A stretch of 64,000 bases of DNA, from positions 578,026,001 through 578,090,000 of the forward strand of contig NC_067400.1 of NCBI RefSeq assembly GCF_016432865.1, in the 5' to 3' direction. Source of the DNA: Antechinus flavipes. Taxonomy: Eukaryota. Numbering within the stretch: the first letter of the stretch is position 1; each line of letters starts with the position of its first letter. Position numbers and translations under genes: made by a program. The notes below the pieces were generated by a model. That model did no database searches and was not told the DNA's origin. It saw only the letters and a list, made by a program, of their open reading frames with translations. Below are positions 1 to 64,000 of the stretch, piece after piece.

Positions 1-559
1 CTGCTCATCATTTTTTTACAGCATAGTAGTATTCCATCACAACCATATGCCACAACTTATTTAGCAGTTCCCCCAATTGATAGGCATCCCCTCAATTATT
101 CCAGTATCATTGCCAAGAAAACCCCAAATGAGATCACCGTCAGACATGACTAAATAACAACTAAAGTAGAAAGTTACAAATATATTTCCAAACTAAGAGC
201 ATAATTCTCCATTTTGGTCCTTGAGAAGAATGGGCTCAAACCTAAAACAATTGCTCTGAGACATTCCTTCCATCAAGTTCACCTCTGGGTGTAGCATAGT
301 TAGTGAGCACATCACTCCCTAACTTACAGGAAAAACAGCTATTGGATTGATTCACCACTAGGCAGGTCAAAGTAGATTACTCCTTCAAAATGGATTATAA
401 CCTGCCAGGGCCCGAGTTATACAACATATACTTGTAGAGGAATCCAGTCAGAATGATCGTGTGATTTTCTCCTGTTTCATTTAGCAGCACATGTATTGAA
501 AAGAAGAGCAGATAATGGAAATGATCCAAAGCTGAGACTTGGCAAGGCAAAATAAGGAG

Positions 560-1070
560 ATTAGGGACTCAGATGATCAGGACAGTGTAGAGTTGAATTG
601 GTTTGCCAAGAGAGCAAGCTGAGGAAAAGAGGAGAGAGTGGTTGGTACAAGGCAGATAACCTGGAGAAAATTGAGGGGTCAAGATATTGGAGGTCATGGT
701 ATGGATGGAGAGTAGAGCTTTGCAAGGGAAGGCAGAGAGGTAGGAAGCAATAGGTTACAGTCAAATAAAAGAGCTCTGGAATTCTTGATGTGGAAGTGAT
801 ACATTTGTGATGGCCAGAACAAGAGTATGCTCTTCATTGGATGTGGCTGAGGTGGCCATAGGAGTAGCTCATGGGAGGTGAGTGGTTCCAGTATTTGAGG
901 GAGCAACAGCTATAGTTAAGTCCCCTAGTATAAAGGCAGGAGTTGGAACTTATGACTGGAATATAGCTGCAAAGGAAAGGAATGTCTTTTTCAAAAGAAA
1001 CAATATAGATAAAAGGAAGTTTCAGTAATATTTTATGTGGATAAGATATTGTCATGTAAGGAAATCTAAC
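560..1070 (-). mobile_element. Old L2 LINE remnant (endonuclease region)
   Basis: Pyrimidine-rich on - strand, with frameshifted HT-L-L-type L2 endonuclease-like peptides. Confidence 0.5.
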
Positions 1071-1299
1071 CATCTAAGGACAAAGAAGTGGACAGAAAAG
1101 CAATACACTTACATAACTATAGCACACACATAAACAACTTGCTATTGTGTGTAGATGTTTCCTTGCCACTTTAGTGTAACTTTGCTTTAATTATAACGCA
1201 GGTTGTCACATCCCCAGGGTGCTGGTGAGCCAAACCAGACGCATCAGCAGAGATCCCTTGGACTGCAGGGTCTTATACCTCGCCTAGGGTTCACCACTT

Positions 1300-1870
1300 A
1301 TCTGTGACCCTCTACAAATGTCCACAGAAATCTCAGAATGAGATAAATTGGTCTCAAGCCCAAAGAGGCTTCTTAGAAATGCTCATAAAAGATTTCAAAA
1401 GGCAAATGAGAGAAGTAGAAGAAAAAATGAGAAAAGAAATAAAAGGTATGCATAAGACAATCAACAGTTTGGAAAGGGAAGGGAAAAAATTGAACTCCTT
1501 AAACAGTAGAATAAACCAAATGTAAAAAGAGATACAAAAGATAACTGAAGAAAATAACACATTAAAAACTAGAACAGGGCAAATGGAAGCTAATGACTTT
1601 GTGAAACAGAATCAATCAAACTAAAAAAAAAAAAAAATGAAAAAAATGGAAGAAAATGTGAAATACCTCATTGGTAAAAACAGCCAACTTGGAAAACAGA
1701 TCCAGAAGAGACAATTTAAACATCATTGGCCTACCTGAAGGCCATGAACAACAACAAAAAAGAGCTTGGATAGCATTCCACAAAAGATCATTAAGCAAAA
1801 ACTGCCTCAATACTCTAGAAGCTGAGGGGGAAATACTCACTGAAAGAATCAAATCTCAAGGATCATTGTT
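1300..1870 (+). mobile_element. L1 ORF1 fragment (degenerate)
   Basis: Coiled-coil-like EINWSQAQRGFLEMLIKDFKRQMREVEEKM and the ORF1p motif LENRSRRDNLNIIGLPE; broken by stops and frameshifts. Confidence 0.8.
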
Positions 1871-3919
1871 GTAAAATCATAATCTCAAGGGGAAAATACT
1901 GTAAACTATCTGAACAATTGAATTAATGTCCAACTTGACCAAGAGTACACTAGTGTGTCCCCCTTCCAGCCATAATTCTTTTCATCTTTTGTGACCTTTG
2001 TCGTTTTTTTGAGTGTGAGATGAAATCTCAGAGCTGTTCTGATCTGCACTTCTAATTATTAATTTGAACCACTAGTTAATAATTCATGGTTCTTTTAGGA
2101 TTGTTTATATCCTTTGTCTCCATTGAACAGCCTAGTTTTTTATATTTGTGTCAATTCCCTAAATCTTAACTGTCAAACTCAGCAATTTCACACAACAAAA
2201 ACAATCTGTTTCCTCTTTTGTGAAGTTAATACATTCTTTACTGACCTTAAAGATAATTTCATTCTTCTAAAGAGCAGAGGTGACAAGGGGACCCTGAGTC
2301 TGAGCCACAAAAAAGGATTAAGAAGATAAAGTAGAAATGATGGGAAACTCAACAAGAGGTAATGGCTTAATCTTGGCATTTCCTGATAAAGGAGGTAAAA
2401 GTCAGACCAAGTCTGATACTGTGGATGGGGTTTGTTTTTTTGAGAGCAGATTTTAGGTTCAGAGATAAGATAGGATCTCAGAGACCAAGAGTGGTGAAAA
2501 AGCCTAATAAAATTCTAAAGATACACAGAAATGGTACCACAAAGAACAGAGCAAGCTCCAAAAAGACTGAATACACAGGGAATCAACTTCGTGGTTACTT
2601 AGGGTAGTTTCCTTGATCAATTTGATGATCTTTCTTCTAGAGAGGTCTTAAACATTGCGGATGGGGGTGGGGATCAGCATCATGGACTTCTAAGGCAGTC
2701 TGGTAAAGCCTAAGGACCTCTGCTCAGAAGAATGTTTTTAAGAACATACAGCTAATGCAAAACTGTTTTGCATGACTTCCTATGCATAAGGGTACGTAAC
2801 AGAGTTTATAACATTTCTTGCCTTCTCAGCCAGTGTGCACATTTAGGGTTAGGGTTAGAAGGAATTTGAATCTGAAAAAAAAATGTAAATGCATATAATA
2901 AAAGCATTAATAAGGAGACCAATTTATGTTGAAATGCAGTTATCAAAATGTTATAAAAACTAATTTGTAGAATCTGGGTTATAGACCTACCCCTTAACCT
3001 TTGTCAAGATGACAAAGGGCCACCCAATATTAATTCTGTGTAGTTTCACGAAGATGAATGGGATGGTTTGGATCCTCCTAGGAGATGGGTTGTGGAAATG
3101 GGATTGTCACAAAATGGATTTGGTCAGCTAAGTTCAGGATAATGGGTTCATGCTAGAGGCGCTCCTAACTGTTAATATCTAAAAAAGTGAGCCAACAAAT
3201 TTGTTCCTCTTTTTTGAACCTCATTTTTATCCTTTCCCCTGGTACCTTTTTTTCCTAGTATAGTGGATTTTGGGGAAGAGTTGCTGACTGCTTCCTGACC
3301 AAGGAACTGTTTTTTCTCTCAAGATTTTCAGGTAGCATGATCCTTAGGGGTTGCTTTAGGAATAGCCTCAAATTCAGTGGTTCTTGAGCAATATTTTTTT
3401 TCTGGGAGATGGGGAAGAATTACCTACATAATCTTTGAAGCTGGACACCCAACATGGTAAGACAAAAGATTTGGAATTTGTCACTTCCCAGTACTATAGC
3501 AAGGTATTTAGATTCCAGCTACTTGAACTGTGGTTCACAACCCTATACAGGATTGTGAATGATATTGACTTATTAACATTAAATGTTAATATTTACACCT
3601 ATTTTATGTAGCTATATATAGGAGCATATAAAAATTTATTGGGAGAAAGAGGGTCATAAATGGAAAAAAATTTAAGAAGCCCTGATTTAGAAAATTCACC
3701 TTTGACGGTAAAGGGGATGCTCATCAAATAACTGCAATGTGTTTGCCTTTTGGGGTGTGGGGTTGTAATCACAGGAGGTTCTAGGAGGGTCCCTATAGAA
3801 CTCTGTGAAACAGCTAGAGTCACCAAAATGTCGAGTATGGGCCCACTCATAAACCTGCATTTCATGCTTATATGCTCCCTGTAGTGTTTTAGGAAGTCCG
3901 CAGGCCTTTGAACGCCTTG

Positions 3920-4105
3920 CAGGGGTCCTCAAACCATGGCCACGGGCCAGATGCGGCAGCTGAGGACGTTCATCCCCCTCACTCAGGGCTATGAAGTTTA
4001 TTTAAAGGCCCACAAAACAAAGTTTTTGCTTTTACTATAGTCCGGCCCTCCCACAGTCTGAGGGACAGGGAACTGGCCCCTATTTAAAAAGTTTGAGGAC
4101 CCCTG
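3920..4105. mobile_element. Non-autonomous hAT (OposCharlie1/OC1-type) MITE, 186 bp
   Basis: Perfect 15-bp terminal inverted repeats CAGGGGTCCTCAAAC...GTTTGAGGACCCCTG; internal sequence matches the recalled OC1 non-autonomous consensus; no clean 8-bp TSD seen. Confidence 0.8.
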
Positions 4106-5166
4106 CCTTATGGGGTTTGTTTCTTCTGTTTATGGGGCCCTTTGCACCATCCACACTGTTTGTGGAGGCTGTCCTATACCAGATATACATGTATTAACAT
4201 GAATGCTTATAGGAAATCAGAGACCACGGCCCCTCCTTCTTACCACTAATGTGTGTGGAAACTTAAGACATGAGCTCTAACCAGAGTAAACTCAAGGGGA
4301 ATAAAAGACTATGAACTTTGGGGATCTTTTGCCCCTCACCCCATCCGCATGATCACTAGTGTCTGAGGCAGAAGTTGAACTCGGATCTTTCCAATTTCAA
4401 ATCCTGCACCTACCCACAATAAGTTCAAAACTTTCTAACCCAGTAATCCCAAGTGATGGGCTTTCCCTTTGGAAATCTACAGGCCGCCTGACTCCTGTGT
4501 CCCTTGTGGGACACATTGGGCTCCCGAGGTCTCTTCTCCAAGCCTGAGGTTCTGTGATCTTGGGGTATCGGGCCCTGCTTCCTCTGGTTGTAGATCATCA
4601 GGCAGAGGAACGGGAGTAAATATTTTAATGCGTTGAAATGCAGCCATTCTAGAAAGTGAGGTACGCCTGTGCCAGCTGGGCAGGGCGGGGGGAGGGCTGA
4701 CCCCTGCGGCTGTCTCCATGACCAGAAGAGGGGCTCAGGTCCCTCGGCCCCTCTCCGTCCAAGCCCGTTACCGCCTCTGGGCTCTCTCATCTTCCTCCTT
4801 GGGTAACAAGAGGAGCTCTCCCACGACACGAGGCTCTCTCCCCCTCCTCGGACAATTCTGGCAGCATGTGGGGGCTCTGAGTGTAAGCAAATAGGCTGGA
4901 CCATTGGGGGGCGCGAGGGAGGGAGAAAAGGAGAAGGGGTTCAGCTGAGGTCTGTGAAGCAGGAAACAGACGTGTCATCGGCCCAGCAGCCTGGGGGTCA
5001 AGAAACTGGGGGCGGAGGCGGTGATGGCTTCTATTCAGACCCCAGTGAGGACCCTGCCCTGGACAAAGCTGGGCGGAGTGGGGGAGCTCAGAAGTCTGGT
5101 GGTAGGTAGATAATTCTACTTACTGAGGGGTTGGGAACTCCCTGGGTCAGAGACCCATCCCCAGAG

Positions 5167-5406
5167 TCAAAGGTCGGGGGGTCTTGGGCACAGGGGGTCA
5201 GGAGGCGGGTGCTCTTTGGAGTCACAAGCAGCACTGTCCGCAGGTTTAGAGGTGGAGGGACAGAGGGGGCCTTCGGCCCCAGCCCAGCCCCCAGGCCTGT
5301 CTGAGTACAGCTCCTGGTTTTTCTCTTTCCACCTCCGAAACTTCTCAGAAGTCAGTGTGGGGTCATTCAGCACCTCATCCAGGACCTGCAGCTCCTGGAG
5401 CTTTGC
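5167..5406 (-). CDS. CNKSR1: CNKSR1 coding exon 21 (coiled coil, stop)
   Basis: AKLQELQVLDEVLNDPTLTSEKFRRWKEKNQELYS...RPPDL*; 240 nt. Confidence 0.95.
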   Translation of the reverse strand, partial: AKLQELQVLDEVLNDPTLTSEKFRRWKEKNQELYSDRPGGWAGAEGPLCPSTSKPADSAACDSKEHPPPDPLCPRPPDL

Positions 5407-8400
5407 CTGGAGACCAAGGGGACAGGGAGCACAGGGGCTAAGCACTGGCATCCCCCCACCCCCCCAGCCCCCAATGTGGGGATTCTCCTTCCCCTCCTTT
5501 CCAAAACCACGGCCACGGCGAGGGCTGACCTTGAGCGTGCTCTGCAGACATCGCACGTGATGGGCCCGCTCGTTGAGCTGGGGGTCCCGGGCACGGCGCA
5601 GGAAGGAGCTGCGACACTGCTCCTGGGTCAAGAACTGTGGGCGGCCCAGCAGGGACACCCCTCCCTGTAGCAGGCCCCGCACCAGGTGCTCCAGGGCTCC
5701 GTCACTGCTGCTGTCTGAGGCGGGGGTACACAGGATGCAGGATCAGGTCCCTGGGGCCCGCCCGCCCCCACCCTGCCTCCAACCCCACCCCTTTAGCCCC
5801 TCCAGACAGTCCCCACGTCCCCCTCCCCCAAGCACCCAGCGCTCTCCGTTGTCCGGGGATACCTGTCAAAGGGCTGTGGGCCACCTGGGGGCTGCCTTGC
5901 GGGGGGGTGGCCGACGGGGAGGCTTCTCCATGGGGAGAGCTCCAGACTCCCCCAGGGCTGGGCTGAGAGAGGAAACAGGGTTAGGCCAGCCTTCTGGGAG
6001 GAGACCTCCCCCCGCACCCAGCCTGGACACTCACCGAGGCGGGCCGGGACCCTGCTTCCTCATCTGGATCTTCGGCTTCGGTTTCGCTGTAGCAGTCTGG
6101 GGGGGAGAGGAAGGGGCAGCGTGAGGCTCGGGGGGCTGGGGGCTCTGGGCTGCCCTTTCTTGTGTGATCCAGGGGAGGGCAGGGATGTGTGGGGAGGGGC
6201 CAGTTCCTCTCCGGAGAGGGGTCCCCCACTCTGGAGCTCAGGGAAGAAAAGGGCCAGTCCCTCGGAAGCCACCCTCACCTTCCTCTCTGGGCGCAGGCCC
6301 TCGGCTGTGGGACTGGTACTTGGAAATGCAGGTCACCAGGCGGCTCACCCACCTGCCAAAAAGGGAGGGGGGTCATGGGCAGAGGGGAGGGCAGGTGGGC
6401 AAGGGGGCACGAAGGGAGAACGTCAGCACAAAAGGGAGGGAAGGGGAGAGAATTGTTTCCCTCACTGAGTGGAGAGGGGAAGGGTTGAGAAAAGGGGGGA
6501 AGAAGGATGGCACAGAAACAGGGATGAGGGTGGCAATGGGGTGCAGATGGGAATGAGGAGGGAGCGCAAAGGAATAGCAATCAACTCCTCACATGCTCAA
6601 GTCAGCCAGGGTTTCTGCGGCGAAGATGAAAGGCTTGTACAAGTTATGGGTGAGCTGGAACACACTGGGGGACAGGGAGGAAGGACAAGGTCATTCCCAG
6701 AGCAGTTCCTGACCCAGAAACCCTGAAAGGCCATTATTCTCCCCAACACAGTAACACTTGCCAGTCTGAACCCCCATCTGCTCCCCAAGTGTGCCCCAAT
6801 TCCCCATCCCAAATCCGATCCCACTCTCCACCTCCTCTCCCAGGCTGACCCGAGCCTCCCACACGGCCCTCACTCACTATTTCTTCTTCTGGTCTCGGCC
6901 ACTCTCCAGGCTGTAGTTGGAGACATTGATGAGCCCTTCAGCCTTCTCGTCCTGGGGAACAGATTCAGGAAGGGACAAGACTCTGAGACCGCTCCCCTGA
7001 GGTGGGAGAATCCCCCCAGGGACCCCCAGGTTTGGAGCAGGGAGGAAGGGAGGGAGATGGTCAGGAAGGGAGGGCCTGTGCCCCAAGGAAGAGACAGAAG
7101 CATGGAGAAGAGAGCCGATGGGCAGAGGGGACTGAGCAGAGGCGGGCAGAAGGACAGACAGACACGCAGAGGAGGGCAGGGAACGCGCCTCCCAGAGGGC
7201 AGAGGGGCAGGGCAGGGGCGGGCAGAAGGACAGACAGAGGAGGGCAGGCAGGTGGGCAGAAGGGCTGAGCAGGGGCAGGCAGAAGGACAGACAGACAGAC
7301 AGAGGAGGGCAGGGAACGCACCTCCCAGAGGGCAGAGGGGCAGGGCAGGGGCGGGCAGAAGGACAGACAGACAGAGGAGGGCAGGCAGGTGGACAGAGGG
7401 TGAAGGCCCTGGCTGGGCCAGGCTGGGGCAGACACTGGGATGCCCTCAGGCCTGGGGCCTCCTGCGTCACTCCCCCGGAGCCTCACCTGAGGCTGTCGGT
7501 ACCAGTAGAGCGTGTGGCCCTTGAGCACCATCCAGCACCGGCGCCAGCGGGGGCCCATGAAGCCCCCGGGCGCCTTCCGAAGCAGCAGCCACCCGTCGCA
7601 GTCCGGCTGGCCCAGCTGCCGGCACGACACCCGCCTGCGGCTCAGCCGCGTCGCCACCCCTGTGGGGGACAAGGGTAGGAAAACCACGTCCTTCTCCGGC
7701 CCCTTCCCTCCGCTCTGCCCCAAACCCACGTTCCCAGGTCACGGGGGGAGGAGCATCAGAACAGAAAGGGACATTTCATTATCGTTCCTCAGTCTCGTCC
7801 GACGGTCCATGACCTCTCTGGGGTTTCCTTGGCAGGGTTACTGGAAGGGTTTGCCATTTCCTTCTCCAGCTCATTTGGCAGATGGGGAAACTGAGGCAGA
7901 CCGGATGAAGGTGTCTGAGGCTGAATTTAAACCAAGACCTCCCTGACTCCAGGCCTGGAGCTCGATGCACCATCGTGTCATTTAGCTGCCCTTAGACATC
8001 ACCGAGTCCAACTTCCCTCATTTTTACAGAAGAGAGAGGAATCAGAGAGGGCAAGGGGCTTACCCAAGAACACACAGCAAAGCTATACCCTTATGTCCCC
8101 CAGGCGTCCCCCACCTGATCCCTAATGTCTAACAGCCCAGGTACCTTTGGCTTTGGACTTCTTGGGGCTGCAGGAAGGACCCTGGGGGCACAAAAATCAA
8201 AAAAATCTTAAGACACCTTGGAGGTTCTCCAGACAGCACATGCCGGATGTGACCATCCAGCCTCTGACAAGGGCCTTTAGTGACAGGGGACCCTTGACCC
8301 TCTGGAGAAACCCATCCTACCCTTGGAGACCTTTAATAAGGTTTTCTCCTATTTGAGCAAAACTCTTTCCCTGCAGCTCCCCCCACACTGCCTTGGGGGG

Positions 8401-11400
8401 CTGAGGAGAATGAGCCCTGTCCCCCTTCAAAGGGCCCAGGAAAGCTGCCATCTCCTCTAAGTCCTCCCCAATCCTGCATCCAGCTGTCATCCCACCTCGC
8501 CCCGAGCCCGGCCCCATCCTAATTCTCAGCTTCTAGATTCATGTCTAGAACGGGGGAAGGGAGAAGGCCGGACCTGGGGGCTCCCCTCTGCTCCCAGCCT
8601 ACCTTGTCCGGGGGCTCCGGCGATCCGTGACCCGCAATTTCCCCCATGACTGGCTGGGCTGCTGGAGGGGGGTCTGGGGCGCTGGGGGAGCGGCGTGCCT
8701 CGTCAGAGCCCCAGCTAGTGCCACAGTCTGAAGGTGCGGTCGGGCCTAGGAAGACAGCAGCCTTCTCAACACATGCCAAGTTCTGGGCCCATGGAGAACC
8801 CGGCATGGAGGGATGTCTCGGAAGAGGCTTTGGGCTGAGAAGGAGCAGGGGACCCAGATGTTCTGGGCTATCTGTGCTGATAACAGTGCTCCTCTGGTGT
8901 GACCGGGCTGGCTGGGGCAAAGCAGTGGTCTCTGGTGGGGGGGGGGGGGGGGGGGAGGGCTGAGTGCCAGGGGACTTACTGAAGTGCTCAAGACAGATTT
9001 AAATAATGCTGAAATTGGAGGAACTGAAAAGAGCCTTAGATTATGGAACATTAGAGCTTAGAACCAGGATGTCAGAGCTGGGAGGGCCCTTAGAACCCAG
9101 GAGGTCAGAGCTGGGAGGGCCCTTAGAACCCGGGATGTCAGAGCTGGGAGGGCCCTTAGAACCCGGGATGTCAGAGCTGGGAGGGCCCTTAGAACCCGGG
9201 AGGTCAGAGCTGGGAGGGCCCTTAGAACCCGGGAGGTCAGAGCTGGGAGGGCCCTTAGAACCCAGGAGGTCAGAGCTGGGAGGGCCCTTAGAACCCAGGA
9301 TGTCGAGGTGGGAGGGCCCTTAGAACCCGGGAGGTCAGAGCTGGGAGGGCCCTTAGAACCCAGGATGTCGAGGTGGGAGGGCCCTTAGAACCCGGGATGT
9401 CAGAGCTGGGAGGGCCCTTAGAACCCGGGATGTCAGAGCTGGGAGGGCCCTTAGAACCCGGGAGTCAGAGCTGGGAGGGCCCTTAGAACCCGGGAGGTCA
9501 GAGCTGGGAGGGCCCTTAGAACCCGGGAGGTCAGAGCTGGGAGGGCCCTTAGAACCCGGGATGTCAGAGCTGGGAGGGCCGTTAGAACCCAGGAGGTCAG
9601 AGCTGGGAGGGCCCTTAGAACCCAGGAGGTCAGAGCTGGGAGGGCCCTTAGGACCCAGAGTTCTAGAACCTGATATACTCTTAGAATCCTGTTAGTTGAA
9701 ATAGAATATCAGGACTAAAAGTGACCTTGAAGATCATCTAATCCAAATACCAGAGGAAAAAAGTAGACCTTTGTTTTTCTCCTACTAAAGCCTAGAAAAA
9801 GGAAGGGACTGGTCAGGTTCCCACAGCTGGCCACAACAGAACCAGTATTAGAACCCCAAAATTCCCAACCCAGTATTCTTTCCCTGACCTCACATTACCT
9901 GCCTCGGAGGAGCTGGGGACTCTTGGTTCTGGACTCTGGTCAAAGGCGAAGGTAGAACCATTTTCTTCTGAGGCTCTGTAGAGAACAGAGATCGCAGGGA
10001 CAAAGCGGTCACCCCTCCCCACGTGCCATCCCCAAGCCACGACGCACTCTGCTGGGAGAGTCCGTTACCTTGGAGAGGGGGGCGCCGAGGCTGCTGATTG
10101 GTTCCTGGAGCTGGTGATTGGTTCCAAGGGGCTCTGAGGAATAAGTAGGGGGGAATCATGAGCGAGGCACAGGAGGAAGGAGAGCAGAGACGGGGAGGGG
10201 GAGGAACCCACCTGAGGGGCAGACTTGGGCACAGGAACAGTCTTCAGCATCAGTCTGAGCAGGGCGGGGTCCTGGAGCAGCAGCCTGTCCAAGCTGGCCC
10301 GGGGCCAGCCCACCTCAAGGACCAAGGCAGGGGAGACAGACTTAATTTGGGACACTTGGCCTGAGCTGGGCCTGGGGCAGTGGCTGCCCTGAATCACCCC
10401 CACTTCCATGCCCACCGGTCCCCTGACATACAGGTGAGAGGCTCCTGCTCCCTTCTGTCTTCTCCCTTCCTCTAGCTAACACCCAACTCCCTAACTCCCT
10501 CCCCAGGCTCCCCTACAGGTAGATCTGTATCCAGGTGTCCACCCCAGGTACGCCCCCGCCACCTGTCCCTCCAGTCCAAGGACACCAACAGAACAGGCAC
10601 TGAGCTTCTACATGTAGGAGGGGTCCTCAGAAGGGGTGGGATCCCCATTTCCAGACCTGGGTCCCACTCCCCCTTCTCTCCCCAGTCAACAACGGTCTAA
10701 AGATGTCATTCCTTCCCTTCCGGGGACTCACCACCACCTGCCCGTTGACCTGAACGATCTCGTCTCCCAGCAAGATCTGGGAACAGCCGTCGGCAGGAGA
10801 CTGGAGGGCAGAGGGAGAGGGGAGGGGGTTGGGGAGGGGCAACTGAACTCCCCTCCCCTCCCCCCCCCCTCGGAGCCTCGATTGGCCGGAGCAGCTGCCG
10901 GGCCGGGAGGGCGGGAGGAACTTGCAGACAGGGATTAGAGGCAACATTCCTCCCCGGGGTGGAAGGATGGGGTGGACAGGACGAGGAGGCTCTTACCTCT
11001 GGGGCCGTTCCAGACACAAAGTGGTGGCAGCTGCTGGTGCTGAGGATTTCCAGGCCCTGGACAAACAGACACAGCCAGACACACAGGCCCGGGCTCCGTG
11101 AGGATGGGGAAGCGAGAAGCCGCAAGGAGCCTCCAGTCACAGGGCCTTACCCTGGGTGAGTCAGGCACTGGCTACCATGCCAGGAATGCAAAGTGGGGCA
11201 ACAGCTTCCAAGGAGTCGGGGGGAGGGCCCTTAGAACCCGGGAGGTCAGAGCTGGGAGGGGGGGAGGGGGGGAGAGACTCAAAGTCTAGTCCCAGCTCTT
11301 TCAAAATTAACTGTGTAATCTTGGGGAAATCATTTAGCTGACCTGGGGTTCAGTTTTGTTCTCTAAAAAAAGGAGAATGGTTTAGGGTATGAAGCAGCTA

Positions 11401-14400
11401 AATATCTGATCCCTAAAGTCTTTTACAGCTCTGACACCCTGGGTTCTAAGGGCCCTCCTAGCACTGACACCCTGGGTTCTAAGGACCCTCCCACCCCTGA
11501 CATTCTGGGTTCTAGATCCCTCCCAGCTCTGACACTGCTTCGGTTTTCCAACTCCCAGCAGGGTTCTCTAACTGTAGGATCCAGAATCTCAATAACTCAC
11601 ATTTAAATACAATTTTCAATCCATTGTGTCATGTGACACCACTGACACTCCTGTGAGGTTTGCAATACAAACATTATTATGCCCATTTAACAGAGGCACA
11701 AACTGATGCTCCGGTTAATCAACTTGCCGAAGACCCCAGAGGACGTGTCGGCAGGTCCTGGGGCTCCTCTCTCTCCTGGCCAAGACCAAGGGTGTACAAG
11801 GGGCTGGGACAGGCTCACCAGGGGCTCCTCTGGGTGTCGGGCTCGCAGCTCCACCAGCTCCAAGATGGCCAGCTGATCCAGCAGGTCCTCGGGACTGAAG
11901 CTCAGAATGGCGTCACAGATACTCACAATGTTGTCCCCCTGGGAACGTGGGAAGGCGTAGGGGAGACCCGGGGAGGGCAGAGGAGAGAGAGAGATGAGGG
12001 TGGCTGCTCAGCCCCTGCTGGGCCCCCCGCCCCAGCCCCCGCCCAGAGCACTCACGAGCCTCAGGAGCTGGGCTTCCTTCGTTGCCACGGGGGAGTCCTA
12101 AAAGAGACAAGAGAGCCGGTGGGCTCCCAGACCGAACGGGGGGCTCGCCTTTGGACGAGAAGTTTCCTCCCCGTCTCCCCCGGAAGGGTGGCCACGGCCG
12201 GAGGGGCCACTGCCCCCTTAAAGCCAGGTGGGCGCCAAGGCTCAGTTACCGCCGACTCTTCGCTCCAGCCTGGCCACTTTCTTCTTACCTGGGTACCCCA
12301 TCACACAGGATTATCCCCCGTTCTCTGCAGGGGCCCGCCCTAGAGGGCCGTGTCCCGGGGAAGGCCCGGCCCCCTTCTCAGGGGCCACACTGCTCTCACT
12401 CCCCCCCAAGGCCGGACAATTCCCGATTCCCAAATCCAAAGGGGATCCCCAGAGCCAGGCCTTCACAGGGTGGAAGTAAAGCCAGGATAGCAGGGGGGAA
12501 GGGGGAAAAGTCCCAGGACCCCCTGCTGTTCTTCCCTCAATTCATTCTGAGTGCCCGCTTTCACCTCCCAAAGAGGGGGCCGGGAGGGCTACACTCACAG
12601 CTCCCTCCCTTCCCCCCACCAAGCTCCAAGCCCAATCCACCCGTGGCCGAGATCCGAGAAAGTCAAGGTCACGAGGGGCGGGGGTGGGATAGCCGAGTCT
12701 CTGGCGGGGGGGGGCTGGCAAAGACTAGGGGGGCCCCAACTTCCCCCAACTCCAGATCTCTCTTCCAATGCTGGAGTGACCTACAGGCCCGTTCCCCTCC
12801 CCCAGTACCTGAAGCCTCGGGCCTTCCTCCCCTGTCCAGGCTGTCCGGCCCCCACCCAGGGTCCTGTCTGATTCACGGGTTATAAAAAGCATCGCTAGGA
12901 TCCGATTCCCGGCCCCACCCCGAGTGTCAGGCTGGGGGAGGTCACTCACCTCCTGCAGGGCCTGGGCCAGCTCCCTGCACAAATCCCCGACCTCCTGGCA
13001 CGCCGAAAAGTCATTGAGTTGGGAAAAAAGGTACCTGGGAGCCCGGGAAGGGAGAAAGACATTGAGACCCGGGTCGGGGCAAAGCGCGGAAATCCCCGTC
13101 TCCTCACCGGGGCGTCAGGGGCCCAGGGTCTGCCCGAGCCCAGCAGCCTCACAGCCCAAGCCCTTATCCTCCCCAGGAGGGTGTCCCCGGCTCGTAGCAG
13201 AGAGAGGCAAGGGGGCTAGAATCGCAACGGCAGAAATCGAGAGGCCGCTGTTTCAGGACTTGGCTCTGCGATCGATTCGCTGGATAAACTTTGGGTAAGC
13301 CACTTAACTGCCAGAAGCCTCAGTTTTCTGAGCTGCAAAATGGAGCCAATAATCCCTATTCCATCTAGGCCTTCTGAGGATTGCAGGGGATGCAGAACTG
13401 GTAAGAAGTCCAAGTGTTAGCGGCTGGGTGGAGCAGTGGATAGAGCCACTCCCCCCCCCCCCCCCCCCCCCCAGGTAGGAGGACCAGGATTCAAACGTGG
13501 CCTCGGACATTTAAAGAGTAAGTCACTTGACCCAATTGCCTCTCCCCCCACCCCAAAAAGGGAGAAAGAAGAACCCATTAGCCCCATTACCTGTTGAGCC
13601 AGCAGAGAAGGGCCCAAGCTGCTCGGACCAACTCGATGGCTCCCGTGAGTAGGTCTGGGGCAGGTTCCCCACAGGGCCCGAGGCAGCCCGGGACAAGACT
13701 GCAGAATTTGTGGGTCAGGGTCCGCAGCTGCTCTGTTAGTTTCCGGAGATTTTCAGTCTCTAGGCCGGAGCTCTGTGGCCAGGGGAGGAACACAACAGGT
13801 CACTCCCCACCCCAGGACCACATTCCCCTGGGTCCCATCCTCCCAAGGGGAAGAATGGATTGGGAGGGAGGGGCCAAACCCCCAACTCTGCTCTTTCTCT
13901 CGGTGTAACTTTAGGCCGCTAAGCGGCTCAGCGGGGAGAGCCCGGGGTCTGAAGTCAGGAACACCTGACTTCAACTTGCCCCTCAGACACTTCCTGGCTG
14001 TGCGACTGTGGCAAGTCGCCTAAATGGTTTTCCTTAATCTGTGGGAGCAGGAATGGCAAACCACTCCAGGGGACTTTTGCCAAGAAAGCTCCAGGGACGG
14101 TATGGCCCACGGGGTCACAGAGCTGGACACAACTGAACGATGACTAACTCGGGACAAGCCCCTCAACCTCTCTGTGCCTCAGTTTCCTCATCTGTAAAAT
14201 GGGAGGGCTGGCCCCGATAAATTCCAAAGTCCCTTCCAGGTCCAGGTCCACAAATCCGCGGGCCTCTGGCCCAGTGGAACCCCCAGGTTCTAGGCGCGGC
14301 TCCACCATACATTCTCGGCAGCATCTTGGATAAGTCAGTCACTCCCCTGGAAGGAGAAGGGCCTTCCAGGAGATGTGGACTCATTGTGCCCAGCACCTAC

Positions 14401-17400
14401 TCACCAGAGTCCGGAGCTGTTCCACCCCATCTAGGATGAGTTCCTGATGGCCAACGTGCCAGACCCCCAGGGCCTCCAGGCTCCGAGGACAGAGCTGAAG
14501 CAGGTCACTGCCCACTAGGGCCCACTGCTCAAAAGGGTGTTCTTGTACCAGCTCATCCAGGCCTGCAGGATGAGAGAGCCGGCACGGCATGAGTTACCCA
14601 ACCACCTCCCCTGGCCACGGCCGGGCGGGCTGTCCCAGGCGAGCCCTAGACCCCTTCTGAGCTAGGTTTCCTCGTGCTTCCAGACCCCCGAATAGCAGAA
14701 GACCTTCAGGCTCTCTCATCAGTCCTTGGCCCTCAAGCATCCCTGGGAAACCCAACTTTCATGGTGTAGACATAGACCAAAAGACATCCACCACATGGAT
14801 CTGGAAGTGAGGAATCTTCAAATTCTTACTAACTGTGATGCTGGGCAAGTCACTTAGCTTCAGCCTCAGTTTCCTCATTTGTAAAATAGAGGTGATTATA
14901 GTGCCATCTCCCAAATTTATAGTGAGGATCAACGAGATAATTGTCGATCGCTTAGCATGTCACCTGGCACACAATAGGTGCTAAATAAATGTTAGCTATT
15001 ATTATTATTATTATCAGGATCAAATGGGACAACATATATATGGTGCTTTGCAAAATGTTAAGGAAAAAAGAAGTCCTGGATTTAAGACTGTGCAAATTAC
15101 CGATCTGTTCTGGCCCTGGTTTTCCATCTGCAAAGTGAGAAAGCTAGCCTAGCTAAACTTTAAGGGCCCTCCCAGCTCTGATAGCTAAGATCTCTCTAGC
15201 TCTGACTCCCTGGGTTCTAAGGGCCCTCCCAGCTCTGACCTCCTGGGTTCTAAGGGCCCTCCCAGCTCTGACTTTCTAGGTTCTAAGGGCCCTCCCAGCT
15301 CTGACCTCCTGGGTTCTAAGGGCCCTCCCAGCTCTGACATTCCCTGTTCTAAAGGCCTTCCCAGCTCTGACCTCCTGGGTTCTAAGGGCCCTCCTGGCTC
15401 TGACATCCTGGGTTCTAGGGGCCCTTCCGGCTCTGACCGCCTGAGTTCTAAAGGCCCTCCCAGCTCTGACATTCCCTGTTCTAAGGCCTCCTGGCTCTGA
15501 CATCCTGGGTTCTAAGGGCCCTCCTGGCTCTGACCTCCTGGGTTCTAAGGGCCCTCCTGGCTCTGATCTCCTGCCTTCTAAGGGTCCTCCTGCCTCTGAC
15601 ATCCTGGGTTCTAAGGGCCCCCCTGGCTCTGACCTCCTGGGTTCTAAGGGCCCTCCCGGCTCTGACCTCCGGTGTTCCAAGGACCCTCCCATTCACCCTT
15701 CATGCAGCTAGGTCACACTTCGATGCCTGCTTAAAGCTCCTTTATCTGGAAAGTTCTCCCTGTACCATGACCTCTGAAAATTCCTAGTTTCCTTTAAAGT
15801 CAAGCTTGAATGCTCCCTCTAATATGAGTTGTTTCCTGATGTGTTAGGTTCCACCCTTCTCACAGGGGATTACTTTCTATCCCCACCCCCATCAATTTAT
15901 CTTGTATTTTATAAGTACCTACTTGTGGCTATTATTATTATTAATCACTATTATGGCAGTTAAGTGGCCCCAGGGATAGAGCACTGGAAGTGGAGTCAGG
16001 AAGATTCATCAACTGGAGTTCAAATCCAGCCTCAGACATTTACTAGCTGTCCCTAATTTCATTTGCTTCAGCTTCCTCATCTATAAGATGACCTGGAGAA
16101 GAAAACACTCCAGTATCTTTGCCAAGAAAATCCCAAATGCGGTCATGTTAGATATGATTTAAACAGACCATATCGTGGCAGTATTATTTCCCTCCAGAGA
16201 GGCTGGGAGTATTCCATTCTTATCTTTGGGAACTCAGTAGGGGCTTTGTAAATGCATATTAATGGATCACATGAAAGGAACAGGAAGATGCAAAATCACA
16301 GCACTCAAAAGTTTCTCAAAATGTCAATTTGATCCAAAACAATCCCAATAGACTTTGAATAGAAAATGCTATCTGTCTCAGAAAAACAACTACGAGAGAT
16401 TGAATGTAAATTAACACATGCTACGTTCATTTTTTTCTGCTTTGTTTTTCTCTTTTCTTATTTTTCTCTCCCAACATGATTCATAAAGCAACGTAAATTA
16501 AAAATAAATAGTTAAAAAAATTAAGACAGTCTGTTAAGTATCTCTGACCTCCCCTATTAAAAGAGAAATCGGGATAAGACTGACGGTTAAATTTTAGCAT
16601 TCTGACCTTAGCAGAAGCTACAAAGCAGGGCTTACTTTATTGTTTCATTTTTTATTTTAACCTTTATTATGTATTATTTCATTATGTTTATAATCCAGGC
16701 AATAGAGAAAATGCTAATATTAAAATATACTATACAGGACAATACTATTAAAATGTTATATGATTTTTAAAAGTATTATCAAAATGCAACACTGGAGGAA
16801 GGGATTTGGGGGGGGCAAGGTTGTAGATTAGGCCATGATTGGTGGGGAATCCAAGAATCCCAGGGAATAATAATAGCTCCATCACAGAGATGACCCTCCT
16901 CCCCATAAGAAATCTGAGACAAATTATGTAGTAAGAATACCCTCCCCACTTTTGTCCATCTGCTGTTTTTCTGCAGAATCCTGAGGAGGAATAGCATGGA
17001 ACTATTTTTCACATCTCCTCCTTAGTGGGGTTGGGGATCAGGATTCCTGGGTTCTTCACAACAAGGTGAACCTCCTTATATAATCATATACACACATACA
17101 TACATAGGAGTTGAATCAAACTGAGACTTGCTGAAGACCTTAGCTTTAAAAGGGCAAGGTCCATTGTCTCCCAGGGCCATCCATCTCCAGTCCTCCTGAT
17201 CTTGCCACTGGACCCAGATGGCTCTGGAGGGGAAAGTGAGGTAGATGATCTTGCACAGCCCTCCCTCACTTAAATCCAATTCACTCAGATGTCATAATAT
17301 CATGATCCTCTTTGAGAATGAAGGACAAACAACATACATACATACACACACTCTTAATAATCTATTATAAATGGTTCTCCTTGAACTAGGAGTTCCATAT

Positions 17401-17671
17401 TTTCTCCTAACTTGCTTATTGTATAAGTTGCTTTTTCCTTCTGGATCCCAATTTCCTTCTCAGTAATACAAAGATTAGATCAAATCAGGGATTTCTAGCC
17501 GCTTTTTTTAGAGGGGGAAAGAGTTTAGGGGGGAATCATGGACTCTTTTGGGCAAACTGGTGAAGTCTTTGAACCCTTTCTCAGAAAAATGTTTTGTTTT
17601 TTTTAAACATATAAAATAAAAGAGCATGTAAAGGAAACCAGCTGTAGTAAAATATAACTACCAATATGTTT

Positions 17672-17706
<35 letters not shown>

Positions 17707-20235
17707 GGACAGGTGATCTAATCCAAACTCATTTTGCAGATGTGGAAACTGAGGTCCAGGGAGGTTAAGTGACTAACCTTACATACAGTCAAGAGAAGGA
17801 AAAAGCACTTATATAGCACCTACCAACATGCCAGATGACCCTACAAGATACATGCTATTCCCATTTGATAGTTGAAGAAATTGAGGCAAAATGACTTGCT
17901 CTGGGTCATTCAGTAAGGTATGTGAGGCTAAATCTGAATCCACGTCTTTCTGACTCCAGCACTAGTGCTCTATCCACTGAACCACCAGCTTGATGCCTTT
18001 AAGACAGTGAGCATCACTGGTAGGGGGCTTAAATCTCAGTCTTCAGTCTTCTAAGGTAGCAATCTTCCCAGTTTCTACATTCCTTTCTAGCATTATAGAA
18101 TGCTTAGTTTCTCTTAGATCCAGCTCCTCAGTTAGATCCCCATCAGCTTCTTTATCTCCCCACTTGTCTCCTTGGAGCTCTTTTCCCCTTCAATCCCATT
18201 TAACTTCTCTGAGATGTTGCTAGTTAATACCACACACATGAATGGAAAAAGAAATGACTCCAGTCTGTGTGTGACTTTAAGCAAATAAGTTCTTTCCTCT
18301 ATGGTTTACTCTATAAAACTATAGGGTTGGCTTAGGTGACCTATAATTTTCCTTCTAACTCCAAATGTATGACTCTGTGACCACTAAGCCTGCACAAAGG
18401 CTGTTTTTGTGGACCTTCCCAAAACCTGTTCCTGGTTCTCCTCCTCCAGGAAGCCTTTCCTGATTCACCCTAGCTGGTTTCTGTTCTCTACTTCCTCCTC
18501 ACTCTACTCAGCACTGGTTTCTAGAACTTTTTACATTTGGCAAAGTTTTATTTGTTGGGTTTTGTCCTGAGAATATCTTCCAGTTCAAACAGGGGCTCCC
18601 TCAGGACAGGAGCTTCCCTACAGGCCACTGCAGAGCATTTTCATCTAGGGTCCATGAACTTTTTCATTAAAAAAAAAAATGTTTTTATATAATTTCTTTC
18701 CTTTGCAATACTATGTATTTTATCTTATACAGTTAGAACCATGACTGAGAAGGGTTATAGTCTGACTTCAACTGATGAAAGGTCCGTGACAAAAAAAGAT
18801 TAGGGAGCGCTAGAAGCTTTTTCTTTAACCTTAATAATAGCAGCCACTAATAGCTAGTAACATTTTTATAGGGCTTTAAAAGTTTCAAAAGTACTTTCCC
18901 AATATTATCTCATTTTTATCCTCACAATAACCCTGGGAGATAGGTGCTATTATTTATTGCTATCTTACAATTAAGGAAACTGAGGCAGACTTGCTAAGAG
19001 GCCCACAGCTACTATGGGAAGCCAAAATTAAACTCGGGTCTTTTGGAGTCCAGGTGAAGCCCAATAGTGAATGGTATCCAAGATGATATGGGCAAATTGC
19101 CTGCTCTTTTTCCCACAGGCTCTGAGCTAGTTACTACCTTGCTTCTTGAGTCTCTCCACCTGAGAAATGGGTCTAATGATAGCCTCCTCCAGATCCCAGT
19201 GGCCTTTTGAAGATGAAGGAGATATGATTATATCTATTTATTATATTTATTATATAATCTATAATTATAGTTCAGCTTCCTTCAGCAAGCCCCAAGGGCA
19301 TATGGCAAGGAGAGTGGGAAACAGCTAGAATTCTGGGAAGTCTTAATCTAGGAGGCCCTGGGTCATTTAATCGATTAAATCAAAATAGGGAAGATTAAGC
19401 GTGTACCAGTGGGTAAACATCTCTGCCCTCAAGCAGCTTACCTTCCCCCATTCTGAAGGGACCGACCACAAGAACACAGCTGAATCCACATGTACGGATG
19501 AGAATAGCTACAAGGCACATTTCAGGCCGGGATAACAACACTTTCGGGGGATCGGGAAAGGCCTCCCGTAGGAGCTTTGCAGGAAATGAGGCAGAGTGCT
19601 ACCCTCTCAGTGCCTCAGTTACTTCATCTGCACAAACGGTCACAAAAACACCTCCGCTGCCTATCTCACTGGGTGGCTGGGAAGGAAACGCTCTGCAAAC
19701 TTTATATTGCTCTACGGATGAATGATTATTTCAGATGAATGTCTTGCTGTCTTTGTAAGAAGGGAACAGGTGAGGGGTGGGATGGGCCTGCAATCTGAAA
19801 CTGGAAGGACCCCAAGAAGAGGTCATAGCGTCCATCCCCGGCCTCCGAACAGGCTGAGGATGCTCTTTTGCCTTTAACACTCACTTCCCGGAGAGACCCC
19901 CTCTTCCCAGGGAGGGTTGTAGCTCAGAGTCCCGCAACCCACAACTTCAAGGCTTCCCACTTTGGGGACCTTAAAAGGTCGATGTAAAGCAGACACTTTC
20001 CACCAGGGTCAGAGTATATAACTTCCTTATCTAGGTCAGTGTGGACCAGGAACCCCCCCATTCTTTCCCCCCACCCCCACCCCGCCCAGATTCCTGGATT
20101 AGGATCAGGGCAGAGTCCTTCCTCTCTTCTCCCTCCACCCCTCAAAGACCCCACCTCCCAGCCCCGGGCACTCCCTTACCCACCTCTCAGCCACGCCACC
20201 ACCGCCCCAGGACCCCAGGACGCCACCGGCTCCAT
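5167..20235 (-). CDS. CNKSR1: Connector enhancer of kinase suppressor of Ras 1 (SAM-CRIC-PDZ-PH-coiled-coil scaffold), 21 coding exons, 2172 nt / 723 aa (717 aa if the 8727 acceptor is used)
   Basis: Hand-assembled join (complement): 20184-20235, 14405-14562, 13591-13772, 12950-13034, 12056-12097, 11819-11938, 10997-11056, 10732-10800, 10212-10313, 10069-10133, 9899-9975, 8603-8745, 8145-8181, 7487-7659, 6878-6951, 6593-6664, 6279-6352, 6035-6096, 5863-5962, 5530-5714, 5167-5406. All introns are GT-AG with consistent phases. Peptides match recalled human CNK1, e.g. MEPV..W, DCDGWLLLRKAPGGFMGPRWRR, DEKAEGLINVSNYSLESG, CYSETEAEDPD and terminal RPPDL*. Confidence 0.95.
5530..5714 (-). CDS. CNKSR1: CNKSR1 coding exon 20
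   Basis: DSSSDGALEHLVRGLLQGGVSLLG...DPQLNERAHHVRCLQSTLK; cag|...|gtcagc; 185 nt. Confidence 0.95.
5863..5962 (-). CDS. CNKSR1: CNKSR1 coding exon 19
   Basis: PSPGGVWSSPHGEASPSATPPQGSPQVAHSPLT-D; ctctcag|...|gtatcc; 100 nt. Confidence 0.9.
6035..6096 (-). CDS. CNKSR1: CNKSR1 coding exon 18
   Basis: DCYSETEAEDPDEEAGSRPAS; cag|...|gtgagt; 62 nt. Confidence 0.95.
6279..6352 (-). CDS. CNKSR1: CNKSR1 coding exon 17
   Basis: MWVSRLVTCISKYQSHSRGPAPREE-D; cag|...|gtgagg; 74 nt. Confidence 0.95.
6593..6664 (-). CDS. CNKSR1: CNKSR1 coding exon 16 (PH)
   Basis: YVFQLTHNLYKPFIFAAETLADLS-M; cag|...|gtgagg; 72 nt. Confidence 0.96.
6878..6951 (-). CDS. CNKSR1: CNKSR1 coding exon 15 (PH)
   Basis: DEKAEGLINVSNYSLESGRDQKKK-Y; cag|...|gtgagt; 74 nt. 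Confidence 0.96.
7121..7395. repeat. Tandem duplication (about 2 x 135 bp) of GA/GC-rich subunits, CNKSR1 intron 14
   Basis: Two near-identical copies of ...gaggagggcagggaacgc(g/a)cctcccagagggcagaggggcagggcaggggcgggcagaaggacagacag... Confidence 0.85.
7487..7659 (-). CDS. CNKSR1: CNKSR1 coding exon 14 (PH domain)
   Basis: GVATRLSRRRVSCRQLGQPDCDGWLLLRKAPGGFMGPRWRRCWMVLKGHTLYWYRQPQ; 173 nt. Confidence 0.97.
7775..7945 (-). mobile_element. Marsupial CORE-SINE (Mar1-type)
   Basis: Reverse complement of ggagaaggaaatggcaaacc...ccagtaaccctgccaagg tail plus CORE cagtttccccatctg. Confidence 0.65.
8145..8181 (-). CDS. CNKSR1: CNKSR1 coding exon 13
   Basis: GPSCSPKKSKAK-G; gcccccag|...|gtacct; 37 nt; corresponds to human SPVGRKKSK-G. 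Confidence 0.8.
8603..8745 (-). CDS. CNKSR1: CNKSR1 coding exon 12 (5' boundary 8745 or 8727)
   Basis: ...DCGTSWGSDEARRSPSAPDPPPAAQPVMGEIAGHGSPEPPDK|gtaggc; two in-frame phase-1 acceptors (cctag| at 8745, ttcag| at 8727). Confidence 0.75.
9057..9658 (+). repeat. 33-bp minisatellite array A (about 18 units), CNKSR1 intron 11
   Basis: Unit TCAGAGCTGGGAGGGCCCTTAGAACCCRGGAKG; translates as the SELGGPLEPGR repeat in the ORF track. Confidence 0.97.
9899..9975 (-). CDS. CNKSR1: CNKSR1 coding exon 11
   Basis: RASEENGSTFAFDQSPEPRVPSSSEA-G; ctacag|...|gtaatg; 77 nt. Confidence 0.87.
10069..10133 (-). CDS. CNKSR1: CNKSR1 coding exon 10
   Basis: SPLEPITSSRNQSAASAPPSPR; cctcag|...|gtaacg; 65 nt; phase fits neighbours. 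Confidence 0.85.
10212..10313 (-). CDS. CNKSR1: CNKSR1 coding exon 9 (PDZ end)
   Basis: VGWPRASLDRLLLQDPALLRLMLKTVPVPKSAPQ; unusual GAG| acceptor; donor gtgggt; 102 nt. Confidence 0.85.
10732..10800 (-). CDS. CNKSR1: CNKSR1 coding exon 8 (PDZ)
   Basis: SPADGCSQILLGDEIVQVNGQVV; cag|...|gtgagt; 69 nt. Confidence 0.93.
10997..11056 (-). CDS. CNKSR1: CNKSR1 coding exon 7 (PDZ)
   Basis: GLEILSTSSCHHFVSGTAPE; cag|...|gtaaga; 60 nt. Confidence 0.93.
11221..11535. repeat. Short copies of the 33-bp unit in both orientations, CNKSR1 intron 6
   Basis: A-orientation copy at 11221-11260; about 3 degenerate B-orientation units at 11425-11535 after a MIR-like fragment. Confidence 0.9.
11819..11938 (-). 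CDS. CNKSR1: CNKSR1 coding exon 6
   Basis: GDNIVSICDAILSFSPEDLLDQLAILELVELRARHPEEPL; cag|...|gtgagc; 120 nt. Confidence 0.9.
12056..12097 (-). CDS. CNKSR1: CNKSR1 coding exon 5
   Basis: DSPVATKEAQLLRL; ttttag|...|gtgagt; 42 nt. Confidence 0.88.
12950..13034 (-). CDS. CNKSR1: CNKSR1 coding exon 4
   Basis: RYLFSQLNDFSACQEVGDLCRELAQALQE; cag|...|gtgagt; 85 nt. Confidence 0.95.
13591..13772 (-). CDS. CNKSR1: CNKSR1 coding exon 3 (CRIC domain)
   Basis: SSGLETENLRKLTEQL...AIELVRAAWALLCWLNR; cag|...|gtaatg; 182 nt. Confidence 0.95.
13940..14150 (+). mobile_element. Marsupial CORE-SINE (Mar1-type)
   Basis: tRNA-like head, then gaatggcaaaccactccag...ttgccaagaaa...ggacacaactgaac tail. Confidence 0.7.
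14405..14562 (-). CDS. CNKSR1: CNKSR1 coding exon 2 (SAM domain)
   Basis: GLDELVQEHPFEQWALVGSDLLQLCPRSLEALGVWHVGHQELILDGVEQLRTL; cag|...|gtgagt; 158 nt. Confidence 0.95.
15161..15690 (-). repeat. 33-bp minisatellite array B (about 16 units), inverted relative to A, CNKSR1 intron 1
   Basis: Unit CTCTGACCTCCTGGGTTCTAAGGGCCCTCCCAG is the reverse complement of the A unit; starts at the 3' end of a MIR-like fragment. Confidence 0.97.
15955..16170 (+). mobile_element. Marsupial CORE-SINE (Mar1-type)
   Basis: ggagtcaggaagattc...ttcaaatccagcctcagac head, CORE, and ctccagtatctttgccaagaaaatcccaaat tail. Confidence 0.7.
17484..17665 (-). mobile_element. hAT-Charlie (Charlie4z-like) MITE remnant
   Basis: catggactc...tggtgaagtc...ttctcagaa..aatgttt core, shared with copies at about 2680-2950, 18640-18812, 45465-45660 and 49668-49860. 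Confidence 0.55.
17673..17703. repeat. (AC)n microsatellite
   Basis: Directly visible. Confidence 0.95.
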
Positions 20236-20560
20236 TGCGAATCCCGGACTGTCCAGCTCAGAAAATTTCCGGCCCAGAAAGCCAGCGTCCTACCCAGGGT
20301 TAGGGGCGGGCGGGGCTGAGCGAGGGGCGGGTCTGAGTAAGGGGCGGGGCAAGCCACATACCTGAGCCCACGTGGCCGGGCCAGGTGAACATCCCTGCAC
20401 ACCTATTGGTCCGGCCGCCCGCTCTTCAGCCCGAAGAGCCGCCCCTTACTCAGCCCCACCCCACTCCCAACTCTAGCCTCGGGGGGCGGACGCGGTGGCG
20501 TCCAACTGATCTCGCGCTTGCGGAGCCTTTGGACTCCGGACCCCTCCGCTCCGTATTTGC
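20150..20560 (-). promoter_or_regulatory. CNKSR1 CpG-rich promoter
   Basis: High CpG density; repeated GGGGCGG GC boxes at about 20302-20350; CCAAT on - strand (attgg, about 20405); surrounds coding exon 1. Confidence 0.75.
20184..20235 (-). CDS. CNKSR1: CNKSR1 coding exon 1
   Basis: MEPVASWGPGAVVAWLR-G; ATG in context gcaATGg; donor GTGGGT; 52 nt. Confidence 0.92.
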
Positions 20561-21361
20561 CCCGCTCCCCTCCATGGACTGCTGCTCCTGGACAGAGTGA
20601 GGGTGGGACGCAGAGAAGGGGTCACCGACCCCCCTAAAATAACTCCTTTGCCTTACAAAACCCCTTACAATTTCGCATGATTTCACACTAAGCCTAAGGA
20701 GGAGGAAATTGAGGGTCCGCTAAGAGAAAGCCTTGGCCTTGGGTCGAAAGGCCAATTAAGTAACAGAGGAGGAGGCAGCTTAGTGCTGACCACTACCCAT
20801 GGGGAGCCCAGACAAGGGGAGCCGCCACACTCCACCGAGACCTGACCAGACTAAACCAAATCCAGAACCAGGGCCTGGAGAGTGTGAGTGTCACGGGGCT
20901 GGGAGAGAGTCCCCGTCCTCCTCCCCCTCCCCCACCAATCCCAGCCAAAGCCAAAGCCAGTCCCCTAAAGGTCAATCGAGATCAGGAGCCTAATTAATCA
21001 AGCCCCAAGCATCTCTTGAATGCCTGCTATGTGGCAGGCTGGAGGAGGTGGTGATTGAAGAGCTGCTTTGGAATCAGGAAAGTCTATCCCAAGTGTCATC
21101 TCTGACACACACAGGCTGTGGCCCTGGGAAGTCACTCAGGGTGGCCAGGCTACTCCCTGAGACCTGTAAAATGCAAGGGGCTCCACAGAAGGGGTGAGGT
21201 TCCCTATTACAGCAAGGAAATCACAGATGGACTGGGAACAAAAGTGGTCCCCAAACCCCAGAAACCCTGACAAAAATGAAACCAGTCCCATTCACCAATG
21301 GGGCACCTTATCAATGGCACATCTGTCAAGGCTGAAGTTCTTAATCTGGAGTGTGTGTGTG

Positions 21362-21525
21362 NNNNNNNNNNNNNNNNNNNNNNNNNNNNNNNNNNNNNNN
21401 NNNNNNNNNNNNNNNNNNNNNNNNNNNNNNNNNNNNNNNNNNNNNNNNNNNNNNNNNNNNNNNNNNNNNNNNNNNNNNNNNNNNNNNNNNNNNNNNNNNN
21501 NNNNNNNNNNNNNNNNNNNNNNNNN
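21362..21525. other. Assembly gap (164 N) at a TG repeat
   Basis: Run of N. Confidence 1.
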
Positions 21526-22954
21526 GTATGTATTATTTCAGAAATGGTTTCCTATGTAATTCTAGTTTAGGCTTTAATACACATTCTGGTTCTCTAGGAT
21601 GTCCAGGATTCACAAAAAGGCTAAGATTGCCCAGATAGGATGACAAACAACCAACATGGCCCCAGAGAAGTAGCTAACAGCTATGTGGAGCCCTGAGCTT
21701 CTGAGTTCAAATTATACTTTATTCTGATGGCCTTGTCTATAAAAGGGGAGAGAGGAGGAATTGGTCTATATGGCTTATATACAAATACATATACACATAC
21801 AGGATTATAAATACATATACAGAATTTCATATACCAAATATGGGTGGGGGGGAGACGAGTAAGAACTCTTTTCAAGGAGTGGACACTTGAGCTGGGCCTT
21901 GAAAAAAAACAACTTTTTCAAGAACTCCTGTTGTTCCCTGCCTTGGCACCAGGGGTTACAGATGGACCAAAAAAAAAAAAAAAACTTTGGGATTTTGATC
22001 AAGGAAAGACTGTCAAAAGATACCAACCTCTGACCCCTGGCAAATGATGTTGCTTTTGGGGGTCCCAGTTTTCTCCTTCATAGAATAGGTATGTTTTTGT
22101 AATCCTATAGAATGGGACAAATGTTTCAAGCAGCTTTCTAAACTTAAAAGTGTAACACAAGTAGAACTATAAACTCACCAGGACCAAAAAGGGAATTTCC
22201 TCTGCTCTCCAAAGCTAGGGCTGTTCTGTATTACCAACCTAGTTGGGAAAGAATTCAACATTTATTAAGGGAGAGGGATTGTGATTTAAAGAGTGCCATA
22301 TGGAGTCGAGGGACCTGAGTTCAACTACTTAGGGGACAGTTGGCAAGGATCTTCTCTGGCATTATTTTCTTTTTTGTAAAATGAGACTGAATTAAACAAA
22401 TTTGAAAGTCAGCCAACGCACATTTACTATGTGCCAGGAATTGTACTAAATGCTAGAGTTAGAAAGGCAAAAGATAAAAACAAAAAAACTACTCTCATAG
22501 TGCTAGTTTTTAAATAGCTTACATGGTAACAAAAGAGACAACATAAAAGATAAATATGGAATAGATGGAAAGTAATTTGAAAAGGTACAGCATTAGCATT
22601 TAGGGGAATCAGGACAGGCTCTGAGAGGTGAATTTTGGGCTGAGCCATGATCGAAGCCAGAGGAGCCAAGAGGTAGAAGTGAGGGGGCAGAGCATACCAG
22701 GCGTGGAAGTAGGGGGAAAAGGGGCGCAGCAATGCAAAGGCCAAGAGGGAACGTGGAATAGTGTACAAGAGCTACAACCAGGATCTGTAGTGAGGAGAGA
22801 AGGGGAAAATGAAGGTGTAAGAAAGCTGGAAAGGGAAAGAGCCCCAAGTTATGGGGCTTTATATTTGATCCTGGAAGTAAGAGGGAGCCACTGGAGCTCA
22901 CTGGTGAGGTGGAGTTGAATACAGTAAGAACTTTGCTTTAGAAAAATGCTGGGA

Positions 22955-23673
22955 AAGAGTTATCAAGCTGTGCATGCCCTTTGATCCAGCAGTGTTACTA
23001 CTGGGCTTATACCCCAAAAAGATCATAAAAGAGAGAGGAGGACCCACATGTGCAAAAATGTTTGTGGCAGCCCTTTTCATAGTGGCTAGAAACTGGAAAC
23101 TGAGGATGCCCATCAATTGGAGAATGGCTGAATAAATTATGGCATAGGAATGTTATGGGATATTATTGTTCTATAAGAAACGATTGACAGGATGACTTCA
23201 GAGAGGCCTGAGACACTTACATGAACTGATGCTGAGTGAAATGAGCAGAATCAGATTGTACACAGCAACAGCAAGATTATATGATGATCAATTCTGACTC
23301 TTCAACAAGGAGGTGAATCAGGCCAGTTCCAATGGTCTTGTGATGATAAGAGCCATCTGCATCCAGAGAGAGGACTATGGGAATTGAATATGGATCACAA
23401 CATAGCATTTTCACCTTTTTTTTTTTTGCTTGCTTATTTTTTTCCTTTTTCATTTTATTATCTTTTGGATGATTTTTCTTGTGCAGCATATTTGTGGAAA
23501 TATGTATAGAAGAATTGCACATGTTGGATTACATGCCATCTAGGGGAGGGGGTGGGAGAGAATAAATTTGGAACACAGGGTTTTGTAAGGGTGAATGTTG
23601 AAAATTATCCATAATAATTTGAATAATAAAAATAAAATAAAATTTTGAAAATAAAAAGATTTAATTTAAAAAA
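22955..23673 (+). mobile_element. 5'-truncated L1 (ORF2 end + 3' UTR + A tail) inserted into an L2
   Basis: PFDPAVLLLGLYPK-type ORF2 C-terminus; TSD agaaaaatg(c/t)tggga at 22940-22954 and 23674-23688. Confidence 0.85.
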
Positions 23674-23688
23674 AGAAAAATGTTGGGA

Positions 23689-24310
23689 GATGAGGAGGGA
23701 AGGGAGTGAAGGGGACCTATTTGAAGATTATTGCATGAGTCCAATTGAGAGGGGCTGAGGTCCTGGACTTAGGCTACAGTTGTGTGAGTGTGGGAAAGAG
23801 GGGATATATTCAAGGGATGTAGTAAAGGTAGAAACAAGACTTGGTGACTAATTGGTATGTAGAGTGAAGAGAATAATAGATTTCCGACTGGAAGGATAGA
23901 GGTGTCCATGATATCAATGAGGAAATTTAAAATGGAGAAAGATGAGGAATTATTTTGGCCATGTTGAGTTTGAGCTGCTTATGAAACATCGAGTGTAAGC
24001 TACTCCAGAGGATGTTGGTGACTCGTTCATCAGAGACAAGAGCTATGTATAAATCTGGGAATAGGCTCCCTAAAGATAATAACCCATGAGAACTAAGGAG
24101 ATTACCAAGAGTATAGATAAAAGGATTCAGGACAGGGCCATGGGGGGTAGCCACAGTTAGAGGGCATGGTGAGAAGAACCAGTAAAGGAGACATGTGGAA
24201 GAACCAGGAGAGAGCAGCAGCATGAAAACCTAGAGGAGACAATGTCCGAAGGAGGCGACCGCCACTATCAAGAGCAACAGCAGAGGTTAAGATGGACACT
24301 GGATGGGGGA
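23689..24310 (-). mobile_element. L2 LINE remnant (RT region), continuing at about 22560-22940
   Basis: ORF-track peptide PHGPVLNP...LGNLLSSHG...QLKLNMAK resembles L2 RT (PQGSVLGP...LKLNMSK). Confidence 0.7.
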
Positions 24311-24767
24311 AAATTCCTGGGTATTGTGGGGCCAGCGGGTTCAGCTGAATGATGGCGAGGTCAGAAGCCAGGCTGCTGGGTTAGAAGAATAGGGGGAGAG
24401 GAAGGGAAGAGGAAGAGAAAGAGACCAAGCAGAGGGTCTACATCCCACACAGATGGGGTCAAGCCCTGACTCCACATCCTGAGCTTCCTGCCGCTGCACC
24501 GCCGCTGGCAGCCTCTTGGGAGCTTGGATGTCCCACTGCCCCCCAAGTAGGTCCAGAATAGCAGCCCCGGCAGCAGCAGGGGACCTCTCCAGCCCTGGCC
24601 TGGATGACGTGTGCCCTGCCGGGGGGGGAGGCCTCCTTCCGCCTTGGATCCAGGTGCCCGCCTCCCTGGGAGGAAGTGGGGTGGGCACAAAGGCCTGGTT
24701 CCAGCCTGATGCTGATGTCTCTTGACAGCTGCCGCCCAGGCTGGCCCAGCAAGGGGAGGGGACCTGA

Positions 24768-24823
24768 TTTAAAGCACCCGCTGCTGCCCCAGCTGCCTGG
24801 GAGTCGTGAGCGGAAAGCCGCAG
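24768..24823 (+). promoter_or_regulatory. Candidate ZNF593OS core promoter and short non-coding first exon
   Basis: TTTAAA TATA-like box at 24768-24773, then CAG|GTGAGC donor at 24823/24824; matching acceptor tttccccccag| at 25176, 13 nt before the ATG; no upstream ATG in the leader. Confidence 0.55.
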
Positions 24824-25189
24824 GTGAGCATCCTCTCCAGGCATCCACGCCCTTGGGTTGGGGGAGATGAAAGGAGCTCTCCTTGAATGGGGGTGATGGG
24901 TACAGAGGAGGGGGGTGGGAACTGGACGATACAGAGCTGAGCACCCAGTAACAAGGAGAAGGAAGCGGGGGAGATTCTGTGTATGCGCACCCGAGCTTGG
25001 GAGGCGAGGGGAAGAGTGAGGGGTGGGGATCTAGGAAGAGGTAGCCCTAAGCATTCCTGCCCCCTCCCCTTGACCCAATTTCTACTCTGTGACATTGGAA
25101 ATGCCAGCAGGGTTTTCATCCCCCTCCTGTCCTCTCGGGACGGCCACCCAGAAATCGGAGCTATCTTTCCCCCCAGACCTAGGCCAACC

Positions 25190-25748
25190 ATGCGCTTTGG
25201 ACGACTGACCCCCGGCTATTTTCGAATGCTAGAGGTAATTTCTCCCCCATAACTGCCAGGCTCCCTCCTTCTCCTCCAGCCCCAGCCCGCCACAGTAGAG
25301 CCAGCCAGGCACGTTGCAAGCCGCCTGAGCAGCTGGGCCCCGCATGCTTGCCCTGCAGCACTGATGCGAGAGAGCATCGGTGTGGAATGTCCCTGGGAGG
25401 GAGGCCATCCTCCTGCCCTTCTGAGGCCCCCAAAAGAAGGGGTGGGGTCACTGGCACCCCCCACTCAGCCCTACCCTTTTCCAAGGCACCCCCACCCCCA
25501 ACATCCCCAGTCCAGATCCTCAAGGCCAGAGAAAAACACTCCTGGGGCCTTGGTGGAAAAGGCCCCTCCCAACGCTGCTCCCTTTCTACCCCATTACTCA
25601 GATGCAAGTGGCTGGGGAGCTGGCGGCAGAACCCCGGAACAAGCTGGTGGGTGCTCTGGCCACACTGCTGGCTGTGTTCGGCCTGGGTCTCTCCTTCTAC
25701 AGTGTCCGGCAGCTGGCGGATCAAGGAAAGTCCCCAAAGACCCCATGA
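25190..25748 (+). CDS. ZNF593OS: ZNF593 opposite-strand transmembrane microprotein, 63 aa, join(25190..25234,25602..25748)
   Basis: [63 protein letters not shown]. Kozak-like ccaaccATG, GT-AG phase-0 intron, one hydrophobic helix. Matches the recalled human 63-aa ZNF593OS ([15 protein letters not shown]...) and its syntenic position. Confidence 0.9.
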
Positions 25749-25954
25749 CAGGACAGGCAGCCCCTGGAAGTCTGGGAGCCAGTATCCACCTCACCCCAAA
25801 TCCAGAGGAAGACCTCTTCCTGCCTTTTCTACCACTTTCTGTCCCCTTACCCATTGGACAGCACGCCCCAGCAAGCTGGGAGGCCAAGGGAGAAAGGATG
25901 GGGTATCGGGAGCACCCATGCCTACCTAGTCTGGAGAAGTGGGAGCCCTGATGG

Positions 25955-25960
25955 AATAAA
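25955..25960 (+). terminator. AATAAA poly(A) signal, probable ZNF593OS
   Basis: First AATAAA about 210 nt after the ZNF593OS stop codon. Confidence 0.6.
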
Positions 25961-26207
25961 TCTGGAAACCTACAAGGTGCAGAGAGAAGACGTGCCGTAA
26001 CTGGGGCTCTGTCTGGTGACGTGCGTCCATAGCAAAGGGATCGGGAGGGAAGGGCTCCCTTCACCCAAAGGTTCGGCATGTGGCAGGGTCCCCACAAGCA
26101 AGCATAGAGACTAGGGGTAGAAGAGCTCCTGGGGCAATGTGGATGGGCAAGCATCAAGCTCCAGTAGGGAAATCAGAAACACGATGGAGTCAGAGCAGCT
26201 CAGCTCC

Positions 26208-26213
26208 TTTATT
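26208..26213 (-). terminator. AATAAA poly(A) signal, probable ZNF593
   Basis: tttatt on + strand about 100 nt past the ZNF593 stop codon. Confidence 0.7.
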
Positions 26214-26315
26214 GGGAAAGAGCAAGAACTCTGCTCTGAGAATTGGGGGAGAGTTCAGTTCAGCCAGTCCAGTCTAGCATCGCCATGCAATGGTTTCCTC
26301 TGCCTGCGAGCAGCA

Positions 26316-26457
26316 TCAGCTAGCCACCTCCATAGCAGCTGTGTCAGTGGATACATCTGTGGGCACTGCCAGCAACTTGGGGGGCACATAAGAGCCCATG
26401 CCCGCTGCCCGCTCTGCTTCTTCCTGACTGTAGGGTTCCACTGTCAGTTGCTTCAGC
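26316..26457 (-). CDS. ZNF593: ZNF593 coding exon 3
   Basis: [24 protein letters not shown]...; ttcag| acceptor; TGA at 26316-26318. Confidence 0.95.
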
Positions 26458-28245
26458 CTGAAGGAGAAAAGGAGCCAGAGTTAAAGAAGGGCCAGCACTA
26501 GATTGGGAAGAAGGGGGAAAGGCAGAGATCAGGGAGGGGATCTAAGGGAAGAGATTGCTGAGAGAGAAAGAAGAATGCTGTGGGGGAGGGAAACATTTCT
26601 TAAAGAAGGGCTGGAAGGGAAGATAACATCAGTGGAGGAGCCACCCCAGCTCTCACCTTTTTTTGTGATCTTTGGATTTTAAATGATTCTTCAGGCTGGC
26701 TGTATCAATGAAGTATCTCCTGGAGGGAGGCAGAGGTGAGATGTGTCTATGAGGTCCTTTCCCTCCCTCTTCATCCTCCCCTCAGAGAAGTAGAGCTGGG
26801 AAATGAGGATTCGGACAAGTCACTGGCCTCAAAACTAACCTTTCACCTCCCAGCTTCCTCTCCTTCTTGACCTAGGACTCAGTGCCTCCATCCCCTGAGT
26901 CCCAAAGCTTCCATTCCCAATTCTCCAGCTCTATTTCCCAAAGCCTCCATCCTCTGGGTCCTCAATTACCATATGCACCCAACCTCACAAATCTTTTAGT
27001 CCCAGGTCCCCAATTTCCCATCCCTCAGCCTCTACTCCCTAATTCCCCACTTCCCATCCCCCCAACCTCTCCACCTAGGTCCCCACTTCCCATCCCCCCA
27101 ACCTCTCCACCTAGGTCCCCACTTCCCATCCCCCCAACCTCTCCACCTAGGTCCCCACTTCCCATCCCCCCAACCTCTCCACCTAGGTCCCCGCTTCCCA
27201 TCCCCCCAACCTCTCCACCTAGGTCCCCGCTTCCCATCCCCCCAACCTCTCCACCTAGGTCTCCACTTCCCATCCCCCCAACCTCTCCACCTAGGTCCCC
27301 ACTTCCCATCCCCCCAACCTCTCCACCTAGGTCCCCACTTCCCATCCCCCCAACCTCTCCACCTAGGTCCCCACTTCCCATCCCCCCAACCTCTCCACCT
27401 AGGTCCCCACTTCCCATCCCCCCAACCTCTCCACCTAGGTCCCCACTTCCCATCCCCCCAACCTCTCCACCTAGGTCCCTACTTCCTAATCTTTGGAGCC
27501 TCTACCTTCTAGTCCCTACTTTCCAACCCTCTATGAACTTCTTCCTCCAGGTCCCTACTTCCTAACCCCTCCCAGCCTCAACACCCTAGGTCCCCACTTC
27601 CCAGCCCTCCCCTAGGCTCTCCCTCTAAGTCCCACTTTCTAGTCTCACCAGGTTGTCCCCTAGATCCCCACTTCCGAACGTCCCCAACCTCTACCTCGTA
27701 GTTCCCCATTTTCCAACCTTCTATGAACTTCCACCTCCAGGTCGCTACTTCCTAAATCCGCCAGACTCTTTACCTAGGTCCCTACTTCCTAGTCCCCTCA
27801 GCCTCCAGCCCCCCAGCCTGTTCCCTAGATCCTTACTTCTTAGCTCGTAGTTCCCCATTTTCCAACCTTCTATGAACTTCCCCGTCCAAGTCCCTACTTC
27901 CTAATCCCCCCAGCCTCTGCACACTAGGTCCCCACTTTCCAGCCCCGCCCCTCCCAGCCGGCACCCCCCAGACGCCACTTTCCAGCCCCGCCCCCCAGTC
28001 TCCACTCGTTGGGTCCCCCGCCCCCGGCCCGCCCCTCCCGGAGCTCACGCGCAGGCCAAGCAGCGGTGGTTGCCTCCCCCGGGCAAGTCGGGGTCCTGCT
28101 CGGCGTCGGGCTGGGGCCGGCGGGCTACGCTGTCGGGCCGCAGGTCCCGGTGAATCTCGTCCAGGTCTGGCCGCCGCCGCTTGGCCTTCAGCTGGCGGGC
28201 CAGGGAGTGCGCGCGATGTGCGCCGGTGCGCCGGGAGCGGGCCAT
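26316..28245 (-). CDS. ZNF593: Zinc finger protein 593 (Bud20-type pre-60S factor), 133 aa, complement join(28049..28245,26657..26719,26316..26457)
   Basis: [32 protein letters not shown]...CLACA|[20 protein letters not shown]|[47 protein letters not shown]; C-x2-C-x12-H-x5-H finger; GT-AG introns. Confidence 0.96.
26657..26719 (-). CDS. ZNF593: ZNF593 coding exon 2
   Basis: [20 protein letters not shown]; cag|...|gtgaga; 63 nt. Confidence 0.95.
27044..27475. repeat. 36-bp VNTR, 12 near-perfect units, ZNF593 intron 1
   Basis: Unit TCCCCACTTCCCATCCCCCCAACCTCTCCACCTAGG; 432 bp = 12 x 36; only three units differ, each by 1 nt. Confidence 0.97.
27476..27990. repeat. Degenerate C-rich repeats related to the 36-bp VNTR
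   Basis: Recurrent ...ggtccc(t/c)acttcc..., and ttccaacc(c/t)tctatgaacttc three times (about 27520, 27711, 27860). Confidence 0.7.
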
Positions 28246-28780
28246 GGCTTCACTGGGGATAAGCTCTGGGCTTCAGGCAGCCGGGGTCCGCGTGAAGCCG
28301 ACTTCCGGGCCGGGTTGTGACGTCTTGGGGCTGGGCTTACCGGCCTCTCGGCTCGAGCGCCCCCCGGCGGACCGGCGGGGCCCCGCAGCGGGCGGGGTCT
28401 CGTTCCCCGCCCCCAAACACCCTACTCGCGCTACTCGTCACGGAGCGTCTTCTCGGGCTGAAGGGAGGGGCGTGCGTCCCTGGGCACCTCGCACGCCCCC
28501 GCCACACCTCGCCCTGCCCCCTGGGGCCTAACGGAACGATGCTGAGCCTTATTTCCACTACTTGGAGCCATTTCTCATGGACTTACTCCCTCCCCCTCTC
28601 CTCCCTCCCCCCCCCCCCCCACGAGCCTCCGGTGCCCGCATCCATCCGCAAGCAAGCCTTTAGGGAGCGCCAGAGCCTGGGCGTGGCCCGGAGGATGCTG
28701 ACAGAATCAATCAACGCTTGGGGTCCCACTGTGGGCCAGGCACAGCGCTCGGAGCTCGGCGTTCGGAGTTAGAAAGAAGC
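27950..28780 (-). promoter_or_regulatory. ZNF593 CpG island promoter
   Basis: CpG-dense; ETS motif CCGGAAGT on - strand at 28301-28308 and CRE-like TGACGTCT at 28318-28325, just upstream of the ATG. Confidence 0.8.
28049..28245 (-). CDS. ZNF593: ZNF593 coding exon 1
   Basis: ORF 28045-28245 up to GC|gtgagc donor; 197 nt. Confidence 0.95.
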
Positions 28781-30625
28781 GGCCCCTTGCCTTCAATCAC
28801 TGAACTTTATGAAGCGCCTACTGCGCGTGGGGGAGCCGAGTGGCGGCCGATAGAGAGGGCAAGGCCCCTCAGAAACTTGCCTGCTGGGTGACCCTAGGCA
28901 AGGCACTTAACCATGATCGCCTCAGTTTCCTTATTTGTCAAGTGACGGGAGAAGGAAATGGCAAACCACTCTCTTTGCCAAGAAAACCCCATGGGGGTCT
29001 GTAACAATTGGACACAACTGAACAACTACTGTGTGTTACGCACTGCTTTTAGTTCTAGGGACACAAAAAGAAAGCCCACATTTATGAAGCACCTACTATG
29101 TGCCAGGCTCTGCGCTAAGCACTGGGAATAAAAGGGAGACAAAGGGTAGCGCCTGCCTCTCAAAGCGCTAGTGGGGGAGACTACGTGCAAACAGCTATAC
29201 AAAGCAAAGGACATACAAGATAAATTTTTGTTTACTTTGGAGGCAACGGGCTTAAGCGAGTGGTCCCTAAGGGTCTGAGGCTGGATTTGATCTCAGGTCC
29301 TTCTGACTCCCAACGTGCCATCTAACAGGAGATAATTAGAATGAAGAGGGGTTGGGAAAGGTGGGTTTGAGGGAAAGGAGCCGGGGAGTTCTGTAGTGAG
29401 AGGGAAGGGGGACATCCAGTCAGAGAGGGGGAAGGTCATGTTCATGGAACAGCCAGGGGGTCAGCGTTAGTGATGGACATAGTGGTCAGTAAAGTGAGGG
29501 AGAGGGGGAGCCTGGGAAGGTGGGAGGGACAAGAAGAGCATTTTGTATTTGTTCATGGAGGCAATAGGGAGTTTTTGAAAAGTGGGGTGATATGGTCAGT
29601 TCTGAGCTTTCGGAAAATCACTCTAGTGGCTGAATGGAGGATGGAGTTGAAGCAGGCAGAGTTAATCTCAGTTTCCTCATCTGTAAAATGAGGATAATAA
29701 GCGCATCTATCTACCAGAAATGTTGAGTGGATCAAATGAGATAACAGTTGTAAAAGCCTTAAAGCCCCATATTGAATGCTAGCTATTGAGGAAACTCCCT
29801 CTGAAAATGCAGATGGGTGCATATCCTGCAATGTCTTGTCCTGGGGCAACTGAGAGGTTGTGTTGGGCAGGTTCATGCAGCCAGAATGTAGCCAGTTGGG
29901 ACTTGAATCTCCAGGATCCAGCCCTTTGAACACTTCCGCCCGCTCAGATTTTAATTTATTAGTTAGCTATTCATTTATAATGGGTGAGAGATATTGTAGA
30001 TAGGTTTGAGCTAGCCACTCAGAGTCCTTTATTGGCCCAGTGCCGCTCTAGTCTGCACCTGTTCCAGCTGATCTATGTTCTGACTAAAATCTGCCCAGAA
30101 TCTGCCAATTCTATTCAATCCAACTAACATTTATTAAGGTTTGCTATTTATAATAGAGACACATGGAGAGACACATTCTAATTATGACATTCTGTATCAA
30201 GAACTGTGCTTGCAGAGTGAATAAAAAAAAATACCTAGTAAACGTTGTATGCTAAGCACTAGGGAAATTCTGGAGTTCAATCCTGCTTCGTGTACTTCTT
30301 AGCTGGGGGACATTGGGCAGCTCACTCGAACACTCAGAGCTTCCACTCTGAATCATCTGTGGCTTATCAAATGCTTCTGTGAAAAGAGTTCTTAACCCAG
30401 ACTAAAATCCAAGCCCCTGCTCTGTTGCCTGGTACAATGTAGCCCACGAAATTACATTGACTTTATCTCTAAGAGCACCTGGAGAAGAGCTGGGTTTCTT
30501 CTCTTTGGAGGTCTTTGGGCAAAGGATAGAGTCCGCTTGTGGGGTATATTGTTCTGAGAATTTCTTGTAGGCCTGCGTCAGATTAGATGGCTGCTCACCA
30601 AGGTCTCTTCTGACTCTCAAATTCT

Positions 30626-31002
30626 NNNNNNNNNNNNNNNNNNNNNNNNNNNNNNNNNNNNNNNNNNNNNNNNNNNNNNNNNNNNNNNNNNNNNNNNNNN
30701 NNNNNNNNNNNNNNNNNNNNNNNNNNNNNNNNNNNNNNNNNNNNNNNNNNNNNNNNNNNNNNNNNNNNNNNNNNNNNNNNNNNNNNNNNNNNNNNNNNNN
30801 NNNNNNNNNNNNNNNNNNNNNNNNNNNNNNNNNNNNNNNNNNNNNNNNNNNNNNNNNNNNNNNNNNNNNNNNNNNNNNNNNNNNNNNNNNNNNNNNNNNN
30901 NNNNNNNNNNNNNNNNNNNNNNNNNNNNNNNNNNNNNNNNNNNNNNNNNNNNNNNNNNNNNNNNNNNNNNNNNNNNNNNNNNNNNNNNNNNNNNNNNNNN
31001 NN
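30626..31002. other. Assembly gap (377 N)
   Basis: Run of N. Confidence 1.
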
Positions 31003-32278
31003 AGGTCTCTCAAGCAGCTTAAGTTACTCAAGATGTGATCTTAACTAGGGCAGAGAATTGCAGGATTGTCAGCCCTTCTCCACTTAATTACAGCTGGAAA
31101 TTGCAGTTAGTTGCCATTGCCCCCCTGCCAAGTTAGGTTGTTAGACTATATAACATCCTTAAAGGAAAGGCCTGGATAGTTCCCCTCCTAGTTCTGAGCA
31201 TCCCGCCTTGGTTATACAGTCTCAGGTGCTTAATTCAGGTTTATTGCATTAAATGGGACATTATCCATGCAATGGGAAGCTTGAAGTCCATGAAGATCCC
31301 TGGGGGTTTTTCCCATGAGCCCATATTGTCTCATTCTTCTGTTTTACACTTGTGTAGGAGTTGAAGGCTAATAGCACACAGGGATGAAACCCCTGAGATG
31401 CTCATGGCAAATGGGATGTGGGGGAGGGTGACTTTGGTCTCAATCAGGACAAGGGGGAGGAGAATTCTCATGGGAGAATTCCTCCCTGGAGCTCCAGGGG
31501 ATAAATGTTTTTAGGTCTGAGACCTGCCTGATGTATCAGTCCCAGCCTAATAGGCAAAGATTTGGGGAGAAGAAGATGAGGTAGGAGGCAAAGAAAAGGA
31601 GCCTCTCCCTAGCTCCAGCTCCATGTCCCCAGGGCCTAATTCCTCTTAGACTGGGAGAAACCAAAGCTGGAGTGAGTGGCAGTCAGGGACTCAGCAATAA
31701 TTCAGAGACTTGGGCTATTTGGAGCTGGTTGCCAGGAGACAGGGTCACAGGGCTGAGTGTCCCCACTCCAGGAAGGGGGAATCAGTTACGGGTCCAGACA
31801 ATGCTGTGAAATATGAGATCAGGACATTGGTGGCTCCAGGGGCTGAGGGGCCTGCCTAGGATCCTGATCATCAAATATTAGCCAGGTCCTTACGGCTAAG
31901 CAGGAGCAATAGACAGGACTTCACTGAGAATGCAAAAAGTATGTCCATGACCATCAGGTTGGATTTTTTAAAGGGGACTTGTACTTGGATTGGGAAATAC
32001 TTGTCCTAGGGCTGGAGATGAATGAGATGAAAAGGATTGGGGGAAAGTTTCTCCTGACCCCTTCCTGTCTCATCCCAGGGGGATGACTAGGAGCCTCTAG
32101 TCATCTTGGGCCCTACAGCTTCCACAGATGAGCAGAAGGAAGATTGGGGTCCCTACCTCCACCCAGATCAGATTCCCACTCCCACGGCACTGGGCCAGGC
32201 AGGGAAAGCTGGTTTATCTTTAATGAGGTCATCTGATCCCAGAGGGCAAGAGCCAGGCCCAGTCAAGTGGCCCTGTGA

Positions 32279-36856
<4,578 letters not shown>

Positions 36857-37399
36857 ATGCCCACCCCCTCTCACAGGCCCTCTAGGACCAAGAGCTCCTG
36901 CTGTCCCCATGCTTCTCTGTCCCCCACAGCCACGGGCCCCGGTACAAGGGGACAGAGGAGATCTGGGGCTGGGGAAGGTGGGTGCCCATATCGCCCCTGC
37001 CCCATGAAGATACTTTTTCCGTCCTTGACCTTAAGCCTCCCCCAACTCCTGGAACAAACTCTGTTCACCTCCCTATTAGGGCTCCGTGTGCAATACGAGA
37101 CTTCAGGAAGAAGATATGGGAAAAGCTGGCCACTGATCCCCTTCTACTTCATTTTCCCACCCCACCGTGGGCCCAGGCTAGAAAGGCAAATGGGAATAGC
37201 AGCCACCTCTAGGTACATAGTGAGATTATGAATGTGCAGCCCTTTGGAACCTTAATCCAATATACAAATGTTCTCTACTATCACCATCATTATTATCATG
37301 ATTCCCCCAGAGCCCTTCCTGAGTCCATCAGAAATGAATCCTCAGTAGCTACTTCCTCACCCTCCATCCTCCATCCATCCCAATATAGAACCAGACTTA

Positions 37400-37417
37400 A
37401 ATAAAATCTACTTTATT
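37400..37417. terminator. Bidirectional poly(A) signals: AATAAA (+, 37400-37405) and AATAAA (-, 37412-37417)
   Basis: Sequence ttaaataaaatctactttatttag lies between the convergent C1orf232 and FAM110D stop codons. Confidence 0.65.
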
Positions 37418-37675
37418 TAGCATGTCTCCTGGACACAGCCCCACTCTCCCATCCCACCTCCCTCCCCCACTCCCCAGACCAAGCCTCCACAGGGGCCATG
37501 GGGTTACCCTCCCTCTCTCCAATTACTCCAACCTGGGTCCTGCCCCCTCAGCCAGAGCATCAGGCCTGGAACATCAGTGCTTTCCCACAGACAATGACTT
37601 GCCCCCCCTATGATCCATGGGGCCTTTGCCATTCCAGTAGGCAGGGAAGAGCCCAGCTCCCATACCACTGTCCCT

Positions 37676-38635
<960 letters not shown>

Positions 38636-40916
38636 TTAACTGAAACCAAATGACTGCCCAAGGTCTCTGAGTTAGTCCCTGGCAAAGCCAAGGTCTGAAC
38701 CTGGTTTTTTCCAAGTTTGGCTGTGGCTGAAGGGGCCAGAGTGACCAGGAATTGGTCCTGGGTCAGGTGACTAGATATCTAGACTCCCCCCAAGTCTTCC
38801 CAGTCACCCCACACCAAGCAAGGCCATGGGGGGCACATTCCTGAGCTGGGTGGGAGCTCAGCAGGAATAAAAAAAGAGAGACAGCTCCCATCCTCCAAGG
38901 CCTCACCCAGCCCAAATCCCGAAAGTGGCTCCAACCGGAAAAAATACCGCTTCCCAGCCTCAAAACTCCAGAGGCCAAGACAAAGCTGTCCACTCTGGGC
39001 TCCCGGGCCCAGCCACCCTCCCAGCCGGCCCCTCCTGCCTCCCGCCTCCACTGAGGTCCAGGATGTAACCACAGGGCGGGAGCCTCTAGTAATCATAGCT
39101 GGCCAGGACCTGCCCAGGCCCTTCCTGGACATTTAAAGGAGGGGAGGGGAGCAGTTCACCAGGGTCAACTCATACAGTCCCCTGCCTCCAGACAGACTCC
39201 TCATTCTTTCTCACTCCAGCCAGGGGCAAAGGTTTTCCTGTTTAGAGATTATATCTCATATTTCTTTCCTGTTAGAAGTGAGTATGTCTCTTTTCCTGTC
39301 TGAGTTTTATTTTTCTCATTTTCGAGATCCTCTCCAGTTCTAAATCCTACAATTCCCAAACTCTCCCCCCCATCTCTCCATCCAATATTCGTCCCTGCTT
39401 CGGTAACTCATTTTCCCCTTTCTGGATCTATTGGGCTAGCAGCCCCGTGGTGATCCTAAATATCTATCAGGAAGTGGTCAGTCATCTTTCCACTCCAAAG
39501 CTTTGTATTCAGGGCATGTTGTGTCTCTGAGAACCACAGAACCCCTGTGACCCCCTAACCTGACCTCCCAGCCACCCCACTCTCCATTGGGCTTCTGCAG
39601 AGGGAGGGCAGCTGGACAAGAGGGGCTGTAAATCAACTCCTGACAGGTCTAGAAGCAGCCCCCAGGGCTTCCAAACAGGACGGGGACCCGGCCACCCACA
39701 TGGCTCAAATCCTCATATCCTGCCCCTTTACCACCAGCTTGGGGAGGAGAAAGAGGAGGAGGAAACAGATCAGACCTCTGAGTGGGGCATAAGGAGAGGA
39801 CAGCAAAGGACATATTGGCAGGCAAGCAAGAAGAAAAAGAGAATGTACCCCAACCAGGGCATATGGGGAGAGTGTCCCCTTCCATAAGCATCCCGTTCAG
39901 CTGCCCCATTTTTCTGTCTTCAAAGCTCCCAGACCCTGACCCCAACAGGAGAGGAGGGGGGTGGAGGGAGGGGAGGGAAGAGGGCGGACACATAAATAGA
40001 GAGGAGACAAAGAAACACAGATTGGGGGGCAGAGAGTCAAGTGGTTGGGGGAGGCGACGGACTAAAGTGGGGTCGGATGTTAAGTCCTCCTAATTCATTT
40101 GTCTCAAACTTCCCCGGTATCAGAAAGACTGCACTTCAAACCCAGAGGAACGCGGGTCGGAATGAGGGGGTGCGCTGCAAGACCCAGTTCAGTACCAATA
40201 CAGAACCCAGCAAATCTAATCCCAAGACTGACCTTCGCGGGCCCTAAAGGGGCGAGGGGCCATAGACCCAGGGTACTTGGCCAGGGCAAGACTGTACTTA
40301 CCCTTTCGCCTTCCCAATCCTCCCCAGTGAACTTCTAAGCTTCAAGTAGCGAGCTATAAAAAGCGCCAAACTACTGGCTTTTTCTAATCATAGGACCCAA
40401 AATACTTAGCTGCCCACCCCTCTCCTCCCAGCTAGTGCCTTCGATTCGCCTCTGAGCCAACCGCAGACACATCACAACAGGGTCTCCATTACCCCAGTTC
40501 TTTCCAGCATCCGGACCTCAGGATGCGCACTGCCGAGACACTTCCCGCATGCCCCAGACAATGTCCAGTAGCCCTCCCGCCCCAAGGGAATGGTGGGAAG
40601 GGTGGGATACTCACCTCTCAGAAGATTACAAGTGAAACAAGGGAGCACGCACAGATTCAGTCAGATTGGAAGGACAGAAGTAACTGAGGCAGAAAGGAAC
40701 CCATCCCCTACTCTCCTCCCAGCAGGAAAGGTTTGGTTTTTAGAGTCCCTGGATTAACCCCTCCTTCTCCGCTAGCCCAGCCTCCATTAACCCCCTCCTT
40801 CCCCTCCGCCAGGATGACCAGTGGGTCTCTGTTGTTTCCTTCCGCTGTTTAGCACCACATCAGGAACTCAGAGGTAGAAGTGACCTTAAGAGTCGTGTGG
40901 TCAAAAATCCTCATTT

Positions 40917-41791
40917 AATAATTCACAACTTAGCAAAATCTCAGGATATAAAAAAGCAACCACATAAAGTATGGCTATTTCTAGATAGTACCAGCAAAGA
41001 TTGAAAGATAAATCCCATTTAAAATACCTGCCATTGATGTAAAATACTTGAGAATCTACCTGTCAAGACAAACCCAGGAATTATATGAACACAAGCTACA
41101 AAACGCTTTCACCCAAAGTCAGATCTAAATAATTGAAAAAAAATAATTTTTAATGGATAGACTGAGCCAATATATAAAAATGACAAACTTACCCAAATTA
41201 ATTTACTTAGTGCCAAAGAAATCATTTTTATAGAGCTAGAAAAAGAATTTAAAAATTTATCTGAAAGAAAAAAAATATTAAGAGAATCATTGAAAAAATC
41301 ATGAAAAAATAATTGAAAAAAAAGTGAAAAAAGATGGCTTAACAGTACCAGATCTCTTACTGTATTACAAAGTGGCAATCATCAAAATAATCTGGTACTG
41401 CCTAAGAAATAGAGTGGTAGATCAGTGGAATAGATTAGGTACACAATACACAGTAGTAAATCCAGTATTTGACAAATCCAAAGATCTAAATTTTTAGGAC
41501 AAGAACTCACTATTTAATAAAAATTGCTGGGAAAACTAGAAAAGTAATTTGACTGAAAGTAGGGATAAATCAACAACTCATAATACCACTTCCCAAAATA
41601 AGGTCAAAATGGGCATTTGATTTATATCTAAGGATAGTATAAGCAAATTAGGGGAGTGTTAAATAGTTTACCTGTCATATTTTTGGATAAATGAAGAATT
41701 TATGACCAAATGAGATAAAAAGTATTACAGCATATAAAATGGATAATTTTGATTACATAAAATTAAAAAGGTTTTGCACAAACAAAAGACG

Positions 41792-41837
<46 letters not shown>

Positions 41838-42590
41838 TGTAGCCACAATTAGAAGGAAAACAGGCAATTGGGGAGGGGGCAAATTTCTGTCTCAAAAAAA
41901 TCTCATTTCTGAAATATATAGAGAATGGAGTCAAATTTATAAGAACATTGCCCAACTGATAAATGGTTAAAGGATATGAACAAGTAGTTTCCAAAAGAAG
42001 AAATCAAAATTATTGATTGTCACATGAAAAAATGCTTTAAATCACAACTGATTAAAGATAGGCAGATTAAAACAACTCTGAAACCACTTCATACCTATTA
42101 AATTGGCTAATGTGACAAAAAATGAAAATGAAAATGTTGGAAAAGATATAGAAAAATCAAGACACTAATGAACTGATCCAACCATTCTGGAAAACAATTT
42201 GGAACTACACCAAAAGATCTATAAAGCAGAGCATATCCTTTAACTGGCAATACTACTATTCGGTATATACCTCAAAAAGATCAAAGAAAAAGGGGAAAGG
42301 ATCTACATACACAAAAATATTTAAAGGCAGATCTTTTTGTGGTGATGAAAAATGGGACGTTGAAGGGATGACTTCAATATTCTCCTCAATACAATGTATC
42401 CAAGAGAATTTTGAAGGAGTTAATGATGAATGATACTTATCCACCTCCAGAGAAAGAACTAATGACATCTAAATGCAGATTGAAACACACCTTATTTTAT
42501 TTTATTATTCTTGGGTGGGTTTTTTTTTTTTTGCAACATGACTAATATGGAAATGTCTGAGTGACTATATATGTATAATTTATATCAAAT
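40917..42590 (+). mobile_element. Old L1 ORF2/3' UTR fragment (tail resumes at 43499-43625)
   Basis: A-rich degenerate RT/C-terminal L1 sequence (sk.sGyK, YYKVAIIKIIWYC, PYTSKRS), with an internal (AC)n at about 41795-41833. Confidence 0.8.
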
Positions 42591-42604
42591 TGCTTGCTTT
42601 GTTT

Positions 42605-42737
42605 TGAGCAATTAGTGTTAAGTGAGTTGTCCAGGATCACCCAGCTAGTAAGTGCTAAGTGTCTGAGGCTGAATTTGAACTCAGATCCTCCTGATTCTAG
42701 GGCCAGTGCTCTATCCACTATGCCATCTAGCTACCCC
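42605..42737 (-). mobile_element. Short tRNA-derived SINE (WSINE1-like)
   Basis: Reverse complement of ggggtagctagatggcatagtggatagagcactggccctagaatcaggaggatctgagttcaaattcagcctcagacac. Confidence 0.7.
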
Positions 42738-42750
42738 ATGCTTACCTTCT

Positions 42751-43498
42751 TTTTTATGTTAAATTCAATATATGTATACATGTTTATACAATTATCATGG
42801 TGCACAAGAAAAATTAGATCAAAAAAGGAAAAAAAAGAGAGAAAGCAAACAAGAGTGAAAATGCTGCATTGTGATCCACATTCAATTCCCACAGTCCTCT
42901 CTCTGGGTGCAGATAGCGATCTCCAACACAAGGTCATTGGAACTGAATCATCTCATTGTTGAAAAGAGCCCCATCCATCAGAATTGATCATTGTATAATC
43001 TTATTGTTGTGTACAATGACCTCCTGGTTCTATTCATTTCACTTAGCATCAGTTCCTGTAAGTCTCTCCAGGCTTCTCTGAAATCATCCTGTTGCTTGTT
43101 TCTTATACAACAATAATATTCCATAGCATTCATATACCATAACTTGTTCAGCCATTCCCCAATTGATGGGCATCCACTCAGTTTCCAGCTTCTGGCCACT
43201 ACAAAAAGGGCTGCCACAAACATTTTTGCACAAGTGGGTGCATTTCCCTCTTTTAAAATCTCTTTGGGATATAAGCCCAGTAGAAACACTGCTGTATCAA
43301 AGGATATGCTTTTTTTGATAGCCCTTTGGGTATAGTTCCAAATTGCTCTCCAAAATGGTTGAATCAGTTCACAACTCCACCAATAATGTATTAGTGTCCC
43401 AGTTTTCCCACATCCCTTCCAACATTCGTCATTATCTTTTCCTGTCATCTTAGACGATCTGAGAGATATGTAGTGGTATCCCAGAGTTGTCTTAATTT
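42751..43498 (-). mobile_element. 5'-truncated L1 with 14-bp TSD
   Basis: ORF 42978-43448 is an L1 ORF2 C-terminus (CWKGCGKTGTLIHYWWSC); TSD catgcttaccttct at 42737-42750 and 43499-43512. Confidence 0.9.
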
Positions 43499-45464
43499 CA
43501 TGCTTACCTTCTCAAAAGAAGAGAAAAAAGAGAATGAGAGAATTTGGAACTCAAAATTTTAAAAAACAAACGTTAAAAATTTTTTGTTTATGTGTAATTG
43601 AGAAGATAAAATAAAATGATAAAAAATACTTATTTACAGATGAAGAATCTGAGATCTAAAGAGCTTCAGTGATTCTCCAAGTGGAGAGGTGATAAGTAGA
43701 AGGATTAAAATTTGAATTTAGGATCATAGCATTTAAAGCTGAAAGAGAGACCTTAAAGACCAATTAGTCATTTTACAGATGAGGAAACTGAGACCCAGAA
43801 AAAGCAAGTGTCCAAGAGCATGTGGTCCAATGGGAAAGTTTAAATTAGAATCAGGTCCTCTGATTCCAAGTCAGATGTTCCATATCACACTGCTTCCCAC
43901 CATTTTGTGATAAGAAGCCTCTAAGATTTAGAGGAAGAAGAAAACGAAGAAACCAGCTAGTTCTGTCTTCTCATCTCGTACCTAATGTGTACATACTCTC
44001 CCTTTTTCTCTTAGTTTCCTATAGAGCTGGAGAGTACAACTGATTCCAGGTAGACCTTCACTGCTACAGTTTCATTCAATTCAACAGACATGTTTTAAGG
44101 ATCTACTGGGTGGAGGAAAGAGCTAAACCTTTGGCAATTTAAGATGCTTTTAAAAATAAATTTATATTGATATTTTTTGTCTTTGCATCACTTCTGTTTC
44201 CCATTGTATACCTCCCTCTCTTCCCCTATTAAGAGACCATTCCTTATAAAAAGAATGAAAAAAATAATAAAACAATTCATTAAAATGAACCAATATCTCC
44301 AAAAAGTCTAATATTGTCTTCTGCATTCCATACCCATAGTCTCCTACCTCTACCCAGGAAGGGAGGGGTGAGGAGGAGGTACTTTCTCACATCTCTTCTG
44401 TGAAACCAAGCTTGGATATTATAATTCAAATGTTTTGTTATTTCTCTTCTTTTCATTTATATTGTTGTAATCCTTATGCATACAATTTTCCTAGTTCTAC
44501 AGACCAGCAAAGTTCTTTTAATGACCCCAGGCAAGTTCCTCTTTGAAATAACTGTCCATCTTTTTAATATCAAAGTTAAATCAGGGCTGGTGATTCCAAG
44601 TTAAGACTAACCCAAAGGACAGTGGAAGGGGCACTCCACAATAATATTGTGGAGACTCAAGAAAAAATGGCAGTGGATAAAATGACATCAAAGAAATGCC
44701 CCATCAAAAAAAAAAAAGAATATGGACTAATTACAAATCAAGATGGGAGTATGACAAATGGATAGCCCCAAAGCCCACTGATGATCCTCTCAAGATGTCA
44801 AGAAAGCTCCAGGGAGATCCAGTATGCTGAGTGGATGCTCTGTGACTCATTTATGGGGGGACATAGATGAGGGTTATATGGAATAAGTAAACAAGAATGA
44901 ATTGCTAGAAGAAGTAACAGTTGTTTAATTGTTTTCATTACTCTCTGATCCTTTTTGAGGTTTTCTTGGCAAAGACACTAGTATGGTTTGCCATTTCTTC
45001 CTTCAACACATTTTACAGATAAGGAAACTGAGGTAAATGGGCTTGAATGACTTGTCCAGGGTTAGTAAATGCTTAACATTTATAGACTGCTTTATGAATG
45101 CTATCCCTCAAAACAATCCTCTGAGGTTCTAACCCCTATTTTACAGAAGCTGATGGTTTAAGTGACTTTGGCCAGAGTTACATAGCTAGTAAGAATCTGA
45201 GGAGTGAGAAAGGGAGAGAATGAGAATTTATATAGAACCTACCATGTACCAGGTACTATGCTAAATATATGTGTGCTTTTCCCCTTTGATCTTGACAGTA
45301 ATTCTGGAAAATACGTGCTATTATAATCTCCATGTTACAGCTAAATAAATTGAAGCAAATAGATTACATGACTAGCTCTGGGAAACAGAGGGTCTGAGGT
45401 TAGTTTTGAATTCAGATCTTTCTCACTCCAAGCATATCATTCCAGACCCTAGCTATCTCTAAAG

Positions 45465-45660
45465 CAGGAATTTTAAAATCTGGAGTTCATGGATAGATTT
45501 GGGGGAGATCCATGATTCTTTTTTCATATTGCTGCAACTATTTCAATATAATCAGTTTCCATTTGTAAATGCCATGTTTTATACTTTATTGTGTATATTT
45601 TGCATTTAAAAACATTATTCTGAGAAGGGGTTCATATAACAAAAAGGTTAAGAACCCCTG
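45465..45660 (+). mobile_element. hAT-Charlie (Charlie4-like) MITE remnant
   Basis: gcatttaaaaacattattctgagaagggg...aaaaggttaagaacccctg terminus. Confidence 0.6.
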
Positions 45661-47760
45661 CTCTAGTGTGAAATAGTCTGCAGGTCAGGAGTATCTGGGT
45701 TCCTGCCTCTGCTGAAAATCAGCTGTTTCACTCTGGGCAAGTCCCTTCACCTCTCTTTGCCTCAGGCAGTTTTCTAAGACTGTTTTGTGGACCAGGTACT
45801 GATCTCATTGGCAGAGGGAGTTTCCTTACTGGGAGTTCTTTATGCCAAGGAAATCAGAGATCCAGACAATAAAAACACTTTTCTTTCTTTTTTTTTTTTT
45901 AAAGTAAGGAACGGTGCCATATTCTATCCAAAGACAAAAACAGCCTTCAGGGAGTTTATATTTCAACATGGGTTAGGTCAGTCAACAAACGTTTATTAAG
46001 GACTCCCGGTGTGCCCAGGCACCGTGCTAAATGCTAAATACAAAGACAGGCATAAAACAAAACCATCTGAAGTCCCTTCCATCACATTCAGAGAGTTTGT
46101 CTGGAGTCTTGAATGCATGCAGAGCAGCCTTAGATTAGTAGTATAGTATAGTAGTAGTATAGTATGGTATAGTATAGTATATATGGCTTTTTCTGGCCAG
46201 GAGTCTCTGGTAGAATAAATGCTATTCAGGAAGGACTGCTGGAGGCTTCCCATTCAGAGCCATCTGATGGCCAGTGAGCCTGGTTTAAAATGGGTTCCTG
46301 AACATAAAGATGGATAGGTGGGTGTTAGGGGTGTTTGGTGATTCTGAAGAATGTTCTAATTCCCTCTGCCTTTACTTTTCCTTTTACTCTGATCCTCTCC
46401 CCTGGAAACATCTGAAATGGCAGCAGCTGTGGGAAGATGAGAATTCTAATCCTTCTCCTTCTCCCCAGCTAGAGAAATCATTTAGATGGAAAGACTTTAC
46501 CAGCTTTAAGAATCTGGCACCAGCAGGTGCCCTCTGATCACTCCAACATCCCAATCATCCTACCTAGCCAAAGAGGGCTTTGTGGCAACAAGCAGGTAAT
46601 TTACTCTCTTCAGCACTCAATTTCTTCCTTGTAAGTACCAAATTCACATGAAAAGGTTGGACTAAATGATTTCTAAAAACTTTTTCAGCTCTGATATTCT
46701 AAGGTCCTCCCAGCCCCTACATTCTTTGTTGCAAGACTCCTTCTACCCTTGACATTTGATATTCTGAGACCCCTTCCAGGTTAACATTCCATGTTCTAAG
46801 ATCTCTTGCAGTCCTGTCATTCTATTTTCTAAAAGTCTGTCTTTTAGACTAATGCTGTCAGATTCAGATAGAAATAGGGGCTACTATATATACTATATAT
46901 ATGTATATATATATACATAAATATTCTTATGAGCTAGATGTTGAGCACGTTTTTAAGATGTTTTTATTTCCCTGTAACATTTTAATCTGGTTCTGGCATC
47001 ACTCAGGAGAGTTCTAGGTCATCTCTGAATCTTCACTCCATGATTCTAAGGAGTACCTAGTTACACAACATGACAGAAATGGAAATATGTTTAAAGGAAT
47101 TGTACATATTTAACCTATATCAGATTACTTGCTATTTGGGAGAGAAGGAGTTAAGAGAGGTAGAGAAAACAATTTGGAACACAAAGTCTTACATAGCTAT
47201 CTTTACATGTATTTGGAAAAATAAAATACTACTGAAAAGGAAAAAAAAATACCTAGGAATTGCCCCCTATTTTCTAGAAAAGGCATAAAGTAGGAGATGG
47301 TCTGTAAATGATTCCCTATTCAACCTTCTCTGGACCTCAGTTCTTCATCAGTAGAATGGTCACTATTCACTGTTGTGTCCTGTTTCTCTATCAGGATCAA
47401 ATGAGAAAATGGTTAGTTGGAAAAGCGCTTTAGAAAGGAGAAGCCCTTCTCACGGGTGCACATTCAATTCACAGAGAATAATCCAGGAGCAAAATGAAAT
47501 GCAAAGCCCACAGAAACAAAGGATAAGAAAGAACTTTGAACAGGAAATATCAGAACTGGGAGGGATTATACAGAATAGAATCCCAGAACTGAGAGTGGAA
47601 GGGACCTCAGAGGCCATTTAGTTCAATCCATTTCCCCATTTTACAGATGAGGAAACTGAGGATCAGGAATGCTAAAGAACTTGTCTAAGATCCCCCATAT
47701 AATAAGTATAAAAAGTGGTATTTGAACCCAGGTCCTCTGGCTTCAGAACCACTGTTCTTT

Positions 47761-48340
47761 AGCTTTTGTTGTAGTGGCAAGGAATTAGAAATTGAGTGGA
47801 TGCCCATCAGTTAGGGAATGGTTGAATAAGTTATAGTATATGAATATAATGGAATAATATTGTTCTATAAAAAATGATGAGAAAAAAAGCCTAGAAAGAC
47901 GTCCATGAACTGATGCTAAGTGAAAAGAACCAAGAGAACATTGTACATAATAATAGCGGGATTATTTGATGATCAATTTTAATAGACTTAGCTCTTCTCA
48001 GCAATGTGGTGATTTAATCCCAATAGATTTGGGATAGAAAATACTATCCACATCCAGAAAGAGAACTATGGGAACTGAATGTAGACTGACGCATAATATT
48101 TTCACCTTTTTTGTTTTTGGTTTTTCTTTCTTGTGATTTTCTCCTTTTTGGTCTGATTTTTCTTGCACAATATAACGAACATAGGAATATGTTTAAAAGG
48201 ATTGTACATGTTTAATTTATATCAGGTTGTTAGCTGTTTTGAGGAGGAAAAAAATTGTAACACAAAATCTTACAAAAATGAATGCTGAAAACTATCTTTA
48301 TGTGTATTTTGAAAAATAAGATGCTATTGGGTGGAGGGAA
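47761..48340 (+). mobile_element. L1 3' end
   Basis: Degenerate GCPSVREWLNKL / ELMLSE-coding sequence and 3' UTR, similar to the other L1 copies. Confidence 0.8.
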
Positions 48341-50599
48341 AGAACCACTGCTTTTTCTTCTAAACCATATTGTTAGAGTCAGGAGTCCTGATATCTTTGG
48401 GATTATTTGGATTCAGTCTATTGAATTTGGATTTGAATCCTGAGCAAATTTACTCACCTTCTCTAGCCTTAGAAATTTCCTCATTCATAAAATGAGCAGG
48501 CTAGAACCACATGTTTTCTAAGATTTCTTCCAACCCTATAACCTATCAATAACTAGTAAAAATCTATTGAACACTCATTTTATGTTTGTTAATGGCCAAA
48601 CATTCAGTTTTCCTGGTTTCATCCTCACAACTGGAAAGGGGCTATGAAAGGTCATTTTGCTAGACCTTCCATTCTCATCCATCCTATGCCCTTTTTAAGG
48701 CCCTATCTACTTCCATAGGAAAATCCAGGCCAATTTGGGAAACAATATAGGATCTGGTAGTGAAAGGGTTAAGCTTGAAGTGGCTAGAGAGGCTGGGTTG
48801 GGTCCAGCTGGGACATTGTCTAAGGCAGGAAACCTCTCTCCCTTTGGGGGCTGGGGGGAGCAGCAGGAGGCTGCTGTTGTGTCTGACAAGAGCCCTGCCT
48901 GATTTGGTCTGCAAGTATTAACTGGGGTGAATGAGCTCTTTATCCCCCACTATGAATCCATGTAACCTCACCCCAAATCTTCCAAGCTTACCTAGGGGGC
49001 ATCATCAAAGGAAGAGAATAGACTTCTGTCCTTGGAAAGACTTCCCTTTAGATGGGAGAGAACTCAGTCCTCAATCTTAAGGAGGGTGTTGTCTGAGGGG
49101 GGAGTTAGGATACCTACTTTAAGGAGCTCCCTGTTTGGGAGGAAGAGACACTGTTTCTCCCTCTGACAGCTCCTTATCAGATGGGACAGGACACACAGGA
49201 GTAGTGACAAGGACAGAGCTGGAATTGATGGAGACTGAAAGAGCTAGGTGGGGTTAGTCAAGGAATGCTCCCTGGAGGAAGAGACAGGGATCATGTGAAC
49301 AGCTCTGAGAGGGCAAAAGACCAGGGATGACAGTACATCTCCACATCTTTACACTGGCCCTTTGCACTGGTACATCCCATGCTTAGAAAGCTTTTCCTCT
49401 TTACCACAGTCTATTAAAATCCCTGGCTTCCCTCAAGTTTCTGAGTGACTTTTCCTAATACTAAACTCTGAGTCTGTACCTGCAAGTAATCTCTTCAGGT
49501 TACTTTGTATCCCCATAGTTTCTTTGTATCTATTTGTTATCTCTCATTAGATCCTCAACTGTTTCTCCCTTTTCTTTGTATCCTCCATATGCTTGGCCCT
49601 GGGTCCTGCACACAGTAAGAATTTAATTGTTTTACCTTAATAACCATCTAGCTCTGGCATTCTTAACCTGTTTTTGATCATGGTCTCTTCTGGCAGTATC
49701 TTGAGAAGCCTAGGGAATCCTTCTTAGAATCATGTTTTGTTTTGTTTTTTAATACATCAATAGAATACCCAGGAATAAAAGGAAACTAATTACACTGAAA
49801 TACAGTTCTGAGATTATCTTTAAATTCAAGCTCACCCAGCCCAGATTAATGACACCTGGTCTGGCCCAGCTACTCGTGGGATCTCTTAGGATTCTGCAGC
49901 CCAGACAAGTGGGGAGTCCCTCAGGGTCATAGCCCCTGGATTCTAGTCCAGGACTTCTGACTGCCTATGGATCACTTTCCCCCTCAGGTAACTGAGGTGC
50001 CCAGGGACCAGGACTTCTCCAATCTCTGCTCCCTCTTTCCCTCCCTCCCCCACTTTCCCTGAACCGGATGTTCTCTTTTCCTGGCCTCAGGTCCCCTGAG
50101 AGCTCCCAGAAGAGACTTCTTCCTGCAGCAGTTACTGGAGCCTCGCCCACAGGGCAGTCAGGATGGGGAGGGCGAAGAGGGGGTGCAAGGTCTGAGCCTG
50201 AGACACATTTCCTTCCTCTGCCCAAGCCTCATTCTCGGATCACCTCTAGGGTTCGGGAAGGGGCCTGACTCATGATGGCTCCTTGGGGGTGAGGAGGGAA
50301 GGGCAGAGGGGACTATGGGAGCTTGCACTCCAATGAGATTCAAAGCTAAGGAGATAGAAGATGGGAGAGCAGGTGAAGAGATCCTAGTAGGGTTTGGGCC
50401 GAAGTGAGTCACACCAATGAACATTCTTTAAGCAGTTACTATTCATGCATTTATACTGTACTTAAAACTAGAGATACCAAAAAAAAAATCAAAACCCTCA
50501 CCACCAACAAAACAACATGGTTCCTGCCCTGGAAGAGCCAACATTCTGATGGGAGAAACAGCATGCAAATAACCATGGCCTTATAAGCCATCTCTGGAG

Positions 50600-51390
50600 G
50601 AGAAAGCATTAATGTTGGGAGAATGGACAAGGCCTCCTCTGAGAGTGGGAAGTGGGGGGGAAAGAGCCTTCCAGGTATGGGGGACAGATGGCCAAAGCAA
50701 AGCAGTGAGTTTATGGGAGGATTGGCTCTGGAACTTTAAGAAAGCCACTGTTTGTGAATCATATACACAGAGAGTATTTGAAAAGATTTGTAAAGTAGGA
50801 AGGGAGCAATGTTATAAAAGGCTTTGGATACCAAACAAAGATGTTTTATTTGTCTGGAGGTAATTGGGAGCCATTGTAAGAGGAGAGAAAGGGGACTATT
50901 GTGAAAGTAGACATGGTAAGGCTTGAGAAGAGAGTGGCCTGGAGGTGAATAAGAGTGGAAAATGGATGATGACATGGAGATTTGAAGCCAGGGTGACTGG
51001 GAGCATAGGGATGCCCCTAACAGTCAAATGAAAAGTGAGAAGAAGAGAAGGTTTGGGGTAAAAGATAATGAATTCTGCTTTGGATCAGTTGAGTTTGACA
51101 TCAAATTTAAGATATTCAAGAGGCAACAGGAAAAAAGTTTTAGACCTGGAATCATTTGAATAAAGGTTAATTGAACCCCTGGGAGTGAAAGAGATCATCA
51201 AATGAGAAAGTAGAGGGAAAAGAGGACCTAGGACAGAGAACCTGGGGGATACCCCCACCTTTATGACTAGCAGGCATGATCTGCGTGATGGATGAATCAG
51301 CAAAGGAGACTGAAAAGGATCAGTTAGATAAGTATGAGCAGAACCAGAAGACAGCAAGGTCATGAAAACCTCTTAGAAAGGAGAATCTCA
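50600..51390 (-). mobile_element. L2 LINE remnant
   Basis: Peptide VSPRFSVLGPLF (RT GVPQGSVLGPLLF-like). Confidence 0.6.
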
Positions 51391-54047
51391 CTAGTTACTA
51401 GGTACAGATGTCACTAGTTATAGATCAGTCAATCAACAAACATACCCTAAGGATCCTCAGTGTGTCTAGTCCTTTGTTGGGCAGCCTTAAGGATGTAATC
51501 TAAGACCTGACTTGGAATGAGTGAGGTGGGAGGGGAGGGCAAATAGATACTGGGATTAGGAGTCTTAATTCTGCTACTTTCTAGCTCCGTAACTTCTTGT
51601 AAATTGTGGAACTGTCTGAGCCCTGGGTTTCTTCATCTGTAACATGAGGCACTTGTGCTACCTGTCTCATCAGGGCATTATGAATAAAAGCCAGTAGAAT
51701 GAGGGGTAAGACAGATTCCATAAAAACATTTATTAAATGCAAGGACATTATCCTGGAGCAAGCACAGGACTGAGTCAAGAATGCCTTCCTGTCCTCATGA
51801 GGCATCTAGTCAAGTAGAGGGATAAGACATCCAAACAAAACATTGTGAAGCAAACTTATCTATGAGTGCAGCAGAGTCCAGTACTTTGTGGAGGCTAAGG
51901 TGAGGAAGGTCACTATTGCCAGAAGGAATCAGTAAAGACTTCCTGTAGGAAGCAGGCATGAGTCGATGAATGAACATGAATTGGACTTTAAAGGGAGGTT
52001 AGGATGTCAACAGGAGATGGGGGAAGGGCAGTTCAGGCATCCGGTACACTGTGATCAAAGGCACAGTGATGGGACAATGCATGTATGCAATAGAAGAGAA
52101 TGGCCTATTTGGTATGGACCTGGAGTATTTATTGAGAACTAGCACAAAATAAGATAGAGCTAGATTTGCAGAGGGCTTTGAATGCCAAGCTTAGATCTTC
52201 ATTAGGTAGATAATAGGAAGTTATCACGAGATTTGGAACATTAGTATATAGAAAAATGGGCTTGAAAGGCCTGGATTTGAGTCTTCCTTTGGACACATCC
52301 TTGCTGTGTGATCCTGGGCAGATCACTGAATCCCTTAGTTTTCTAGGCAACTCTTTTAAGATCATGAGTTTCAGAAATGGTACTAACAATTGGTATAGGG
52401 AGTTTCCTTGCCTGGGGGTTCTCTATGCTGATAAATCTCAAGTTTGGTCCCTGGACTCAAGTATGGCAGCTTGAACATGATAAATTAGAGTGGAAAAATC
52501 CCAGAGATGGAAAAGTATGAGCGGATATGTGGACCATATGCTCTCTAAATCCCATGACCCCTATGACCTATAACCAGATGAAAAGAAAATTAACAATGCA
52601 GGTCTGTGTGAGCTAAATACTCAATGAGTGAAATAGAAAGTGCATTCTGACATCCTGCCCAACCCAAGACTCCTTTAATCTCTGCTCACCATCTTTCTAT
52701 GCCTTATCCTCCCTCCTTACACCCTTATTGCCCAGCTCCATTTCTAGACATATATTATCCCCTTTGGTCTTCAAGACAATCCTGTGAAAAGATTTTGCAC
52801 TGTCAGTGCTGAAAAATTACCCATACATATATCTTGTAAATAAAAAGCTATAATAAAAAAATAGAAAAAAAAGACAATCCTGTGAGCAAGGGTATTATTC
52901 CCATTCTGCAGATGGGAATGAGGTTAAGTGGCTTGCCCCTGGGCACACAACAAGTATATATAGGAAGCAGGATTCAAACACAAGTTCTTCCTGTGGAGAA
53001 AGGAGGAGAGTACTTCCTCTGTTATTATTGTTGCTGTGTCTGCCTCTTCATGATTACCATTTGGGATTTTCCTGGCAGAGGTACTGAAGTAATTTACTAT
53101 TTCTTTCTCTGAGTCATTTTACACCCTTGCTCAGAGTCTGACAGCTAGAAAGTATTTGAGGCTGGATTTGAATTTAGGAAGACAAGTCTTTCTGACTCTA
53201 GGTCCAGCACTCTATCCACTGTACCACCTAGCTACCCCTTTCTTTTTGCCATCTATTCTGAGTCCAAACTGTATCAGAAGTATGTCTACAATATCCAGTC
53301 TCTGCTCGAAGACCTCTAGTGTCAGGGAACTCCTTGCCTCTCAAGAGACATTTTGAGACATCTCTAACAGTCAAAAAATATTTCTTTAATGTCAAACTAA
53401 AATCTGCTCCTTTTACCTTCCATCCTGTTCTGTCCTCTGGAAGCAAAACAAAGCTTAATCTTAATCTATATGACCACCCTTCAGATATTTGAAGGTAGTG
53501 ATCATATTCCACTTACATCTTTTCTATGCCAGGTTACCCATCCCCAATTCCTTCAATAATCCCTCATATGATGTGGTTTTCAATCCCTTCACTGTACTGG
53601 CTGCCCTTCTTTGGAGAGGCTCTTGCTTATCAACATCCTTTCCAATGTGCAGTACCAGACACATGATTTCTCTCAGAGAACCTAGAATCCCAAAAGACAA
53701 CTGTAATGATCCTGACTCTGGGATAACAAACCAAGTACATATTTGTTACATAAGCAATTTTGGCAAAGTGTCCCCATTGGGACCCTAAGGTGAGGAGGGT
53801 TGAATATGCCATATAGGTATATACTAAGTGAATTGATTATCTTGCAAACTCCATACTAAGCTCAATTATTTCTATAAAGTGCAAGTTCTATTGGCTTCCT
53901 CTCAATTTGGATACCCTGGGGCATGAGATGCCTTGCTGTATTTGGCACCCTTCATCCAGCTTTCTAGCCTAATCATTTTGGAGTTTGCTTTCATTTTCAT
54001 TCACTGTTTCATGTCACCCATAAATTTGATAAATATTTCATTTATGC

Positions 54048-54182
54048 AGGGCAGCCAGATGACACAGTGGATAGAGGACCACCCCTGGAATCAGGAGGAC
54101 CTGATCTGACCTCAGATGCTTAAGTCTACTATCTGTATGGCTCTGGGCAAGTCACTTAACTCCAATAACCTCTCAAGGAAAA
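54048..54182 (+). mobile_element. Short tRNA-derived SINE (WSINE1-like) with perfect 17-bp TSD
   Basis: TSD aaatatttcatttatgc at 54031-54047 and 54183-54199; A tail. Confidence 0.85.
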
Positions 54183-54304
54183 AAATATTTCATTTATGCC
54201 CTCATCCAAGTCATTGAGAAAAATATTGAATAGAACTGAAGACAGCATATTTTGGTGCTCTTCTACTAGCTTGGCATATAGCCAATAGGATGTAATGAAC
54301 AATT

Positions 54305-54482
54305 NNNNNNNNNNNNNNNNNNNNNNNNNNNNNNNNNNNNNNNNNNNNNNNNNNNNNNNNNNNNNNNNNNNNNNNNNNNNNNNNNNNNNNNNNNNNNNNN
54401 NNNNNNNNNNNNNNNNNNNNNNNNNNNNNNNNNNNNNNNNNNNNNNNNNNNNNNNNNNNNNNNNNNNNNNNNNNNNNNNNNN
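54305..54482. other. Assembly gap (178 N)
   Basis: Run of N. Confidence 1.
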
Positions 54483-55799
54483 AGTGTGTTCCTGGGATGG
54501 AACTTCAGTACTCTGAGCATTCATTCAATTAGCATTTATTAGATACCTCCTATATGCTGGGCACTGTGGTAAGTGCTGGGTATTCAAAGATAAAAGTGTG
54601 AGATAGCCTTTCTCCTCTGCCTCAAAGATTTTACATTCTAATAGGGGAAAACAATACTTTAAAGGGTTCTGGAAAGAGGAGTAGGGAATTAAACAATTAC
54701 AAAAGAATGAAACAATCCCTATTCTCAAGAAGTGTACTTGCTATCTAGAGAGATAATATACCCGTATACAAGTACAAGATACATTTTGCTCAGTTGGTTT
54801 TTTGACCCCATGTGGGGTTTTCTTGGCAAAGACATTGGAATTATTTGTCAATTCTTTCTCCAGCTCATTTTATAGATAAGGAAACTAGAGCAAAGAGGAT
54901 TAAGGGACTTGTCCAGGGTCAAACAGCTAATAAATATCTGAGGCCAGATTTGAACTAGGTTCTTCCTGACTAGACCTGGAATCCATTCCTTGGTGCCACT
55001 TCCCTATGTAATAAATGCAAAAAGAATAATCACCAAAATAAGAGGGCAGGTTGATAGGATGAACACTAGCAGCTGGGGGAGGAGAATCAGAAGGAATCTC
55101 CCAGTCATTTGAGTTAAACTTCCAAGGAAGTTGGGGATTCAATGCTGGGAATGGACATTATATATTCTGGGAATGAAGAGGGAGGGGAAACGCAATATCA
55201 GGGATGGTGGACATGTTCAAAACATCGGAAAGATCACTCCCCCGGCCCCAAAGCTATAAATCTCCTCCCTGATATAGAGACCCCTGGGAGAAGGTTTTCC
55301 TCTGGAAAGAATTGCCAAGAGCTCAGGCCTCAACAATAGCCTGGCTCCTGCTGTGGGGCGTGGTCTCCTGGCAGGGCAGCCCACCCATCATCTACCTGGA
55401 AAGGAAATGTCAACACCTCCTACTTTATCTTGGGCAGTGGTGGAGGGAGGGCACAGACATCAGACCTCCGAATTCAGAGCTTACTGGGCTCTCTGCCACA
55501 CCCAGCTTCAATCTCCTGGGCCAAAGCCAGGATTGAAGTGACAATAGCTACAGCCTGATTAGGCCATCACCGCCATCCACCACTCTATCCTTATGATCTC
55601 CATCACTGCTTCTACCCATTTCCTCATTATTATCATTGAGAAGCAGCCTCTAGTCCTGGAGTTAGTGGCATAACTGCTCTTGCTATCCAGGAAATAGAGG
55701 CTCAGATATCACTTCCAAGACTTATTACCTTTGTGACCACAGCAAGTCACTAAACTCTCCAAACATGTCTGGAAGAAGAAAATAGTTTTCCTCCACACA

Positions 55800-57415
55800 G
55801 CTGTTTACATCACTCACCTTAAAGTGCCCTCTCCAGAGTTCCTAAGGAACCTCTCAATAGCCTCATCCAATTACCTCTCCTCAGCTCTACTCCTCCTCCA
55901 CCTCTCTGAAGCCCTTGACCCTGCTGACCACCCCCTCCTCCTGGTCTTTTATGCCTATCTTGTTTTTCATGACATGAATACATTCTGATTTTCCTCCTGT
56001 CTCATTATGCCTTTTTAGTTTCTTTTTGTTGCATCATCATTCATGGGATGCTAACTAAATGCCTTGGTGACCTCCCTCTATCCTGGGCCCTCTTCTCCTT
56101 TTTTTTTTACACTCTCTCACTTGGTGGTTTCATCCATTTCTATAAATGTTATCACTACAAATACGCAAATAAGTTTAGAAGAATCACACGTTTAACTTAT
56201 ATGAGATTGCTTGCTGTCTTGGGGAGGAGGGGAGGAAGGAGAGAAAGAGAAAAATTTGAAATACAAGGTTTTGTAGAGGTGAATATTTAAAACTATCTTT
56301 GATGTATTTAGAAAAATAAAATACTATTAAGAAACACCAAAAAAAGGAAGGATCAATATATGAAAAAACTAGACATTATTTGAACATGTCAAATACAATG
56401 TAGTTTTGAAAATTGAGTAAGGTCAGGCAGAATTCACTCTGCAGAATCTATTTTTCTGTTCCCATGTTTTTTATATGCTCATTTTGATTAAACAGTAGAT
56501 AAAAATTTTTAAAAGATCAGAACTTCTTATTTCCCCCTCTCCAACCATTCTGGGAACAAAGAGGGAAGAGGATATTGGTTATCCCCCAGTACCAGGGATA
56601 ATGTATACACTCAGAAACATTAAGAAGAGACACATCCATCCCCCACACTATAAATCTTTAGCCAATGACCTGAGCAGAGTCCTTTGGGACCAAGCTTTCC
56701 TCTGGAAATAACCAACACAAGCTCAGGCCCCAACAATAGTCTGAAAGCTCCTCTCATCAAGTTCCCTATAGCTGTCTAGGGTACTACCATTTGTCTGTTT
56801 ACTCAGATTCAGAAACTTGGTGCCATCCTTAGCATCTCACTCTCTCTCATTCCTCATGACCCATCAGTGGCCAGATTTTATTGTTTCTCTCTCTGTCTCT
56901 ACAACATCTCTCTCCATGTCTCTTCTCATCACTACCCTGGTTCAAGCCCTCATCACACTTCACCTGGCCTAGTACAATGACCTTTGATTTATTCTGCCCA
57001 CATTAAGTGTCTTTCCATTCCAAAATATTTTCCTAAAGCAAAGTTCCTACTATGTCATTCTACTTCACAAATTTTAGTTGGCTCCCTTTCACTTCCAGGA
57101 TCAAATATACACAGTATTGGACATTCTAAGCTCTTTACAACCTGGGCCCTTGTGAGCTCTCCATTCTTCTTGGACATAACTTGTGTTATGTCCAAGTTGT
57201 GGGCCAGCTTTCCAAGTCACACACACACATAGACACATAGACACACCAATACAGACACAGACACATAGACATACACACACACACACCTCTCCCCAGGCCC
57301 CATTTCTCTACTTCTGCACTGGTTATTTCCCACACCTGGAATTCTAGAATACCCTCTCTTCTCACCTCTTTCTCTTTGAATTCCTGATTTTCTTCAAGTC
57401 TCAGTTGAGCCACCA
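55800..57415 (+). mobile_element. L2 LINE remnants (interrupted)
   Basis: ctcctccacctctctgaagcccttgaccctgctgaccac (LLDLSAAFDTVDH-like) and typical L2 3' region. Confidence 0.55.
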
Positions 57416-58085
57416 TTTTTTTTTATTAAAAGCTTTTTATTTTCAAAATGTTTGCATAGTTTTCAACATTCACCCTTGTAAAACCTTGAGTTACAATTTT
57501 TTATCTCCCTCCCCCCACTCCTTTCCCTAGATGGCAAACAATACAATATATGTTAAACATGTGCAATTCTTCTATATATATTTCCATAATTATACTGCAT
57601 AAGAAAAATCAGATCAAAAAGGAAAAAATGAGAAAGAAAACAAAATGCAATCAAACAACAAAAAGAGTGAAAATACTATGTTGTGATCCACACTCAGTCC
57701 CCACAGTCCTCTCTCTGGGTGCAAATGGCTCTCTCCTTCACATGACCATTGTAACTAGTCTGAATCACCTCTCTGTTGAAAAGAGCCACAGTCAGAATTG
57801 ATCATTACATAATCTTGTTGTTGTGTACAATATTCTCTTGGTTCTACTCACTTCACTTAGCTTCAGTTCATGTAAATCTACCCAGGTCTCTCTGGAATCA
57901 TCCTTCTGATCGTTTCTTATAGAACGATAATATTCCCTAACGATAACTTACTCAGGCATTCCCCAACTGATGGGAATTCTCTCAGTTTCCAGTTTCTTGC
58001 CACTATGAAAATGGCTGCTACAAACATTTTTTTCACATGTGGGTCCTTTTCCATTTTTTATGATCTCTTTGAAATAAAGGCCCAG
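57416..58085 (-). mobile_element. Older L1 3' end (antisense), continuing at 59335-59680
   Basis: Reverse complement of L1 3' UTR and ORF2 end; split by a younger L1. Confidence 0.85.
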
Positions 58086-59334
58086 AGGAATTTATGACCA
58101 AAGAAGAATTAGAGATCACTATTGACCACAAAATATAAAATTTTGATTATATCAAATTGAAAAGTTTTTGTACAAACAAAACAAATGCAGACAAGATTAG
58201 AAGGGAAACAATAAACTGGGAAAACATTTTTATAGTCAAAGGTTCTGATAAAGGCCTCATTTCCAAAATATATAGAGAATTAACTCTAATTTATAAGAAA
58301 TCAAGCCATTCTCCAATTGATAAATGGTCAAAGGATATGAACAGACAATTCTCAGATGAAGAAATTAAAACTGTTCATAGACATATGAAAATATGCTCCA
58401 AATCATTATTAATCAGAGAAATGCAAATTAAGACAACTCTGAGATACCACTACACACCTGTCAGATTGGCTAGACTGACAGGGAAAGATAATGCGGAATG
58501 TTGGAGGGGATGTGGGAAAACAGGGACACTGATCCATTGTTGGTGGAATTGTGAACACATCCAGCCATTCTGGAGAGCAATTTGGAACTATGCTCAAAAA
58601 GTTATCAAACTGGGCATACCCTTTGATCCAGCAGTATTTCTACTGGGCTTATACCCCAAAGAGATACTAAAGAAGGGAAAGGGACTTGTATGTGCCAAAA
58701 TGTTTGTGGCAGCCCTGTTTGTAGTGGCTAAAAGCTGGAAAATGAATGGATGTCCATCAATTGGAGAATGGTTAAGTAAATTGTGGTATATGAACGTTAT
58801 GGAATATTATTGTTCTGTAAGGAATGACCAGCTGGATGAATACAGAGAGGACTGGCGAGACTTACATGAAGTGATGCTAAGTGAAATGAGCAGAACCAGG
58901 AGATCATTATATACCTCAACAACGATACTGTTTGAGGATGTATTCTGATGGAAGTAGATCTCTTCGATAAAGAGAGCTAATTTAATTTCAATTGATCAAG
59001 GATGGACAGAAGCAGCTACACCCAAAGAAAGAACACTGGGAAATGAATATAAACTGCTTGCATTTCTATTTTTCTTCTCGGGTTATTTATACCTTCTGAA
59101 TCCAATTCTCCCTGTGCAATAAGAGAACTGTTCGGTTCTGCACACATATATTGTATCTAGGATATACTGTAACCTATTTAACATGTAAAGGACTGCTTTC
59201 CATCTGGGGGAGGAGGTGGAGGGAGGGACAGGAAAAATTGGAACAAAAGTGAGTGCAAGGGATAATGCTGTAAAAAATTACCCTGGCATGGGTTCTGTCA
59301 ATAAAAAGTTATTTAAAAAAAGAGAGAGAAAGAG
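58086..59334 (+). mobile_element. Younger 5'-truncated L1 (about 1.25 kb): ORF2 C-terminal region, 3' UTR, A tail
   Basis: Open 263-codon frame 58157-58948 with CWRGCGKTGTLIHCWWNC motif; one in-frame TAA just upstream (about 58137); TSD ataaaggcccag at 58074-58085 and 59335-59346. Confidence 0.93.
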
Positions 59335-60179
59335 ATAAAGGCCCAGTAGGAACACTGCTGGATCAAAAGGAATGCACAGTATGATAGCATATTTTGGGCA
59401 TAGTTCTATATTGCTATTCAGAATGGCTGAATTAGTTCACAATTCCATGAACAATGCATTAGTGTCCCAGTTTTCCCACTTCCCCTCCAACATTCATCAT
59501 TATCTTTCTTGTCATCTTAGCCAATTTGAGAAGTATATAATGGTACCTCAGAGTTGTCTTAATTTGCATTTCTTTGACTATTGATAATTTAGAGCATTTT
59601 CTTGTATGACTAGAAATGGTTTTAATTTCTTCACCTGAAAATTGTTCATATCCTTTGATCAATCATCAATTGAAGAATGTGAGCCACCATCTTCTATACA
59701 AAATCCTTTTCATTTGTCCTAGTTGCTAGAGTCCTCCTTCTTCAAAATGCTTCCTTATAGTCATTGTATGTGTATTTGTATGTTGTCTTCCCTATTAGAG
59801 TGTAAGCTCCATGAGGGCAAGACTTTTGGCTTTGCAGCCCCACCATTTATCACATGCTATTCAATCATGTCTGACTCTTCCCAACCCTCTCTAGGATTTT
59901 CTTGGCAAAGATACTAGAATGGCTTGTCATGTCCTTCTCCAGATCATTTTACAGATGGGAAAACTGAGGCAAACAGGGTTAAATGACTTGCCCAGGATCA
60001 CACAGCAAGTAGGGTCTGAAGCTGAATTTGAACTCAGGTTTTTCTGCCTCTAGACTTAGTACTCTATCTACTGCACCATCATGGCACATGGTAGGCACTT
60101 AATAAAAGTTGGTTGATAGATTAATCCTTTAAAGTGTTTTGAAATTTTAACATGATATAATTTAGTTTTTGTTATTAAC

Positions 60180-60460
60180 ATCAAAACCAGCTCTATCGAT
60201 ATACCCACTACTAATCCATCTCTATCATCATTACCTCATTCCTATTATCATCACCCATACTGCTTCCATTCCCACAATTATCCCCTTATCCATTATCATT
60301 TTCACCACCCTCCCTCCCACTATGTTTACCGCTTCTTCCTTGATCCTGGCTACCACCATGACCAGAACTGTGTCACCAGCAACCCTGATCCTCATAATTA
60401 TCTTAATGGCTGTCATTTCTCCACCTCCATTCTACCCCCCAGCATCTTGTCTTCCATATC
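60180..60460. repeat. Degenerate (CAT/CAC/CCA)n low-complexity tract
   Basis: catcat/caccat/attatc-rich sequence. Confidence 0.6.
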
Positions 60461-61074
60461 AGACCTTGGAGAGACCTCAGAAGAGAACTTAAAGAGTTTT
60501 TTTTAGTTCAACCTTTTCATTTTTTCCCCTCTCCAACAAATGAAGAAATAGAGTCCAGAGGATCAGGAACTGAATTTAAATCCAGTTTTTTCTTCAAATT
60601 CAGTGCAGCTGCATAAAGAGATTCTGACCACAGTGGACCTTTGTCTCCAAAGTTTATATGATTGTAGAATGGAATTTCAAAGCTGGAAGGGACCTTTGAG
60701 ATCATTTTACAGATGAGGAAACTGAGATCCCAAGAGACCAAGGATTTGTTTAGAGTTCCATAGCAAATTACTGACTGTGCTATTTACTTGTTTGTTTTTA
60801 CTGGATCTATGATTTTATTGGCAAAGTGAACGCCATGTTGAAGAAATCCCTTTGGTGTATGGAGAACACCATTTGCTCAGCAATTTATAGTTTTAGAGGT
60901 TTGTCTGCCTTGCCCAGGGTATCACAGTCCTCTTGAATCCAAGACAGCTCTCTATCTACTCTGATATACTGCCTTTGTCTATACGTGTAAATATGGCTGT
61001 AACATAGGGATAACATCACAGACTTAGAAAGGACTTGAGGTCATCTAGAACAAAGTGCTTATTCTTTTTTTTAA

Positions 61075-61370
61075 GCCTTTTATTTTCAAAATATATGCAT
61101 AGACAGTTTTCAACATTTACCCTTGCAAAATCCTGTGCTCCAATTTTTTTCTTCTTCCTTCCCCCCCCCACCCTCTAGGGATGGCAAGCAATCCAATATA
61201 TGTTAAACATGTGCAATTCTTCTACACACATTTCCACAATTATCATACTGCACCAAAAAATCAGATCAAAAAGGAAAAAAATGAGAAAGAAAACAAAATG
61301 CAAATAACAAAAAGTGAAAATATTGTGTTGTGATCGACACTCTGTCCCCACAAAATTTCTCTGGGTGCAG
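61075..61370 (-). mobile_element. L1 3' UTR fragment
   Basis: Near-identical in layout to 57420-57730. Confidence 0.75.
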
Positions 61371-61779
61371 TCTTTTTTTAAATTAAATTTCGTATTAATA
61401 TTTTTTGTTTTAGATTATCTTTATTTCTAAACATAACTCTCCATACTCCCTTACCAAAGAACCATTTCTTGTTACAAAAAAGACAAGGGGGAAAGCAGTT
61501 CAGCAAACTAACACATTAGTAGATTCTGACAATATACGTTATGTTCCTCATCCATAGTCTCCCACTTCTGCCAAGAATGAAAGAAATGCACAGTGATTGG
61601 CACATAGTAGCTATTTAATAATAATATTTAATAAATGTTTAGTTTTTTGATTTAGTCTCAAGGGCCAAGCTTGGGCATTATAATATGCAGTATTCTGTTC
61701 TGATTTTTTTTTCTCGTTCTTTCTACTTAGTCACTGTATATTTCATTTTCCTGGTTCTGTTTACTTCATTCTGTATTAG

Positions 61780-61985
61780 TATAGGAAAATCTAAGTTCAA
61801 ATCCATTCTCAGACACTAAGTGTATGATCCTGGACAAGTTACTCAATCCTATTTGCCTCAATTTTTTCATATATCAAAGGAATTGGAGAAGGAAGTAGAA
61901 AACCCTTCTAGTATCTTTGCCAAGAAAACCTCAAATGCGGTCAGCAACAGTTGGACATGAATGAAAAATGACTGAACAACAAAAA
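61780..61985 (+). mobile_element. Marsupial CORE-SINE (Mar1-type)
   Basis: ttcaaatcc...tcagacac head and ctagtatctttgccaagaaaacctcaaat...gactgaacaac tail. Confidence 0.7.
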
Positions 61986-61989
61986 ATAT

Positions 61990-63000
61990 GCAAACAACTA
62001 TGTATATACAAGATATATACAATGTAAATGGGAGATAAACACAGAGGAAAGGTATTAGCAATAAGAGGGACTGGAAAAGACTTGAAGAAAGTGGGGTTTG
62101 ATCTGAATCTTGAAAGAAGCTAGAGAAACCAGGAGTTAGAGGTGAGAAGGAAGAACATTCCAGCTAGAGAAAAAGTACAGATTAGGAATATGAAATGTTA
62201 TGTATGGAGGAAAGCAAAAAGGTGACTGTCACAGGTTAGTAAAATGTGGAGAAGGGAAAAGAATTGAAGAAAATTGGAAACATGGAAAAGGACCAATTTG
62301 CAAAGGATTTTATATTTGATCCTGGAGAGGATGGGGAGAAACTGGAGTTTATTGAGCAGGGAACATGATATGATCAGATCTGTACTTTAGGAAAATCAAC
62401 TTAGCAGAGGTTAGACTGGAATGGGGAAATGCTTAAAGCAGGGAAACCAACTTTAAACTATTGGGATAGTTCAGGGGTATGGGTAATGAAGGCTAGTACT
62501 AGACTATGTCAAAGGAGAAAAAGGGGACATAAACCAGAAGTTTAAATCAAAAGAATGGTTGAAGATGATATAGTAATGAGTTCTGTTTGCATGAATGTCC
62601 TCAGGGGCAACTCCTTTTCAGCTTCATTTTGTGTATTGCCTTTCCCAATTAGATAGTAAGCTCCTTATTTTCCTTTTTCTAATTTGTATTTGTGTTTAGC
62701 ACAATGCTTAAAAACTGAGGGAGTATCACAGAAACCCAGAGAAGAGAGAGTATCCAGGAGGAAGAGTGATCAACAGTGCCAAAGGTTGCAAAGGTAATAA
62801 GAAGAAAAAGGTTTGAGAAAAGGTATTGGATCTGACAATTAAAAGATTTTAGTTGACTAAGTTGATTTTGGAGAGAGCACTTTCTATAGATTGACGAGGT
62901 CACAAGTGATACTAAAGCTTTAGAATTGAGAAAGAAGAAGGAAATGGAAGCAGTTTAGCCACAGAAGGGGTCTGGGAAAGAACCAAGGGGTCAAGAGGCT
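61990..63000 (-). mobile_element. L2 LINE remnant
   Basis: Peptide TFATFGTVDHS (L2 RT SAAFDTVDH-like). Confidence 0.55.
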
Positions 63001-64000
63001 TGACGATCATGGCCAGAAAGAACAGGGTCTAATGGTATGATAACAGAATATGATCATATGAAATGATTTCAAAATTCATAAACATAGAAATAGAACACTT
63101 ATGGGTGACATAAGATCAAGAGTGTATCTGTCCTGATAGGTATCTGATATGAAGTAGAAGAGAAGACCATGGGAATAAATGAGATTAAACAATGGGAAAT
63201 TAGGGCATTTGAGGGAATATACAATATACATGCCCTCTTAATATGAGGGCAGAAACTGGGAAGAAGAAAGACTGTGAGTTGAATACTGAAGGAAGGAAGG
63301 TTATTCTAAGAGTTGATGGTGAATAGCCACTAGGATCTAGATTGGGTGATAATTTTGAATAATGTGAACCTCAAAGGACTAAAGTAGCTGAGTGATCCTA
63401 GTAGAGAGACAATGTAGATTCTAATAGATCCCAATAGAGATTGCAATGAAGAACAAGGAATATTCTTCCCCTTTCCCCAAAAAATGAGTCTAGGAATATG
63501 AATGAAAGTACAAGCAATATTGGAAAAACTGGTCAGTGATGTAGTGTTACTAGGATAAGCCAAGTCTCAGTAAGCACCAGAAGATGAAAGGAGTGAAAAA
63601 AGAGGTTAAGATGAAAGCAGGCTTGTTAATTATTGAATAGGCATACCAGAGAGTACAGTGGAAGGATGGATAGTTCACAGTTCCACTTATAATATCTTGT
63701 GTTTTATAATATATTGTGTCTTTCCTCCGCCACTACAGACATTTTTATCCTGTAATCATAGCCAATTCAATGAGTATGAGGTCAAAACTTAGAATTGATT
63801 TGTTTCATTTGTCTCATTATAGGGTGGGTATGAGGTCAAAGCTTAGAATTGGTTTCTTTGCATTTTTCTCATTATGTCTTTGGAACAGTTTTTTGCACAG
63901 CTGTAGCTGAATCTCTCTCATTTGAATTGTCTTAGGAAGATTCTAAAGATCATCTTGGACTCTGATGTCTTTTCTCCAGCTAAACTGCCAAACATTACTG

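What the first reader, a model, noticed from the sequence alone, without database searches (positions are those of the whole stretch)
9057..15690. Two inverted arrays of the same 33-bp minisatellite bracket CNKSR1 exons 2-11
Seen: array A (9057-9658, about 18 units, intron 11) and array B (15161-15690, about 16 units, intron 1) are reverse complements, and many units are identical. A ends about 240 nt from the exon-11 donor; B starts about 600 nt from the exon-2 acceptor. Established: reverse-complementary intronic repeats flanking an exon block promote back-splicing (circRNA), multi-exon skipping and ADAR editing, usually via SINE pairs. Inference: a ~500-bp pre-mRNA duplex able to form in many registers could loop out exons 2-11. 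This would be a tandem-repeat-driven, copy-number-tunable splicing switch in a Ras/Rho scaffold gene. At the DNA level the pair could also promote inversion of the 5.5-kb segment.
Basis: partly seen in the sequence, partly recalled or inferred. Interest (0 to 1): 0.82.

Follow-up and report, generated by a model that had tools for sequence, protein, structure and literature searches.

The report
Inverted SINE-tail minisatellites flanking CNKSR1 exons
Two opposite-facing 33-bp repeat arrays in introns 1 and 11 of the antechinus CNKSR1 gene are real, but they are the overgrown tails of an ancient inverted pair of MIR-type SINEs, so any circular-RNA or exon-skipping effect would be the familiar inverted-SINE mechanism and is untested.

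Summary
Array A (9057-9656, 18.3 units) and array B (15198-15691, 15 units) share one 33-bp unit in opposite orientation. They lie 241 nt and about 600 nt from the outer splice sites of CNKSR1 exons 2-11 (960 nt, phase 1 in and out). The window is Antechinus flavipes.

The arrays are not a new kind of element.
- Each array, and two small extra copies in intron 6 (C at 11426-11535, D at 11230-11262), continues the 3' tail of a decayed MIR-type SINE.
- All four elements sit at orthologous sites with the same orientations in Tasmanian devil, dunnart and koala.
- Copy numbers differ by lineage. A is 18/19/6/3, B is 15/11/5/2 and C is 3/4/53/2.5 (antechinus/devil/dunnart/koala).

The predicted B:A RNA duplex grows from 67 bp in koala to 477 bp in antechinus (-988 kcal/mol). 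Back-splicing, in-frame skipping and A-to-I editing are plausible by analogy with inverted MIR and Alu pairs. No RNA evidence exists, and nothing indicates a regulated switch.

Earlier scan notes (s1-181892, s1-192143, s1-183220) report the same 33-bp MIR3-tail arrays elsewhere in this genome, including another exon-bracketing inverted pair. I did not check those notes. The case therefore looks like one member of a genome-wide family.

The parts
9057..9656 (-). Array A. It has 18.3 units of 33 bp in intron 11. The SINE-sense (C-rich) unit is on the gene strand. The array ends 241 nt downstream of the exon 11 donor and 311 nt upstream of the exon 12 acceptor.
   Evidence: TRF; unit list; orthologous arrays in the devil (18.7 copies), dunnart (6.1) and koala (3.3).
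9633..9741 (-). Decayed SINE body and tail that leads into array A.
   Evidence: nhmmer with a profile built from 4 non-array SINE copies of the window: model positions 171-271, E 0.013. The orthologous hit is stronger in the dunnart (E 1.3e-6) and present in koala (E 3e-4).
15161..15691 (+). Array B. It has 15 units of 33 bp in intron 1. The SINE is antisense to the gene, so the pre-mRNA carries the G-rich complement. The low end is about 600 nt from the exon 2 acceptor.
   Evidence: TRF; unit list. The irregular 57-bp first unit and the last unit are shared with the devil and dunnart.
15109..15160 (+). SINE body remnant that leads into array B.
   Evidence: nhmmer model positions 139-257 at 15109-15253, E 4.3e-6; the koala orthologue gives E 1.9e-11.
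11273..11535 (+). Element C in intron 6: a SINE body (11273-11425) plus 3.4 tail units (11426-11535), in the same orientation as B.
   Evidence: TRF; nhmmer model positions 71-282, E 1.8e-6. The orthologue is expanded to 52.6 units in the dunnart.
11230..11262 (-). Element D in intron 6: a single unit in A orientation, 164 nt from C. The two can form a local 27-bp hairpin.
   Evidence: The last unit is orthologous in the dunnart and koala. C x D duplex is -46.7 kcal/mol.
9899..14562 (-). CNKSR1 exons 2-11. The exons are 14562-14405, 13772-13591, 13034-12950, 12097-12056, 11938-11819, 11056-10997, 10800-10732, 10313-10212, 10133-10069 and 9975-9899. They total 960 nt and encode residues 19-338 (SAM, CRIC, PDZ). 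The block enters and leaves in phase 1.
   Evidence: Splice sites read; tblastn of the annotated Antechinus CNKSR1 protein; Pfam.
20184..20235 (-). Coding part of exon 1 (ATG at 20235). Intron 1 spans 20183-14563 (5621 nt).
8603..8745 (-). Exon 12. Intron 11 spans 9898-8746 (1153 nt).
   Evidence: The annotated protein corrected my first guess of an acceptor at 8931.

Best explanation
Origin (shown). Four MIR-type CORE-SINEs inserted into CNKSR1 introns before the koala-dasyurid split. Two are antisense to the gene (B in intron 1, C in intron 6) and two are sense (D in intron 6, A in intron 11). The tail looks like the MIR3/THER2 type with a CR1-like end; that name comes from memory and was not checked. 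The SINE tail natively carries 2-4 copies of a 33-bp unit. This tail behaved as a minisatellite and expanded by lineage. A and B grew to 11-19 units in the antechinus and devil lineage, and C grew to 53 units in the dunnart. The opposite orientation of A and B is an accident of how the SINEs inserted.

Consequence (inferred). The antechinus pre-mRNA can pair intron 1 with intron 11 over about 480 bp, in many registers, close to the exon 2 acceptor and the exon 11 donor. By the established inverted-repeat mechanism, shown experimentally for Alu and MIR pairs, this should favour three outcomes:
- some back-splicing of exons 2-11 into a 960-nt circle;
- some in-frame skipping from exon 1 to exon 12;
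- ADAR hyper-editing of the duplex.

My estimates are about 40-50% for a detectable circle or editing, and under 10% for a selected, copy-number-tuned switch.
For: - Arrays and duplex.
- SINE origin: each array follows the motif TTTCCTCATCTGTAAAATG and a tail resembling other SINE copies in the window. A profile built only from non-array copies hits C, B and the A flank in the correct orientation, with its tail positions running into the arrays. The same holds in koala and the dunnart.
- Independent insertions: the flanks of A, B, C and D share no homology with one another (z about 0).
- Orthology and copy numbers.
- Array-specific diagnostic base: A has CCCGGG and B has CCTGGG in both antechinus and devil. 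The expansion therefore predates their split, across which the non-array part of the locus aligns at 85.8% identity.
- Duplex series: koala 67 bp, dunnart 175 bp, devil 374 bp, antechinus 477 bp.
- Mechanism precedent: inverted MIRs are required for ciRS-7, circCDK8 and circSPNS1. Pairing stability and about 200 nt of MIR length matter (PMC7371899). Species-specific SINE dimers flank circRNAs in the opossum (PMC8516420).
Against: - No RNA data exist. I found no dasyurid circRNA study and no CNKSR1 circRNA report beyond a human database listing.
- In five mammals, circRNA parental genes tend to be GC-poor. This locus is 52-62% GC across the bracket, and the introns inside the bracket are short.
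- Intron 1 can be removed before array A is transcribed 5.5 kb later.
- C can compete with B for A (-206 kcal/mol).
- The SINE family name could not be checked against Repbase or Dfam.
Confidence: 0.8

Rival explanations
1. The inverted arrays are a functional, copy-number-tunable splicing switch that controls how much full-length CNKSR1 is made relative to a circle or a form lacking SAM, CRIC and PDZ.
For: The duplex is strong and proximal. The block is in frame at 960 nt. Both A and B are kept expanded in two dasyurine genera even though the rest of the locus aligns at only 85.8% identity.
Against: The layout is explained by descent. Copy numbers drift widely between species: A is 18/19/6/3, B is 15/11/5/2 and C is 3/4/53/2.5. 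In the dunnart the favoured partner of A shifts to C. The order of unit variants is scrambled between antechinus and devil, as expected for neutral turnover. No RNA evidence exists. Unchecked scan notes report similar 33-bp arrays elsewhere in the genome.
Confidence: 0.08
2. The arrays are inert at the RNA level. Co-transcriptional removal of intron 1 and helicase or ADAR activity prevent any productive B:A pairing, so the arrays are just neutral intronic minisatellites.
For: The gene is GC-rich and compact inside the bracket, unlike typical circRNA hosts. Arrays B and A are 5.5 kb apart. The annotated isoforms X1 and X2 show no skipping of exons 2-11.
Against: Inverted MIR pairs with far weaker pairing are sufficient and necessary for several circRNAs. 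The arrays lie within 250-640 nt of the relevant splice sites.
Confidence: 0.4
3. The arrays act through proteins rather than pairing. B gives the pre-mRNA about 15 G-run units (GGGAGGG, an hnRNP F/H-type intronic enhancer motif). A gives about 18 C-rich units (CCCUCCC, a PCBP/hnRNP K-type motif), each with a CUGAC branch-point-like motif and a CAG. These could modulate or act as decoys for splicing of exons 2 and 12.
For: The unit sequences are read directly. The motif assignments come from general knowledge and were not tested.
Against: No binding or splicing data exist. The motifs are inherited from the SINE tail and are present in every species whatever the copy number.
Confidence: 0.08
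4. One array is an assembly artefact, such as an inverted duplicate of the other.
For: Long tandem arrays are hard to assemble.
Against: A and B have different variant spectra and different diagnostic bases. Their flanks are unique, and each has its own SINE body. Orthologous arrays occur at the same sites in three independent assemblies of other species.
Confidence: 0.01

Closest known systems
Inverted MIR pairs that drive back-splicing (ciRS-7/CDR1as, circCDK8, circSPNS1; Yoshimoto et al. 2020, PMC7371899)
   Same: The repeats are MIR-family SINEs in opposite orientation, in the sequences flanking the circularised exons and within 3 kb of the splice sites. In that system, pairing stability and length determine efficiency.
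   Different: Here the pairing surface is not the SINE body. It is a tandemly amplified 33-bp tail, which gives about 480 bp of multi-register pairing instead of about 200 nt in a single register. The block has 10 exons. No circle has been observed.
Species-specific young SINE dimers (Alu, B1/ID, opossum SINE1) flanking circRNA exons (Gruhl et al. 2021, PMC8516420)
   Same: Lineage-specific gain of reverse-complementary intronic sequence is proposed to create circRNA potential.
   Different: The gain here comes from minisatellite expansion of old insertions, not from new insertions. The host gene is GC-rich and compact, unlike the typical parental genes in that study.
Minisatellites derived from transposable elements (Ahmed and Liang 2012, PMC3389668)
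   Same: The tandem array is seeded by an internal or terminal repeat of a retrotransposon and expanded in place.
   Different: The repeats form an inverted pair of such arrays in one gene, conserved in position across marsupial orders.
Large inverted repeats flanking the mouse Sry exon that yield circular Sry RNA (from general knowledge, not checked here)
   Same: Long non-SINE-body inverted repeats bracket the circularised sequence.
   Different: The Sry arms are tens of kilobases of unique inverted duplication, not tandem arrays.

Membership tests
Intronic inverted-repeat (reverse-complementary match) pair promoting back-splicing | Two homologous repeats in opposite orientation, one in each intron flanking the exon block. 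| tested here: met
   A is in intron 11 and B is in intron 1, as reverse complements; exon model.
Intronic inverted-repeat (reverse-complementary match) pair promoting back-splicing | The repeats lie close to the back-spliced sites (within about 3 kb in the MIR study). | tested here: met
   A is 241 nt from the exon 11 donor. B is 598-635 nt from the exon 2 acceptor.
Intronic inverted-repeat (reverse-complementary match) pair promoting back-splicing | Pairing across the block is stable and stronger than pairing within either flanking intron. | tested here: met
   B x A is -988.5 kcal/mol with 477 bp. The window holds no further copy of the unit outside 9057-15691. All 25 of the longest inverted pairs in 4000-21000 are A:B registers. 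C offers partial competition at -206 kcal/mol.
Intronic inverted-repeat (reverse-complementary match) pair promoting back-splicing | An RNase R-resistant back-splice junction is observed. | not testable with these tools
   No RNA reads were available and no literature was found.
Intronic inverted-repeat (reverse-complementary match) pair promoting back-splicing | The circle is lost when either repeat is deleted or flipped. | not testable with these tools
   This needs a minigene or CRISPR experiment.
Minisatellite derived from the 3' tail of a MIR-type CORE-SINE | The array is contiguous with a SINE body in the same orientation, and the unit is homologous to the SINE tail. | tested here: met
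   nhmmer with a profile from non-array copies gives C at E 1.8e-6, B at 4.3e-6 and A at 0.013. In koala, B gives 1.9e-11 and D gives 5.5e-6; in the dunnart, A gives 1.3e-6.
Minisatellite derived from the 3' tail of a MIR-type CORE-SINE | A low-copy ancestral state is found at the orthologous site in an outgroup. | tested here: met
   Koala has 2.4, 2.5, 4.4 and 3.3 units at the B, C, D and A sites.
Minisatellite derived from the 3' tail of a MIR-type CORE-SINE | The flanks match a curated consensus (Repbase or Dfam MIR3/THER2 or Mar1). | not testable with these tools
   No repeat library was available. The family name rests on memory, and on an unchecked scan note (s1-181892) that reached the same reading.
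Hypervariable minisatellite (VNTR) | Copy number varies between individuals. | not testable with these tools
   Only one assembly per species was available. Between species the range is 2 to 53 units.
CNKSR1 (connector enhancer of KSR 1) | Domain order SAM, CRIC, PDZ, PH, and orthology to annotated CNKSR1. | tested here: met
   Pfam. Most coding exons are 100% identical to Antechinus flavipes CNKSR1 isoform X1. The locus DNA is 100% identical to GCA_016432865.2 chromosome CM028219.1.

The most novel reading that the evidence does not exclude
Expansion of MIR3-type SINE tails in the antechinus and devil lineage turned a weak ancestral inverted pair (67 bp in koala) into a 370-480-bp duplex. This switched on an abundant 960-nt, stop-free CNKSR1 circle, or an in-frame isoform lacking SAM, CRIC and PDZ, with array length setting the circular-to-linear ratio. 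The same 33-bp arrays are reported elsewhere in this genome, including around SLC9A1 exons. Such runaway SINE tails would then be the dasyurid counterpart of primate Alu pairs as the main source of circRNA-promoting complementarity.
Probability: 0.12. Interest if true: 0.6.

Novelty: new variant of a known kind. Interest (0 to 1): 0.33.

Why it matters
If the duplex does act, four living marsupials form a natural length series at one locus. Predicted pairing is 67, 175, 374 and 477 bp, and the dunnart offers an alternative partner. That would allow a direct test of how inverted-repeat length and register multiplicity set back-splicing efficiency. It would also show that minisatellite expansion, and not only new SINE insertion, can create circRNA potential. 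As it stands, the finding is an ordinary by-product of repeat evolution in an intron, and the host gene carries no evidence of altered products.

Tried and rejected
- Repeat elsewhere: I searched the 5.8-billion-protein collection with the translated repeat ORF to find other genomic copies. The result was blank and says little.
- Flank similarity: plain blastn of the array flanks against the window was too insensitive. I replaced it with local alignment against shuffles and an nhmmer profile.
- Opossum circRNAs: the catalogue of Gruhl et al. lists Ensembl gene ids without names and the stored file was cut, so CNKSR1 could not be looked up. The window is not opossum anyway.
Two isoform look-ups returned nothing.
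- Exon 12 acceptor: my first guess of 8931, behind the long C-run, was wrong. The annotated protein places it at 8745.
- Gene conversion between A and B: I tested for ongoing exchange. Within-species A-B unit distances are not smaller than between-species ones (3.83 against 3.41, and 4.60 against 4.99). A and B also keep array-specific diagnostic bases in both antechinus and devil. Recent exchange is therefore rejected. The dasyurid-wide spread of the CCTCC variant across arrays remains a weak hint of older exchange.
- Segmental or inverted duplication as the origin: rejected, because the flanks share no homology.
- Known RNA families: Rfam finds none in 8500-16500.


Full report
**Observation**

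Tandem Repeats Finder reports a 33-bp array at 9057-9656 (18.3 copies, 95% matches). It reports a second array at 15198-15691 (15.0 copies, 84% matches) whose consensus is the reverse complement of the first (sequences).

A 25-nt core of the unit occurs 32 times in the 64-kb window with up to 3 mismatches, against 0 expected from shuffles. All matches lie between 9073 and 15664. The 25 longest inverted repeats in 4000-21000 are all A:B registers, up to 259 nt at 88% and 214 nt at 93% complementarity.

Two smaller copies lie inside the bracket. C is at 11426-11535 (3.4 units, B orientation) and D is at 11230-11262 (one unit, A orientation).

**Gene and species**

The minus strand carries SAM, CRIC_ras_sig, PDZ and PH matches in that order. 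A 61-residue PH exon retrieved a 724-residue protein. A search with that protein listed seven marsupial CNKSR1 proteins.

The Antechinus flavipes protein matches the window's exons at 100%. Its locus, from GCA_016432865.2 chromosome CM028219.1, is 100% identical to window 3167-22235 outside the masked run. I did not read the masked run.

Reading the splice sites and checking them against the annotated protein gives this model:
- Exon 1 ends at 20184.
- Exons 2-11 span 14562 to 9899 and total 960 nt.
- The block enters and leaves in phase 1, which agrees with scan note s1-193740.
- Exon 12 starts at 8745.

B ends 598-635 nt upstream of the exon 2 acceptor. A starts 241 nt downstream of the exon 11 donor and occupies 52% of the 1153-nt intron 11.

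**What the repeat is**

In the orientation of B, each of A, B, C and D is preceded by sequence resembling a MIR-type SINE. That sequence contains the motif TTTCCTCATCTGTAAAATG, of which the window holds 15 copies against 0.03 expected. The tail of this SINE resembles the 33-bp unit.

I built a profile from four SINE copies elsewhere in the window. It hits C (model 71-282, E 1.8e-6), B (139-257, E 4.3e-6) and the A flank (171-271, E 0.013). Each hit is in the right orientation, with the tail positions running into the arrays.

The flanks of the four elements share no similarity with one another (z about 0). They are therefore independent insertions and not a segmental or inverted duplication.

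The ATTCTGTG motif in the koala units suggests a CR1-like, MIR3/THER2-type end. That name rests on memory and could not be checked against a repeat library. An unchecked scan note (s1-181892) reached the same reading for other arrays in this genome. Seeding of minisatellites by transposable elements is a described phenomenon (PMC3389668).

**Comparative anatomy**

I fetched the orthologous CNKSR1 loci of Sarcophilus harrisii (L004), Sminthopsis crassicaudata (L003) and Phascolarctos cinereus (L002). All four elements are at the same intronic positions with the same orientations.

Boundary units mark the orthology:
- The irregular 57-bp first unit of B is shared among the three dasyurids.
- The last unit of B is shared with koala as well.
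- The last unit of D is shared by antechinus, the dunnart and koala.

Copy numbers from Tandem Repeats Finder:

| Element | Antechinus | Devil | Dunnart | Koala |
|---|---|---|---|---|
| B | 15.0 | 11.0 | 5.0 | 2.4 |
| C | 3.4 | 4.4 | 52.6 | 2.5 |
| A | 18.3 | 18.7 | 6.1 | 3.3 |

D stays at about 1-2 units in antechinus and the dunnart and has 4.4 in koala. It was not scored in the devil.

SINE bodies next to the arrays are also detected in koala and the dunnart.

The consensus of A carries CCCGGG and that of B carries CCTGGG in both antechinus and devil. The expansion of A and B therefore predates the split of these two genera. Across that split, the non-array part of the locus aligns at 85.8% identity.

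The order of unit variants is not conserved between the two species. This indicates turnover within the arrays. Unit distances give no sign of recent exchange between A and B.

**RNA pairing**

In isolation, B pairs with A at -988.5 kcal/mol. Cofolding gives 477 intermolecular pairs and a gain of about -552 kcal/mol over the two self-folds.

| Species | B x A duplex | kcal/mol | C x A, kcal/mol |
|---|---|---|---|
| Koala | 67 bp | -113 | -113 |
| Dunnart | 175 bp | -335 | -471 |
| Devil | 374 bp | -801 | -259 |
| Antechinus | 477 bp | -988 | -206 |

In the dunnart, C x A is stronger than B x A, which favours a loop of exons 7-11. In antechinus, C x A is much weaker than B x A, and C and D can form a 27-bp local hairpin.

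**Mechanism and its standing**

It is established that inverted MIRs are necessary for the circular RNAs ciRS-7, circCDK8 and circSPNS1. Efficiency rises with pairing stability and needs roughly 200 nt of MIR (PMC7371899). It is also established that lineage-specific SINE dimers flank circRNA exons in the opossum and eutherians (PMC8516420).

By that logic the antechinus and devil arrays meet every sequence-level requirement for promoting back-splicing of exons 2-11, in-frame skipping, and ADAR editing.

Several points argue against a strong effect:
- This locus is GC-rich (52-62% across the bracket), whereas circRNA parental genes tend to be GC-poor.
- The introns inside the bracket are short.
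- Intron 1 may be spliced out before A is transcribed.
- The two annotated isoforms show no skipping of exons 2-11. Isoform X2 instead starts in intron 4.

I found no circRNA data for dasyurids. For CNKSR1 I found only a listing of the human gene in a database-derived table.

**Verdict**

However, the elements are an ancient inverted SINE pair with expanded tails, and their layout is inherited rather than evidently selected. Their copy numbers drift between species, and no product has been seen.

Other scan notes report the same 33-bp arrays elsewhere in this genome, including an inverted pair around SLC9A1 exons 3-4 (s1-192143) and a 3.1-kb array (s1-183220). I could not check these notes. 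They suggest that the CNKSR1 case is one instance of a genome-wide family.

The most useful outcome is the four-species series of duplex lengths at one locus, which makes the dependence of back-splicing on repeat length directly testable.

Noticed in passing
L003:10157-11887 (Sminthopsis crassicaudata CNKSR1 intron 6): The orthologue of the small element C is a 1.73-kb array of 52.6 units (91% matches), and 19 of the units are identical. It is the largest array of this family seen here. It is inverted relative to A, so in the dunnart the favoured loop would be exons 7-11.
   Followed up: partly
window 9057-9656 and 15161-15691, read on the minus strand: In the pre-mRNA, each unit of A carries CUGAC (a branch-point-like motif), then a C-rich tract, then CAG about 27 nt later, which resembles a 3' splice site. 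Each unit of B carries GAG|GUCAGA, a weak donor-like motif, plus GGGAGGG runs. The arrays could act as splice-site decoys or protein-binding platforms. This was not scored with a splice-site model.
   Followed up: no
window about 12728-12900, minus strand (intron 4): The annotated Antechinus CNKSR1 isoform X2 (592 aa) begins with 27 residues encoded in intron 4 and joins at exon 5. It is an alternative 5' end that lacks SAM and CRIC and is unrelated to the arrays.
   Followed up: partly
window 27004-27486: An unrelated 36-bp C-rich minisatellite (13.4 copies, 96% matches) lies about 600 bp downstream of the first coding exon of ZNF593, which is at 28048-28245 on the minus strand.
   Followed up: no
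window 7119-7397: A 133-bp tandem duplication (2.1 copies, 91% matches), rich in GGCAGA and ACAGAC, lies in the CNKSR1 intron just downstream of the PH-domain exon (7487-7660).
   Followed up: no
window 8937-8956: A run of about 20 G on the plus strand (C in the pre-mRNA) lies in intron 11 between array A and exon 12. It is followed by an AG that I first mistook for the exon 12 acceptor.
   Followed up: partly
window 34578-34929: A (GT)21 run is followed directly by an imperfect (AG)154 tract of about 300 bp.
   Followed up: no
arrays A, B, C and D across species (L001, L003, L004, L002): The unit variant GACCTCC is shared by non-orthologous arrays in all three dasyurids. Koala units carry GACATCC or GACATTC instead. 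This is either a parallel single-base change or old exchange between arrays. Recent A-B exchange was tested and not found.
   Followed up: partly

What the first reader, a model, noticed from the sequence alone, without database searches (positions are those of the whole stretch)
25190..25748. Hidden 63-aa single-pass membrane microprotein (ZNF593OS orthologue) intact in a marsupial
Seen: 15 + 48 codons joined by a phase-0 GT-AG intron give [63 protein letters not shown], with a good Kozak context, a probable TATA-like promoter, a non-coding first exon and an AATAAA. It is too short per exon for the ORF track. It has the same length as the human protein as I recall it, with a near-identical N-terminal 15-mer. 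Inference: conservation across therians argues for a real protein rather than an antisense lncRNA. The Arg-rich, acid-poor N-terminus followed by one TM helix resembles mitochondrial inner-membrane microproteins; this localisation is a guess.
Basis: partly seen in the sequence, partly recalled or inferred. Interest (0 to 1): 0.7.

Follow-up and report, generated by a model that had tools for sequence, protein, structure and literature searches.

The report
Known ZNF593OS membrane microprotein gene
The two-exon, 63-codon reading frame is real and under selection, but it is the already annotated antechinus copy of ZNF593OS, a tiny one-helix membrane protein found from lamprey to mammals whose function nobody has studied.

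Summary
Codons 25190-25234 and 25602-25748 (+) are joined by a 367-nt phase-0 GT-AG intron.

Their translations match, piece by piece, RefSeq XP_051847339.1, [quoted passage not shown]. The gene is therefore not hidden. It is annotated in this genome and in ten other marsupials, all intact at 63 aa.

The family is much older than therians. Named or hypothetical members occur in platypus, placentals, frogs, alligator, birds, coelacanth, sturgeon, teleosts, shark and lamprey. A sister clade (zgc:193593) occurs in shark, teleosts and turtles.

Coding is well supported:
- dN/dS is 0.14 against a didelphid-type copy.
- P8, Y10, L14 and G42 are invariant.
- The intron position is conserved.
- Synteny is conserved: the gene is convergent with ZNF593.

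A didelphid-type 443-bp contig already carries the exon junction spliced. In this species I could not show the junction, because the reads tool offered only low-depth contigs of a relative.

No Pfam family, solved structure or paper explains the function. AlphaFold gives a short N-terminal helix plus one membrane helix. The mitochondrial guess is compatible with the sequence but untested.

Verdict: real, ordinary, already known. This scan had not noted ZNF593OS before.

The parts
24769..24823 (+). Candidate promoter-proximal TTTAAA (24769-24774) and candidate non-coding first exon ending at 24823 (donor GT 24824-24825)
   Evidence: The signals are present in the sequence. Their use is not shown. 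Contigs of a relative run straight through this donor, and the didelphid-type spliced contig L001 keeps sequence from inside this 'intron'.
25177..25234 (+). Coding exon A: 13 nt of leader after acceptor AG 25175-25176, then 15 codons (25190-25234)
   Evidence: It equals residues 1-15 of P0003. It holds the family's most conserved motif: R5 L6 T7 P8 G9 Y10 F11 R12 and L14.
25235..25601 (+). Phase-0 GT-AG intron, 367 nt
   Evidence: The same junction is already removed in L001. The same position is interrupted in read-through entries from placentals, birds and teleosts (P0017, P0019, P0064, P0067, P0094).
25602..25748 (+). Coding exon B: 48 codons plus TGA; linker, membrane helix and short basic tail
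   Evidence: AlphaFold places a helix at residues 29-56 with pLDDT about 90.
25749..25980 (+). 3' untranslated region with AATAAA at 25955-25960
   Evidence: Sequence. The 3' end itself was not mapped.
26208..28245 (-). Convergent neighbour ZNF593: poly(A) signal (TTTATT on +) at 26208-26213, last coding exon at least 26316-26441, first coding exon 28045-28245
   Evidence: The ORF translations start with the ZNF593-type N-terminus and end with its C-terminal block. Naming them ZNF593 rests on my recollection plus position; Pfam matched neither piece to any zinc-finger family. In opossum-type genomes a 133-aa zf-C2H2_jaz gene sits about 600 bp downstream on the opposite strand. Contig depth rises sharply from 26256 in RNA-type runs of a relative.

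Best explanation
This is the Antechinus flavipes orthologue of ZNF593OS, a protein-coding gene of two coding exons lying tail-to-tail with ZNF593. That much is shown.

The next points are shown by model and conservation. It encodes a 63-residue protein with three parts:
- a basic, acid-free and almost invariant N-terminal motif ([10 protein letters not shown]);
- a variable linker;
- one moderately hydrophobic membrane helix (about residues 30-50) followed by a 13-residue basic tail.

The rest is inferred. The protein is too short for co-translational targeting, so it would be inserted after translation like a tail-anchored protein. It would then act as a small accessory or regulatory subunit of a larger membrane protein or complex. 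Docking would use the conserved small-residue face of its helix (A35, A39, G42, S46, all within 40 degrees on the helical wheel) and the invariant N-terminal motif on the cytosolic or matrix side.

The membrane is not settled. My odds are mitochondrion 40%, ER or other endomembrane 35%, elsewhere 25%.
For: Identity: exon B finds ZNF593OS of Sarcophilus and Monodelphis. The cluster look-up gives an Antechinus flavipes RefSeq entry equal to both exon translations.

Orthology: the tree places the antechinus protein with bilby, next to placentals, with platypus outside (supports 98/94 and 97/97). Synteny with ZNF593 and CNKSR1 agrees.

Selection:
- dN/dS is 0.14 against L001, with 13 of 23 differences at third codon positions.
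- All eleven marsupial proteins are intact at 63 aa.
- 85 representatives score E<=1e-3 in an exhaustive profile search, and 371 score E<=0.01 in the word-indexed search.

Splicing: L001 has the junction removed. Bird-type 65-aa copies sit uninterrupted on about 1.1-kb Logan contigs in 57 blocks of the collection.

Architecture:
- AlphaFold with 62 sequences gives H9-18 and H29-56, mean pLDDT 72.7.
- P8, Y10, L14 and G42 are invariant; R2, R5, L6, T7, G9, R12, Q17, A35, S46 and Y48 are conserved at 90% or more.
Against: - No spliced read or contig from this species was obtained. The only runs that could be laid were contigs about 95% alike, from a relative, at depth 2-5. They run through both introns and show no joints.
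- There is no evidence for the protein itself (no proteomics or ribosome profiling).
- The mechanism is inference from conservation only. No partner is known. There is no Pfam family, no solved relative and no fold match.
- Charges flank the helix on both sides (N region +2, tail +2), so the topology is not settled.
Confidence: 0.85

Rival explanations
1. Mitochondrial inner-membrane microprotein. The acid-free, Arg-rich N-terminus would serve as an uncleaved import signal. The moderately hydrophobic helix would be laterally sorted into the inner membrane, where the protein would assist a respiratory or assembly complex.
For: - The first 14 residues have net charge +3 and no acidic residue, in this protein and on average across the family.
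- Helix hydropathy is modest: GRAVY 1.89 here, family mean 1.31.
- Three weak, sub-threshold hints point the same way: Coa3_cc at E 0.023 in a turtle paralogue, DUF1358 at E 0.015-0.17 in placentals, and a COX7a-containing Atlas cluster at score 0.80.
Against: - All three hints fall below curated cut-offs, and the two Pfam hits (Coa3_cc, DUF1358) lie mostly in the membrane helix, where composition alone produces such scores.
- Import presequences are normally poorly conserved, whereas this N-terminus is the most conserved part of the protein.
- No targeting predictor could be run, and no paper places the protein anywhere.
Confidence: 0.4
2. Tail-anchored protein of the ER or another endomembrane. 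It would act like the phospholamban or sarcolipin class of micropeptides, which bind and tune a pump, channel or transporter.
For: - The helix ends 13 residues from the C-terminus of a 63-residue protein, so insertion must follow translation.
- The layout of cytosolic helix, linker and membrane helix resembles phospholamban. This comparison rests on established knowledge and was not tested here.
- The conserved small-residue face suggests helix-helix packing.
Against: - There is no sequence relationship to any such family.
- A basic tail and modest hydrophobicity are more typical of mitochondrial than ER tail anchors (established knowledge).
Confidence: 0.35
3. Not a protein: an antisense or neighbouring long non-coding RNA with a chance reading frame, or a copy that has decayed in this species.
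For: No RNA or protein evidence was obtained from this species. Each exon is short.
Against: - Conservation runs from lamprey to mammals with invariant residues.
- dN/dS is 0.14 with a third-position bias.
- The frame, splice sites and stop are intact here and in ten other marsupials.
- Alternative long ORFs over the locus match nothing.
Confidence: 0.02

Closest known systems
ZNF593OS of placental mammals (RefSeq 'putative transmembrane protein ZNF593OS'; for example macaque, hippopotamus, bat and rodent entries)
   Same: Same 63-residue length and the same start. It has the same N-terminal motif, the same phase-0 intron position, one membrane helix, and the same position next to ZNF593. Identity is 57-63%, and the antechinus protein is sister in the tree.
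   Different: Marsupials have E15 where nearly all vertebrates have Q15. Marsupials and platypus keep the ancestral S-x-Y-S-x-R-Q stretch at the end of the helix. Placentals have S-C-Y-A-V-W-K there and sit on a long stem branch of 0.37.
zgc:193593 clade (teleosts; unnamed entries in bamboo shark and sea turtles)
   Same: Same size, the same T-P-G-Y core and one membrane helix with G42, S46 and Y48. It is recovered by the same profile.
   Different: It is a separate clade (100/98) with G-Y-I-R instead of G-Y-F-R and L-L-G instead of L-L-A in the helix. No mammalian member appeared among the listed hits, but its absence is not proven.
Single-pass mitochondrial inner-membrane microproteins (for example COA3, the COX7A type, BRAWNIN/UQCC6, mitoregulin)
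   Same: Similar size, a basic N-terminus, one moderately hydrophobic helix and a short tail. Only sub-threshold profile hits were found.
   Different: No significant sequence or fold relationship was found. Localisation was not tested. The N-terminus is far more conserved than an import signal needs to be.
Phospholamban / sarcolipin-type regulatory micropeptides
   Same: The layout is the same: a short amphipathic helix, a linker and a C-terminal membrane helix. A conserved helix face could suit binding to a larger membrane protein.
   Different: No homology was detected, no pump partner is known, and this protein has a 13-residue tail beyond the helix.

Membership tests
ZNF593OS | Significant sequence similarity to proteins named ZNF593OS | tested here: met
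   Exon B scores E 2.7e-21 and 3.6e-18. Both exon translations equal XP_051847339.1 of Antechinus flavipes.
ZNF593OS | About 63-65 residues with the N-terminal R-L-T-P-G-Y-F-R motif and one membrane helix | tested here: met
   Alignments A1, A4 and A5, the conservation table and the AlphaFold helices at 9-18 and 29-56.
ZNF593OS | Phase-0 intron between residues 15 and 16 (mammalian numbering) | tested here: met
   The window has GT-AG at 25235 and 25601. Read-through entries from placentals, birds and teleosts break at the same point. L001 has this intron removed.
ZNF593OS | Lies on the strand opposite to ZNF593, next to it | tested here: met
ZNF593-type exons lie on the minus strand at 26316-26441 and 28045-28245. 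The same arrangement is seen in opossum-type genomes.
ZNF593OS | Orthology by tree rather than membership of the sister clade | tested here: met
   The antechinus protein groups with bilby, placentals and platypus. The zgc:193593 clade is separated at 100/98.
ZNF593OS | Spliced mRNA made in this species | tested here: inconclusive
   Only low-depth contigs of a relative could be laid, and they show no joints. The junction is seen spliced only in the didelphid-type contig L001.
Mitochondrial inner-membrane microproteins | Experimental localisation to mitochondria | not testable with these tools
   No paper reports a localisation.
Mitochondrial inner-membrane microproteins | Homology to a known mitochondrial family | tested here: not met
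   Only sub-threshold hits were found: Coa3_cc at E 0.023 (14.8 bits against a cut-off of 27) and DUF1358 at E 0.015 (15.6 against 23.4). PDB sequence and fold searches were empty.
Mitochondrial inner-membrane microproteins | Basic, acid-free N-terminus and a moderately hydrophobic helix | tested here: met
   Net charge is +3 over the first 14 residues. Helix GRAVY is 1.89, with a family mean of 1.31. This is compatible with the family but not specific to it.
Tail-anchored membrane proteins | Single membrane helix within about 30 residues of the C-terminus | tested here: met
   The model helix spans 29-56, the hydrophobic core is about 31-50, and the tail is 13 residues.
Tail-anchored membrane proteins | No N-terminal signal sequence | not tested
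   No signal-peptide or targeting predictor was available.

The most novel reading that the evidence does not exclude
ZNF593OS and its sister zgc:193593 would form an unstudied pair of T-P-G-Y-motif membrane microproteins that arose no later than the common ancestor of jawed vertebrates, the family itself reaching lamprey. A language-model lead to a 79-aa arthropod cluster hints that the family may be older still. They would serve as accessory subunits of a mitochondrial inner-membrane complex. Placentals would have remodelled the end of the helix, while marsupials and platypus keep the ancestral form.
Probability: 0.3. Interest if true: 0.45.

Novelty: already known. Interest (0 to 1): 0.15.

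Why it matters
For genome annotation this adds nothing new. RefSeq and Ensembl already carry the gene in this and other marsupials. The useful by-product is at family level. This microprotein is conserved for roughly half a billion years, has an almost invariant N-terminal motif and has a gnathostome-wide sister gene. Yet the searchable literature holds only one incidental mention of its name. That makes it a reasonable candidate for a first functional study covering localisation, partners and knock-out. The antechinus copy adds only one more intact orthologue.

Tried and rejected
- **Pfam:** exon B, 20 family members and 19 single proteins gave no family above cut-off.
- **PDB by profile:** only a chance hit at E 5.8.
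- **Foldseek against PDB with the AlphaFold model:** no match. I did not run the wider structural searches, because two helices carry too little shape information.
- **ESM Atlas:** it returned the protein's own family. By structure it returned only unrelated bacterial helical hairpins.
- **RNA evidence:** the run search returned no RNA run of this species. I laid four runs. Three gave contigs about 95% alike, and the change at 25717 reproduces the Tasmanian-devil residue. These contigs cross introns and the poly(A) site at depth 2-5, so they behave like DNA or pre-mRNA. One run gave nothing.
- **Genomic DNA of opossum-type orthologues:** Codon analysis was therefore limited to one pair.
- **Literature:** searches for ZNF593OS, Zfp593os, ZNF593 opposite strand, zgc 193593, ZNF593 with microprotein, DUF1358 and AL391650.1 found only incidental list entries. 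The supplements of the whole-genome PhyloCSF paper do not name the locus.
- **Alternative long ORFs over the locus, on both strands:** no family.
- I did not build or search the joined two-exon product. Exon B was searched by reference. Exon A (15 aa) is below the tools' length limits and was only translated. Full-length work used the database protein P0003.

Full report
**What is in the sequence.**
- window:25190-25234:+ translates to 15 codons. window:25602-25748:+ translates to 48 codons and a TGA.
- The intervening 367 nt begin with GT (25235) and end with a pyrimidine-rich tract and AG (25600-25601). The join is in phase 0.
- The start codon has A at -3 and C at +4. AATAAA lies at 25955-25960.
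- The proposed non-coding first exon has three signals: TTTAAA at 24769-24774, donor GT at 24824 and acceptor AG at 25175-25176. All three are present as letters.
- There are no N stretches within 24000-27000.

**Identity.**
- I searched the model exon by exon. Exon B by reference found two 63-aa proteins named ZNF593 opposite strand: Sarcophilus at 98% identity (E 2.7e-21) and Monodelphis at 90% (E 3.6e-18).
- Their clusters also contain entries for Antechinus flavipes, Sminthopsis, koala, wombat, Gracilinanus, bilby and Dromiciops. Tammar wallaby appeared later.
- The Antechinus flavipes entry (P0003, XP_051847339.1/340.1) equals exon A over residues 1-15 and exon B over residues 16-63.
The gene is already annotated in this genome.
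- I did not build or search the joined product myself. All full-length work used P0003.

**Surroundings.**
- On the minus strand, 28045-28245 and 26316-26441 read as the first and last coding exons of ZNF593. I recognised the ZNF593 N- and C-terminal blocks from memory.
- Pfam did not confirm this identification: a scan of these two short exon pieces gave no zinc-finger match.
- A poly(A) signal for that strand lies at 26208-26213. The two genes are convergent and their signals are about 250 bp apart.
- In opossum-type assemblies, a 133-aa zf-C2H2_jaz gene lies about 600 bp downstream on the opposite strand of the 63-aa gene.
- Other long ORFs across the locus match no family.

**Is it a coding gene?**
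- A profile of eight marsupial proteins, scored against 1.84 billion representatives, found 85 proteins at E<=1e-3 and 44 at E<=1e-10.
- Name look-ups identify members in macaque, hippopotamus, shrew, alligator, finch and sparrow, coelacanth, eel, stickleback, smelt, bamboo shark (two copies) and brook lamprey.
- A broader profile found 371 proteins at E<=0.01. These include platypus, many frogs, sturgeon and many placentals, most of them named ZNF593OS.
- Across 62 non-redundant members, P8, Y10, L14 and G42 never change. R2, R5, L6, T7, G9, R12, Q17, A35, S46 and Y48 are conserved at 90% or more.
- Against a didelphid-type copy (L001), dN/dS is 0.14 (dN 0.056, dS 0.396). Thirteen of 23 differences fall at third codon positions.
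- The differences seen in contigs of a close relative over exon B are two third-position changes and one change at 25717. That last change reproduces the Tasmanian-devil residue. No indels fall in the coding exons.
- All eleven marsupial proteins are intact at 63 residues.

**Splicing.**
- The run search found no RNA run of this species.
- The laid contigs are about 95% alike, at depth 2-5. They run through both introns and the poly(A) site and show no joints. They say nothing either way.
- Indirect support is good. L001 is a 443-bp contig of assembly GCA_029782595.1 whose product equals the opossum protein. It carries exon A joined directly to exon B at exactly the predicted junction. It must descend from a spliced RNA, either as a retrocopy or as cDNA in the library.
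- L001 nevertheless keeps the pyrimidine tract and AG upstream of exon A, together with a block that aligns to window 24919-25025.
- Entries that read through the intron in placentals, birds and teleosts break at the same residue.
- A bird-type 65-aa copy sits uninterrupted on about 1.1-kb Logan contigs in 57 blocks of the collection.

**Phylogeny.**
- A maximum-likelihood tree of 43 members separates two clades at 100/98.
- One clade is ZNF593OS proper. It holds shark copy A, lamprey (long branch, placement unsure), coelacanth, frogs, archosaurs, mammals and ray-finned fishes with a teleost duplicate.
- The other is a sister clade holding shark copy B, sea turtle and teleost zgc:193593.
- Mammals are monophyletic (97/97). 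Platypus lies outside marsupials plus placentals (98/94).

**Structure and mechanism.**
- AlphaFold2 with the 62-sequence alignment gives mean pLDDT 72.7. It predicts a short helix at 9-18 and a long helix at 29-56 with pLDDT about 90.
- The conserved helix positions A35, A39, G42 and S46 lie within 40 degrees of one another on a helical wheel. This is the pattern expected of a helix-packing face.
- The first 14 residues carry +3 and no acid. The helix has Kyte-Doolittle GRAVY 1.89, against a family mean of 1.31. The 13-residue tail carries +2.
- From this I infer a post-translationally inserted, tail-anchor-like accessory subunit. It would bind a larger membrane partner through that face and the invariant N-terminal motif.
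- No family, solved structure or fold match supports anything more specific.
- The mitochondrial reading fits the charge and hydrophobicity. It is echoed by three sub-threshold hits: Coa3_cc, DUF1358 and a COX7a-containing Atlas cluster. None of these is significant.
- The extreme conservation of the N-terminus is not what a mere import signal would show.

**Literature.** Only one paper in the library prints the name ZNF593OS, and it does so in a list of transcripts. Nothing was found on function or localisation.

**Verdict.** The feature, however, is an annotated orthologue of a gene known by name across vertebrates. It is ordinary as a finding. The family's function remains open.

Noticed in passing
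L001:1-443: This 443-bp contig of assembly GCA_029782595.1 encodes the opossum-type protein with the coding intron already removed. It still keeps sequence upstream of the exon-A acceptor. It is either a retrocopy or cDNA carried into a genome assembly.
   Followed up: partly
window 25742-25601 equivalent; proteins P0010, P0012, P0152, P0173 versus P0003, P0136: All placental copies replace the ancestral S-x-Y-S-x-R-Q at the end of the membrane helix by S-C-Y-A-V-W-K. They also sit on a long stem branch (0.37). Marsupials and platypus keep the ancestral form.
   Followed up: partly
proteins P0081, P0065, P0181, P0187, P0096, P0100: A sister gene (zgc:193593 type, with G-Y-I-R in place of G-Y-F-R) is present in bamboo shark, sea turtles and teleosts. 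It forms its own clade at 100/98. No mammalian member appeared among the listed hits.
   Followed up: partly
protein P0003 (ESM Atlas search): By language-model features, a 79-aa cluster of 75 mostly arthropod proteins scores 0.90 with 201 of 256 shared features. This is a lead that the family may predate vertebrates. No sequences were returned, so it could not be tested.
   Followed up: no
window 26882-27565: A long minisatellite lies inside ZNF593, between its first and last coding exons. Its 36-bp units read as a 12-residue Pro/Ser-rich repeat on the + strand and a Gly-rich repeat on the - strand.
   Followed up: no
window 24919-25025: A block inside the proposed first intron is conserved with the 5' part of the didelphid-type contig L001. 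It may be an alternative leader or a promoter element.
   Followed up: partly
window 24983-25252: An ATG at 24983 is in frame with the start codon and no stop intervenes. A transcript that retained the first intron could therefore encode an N-terminally extended product. Longer 'isoform X1' models exist in other species.
   Followed up: no
window 26256-26300: In RNA-type runs of a close relative, contig depth jumps to 14-148 at the 3' end of ZNF593. Over ZNF593OS it stays at 2-5, which suggests far lower expression of the microprotein gene in those samples.
   Followed up: no
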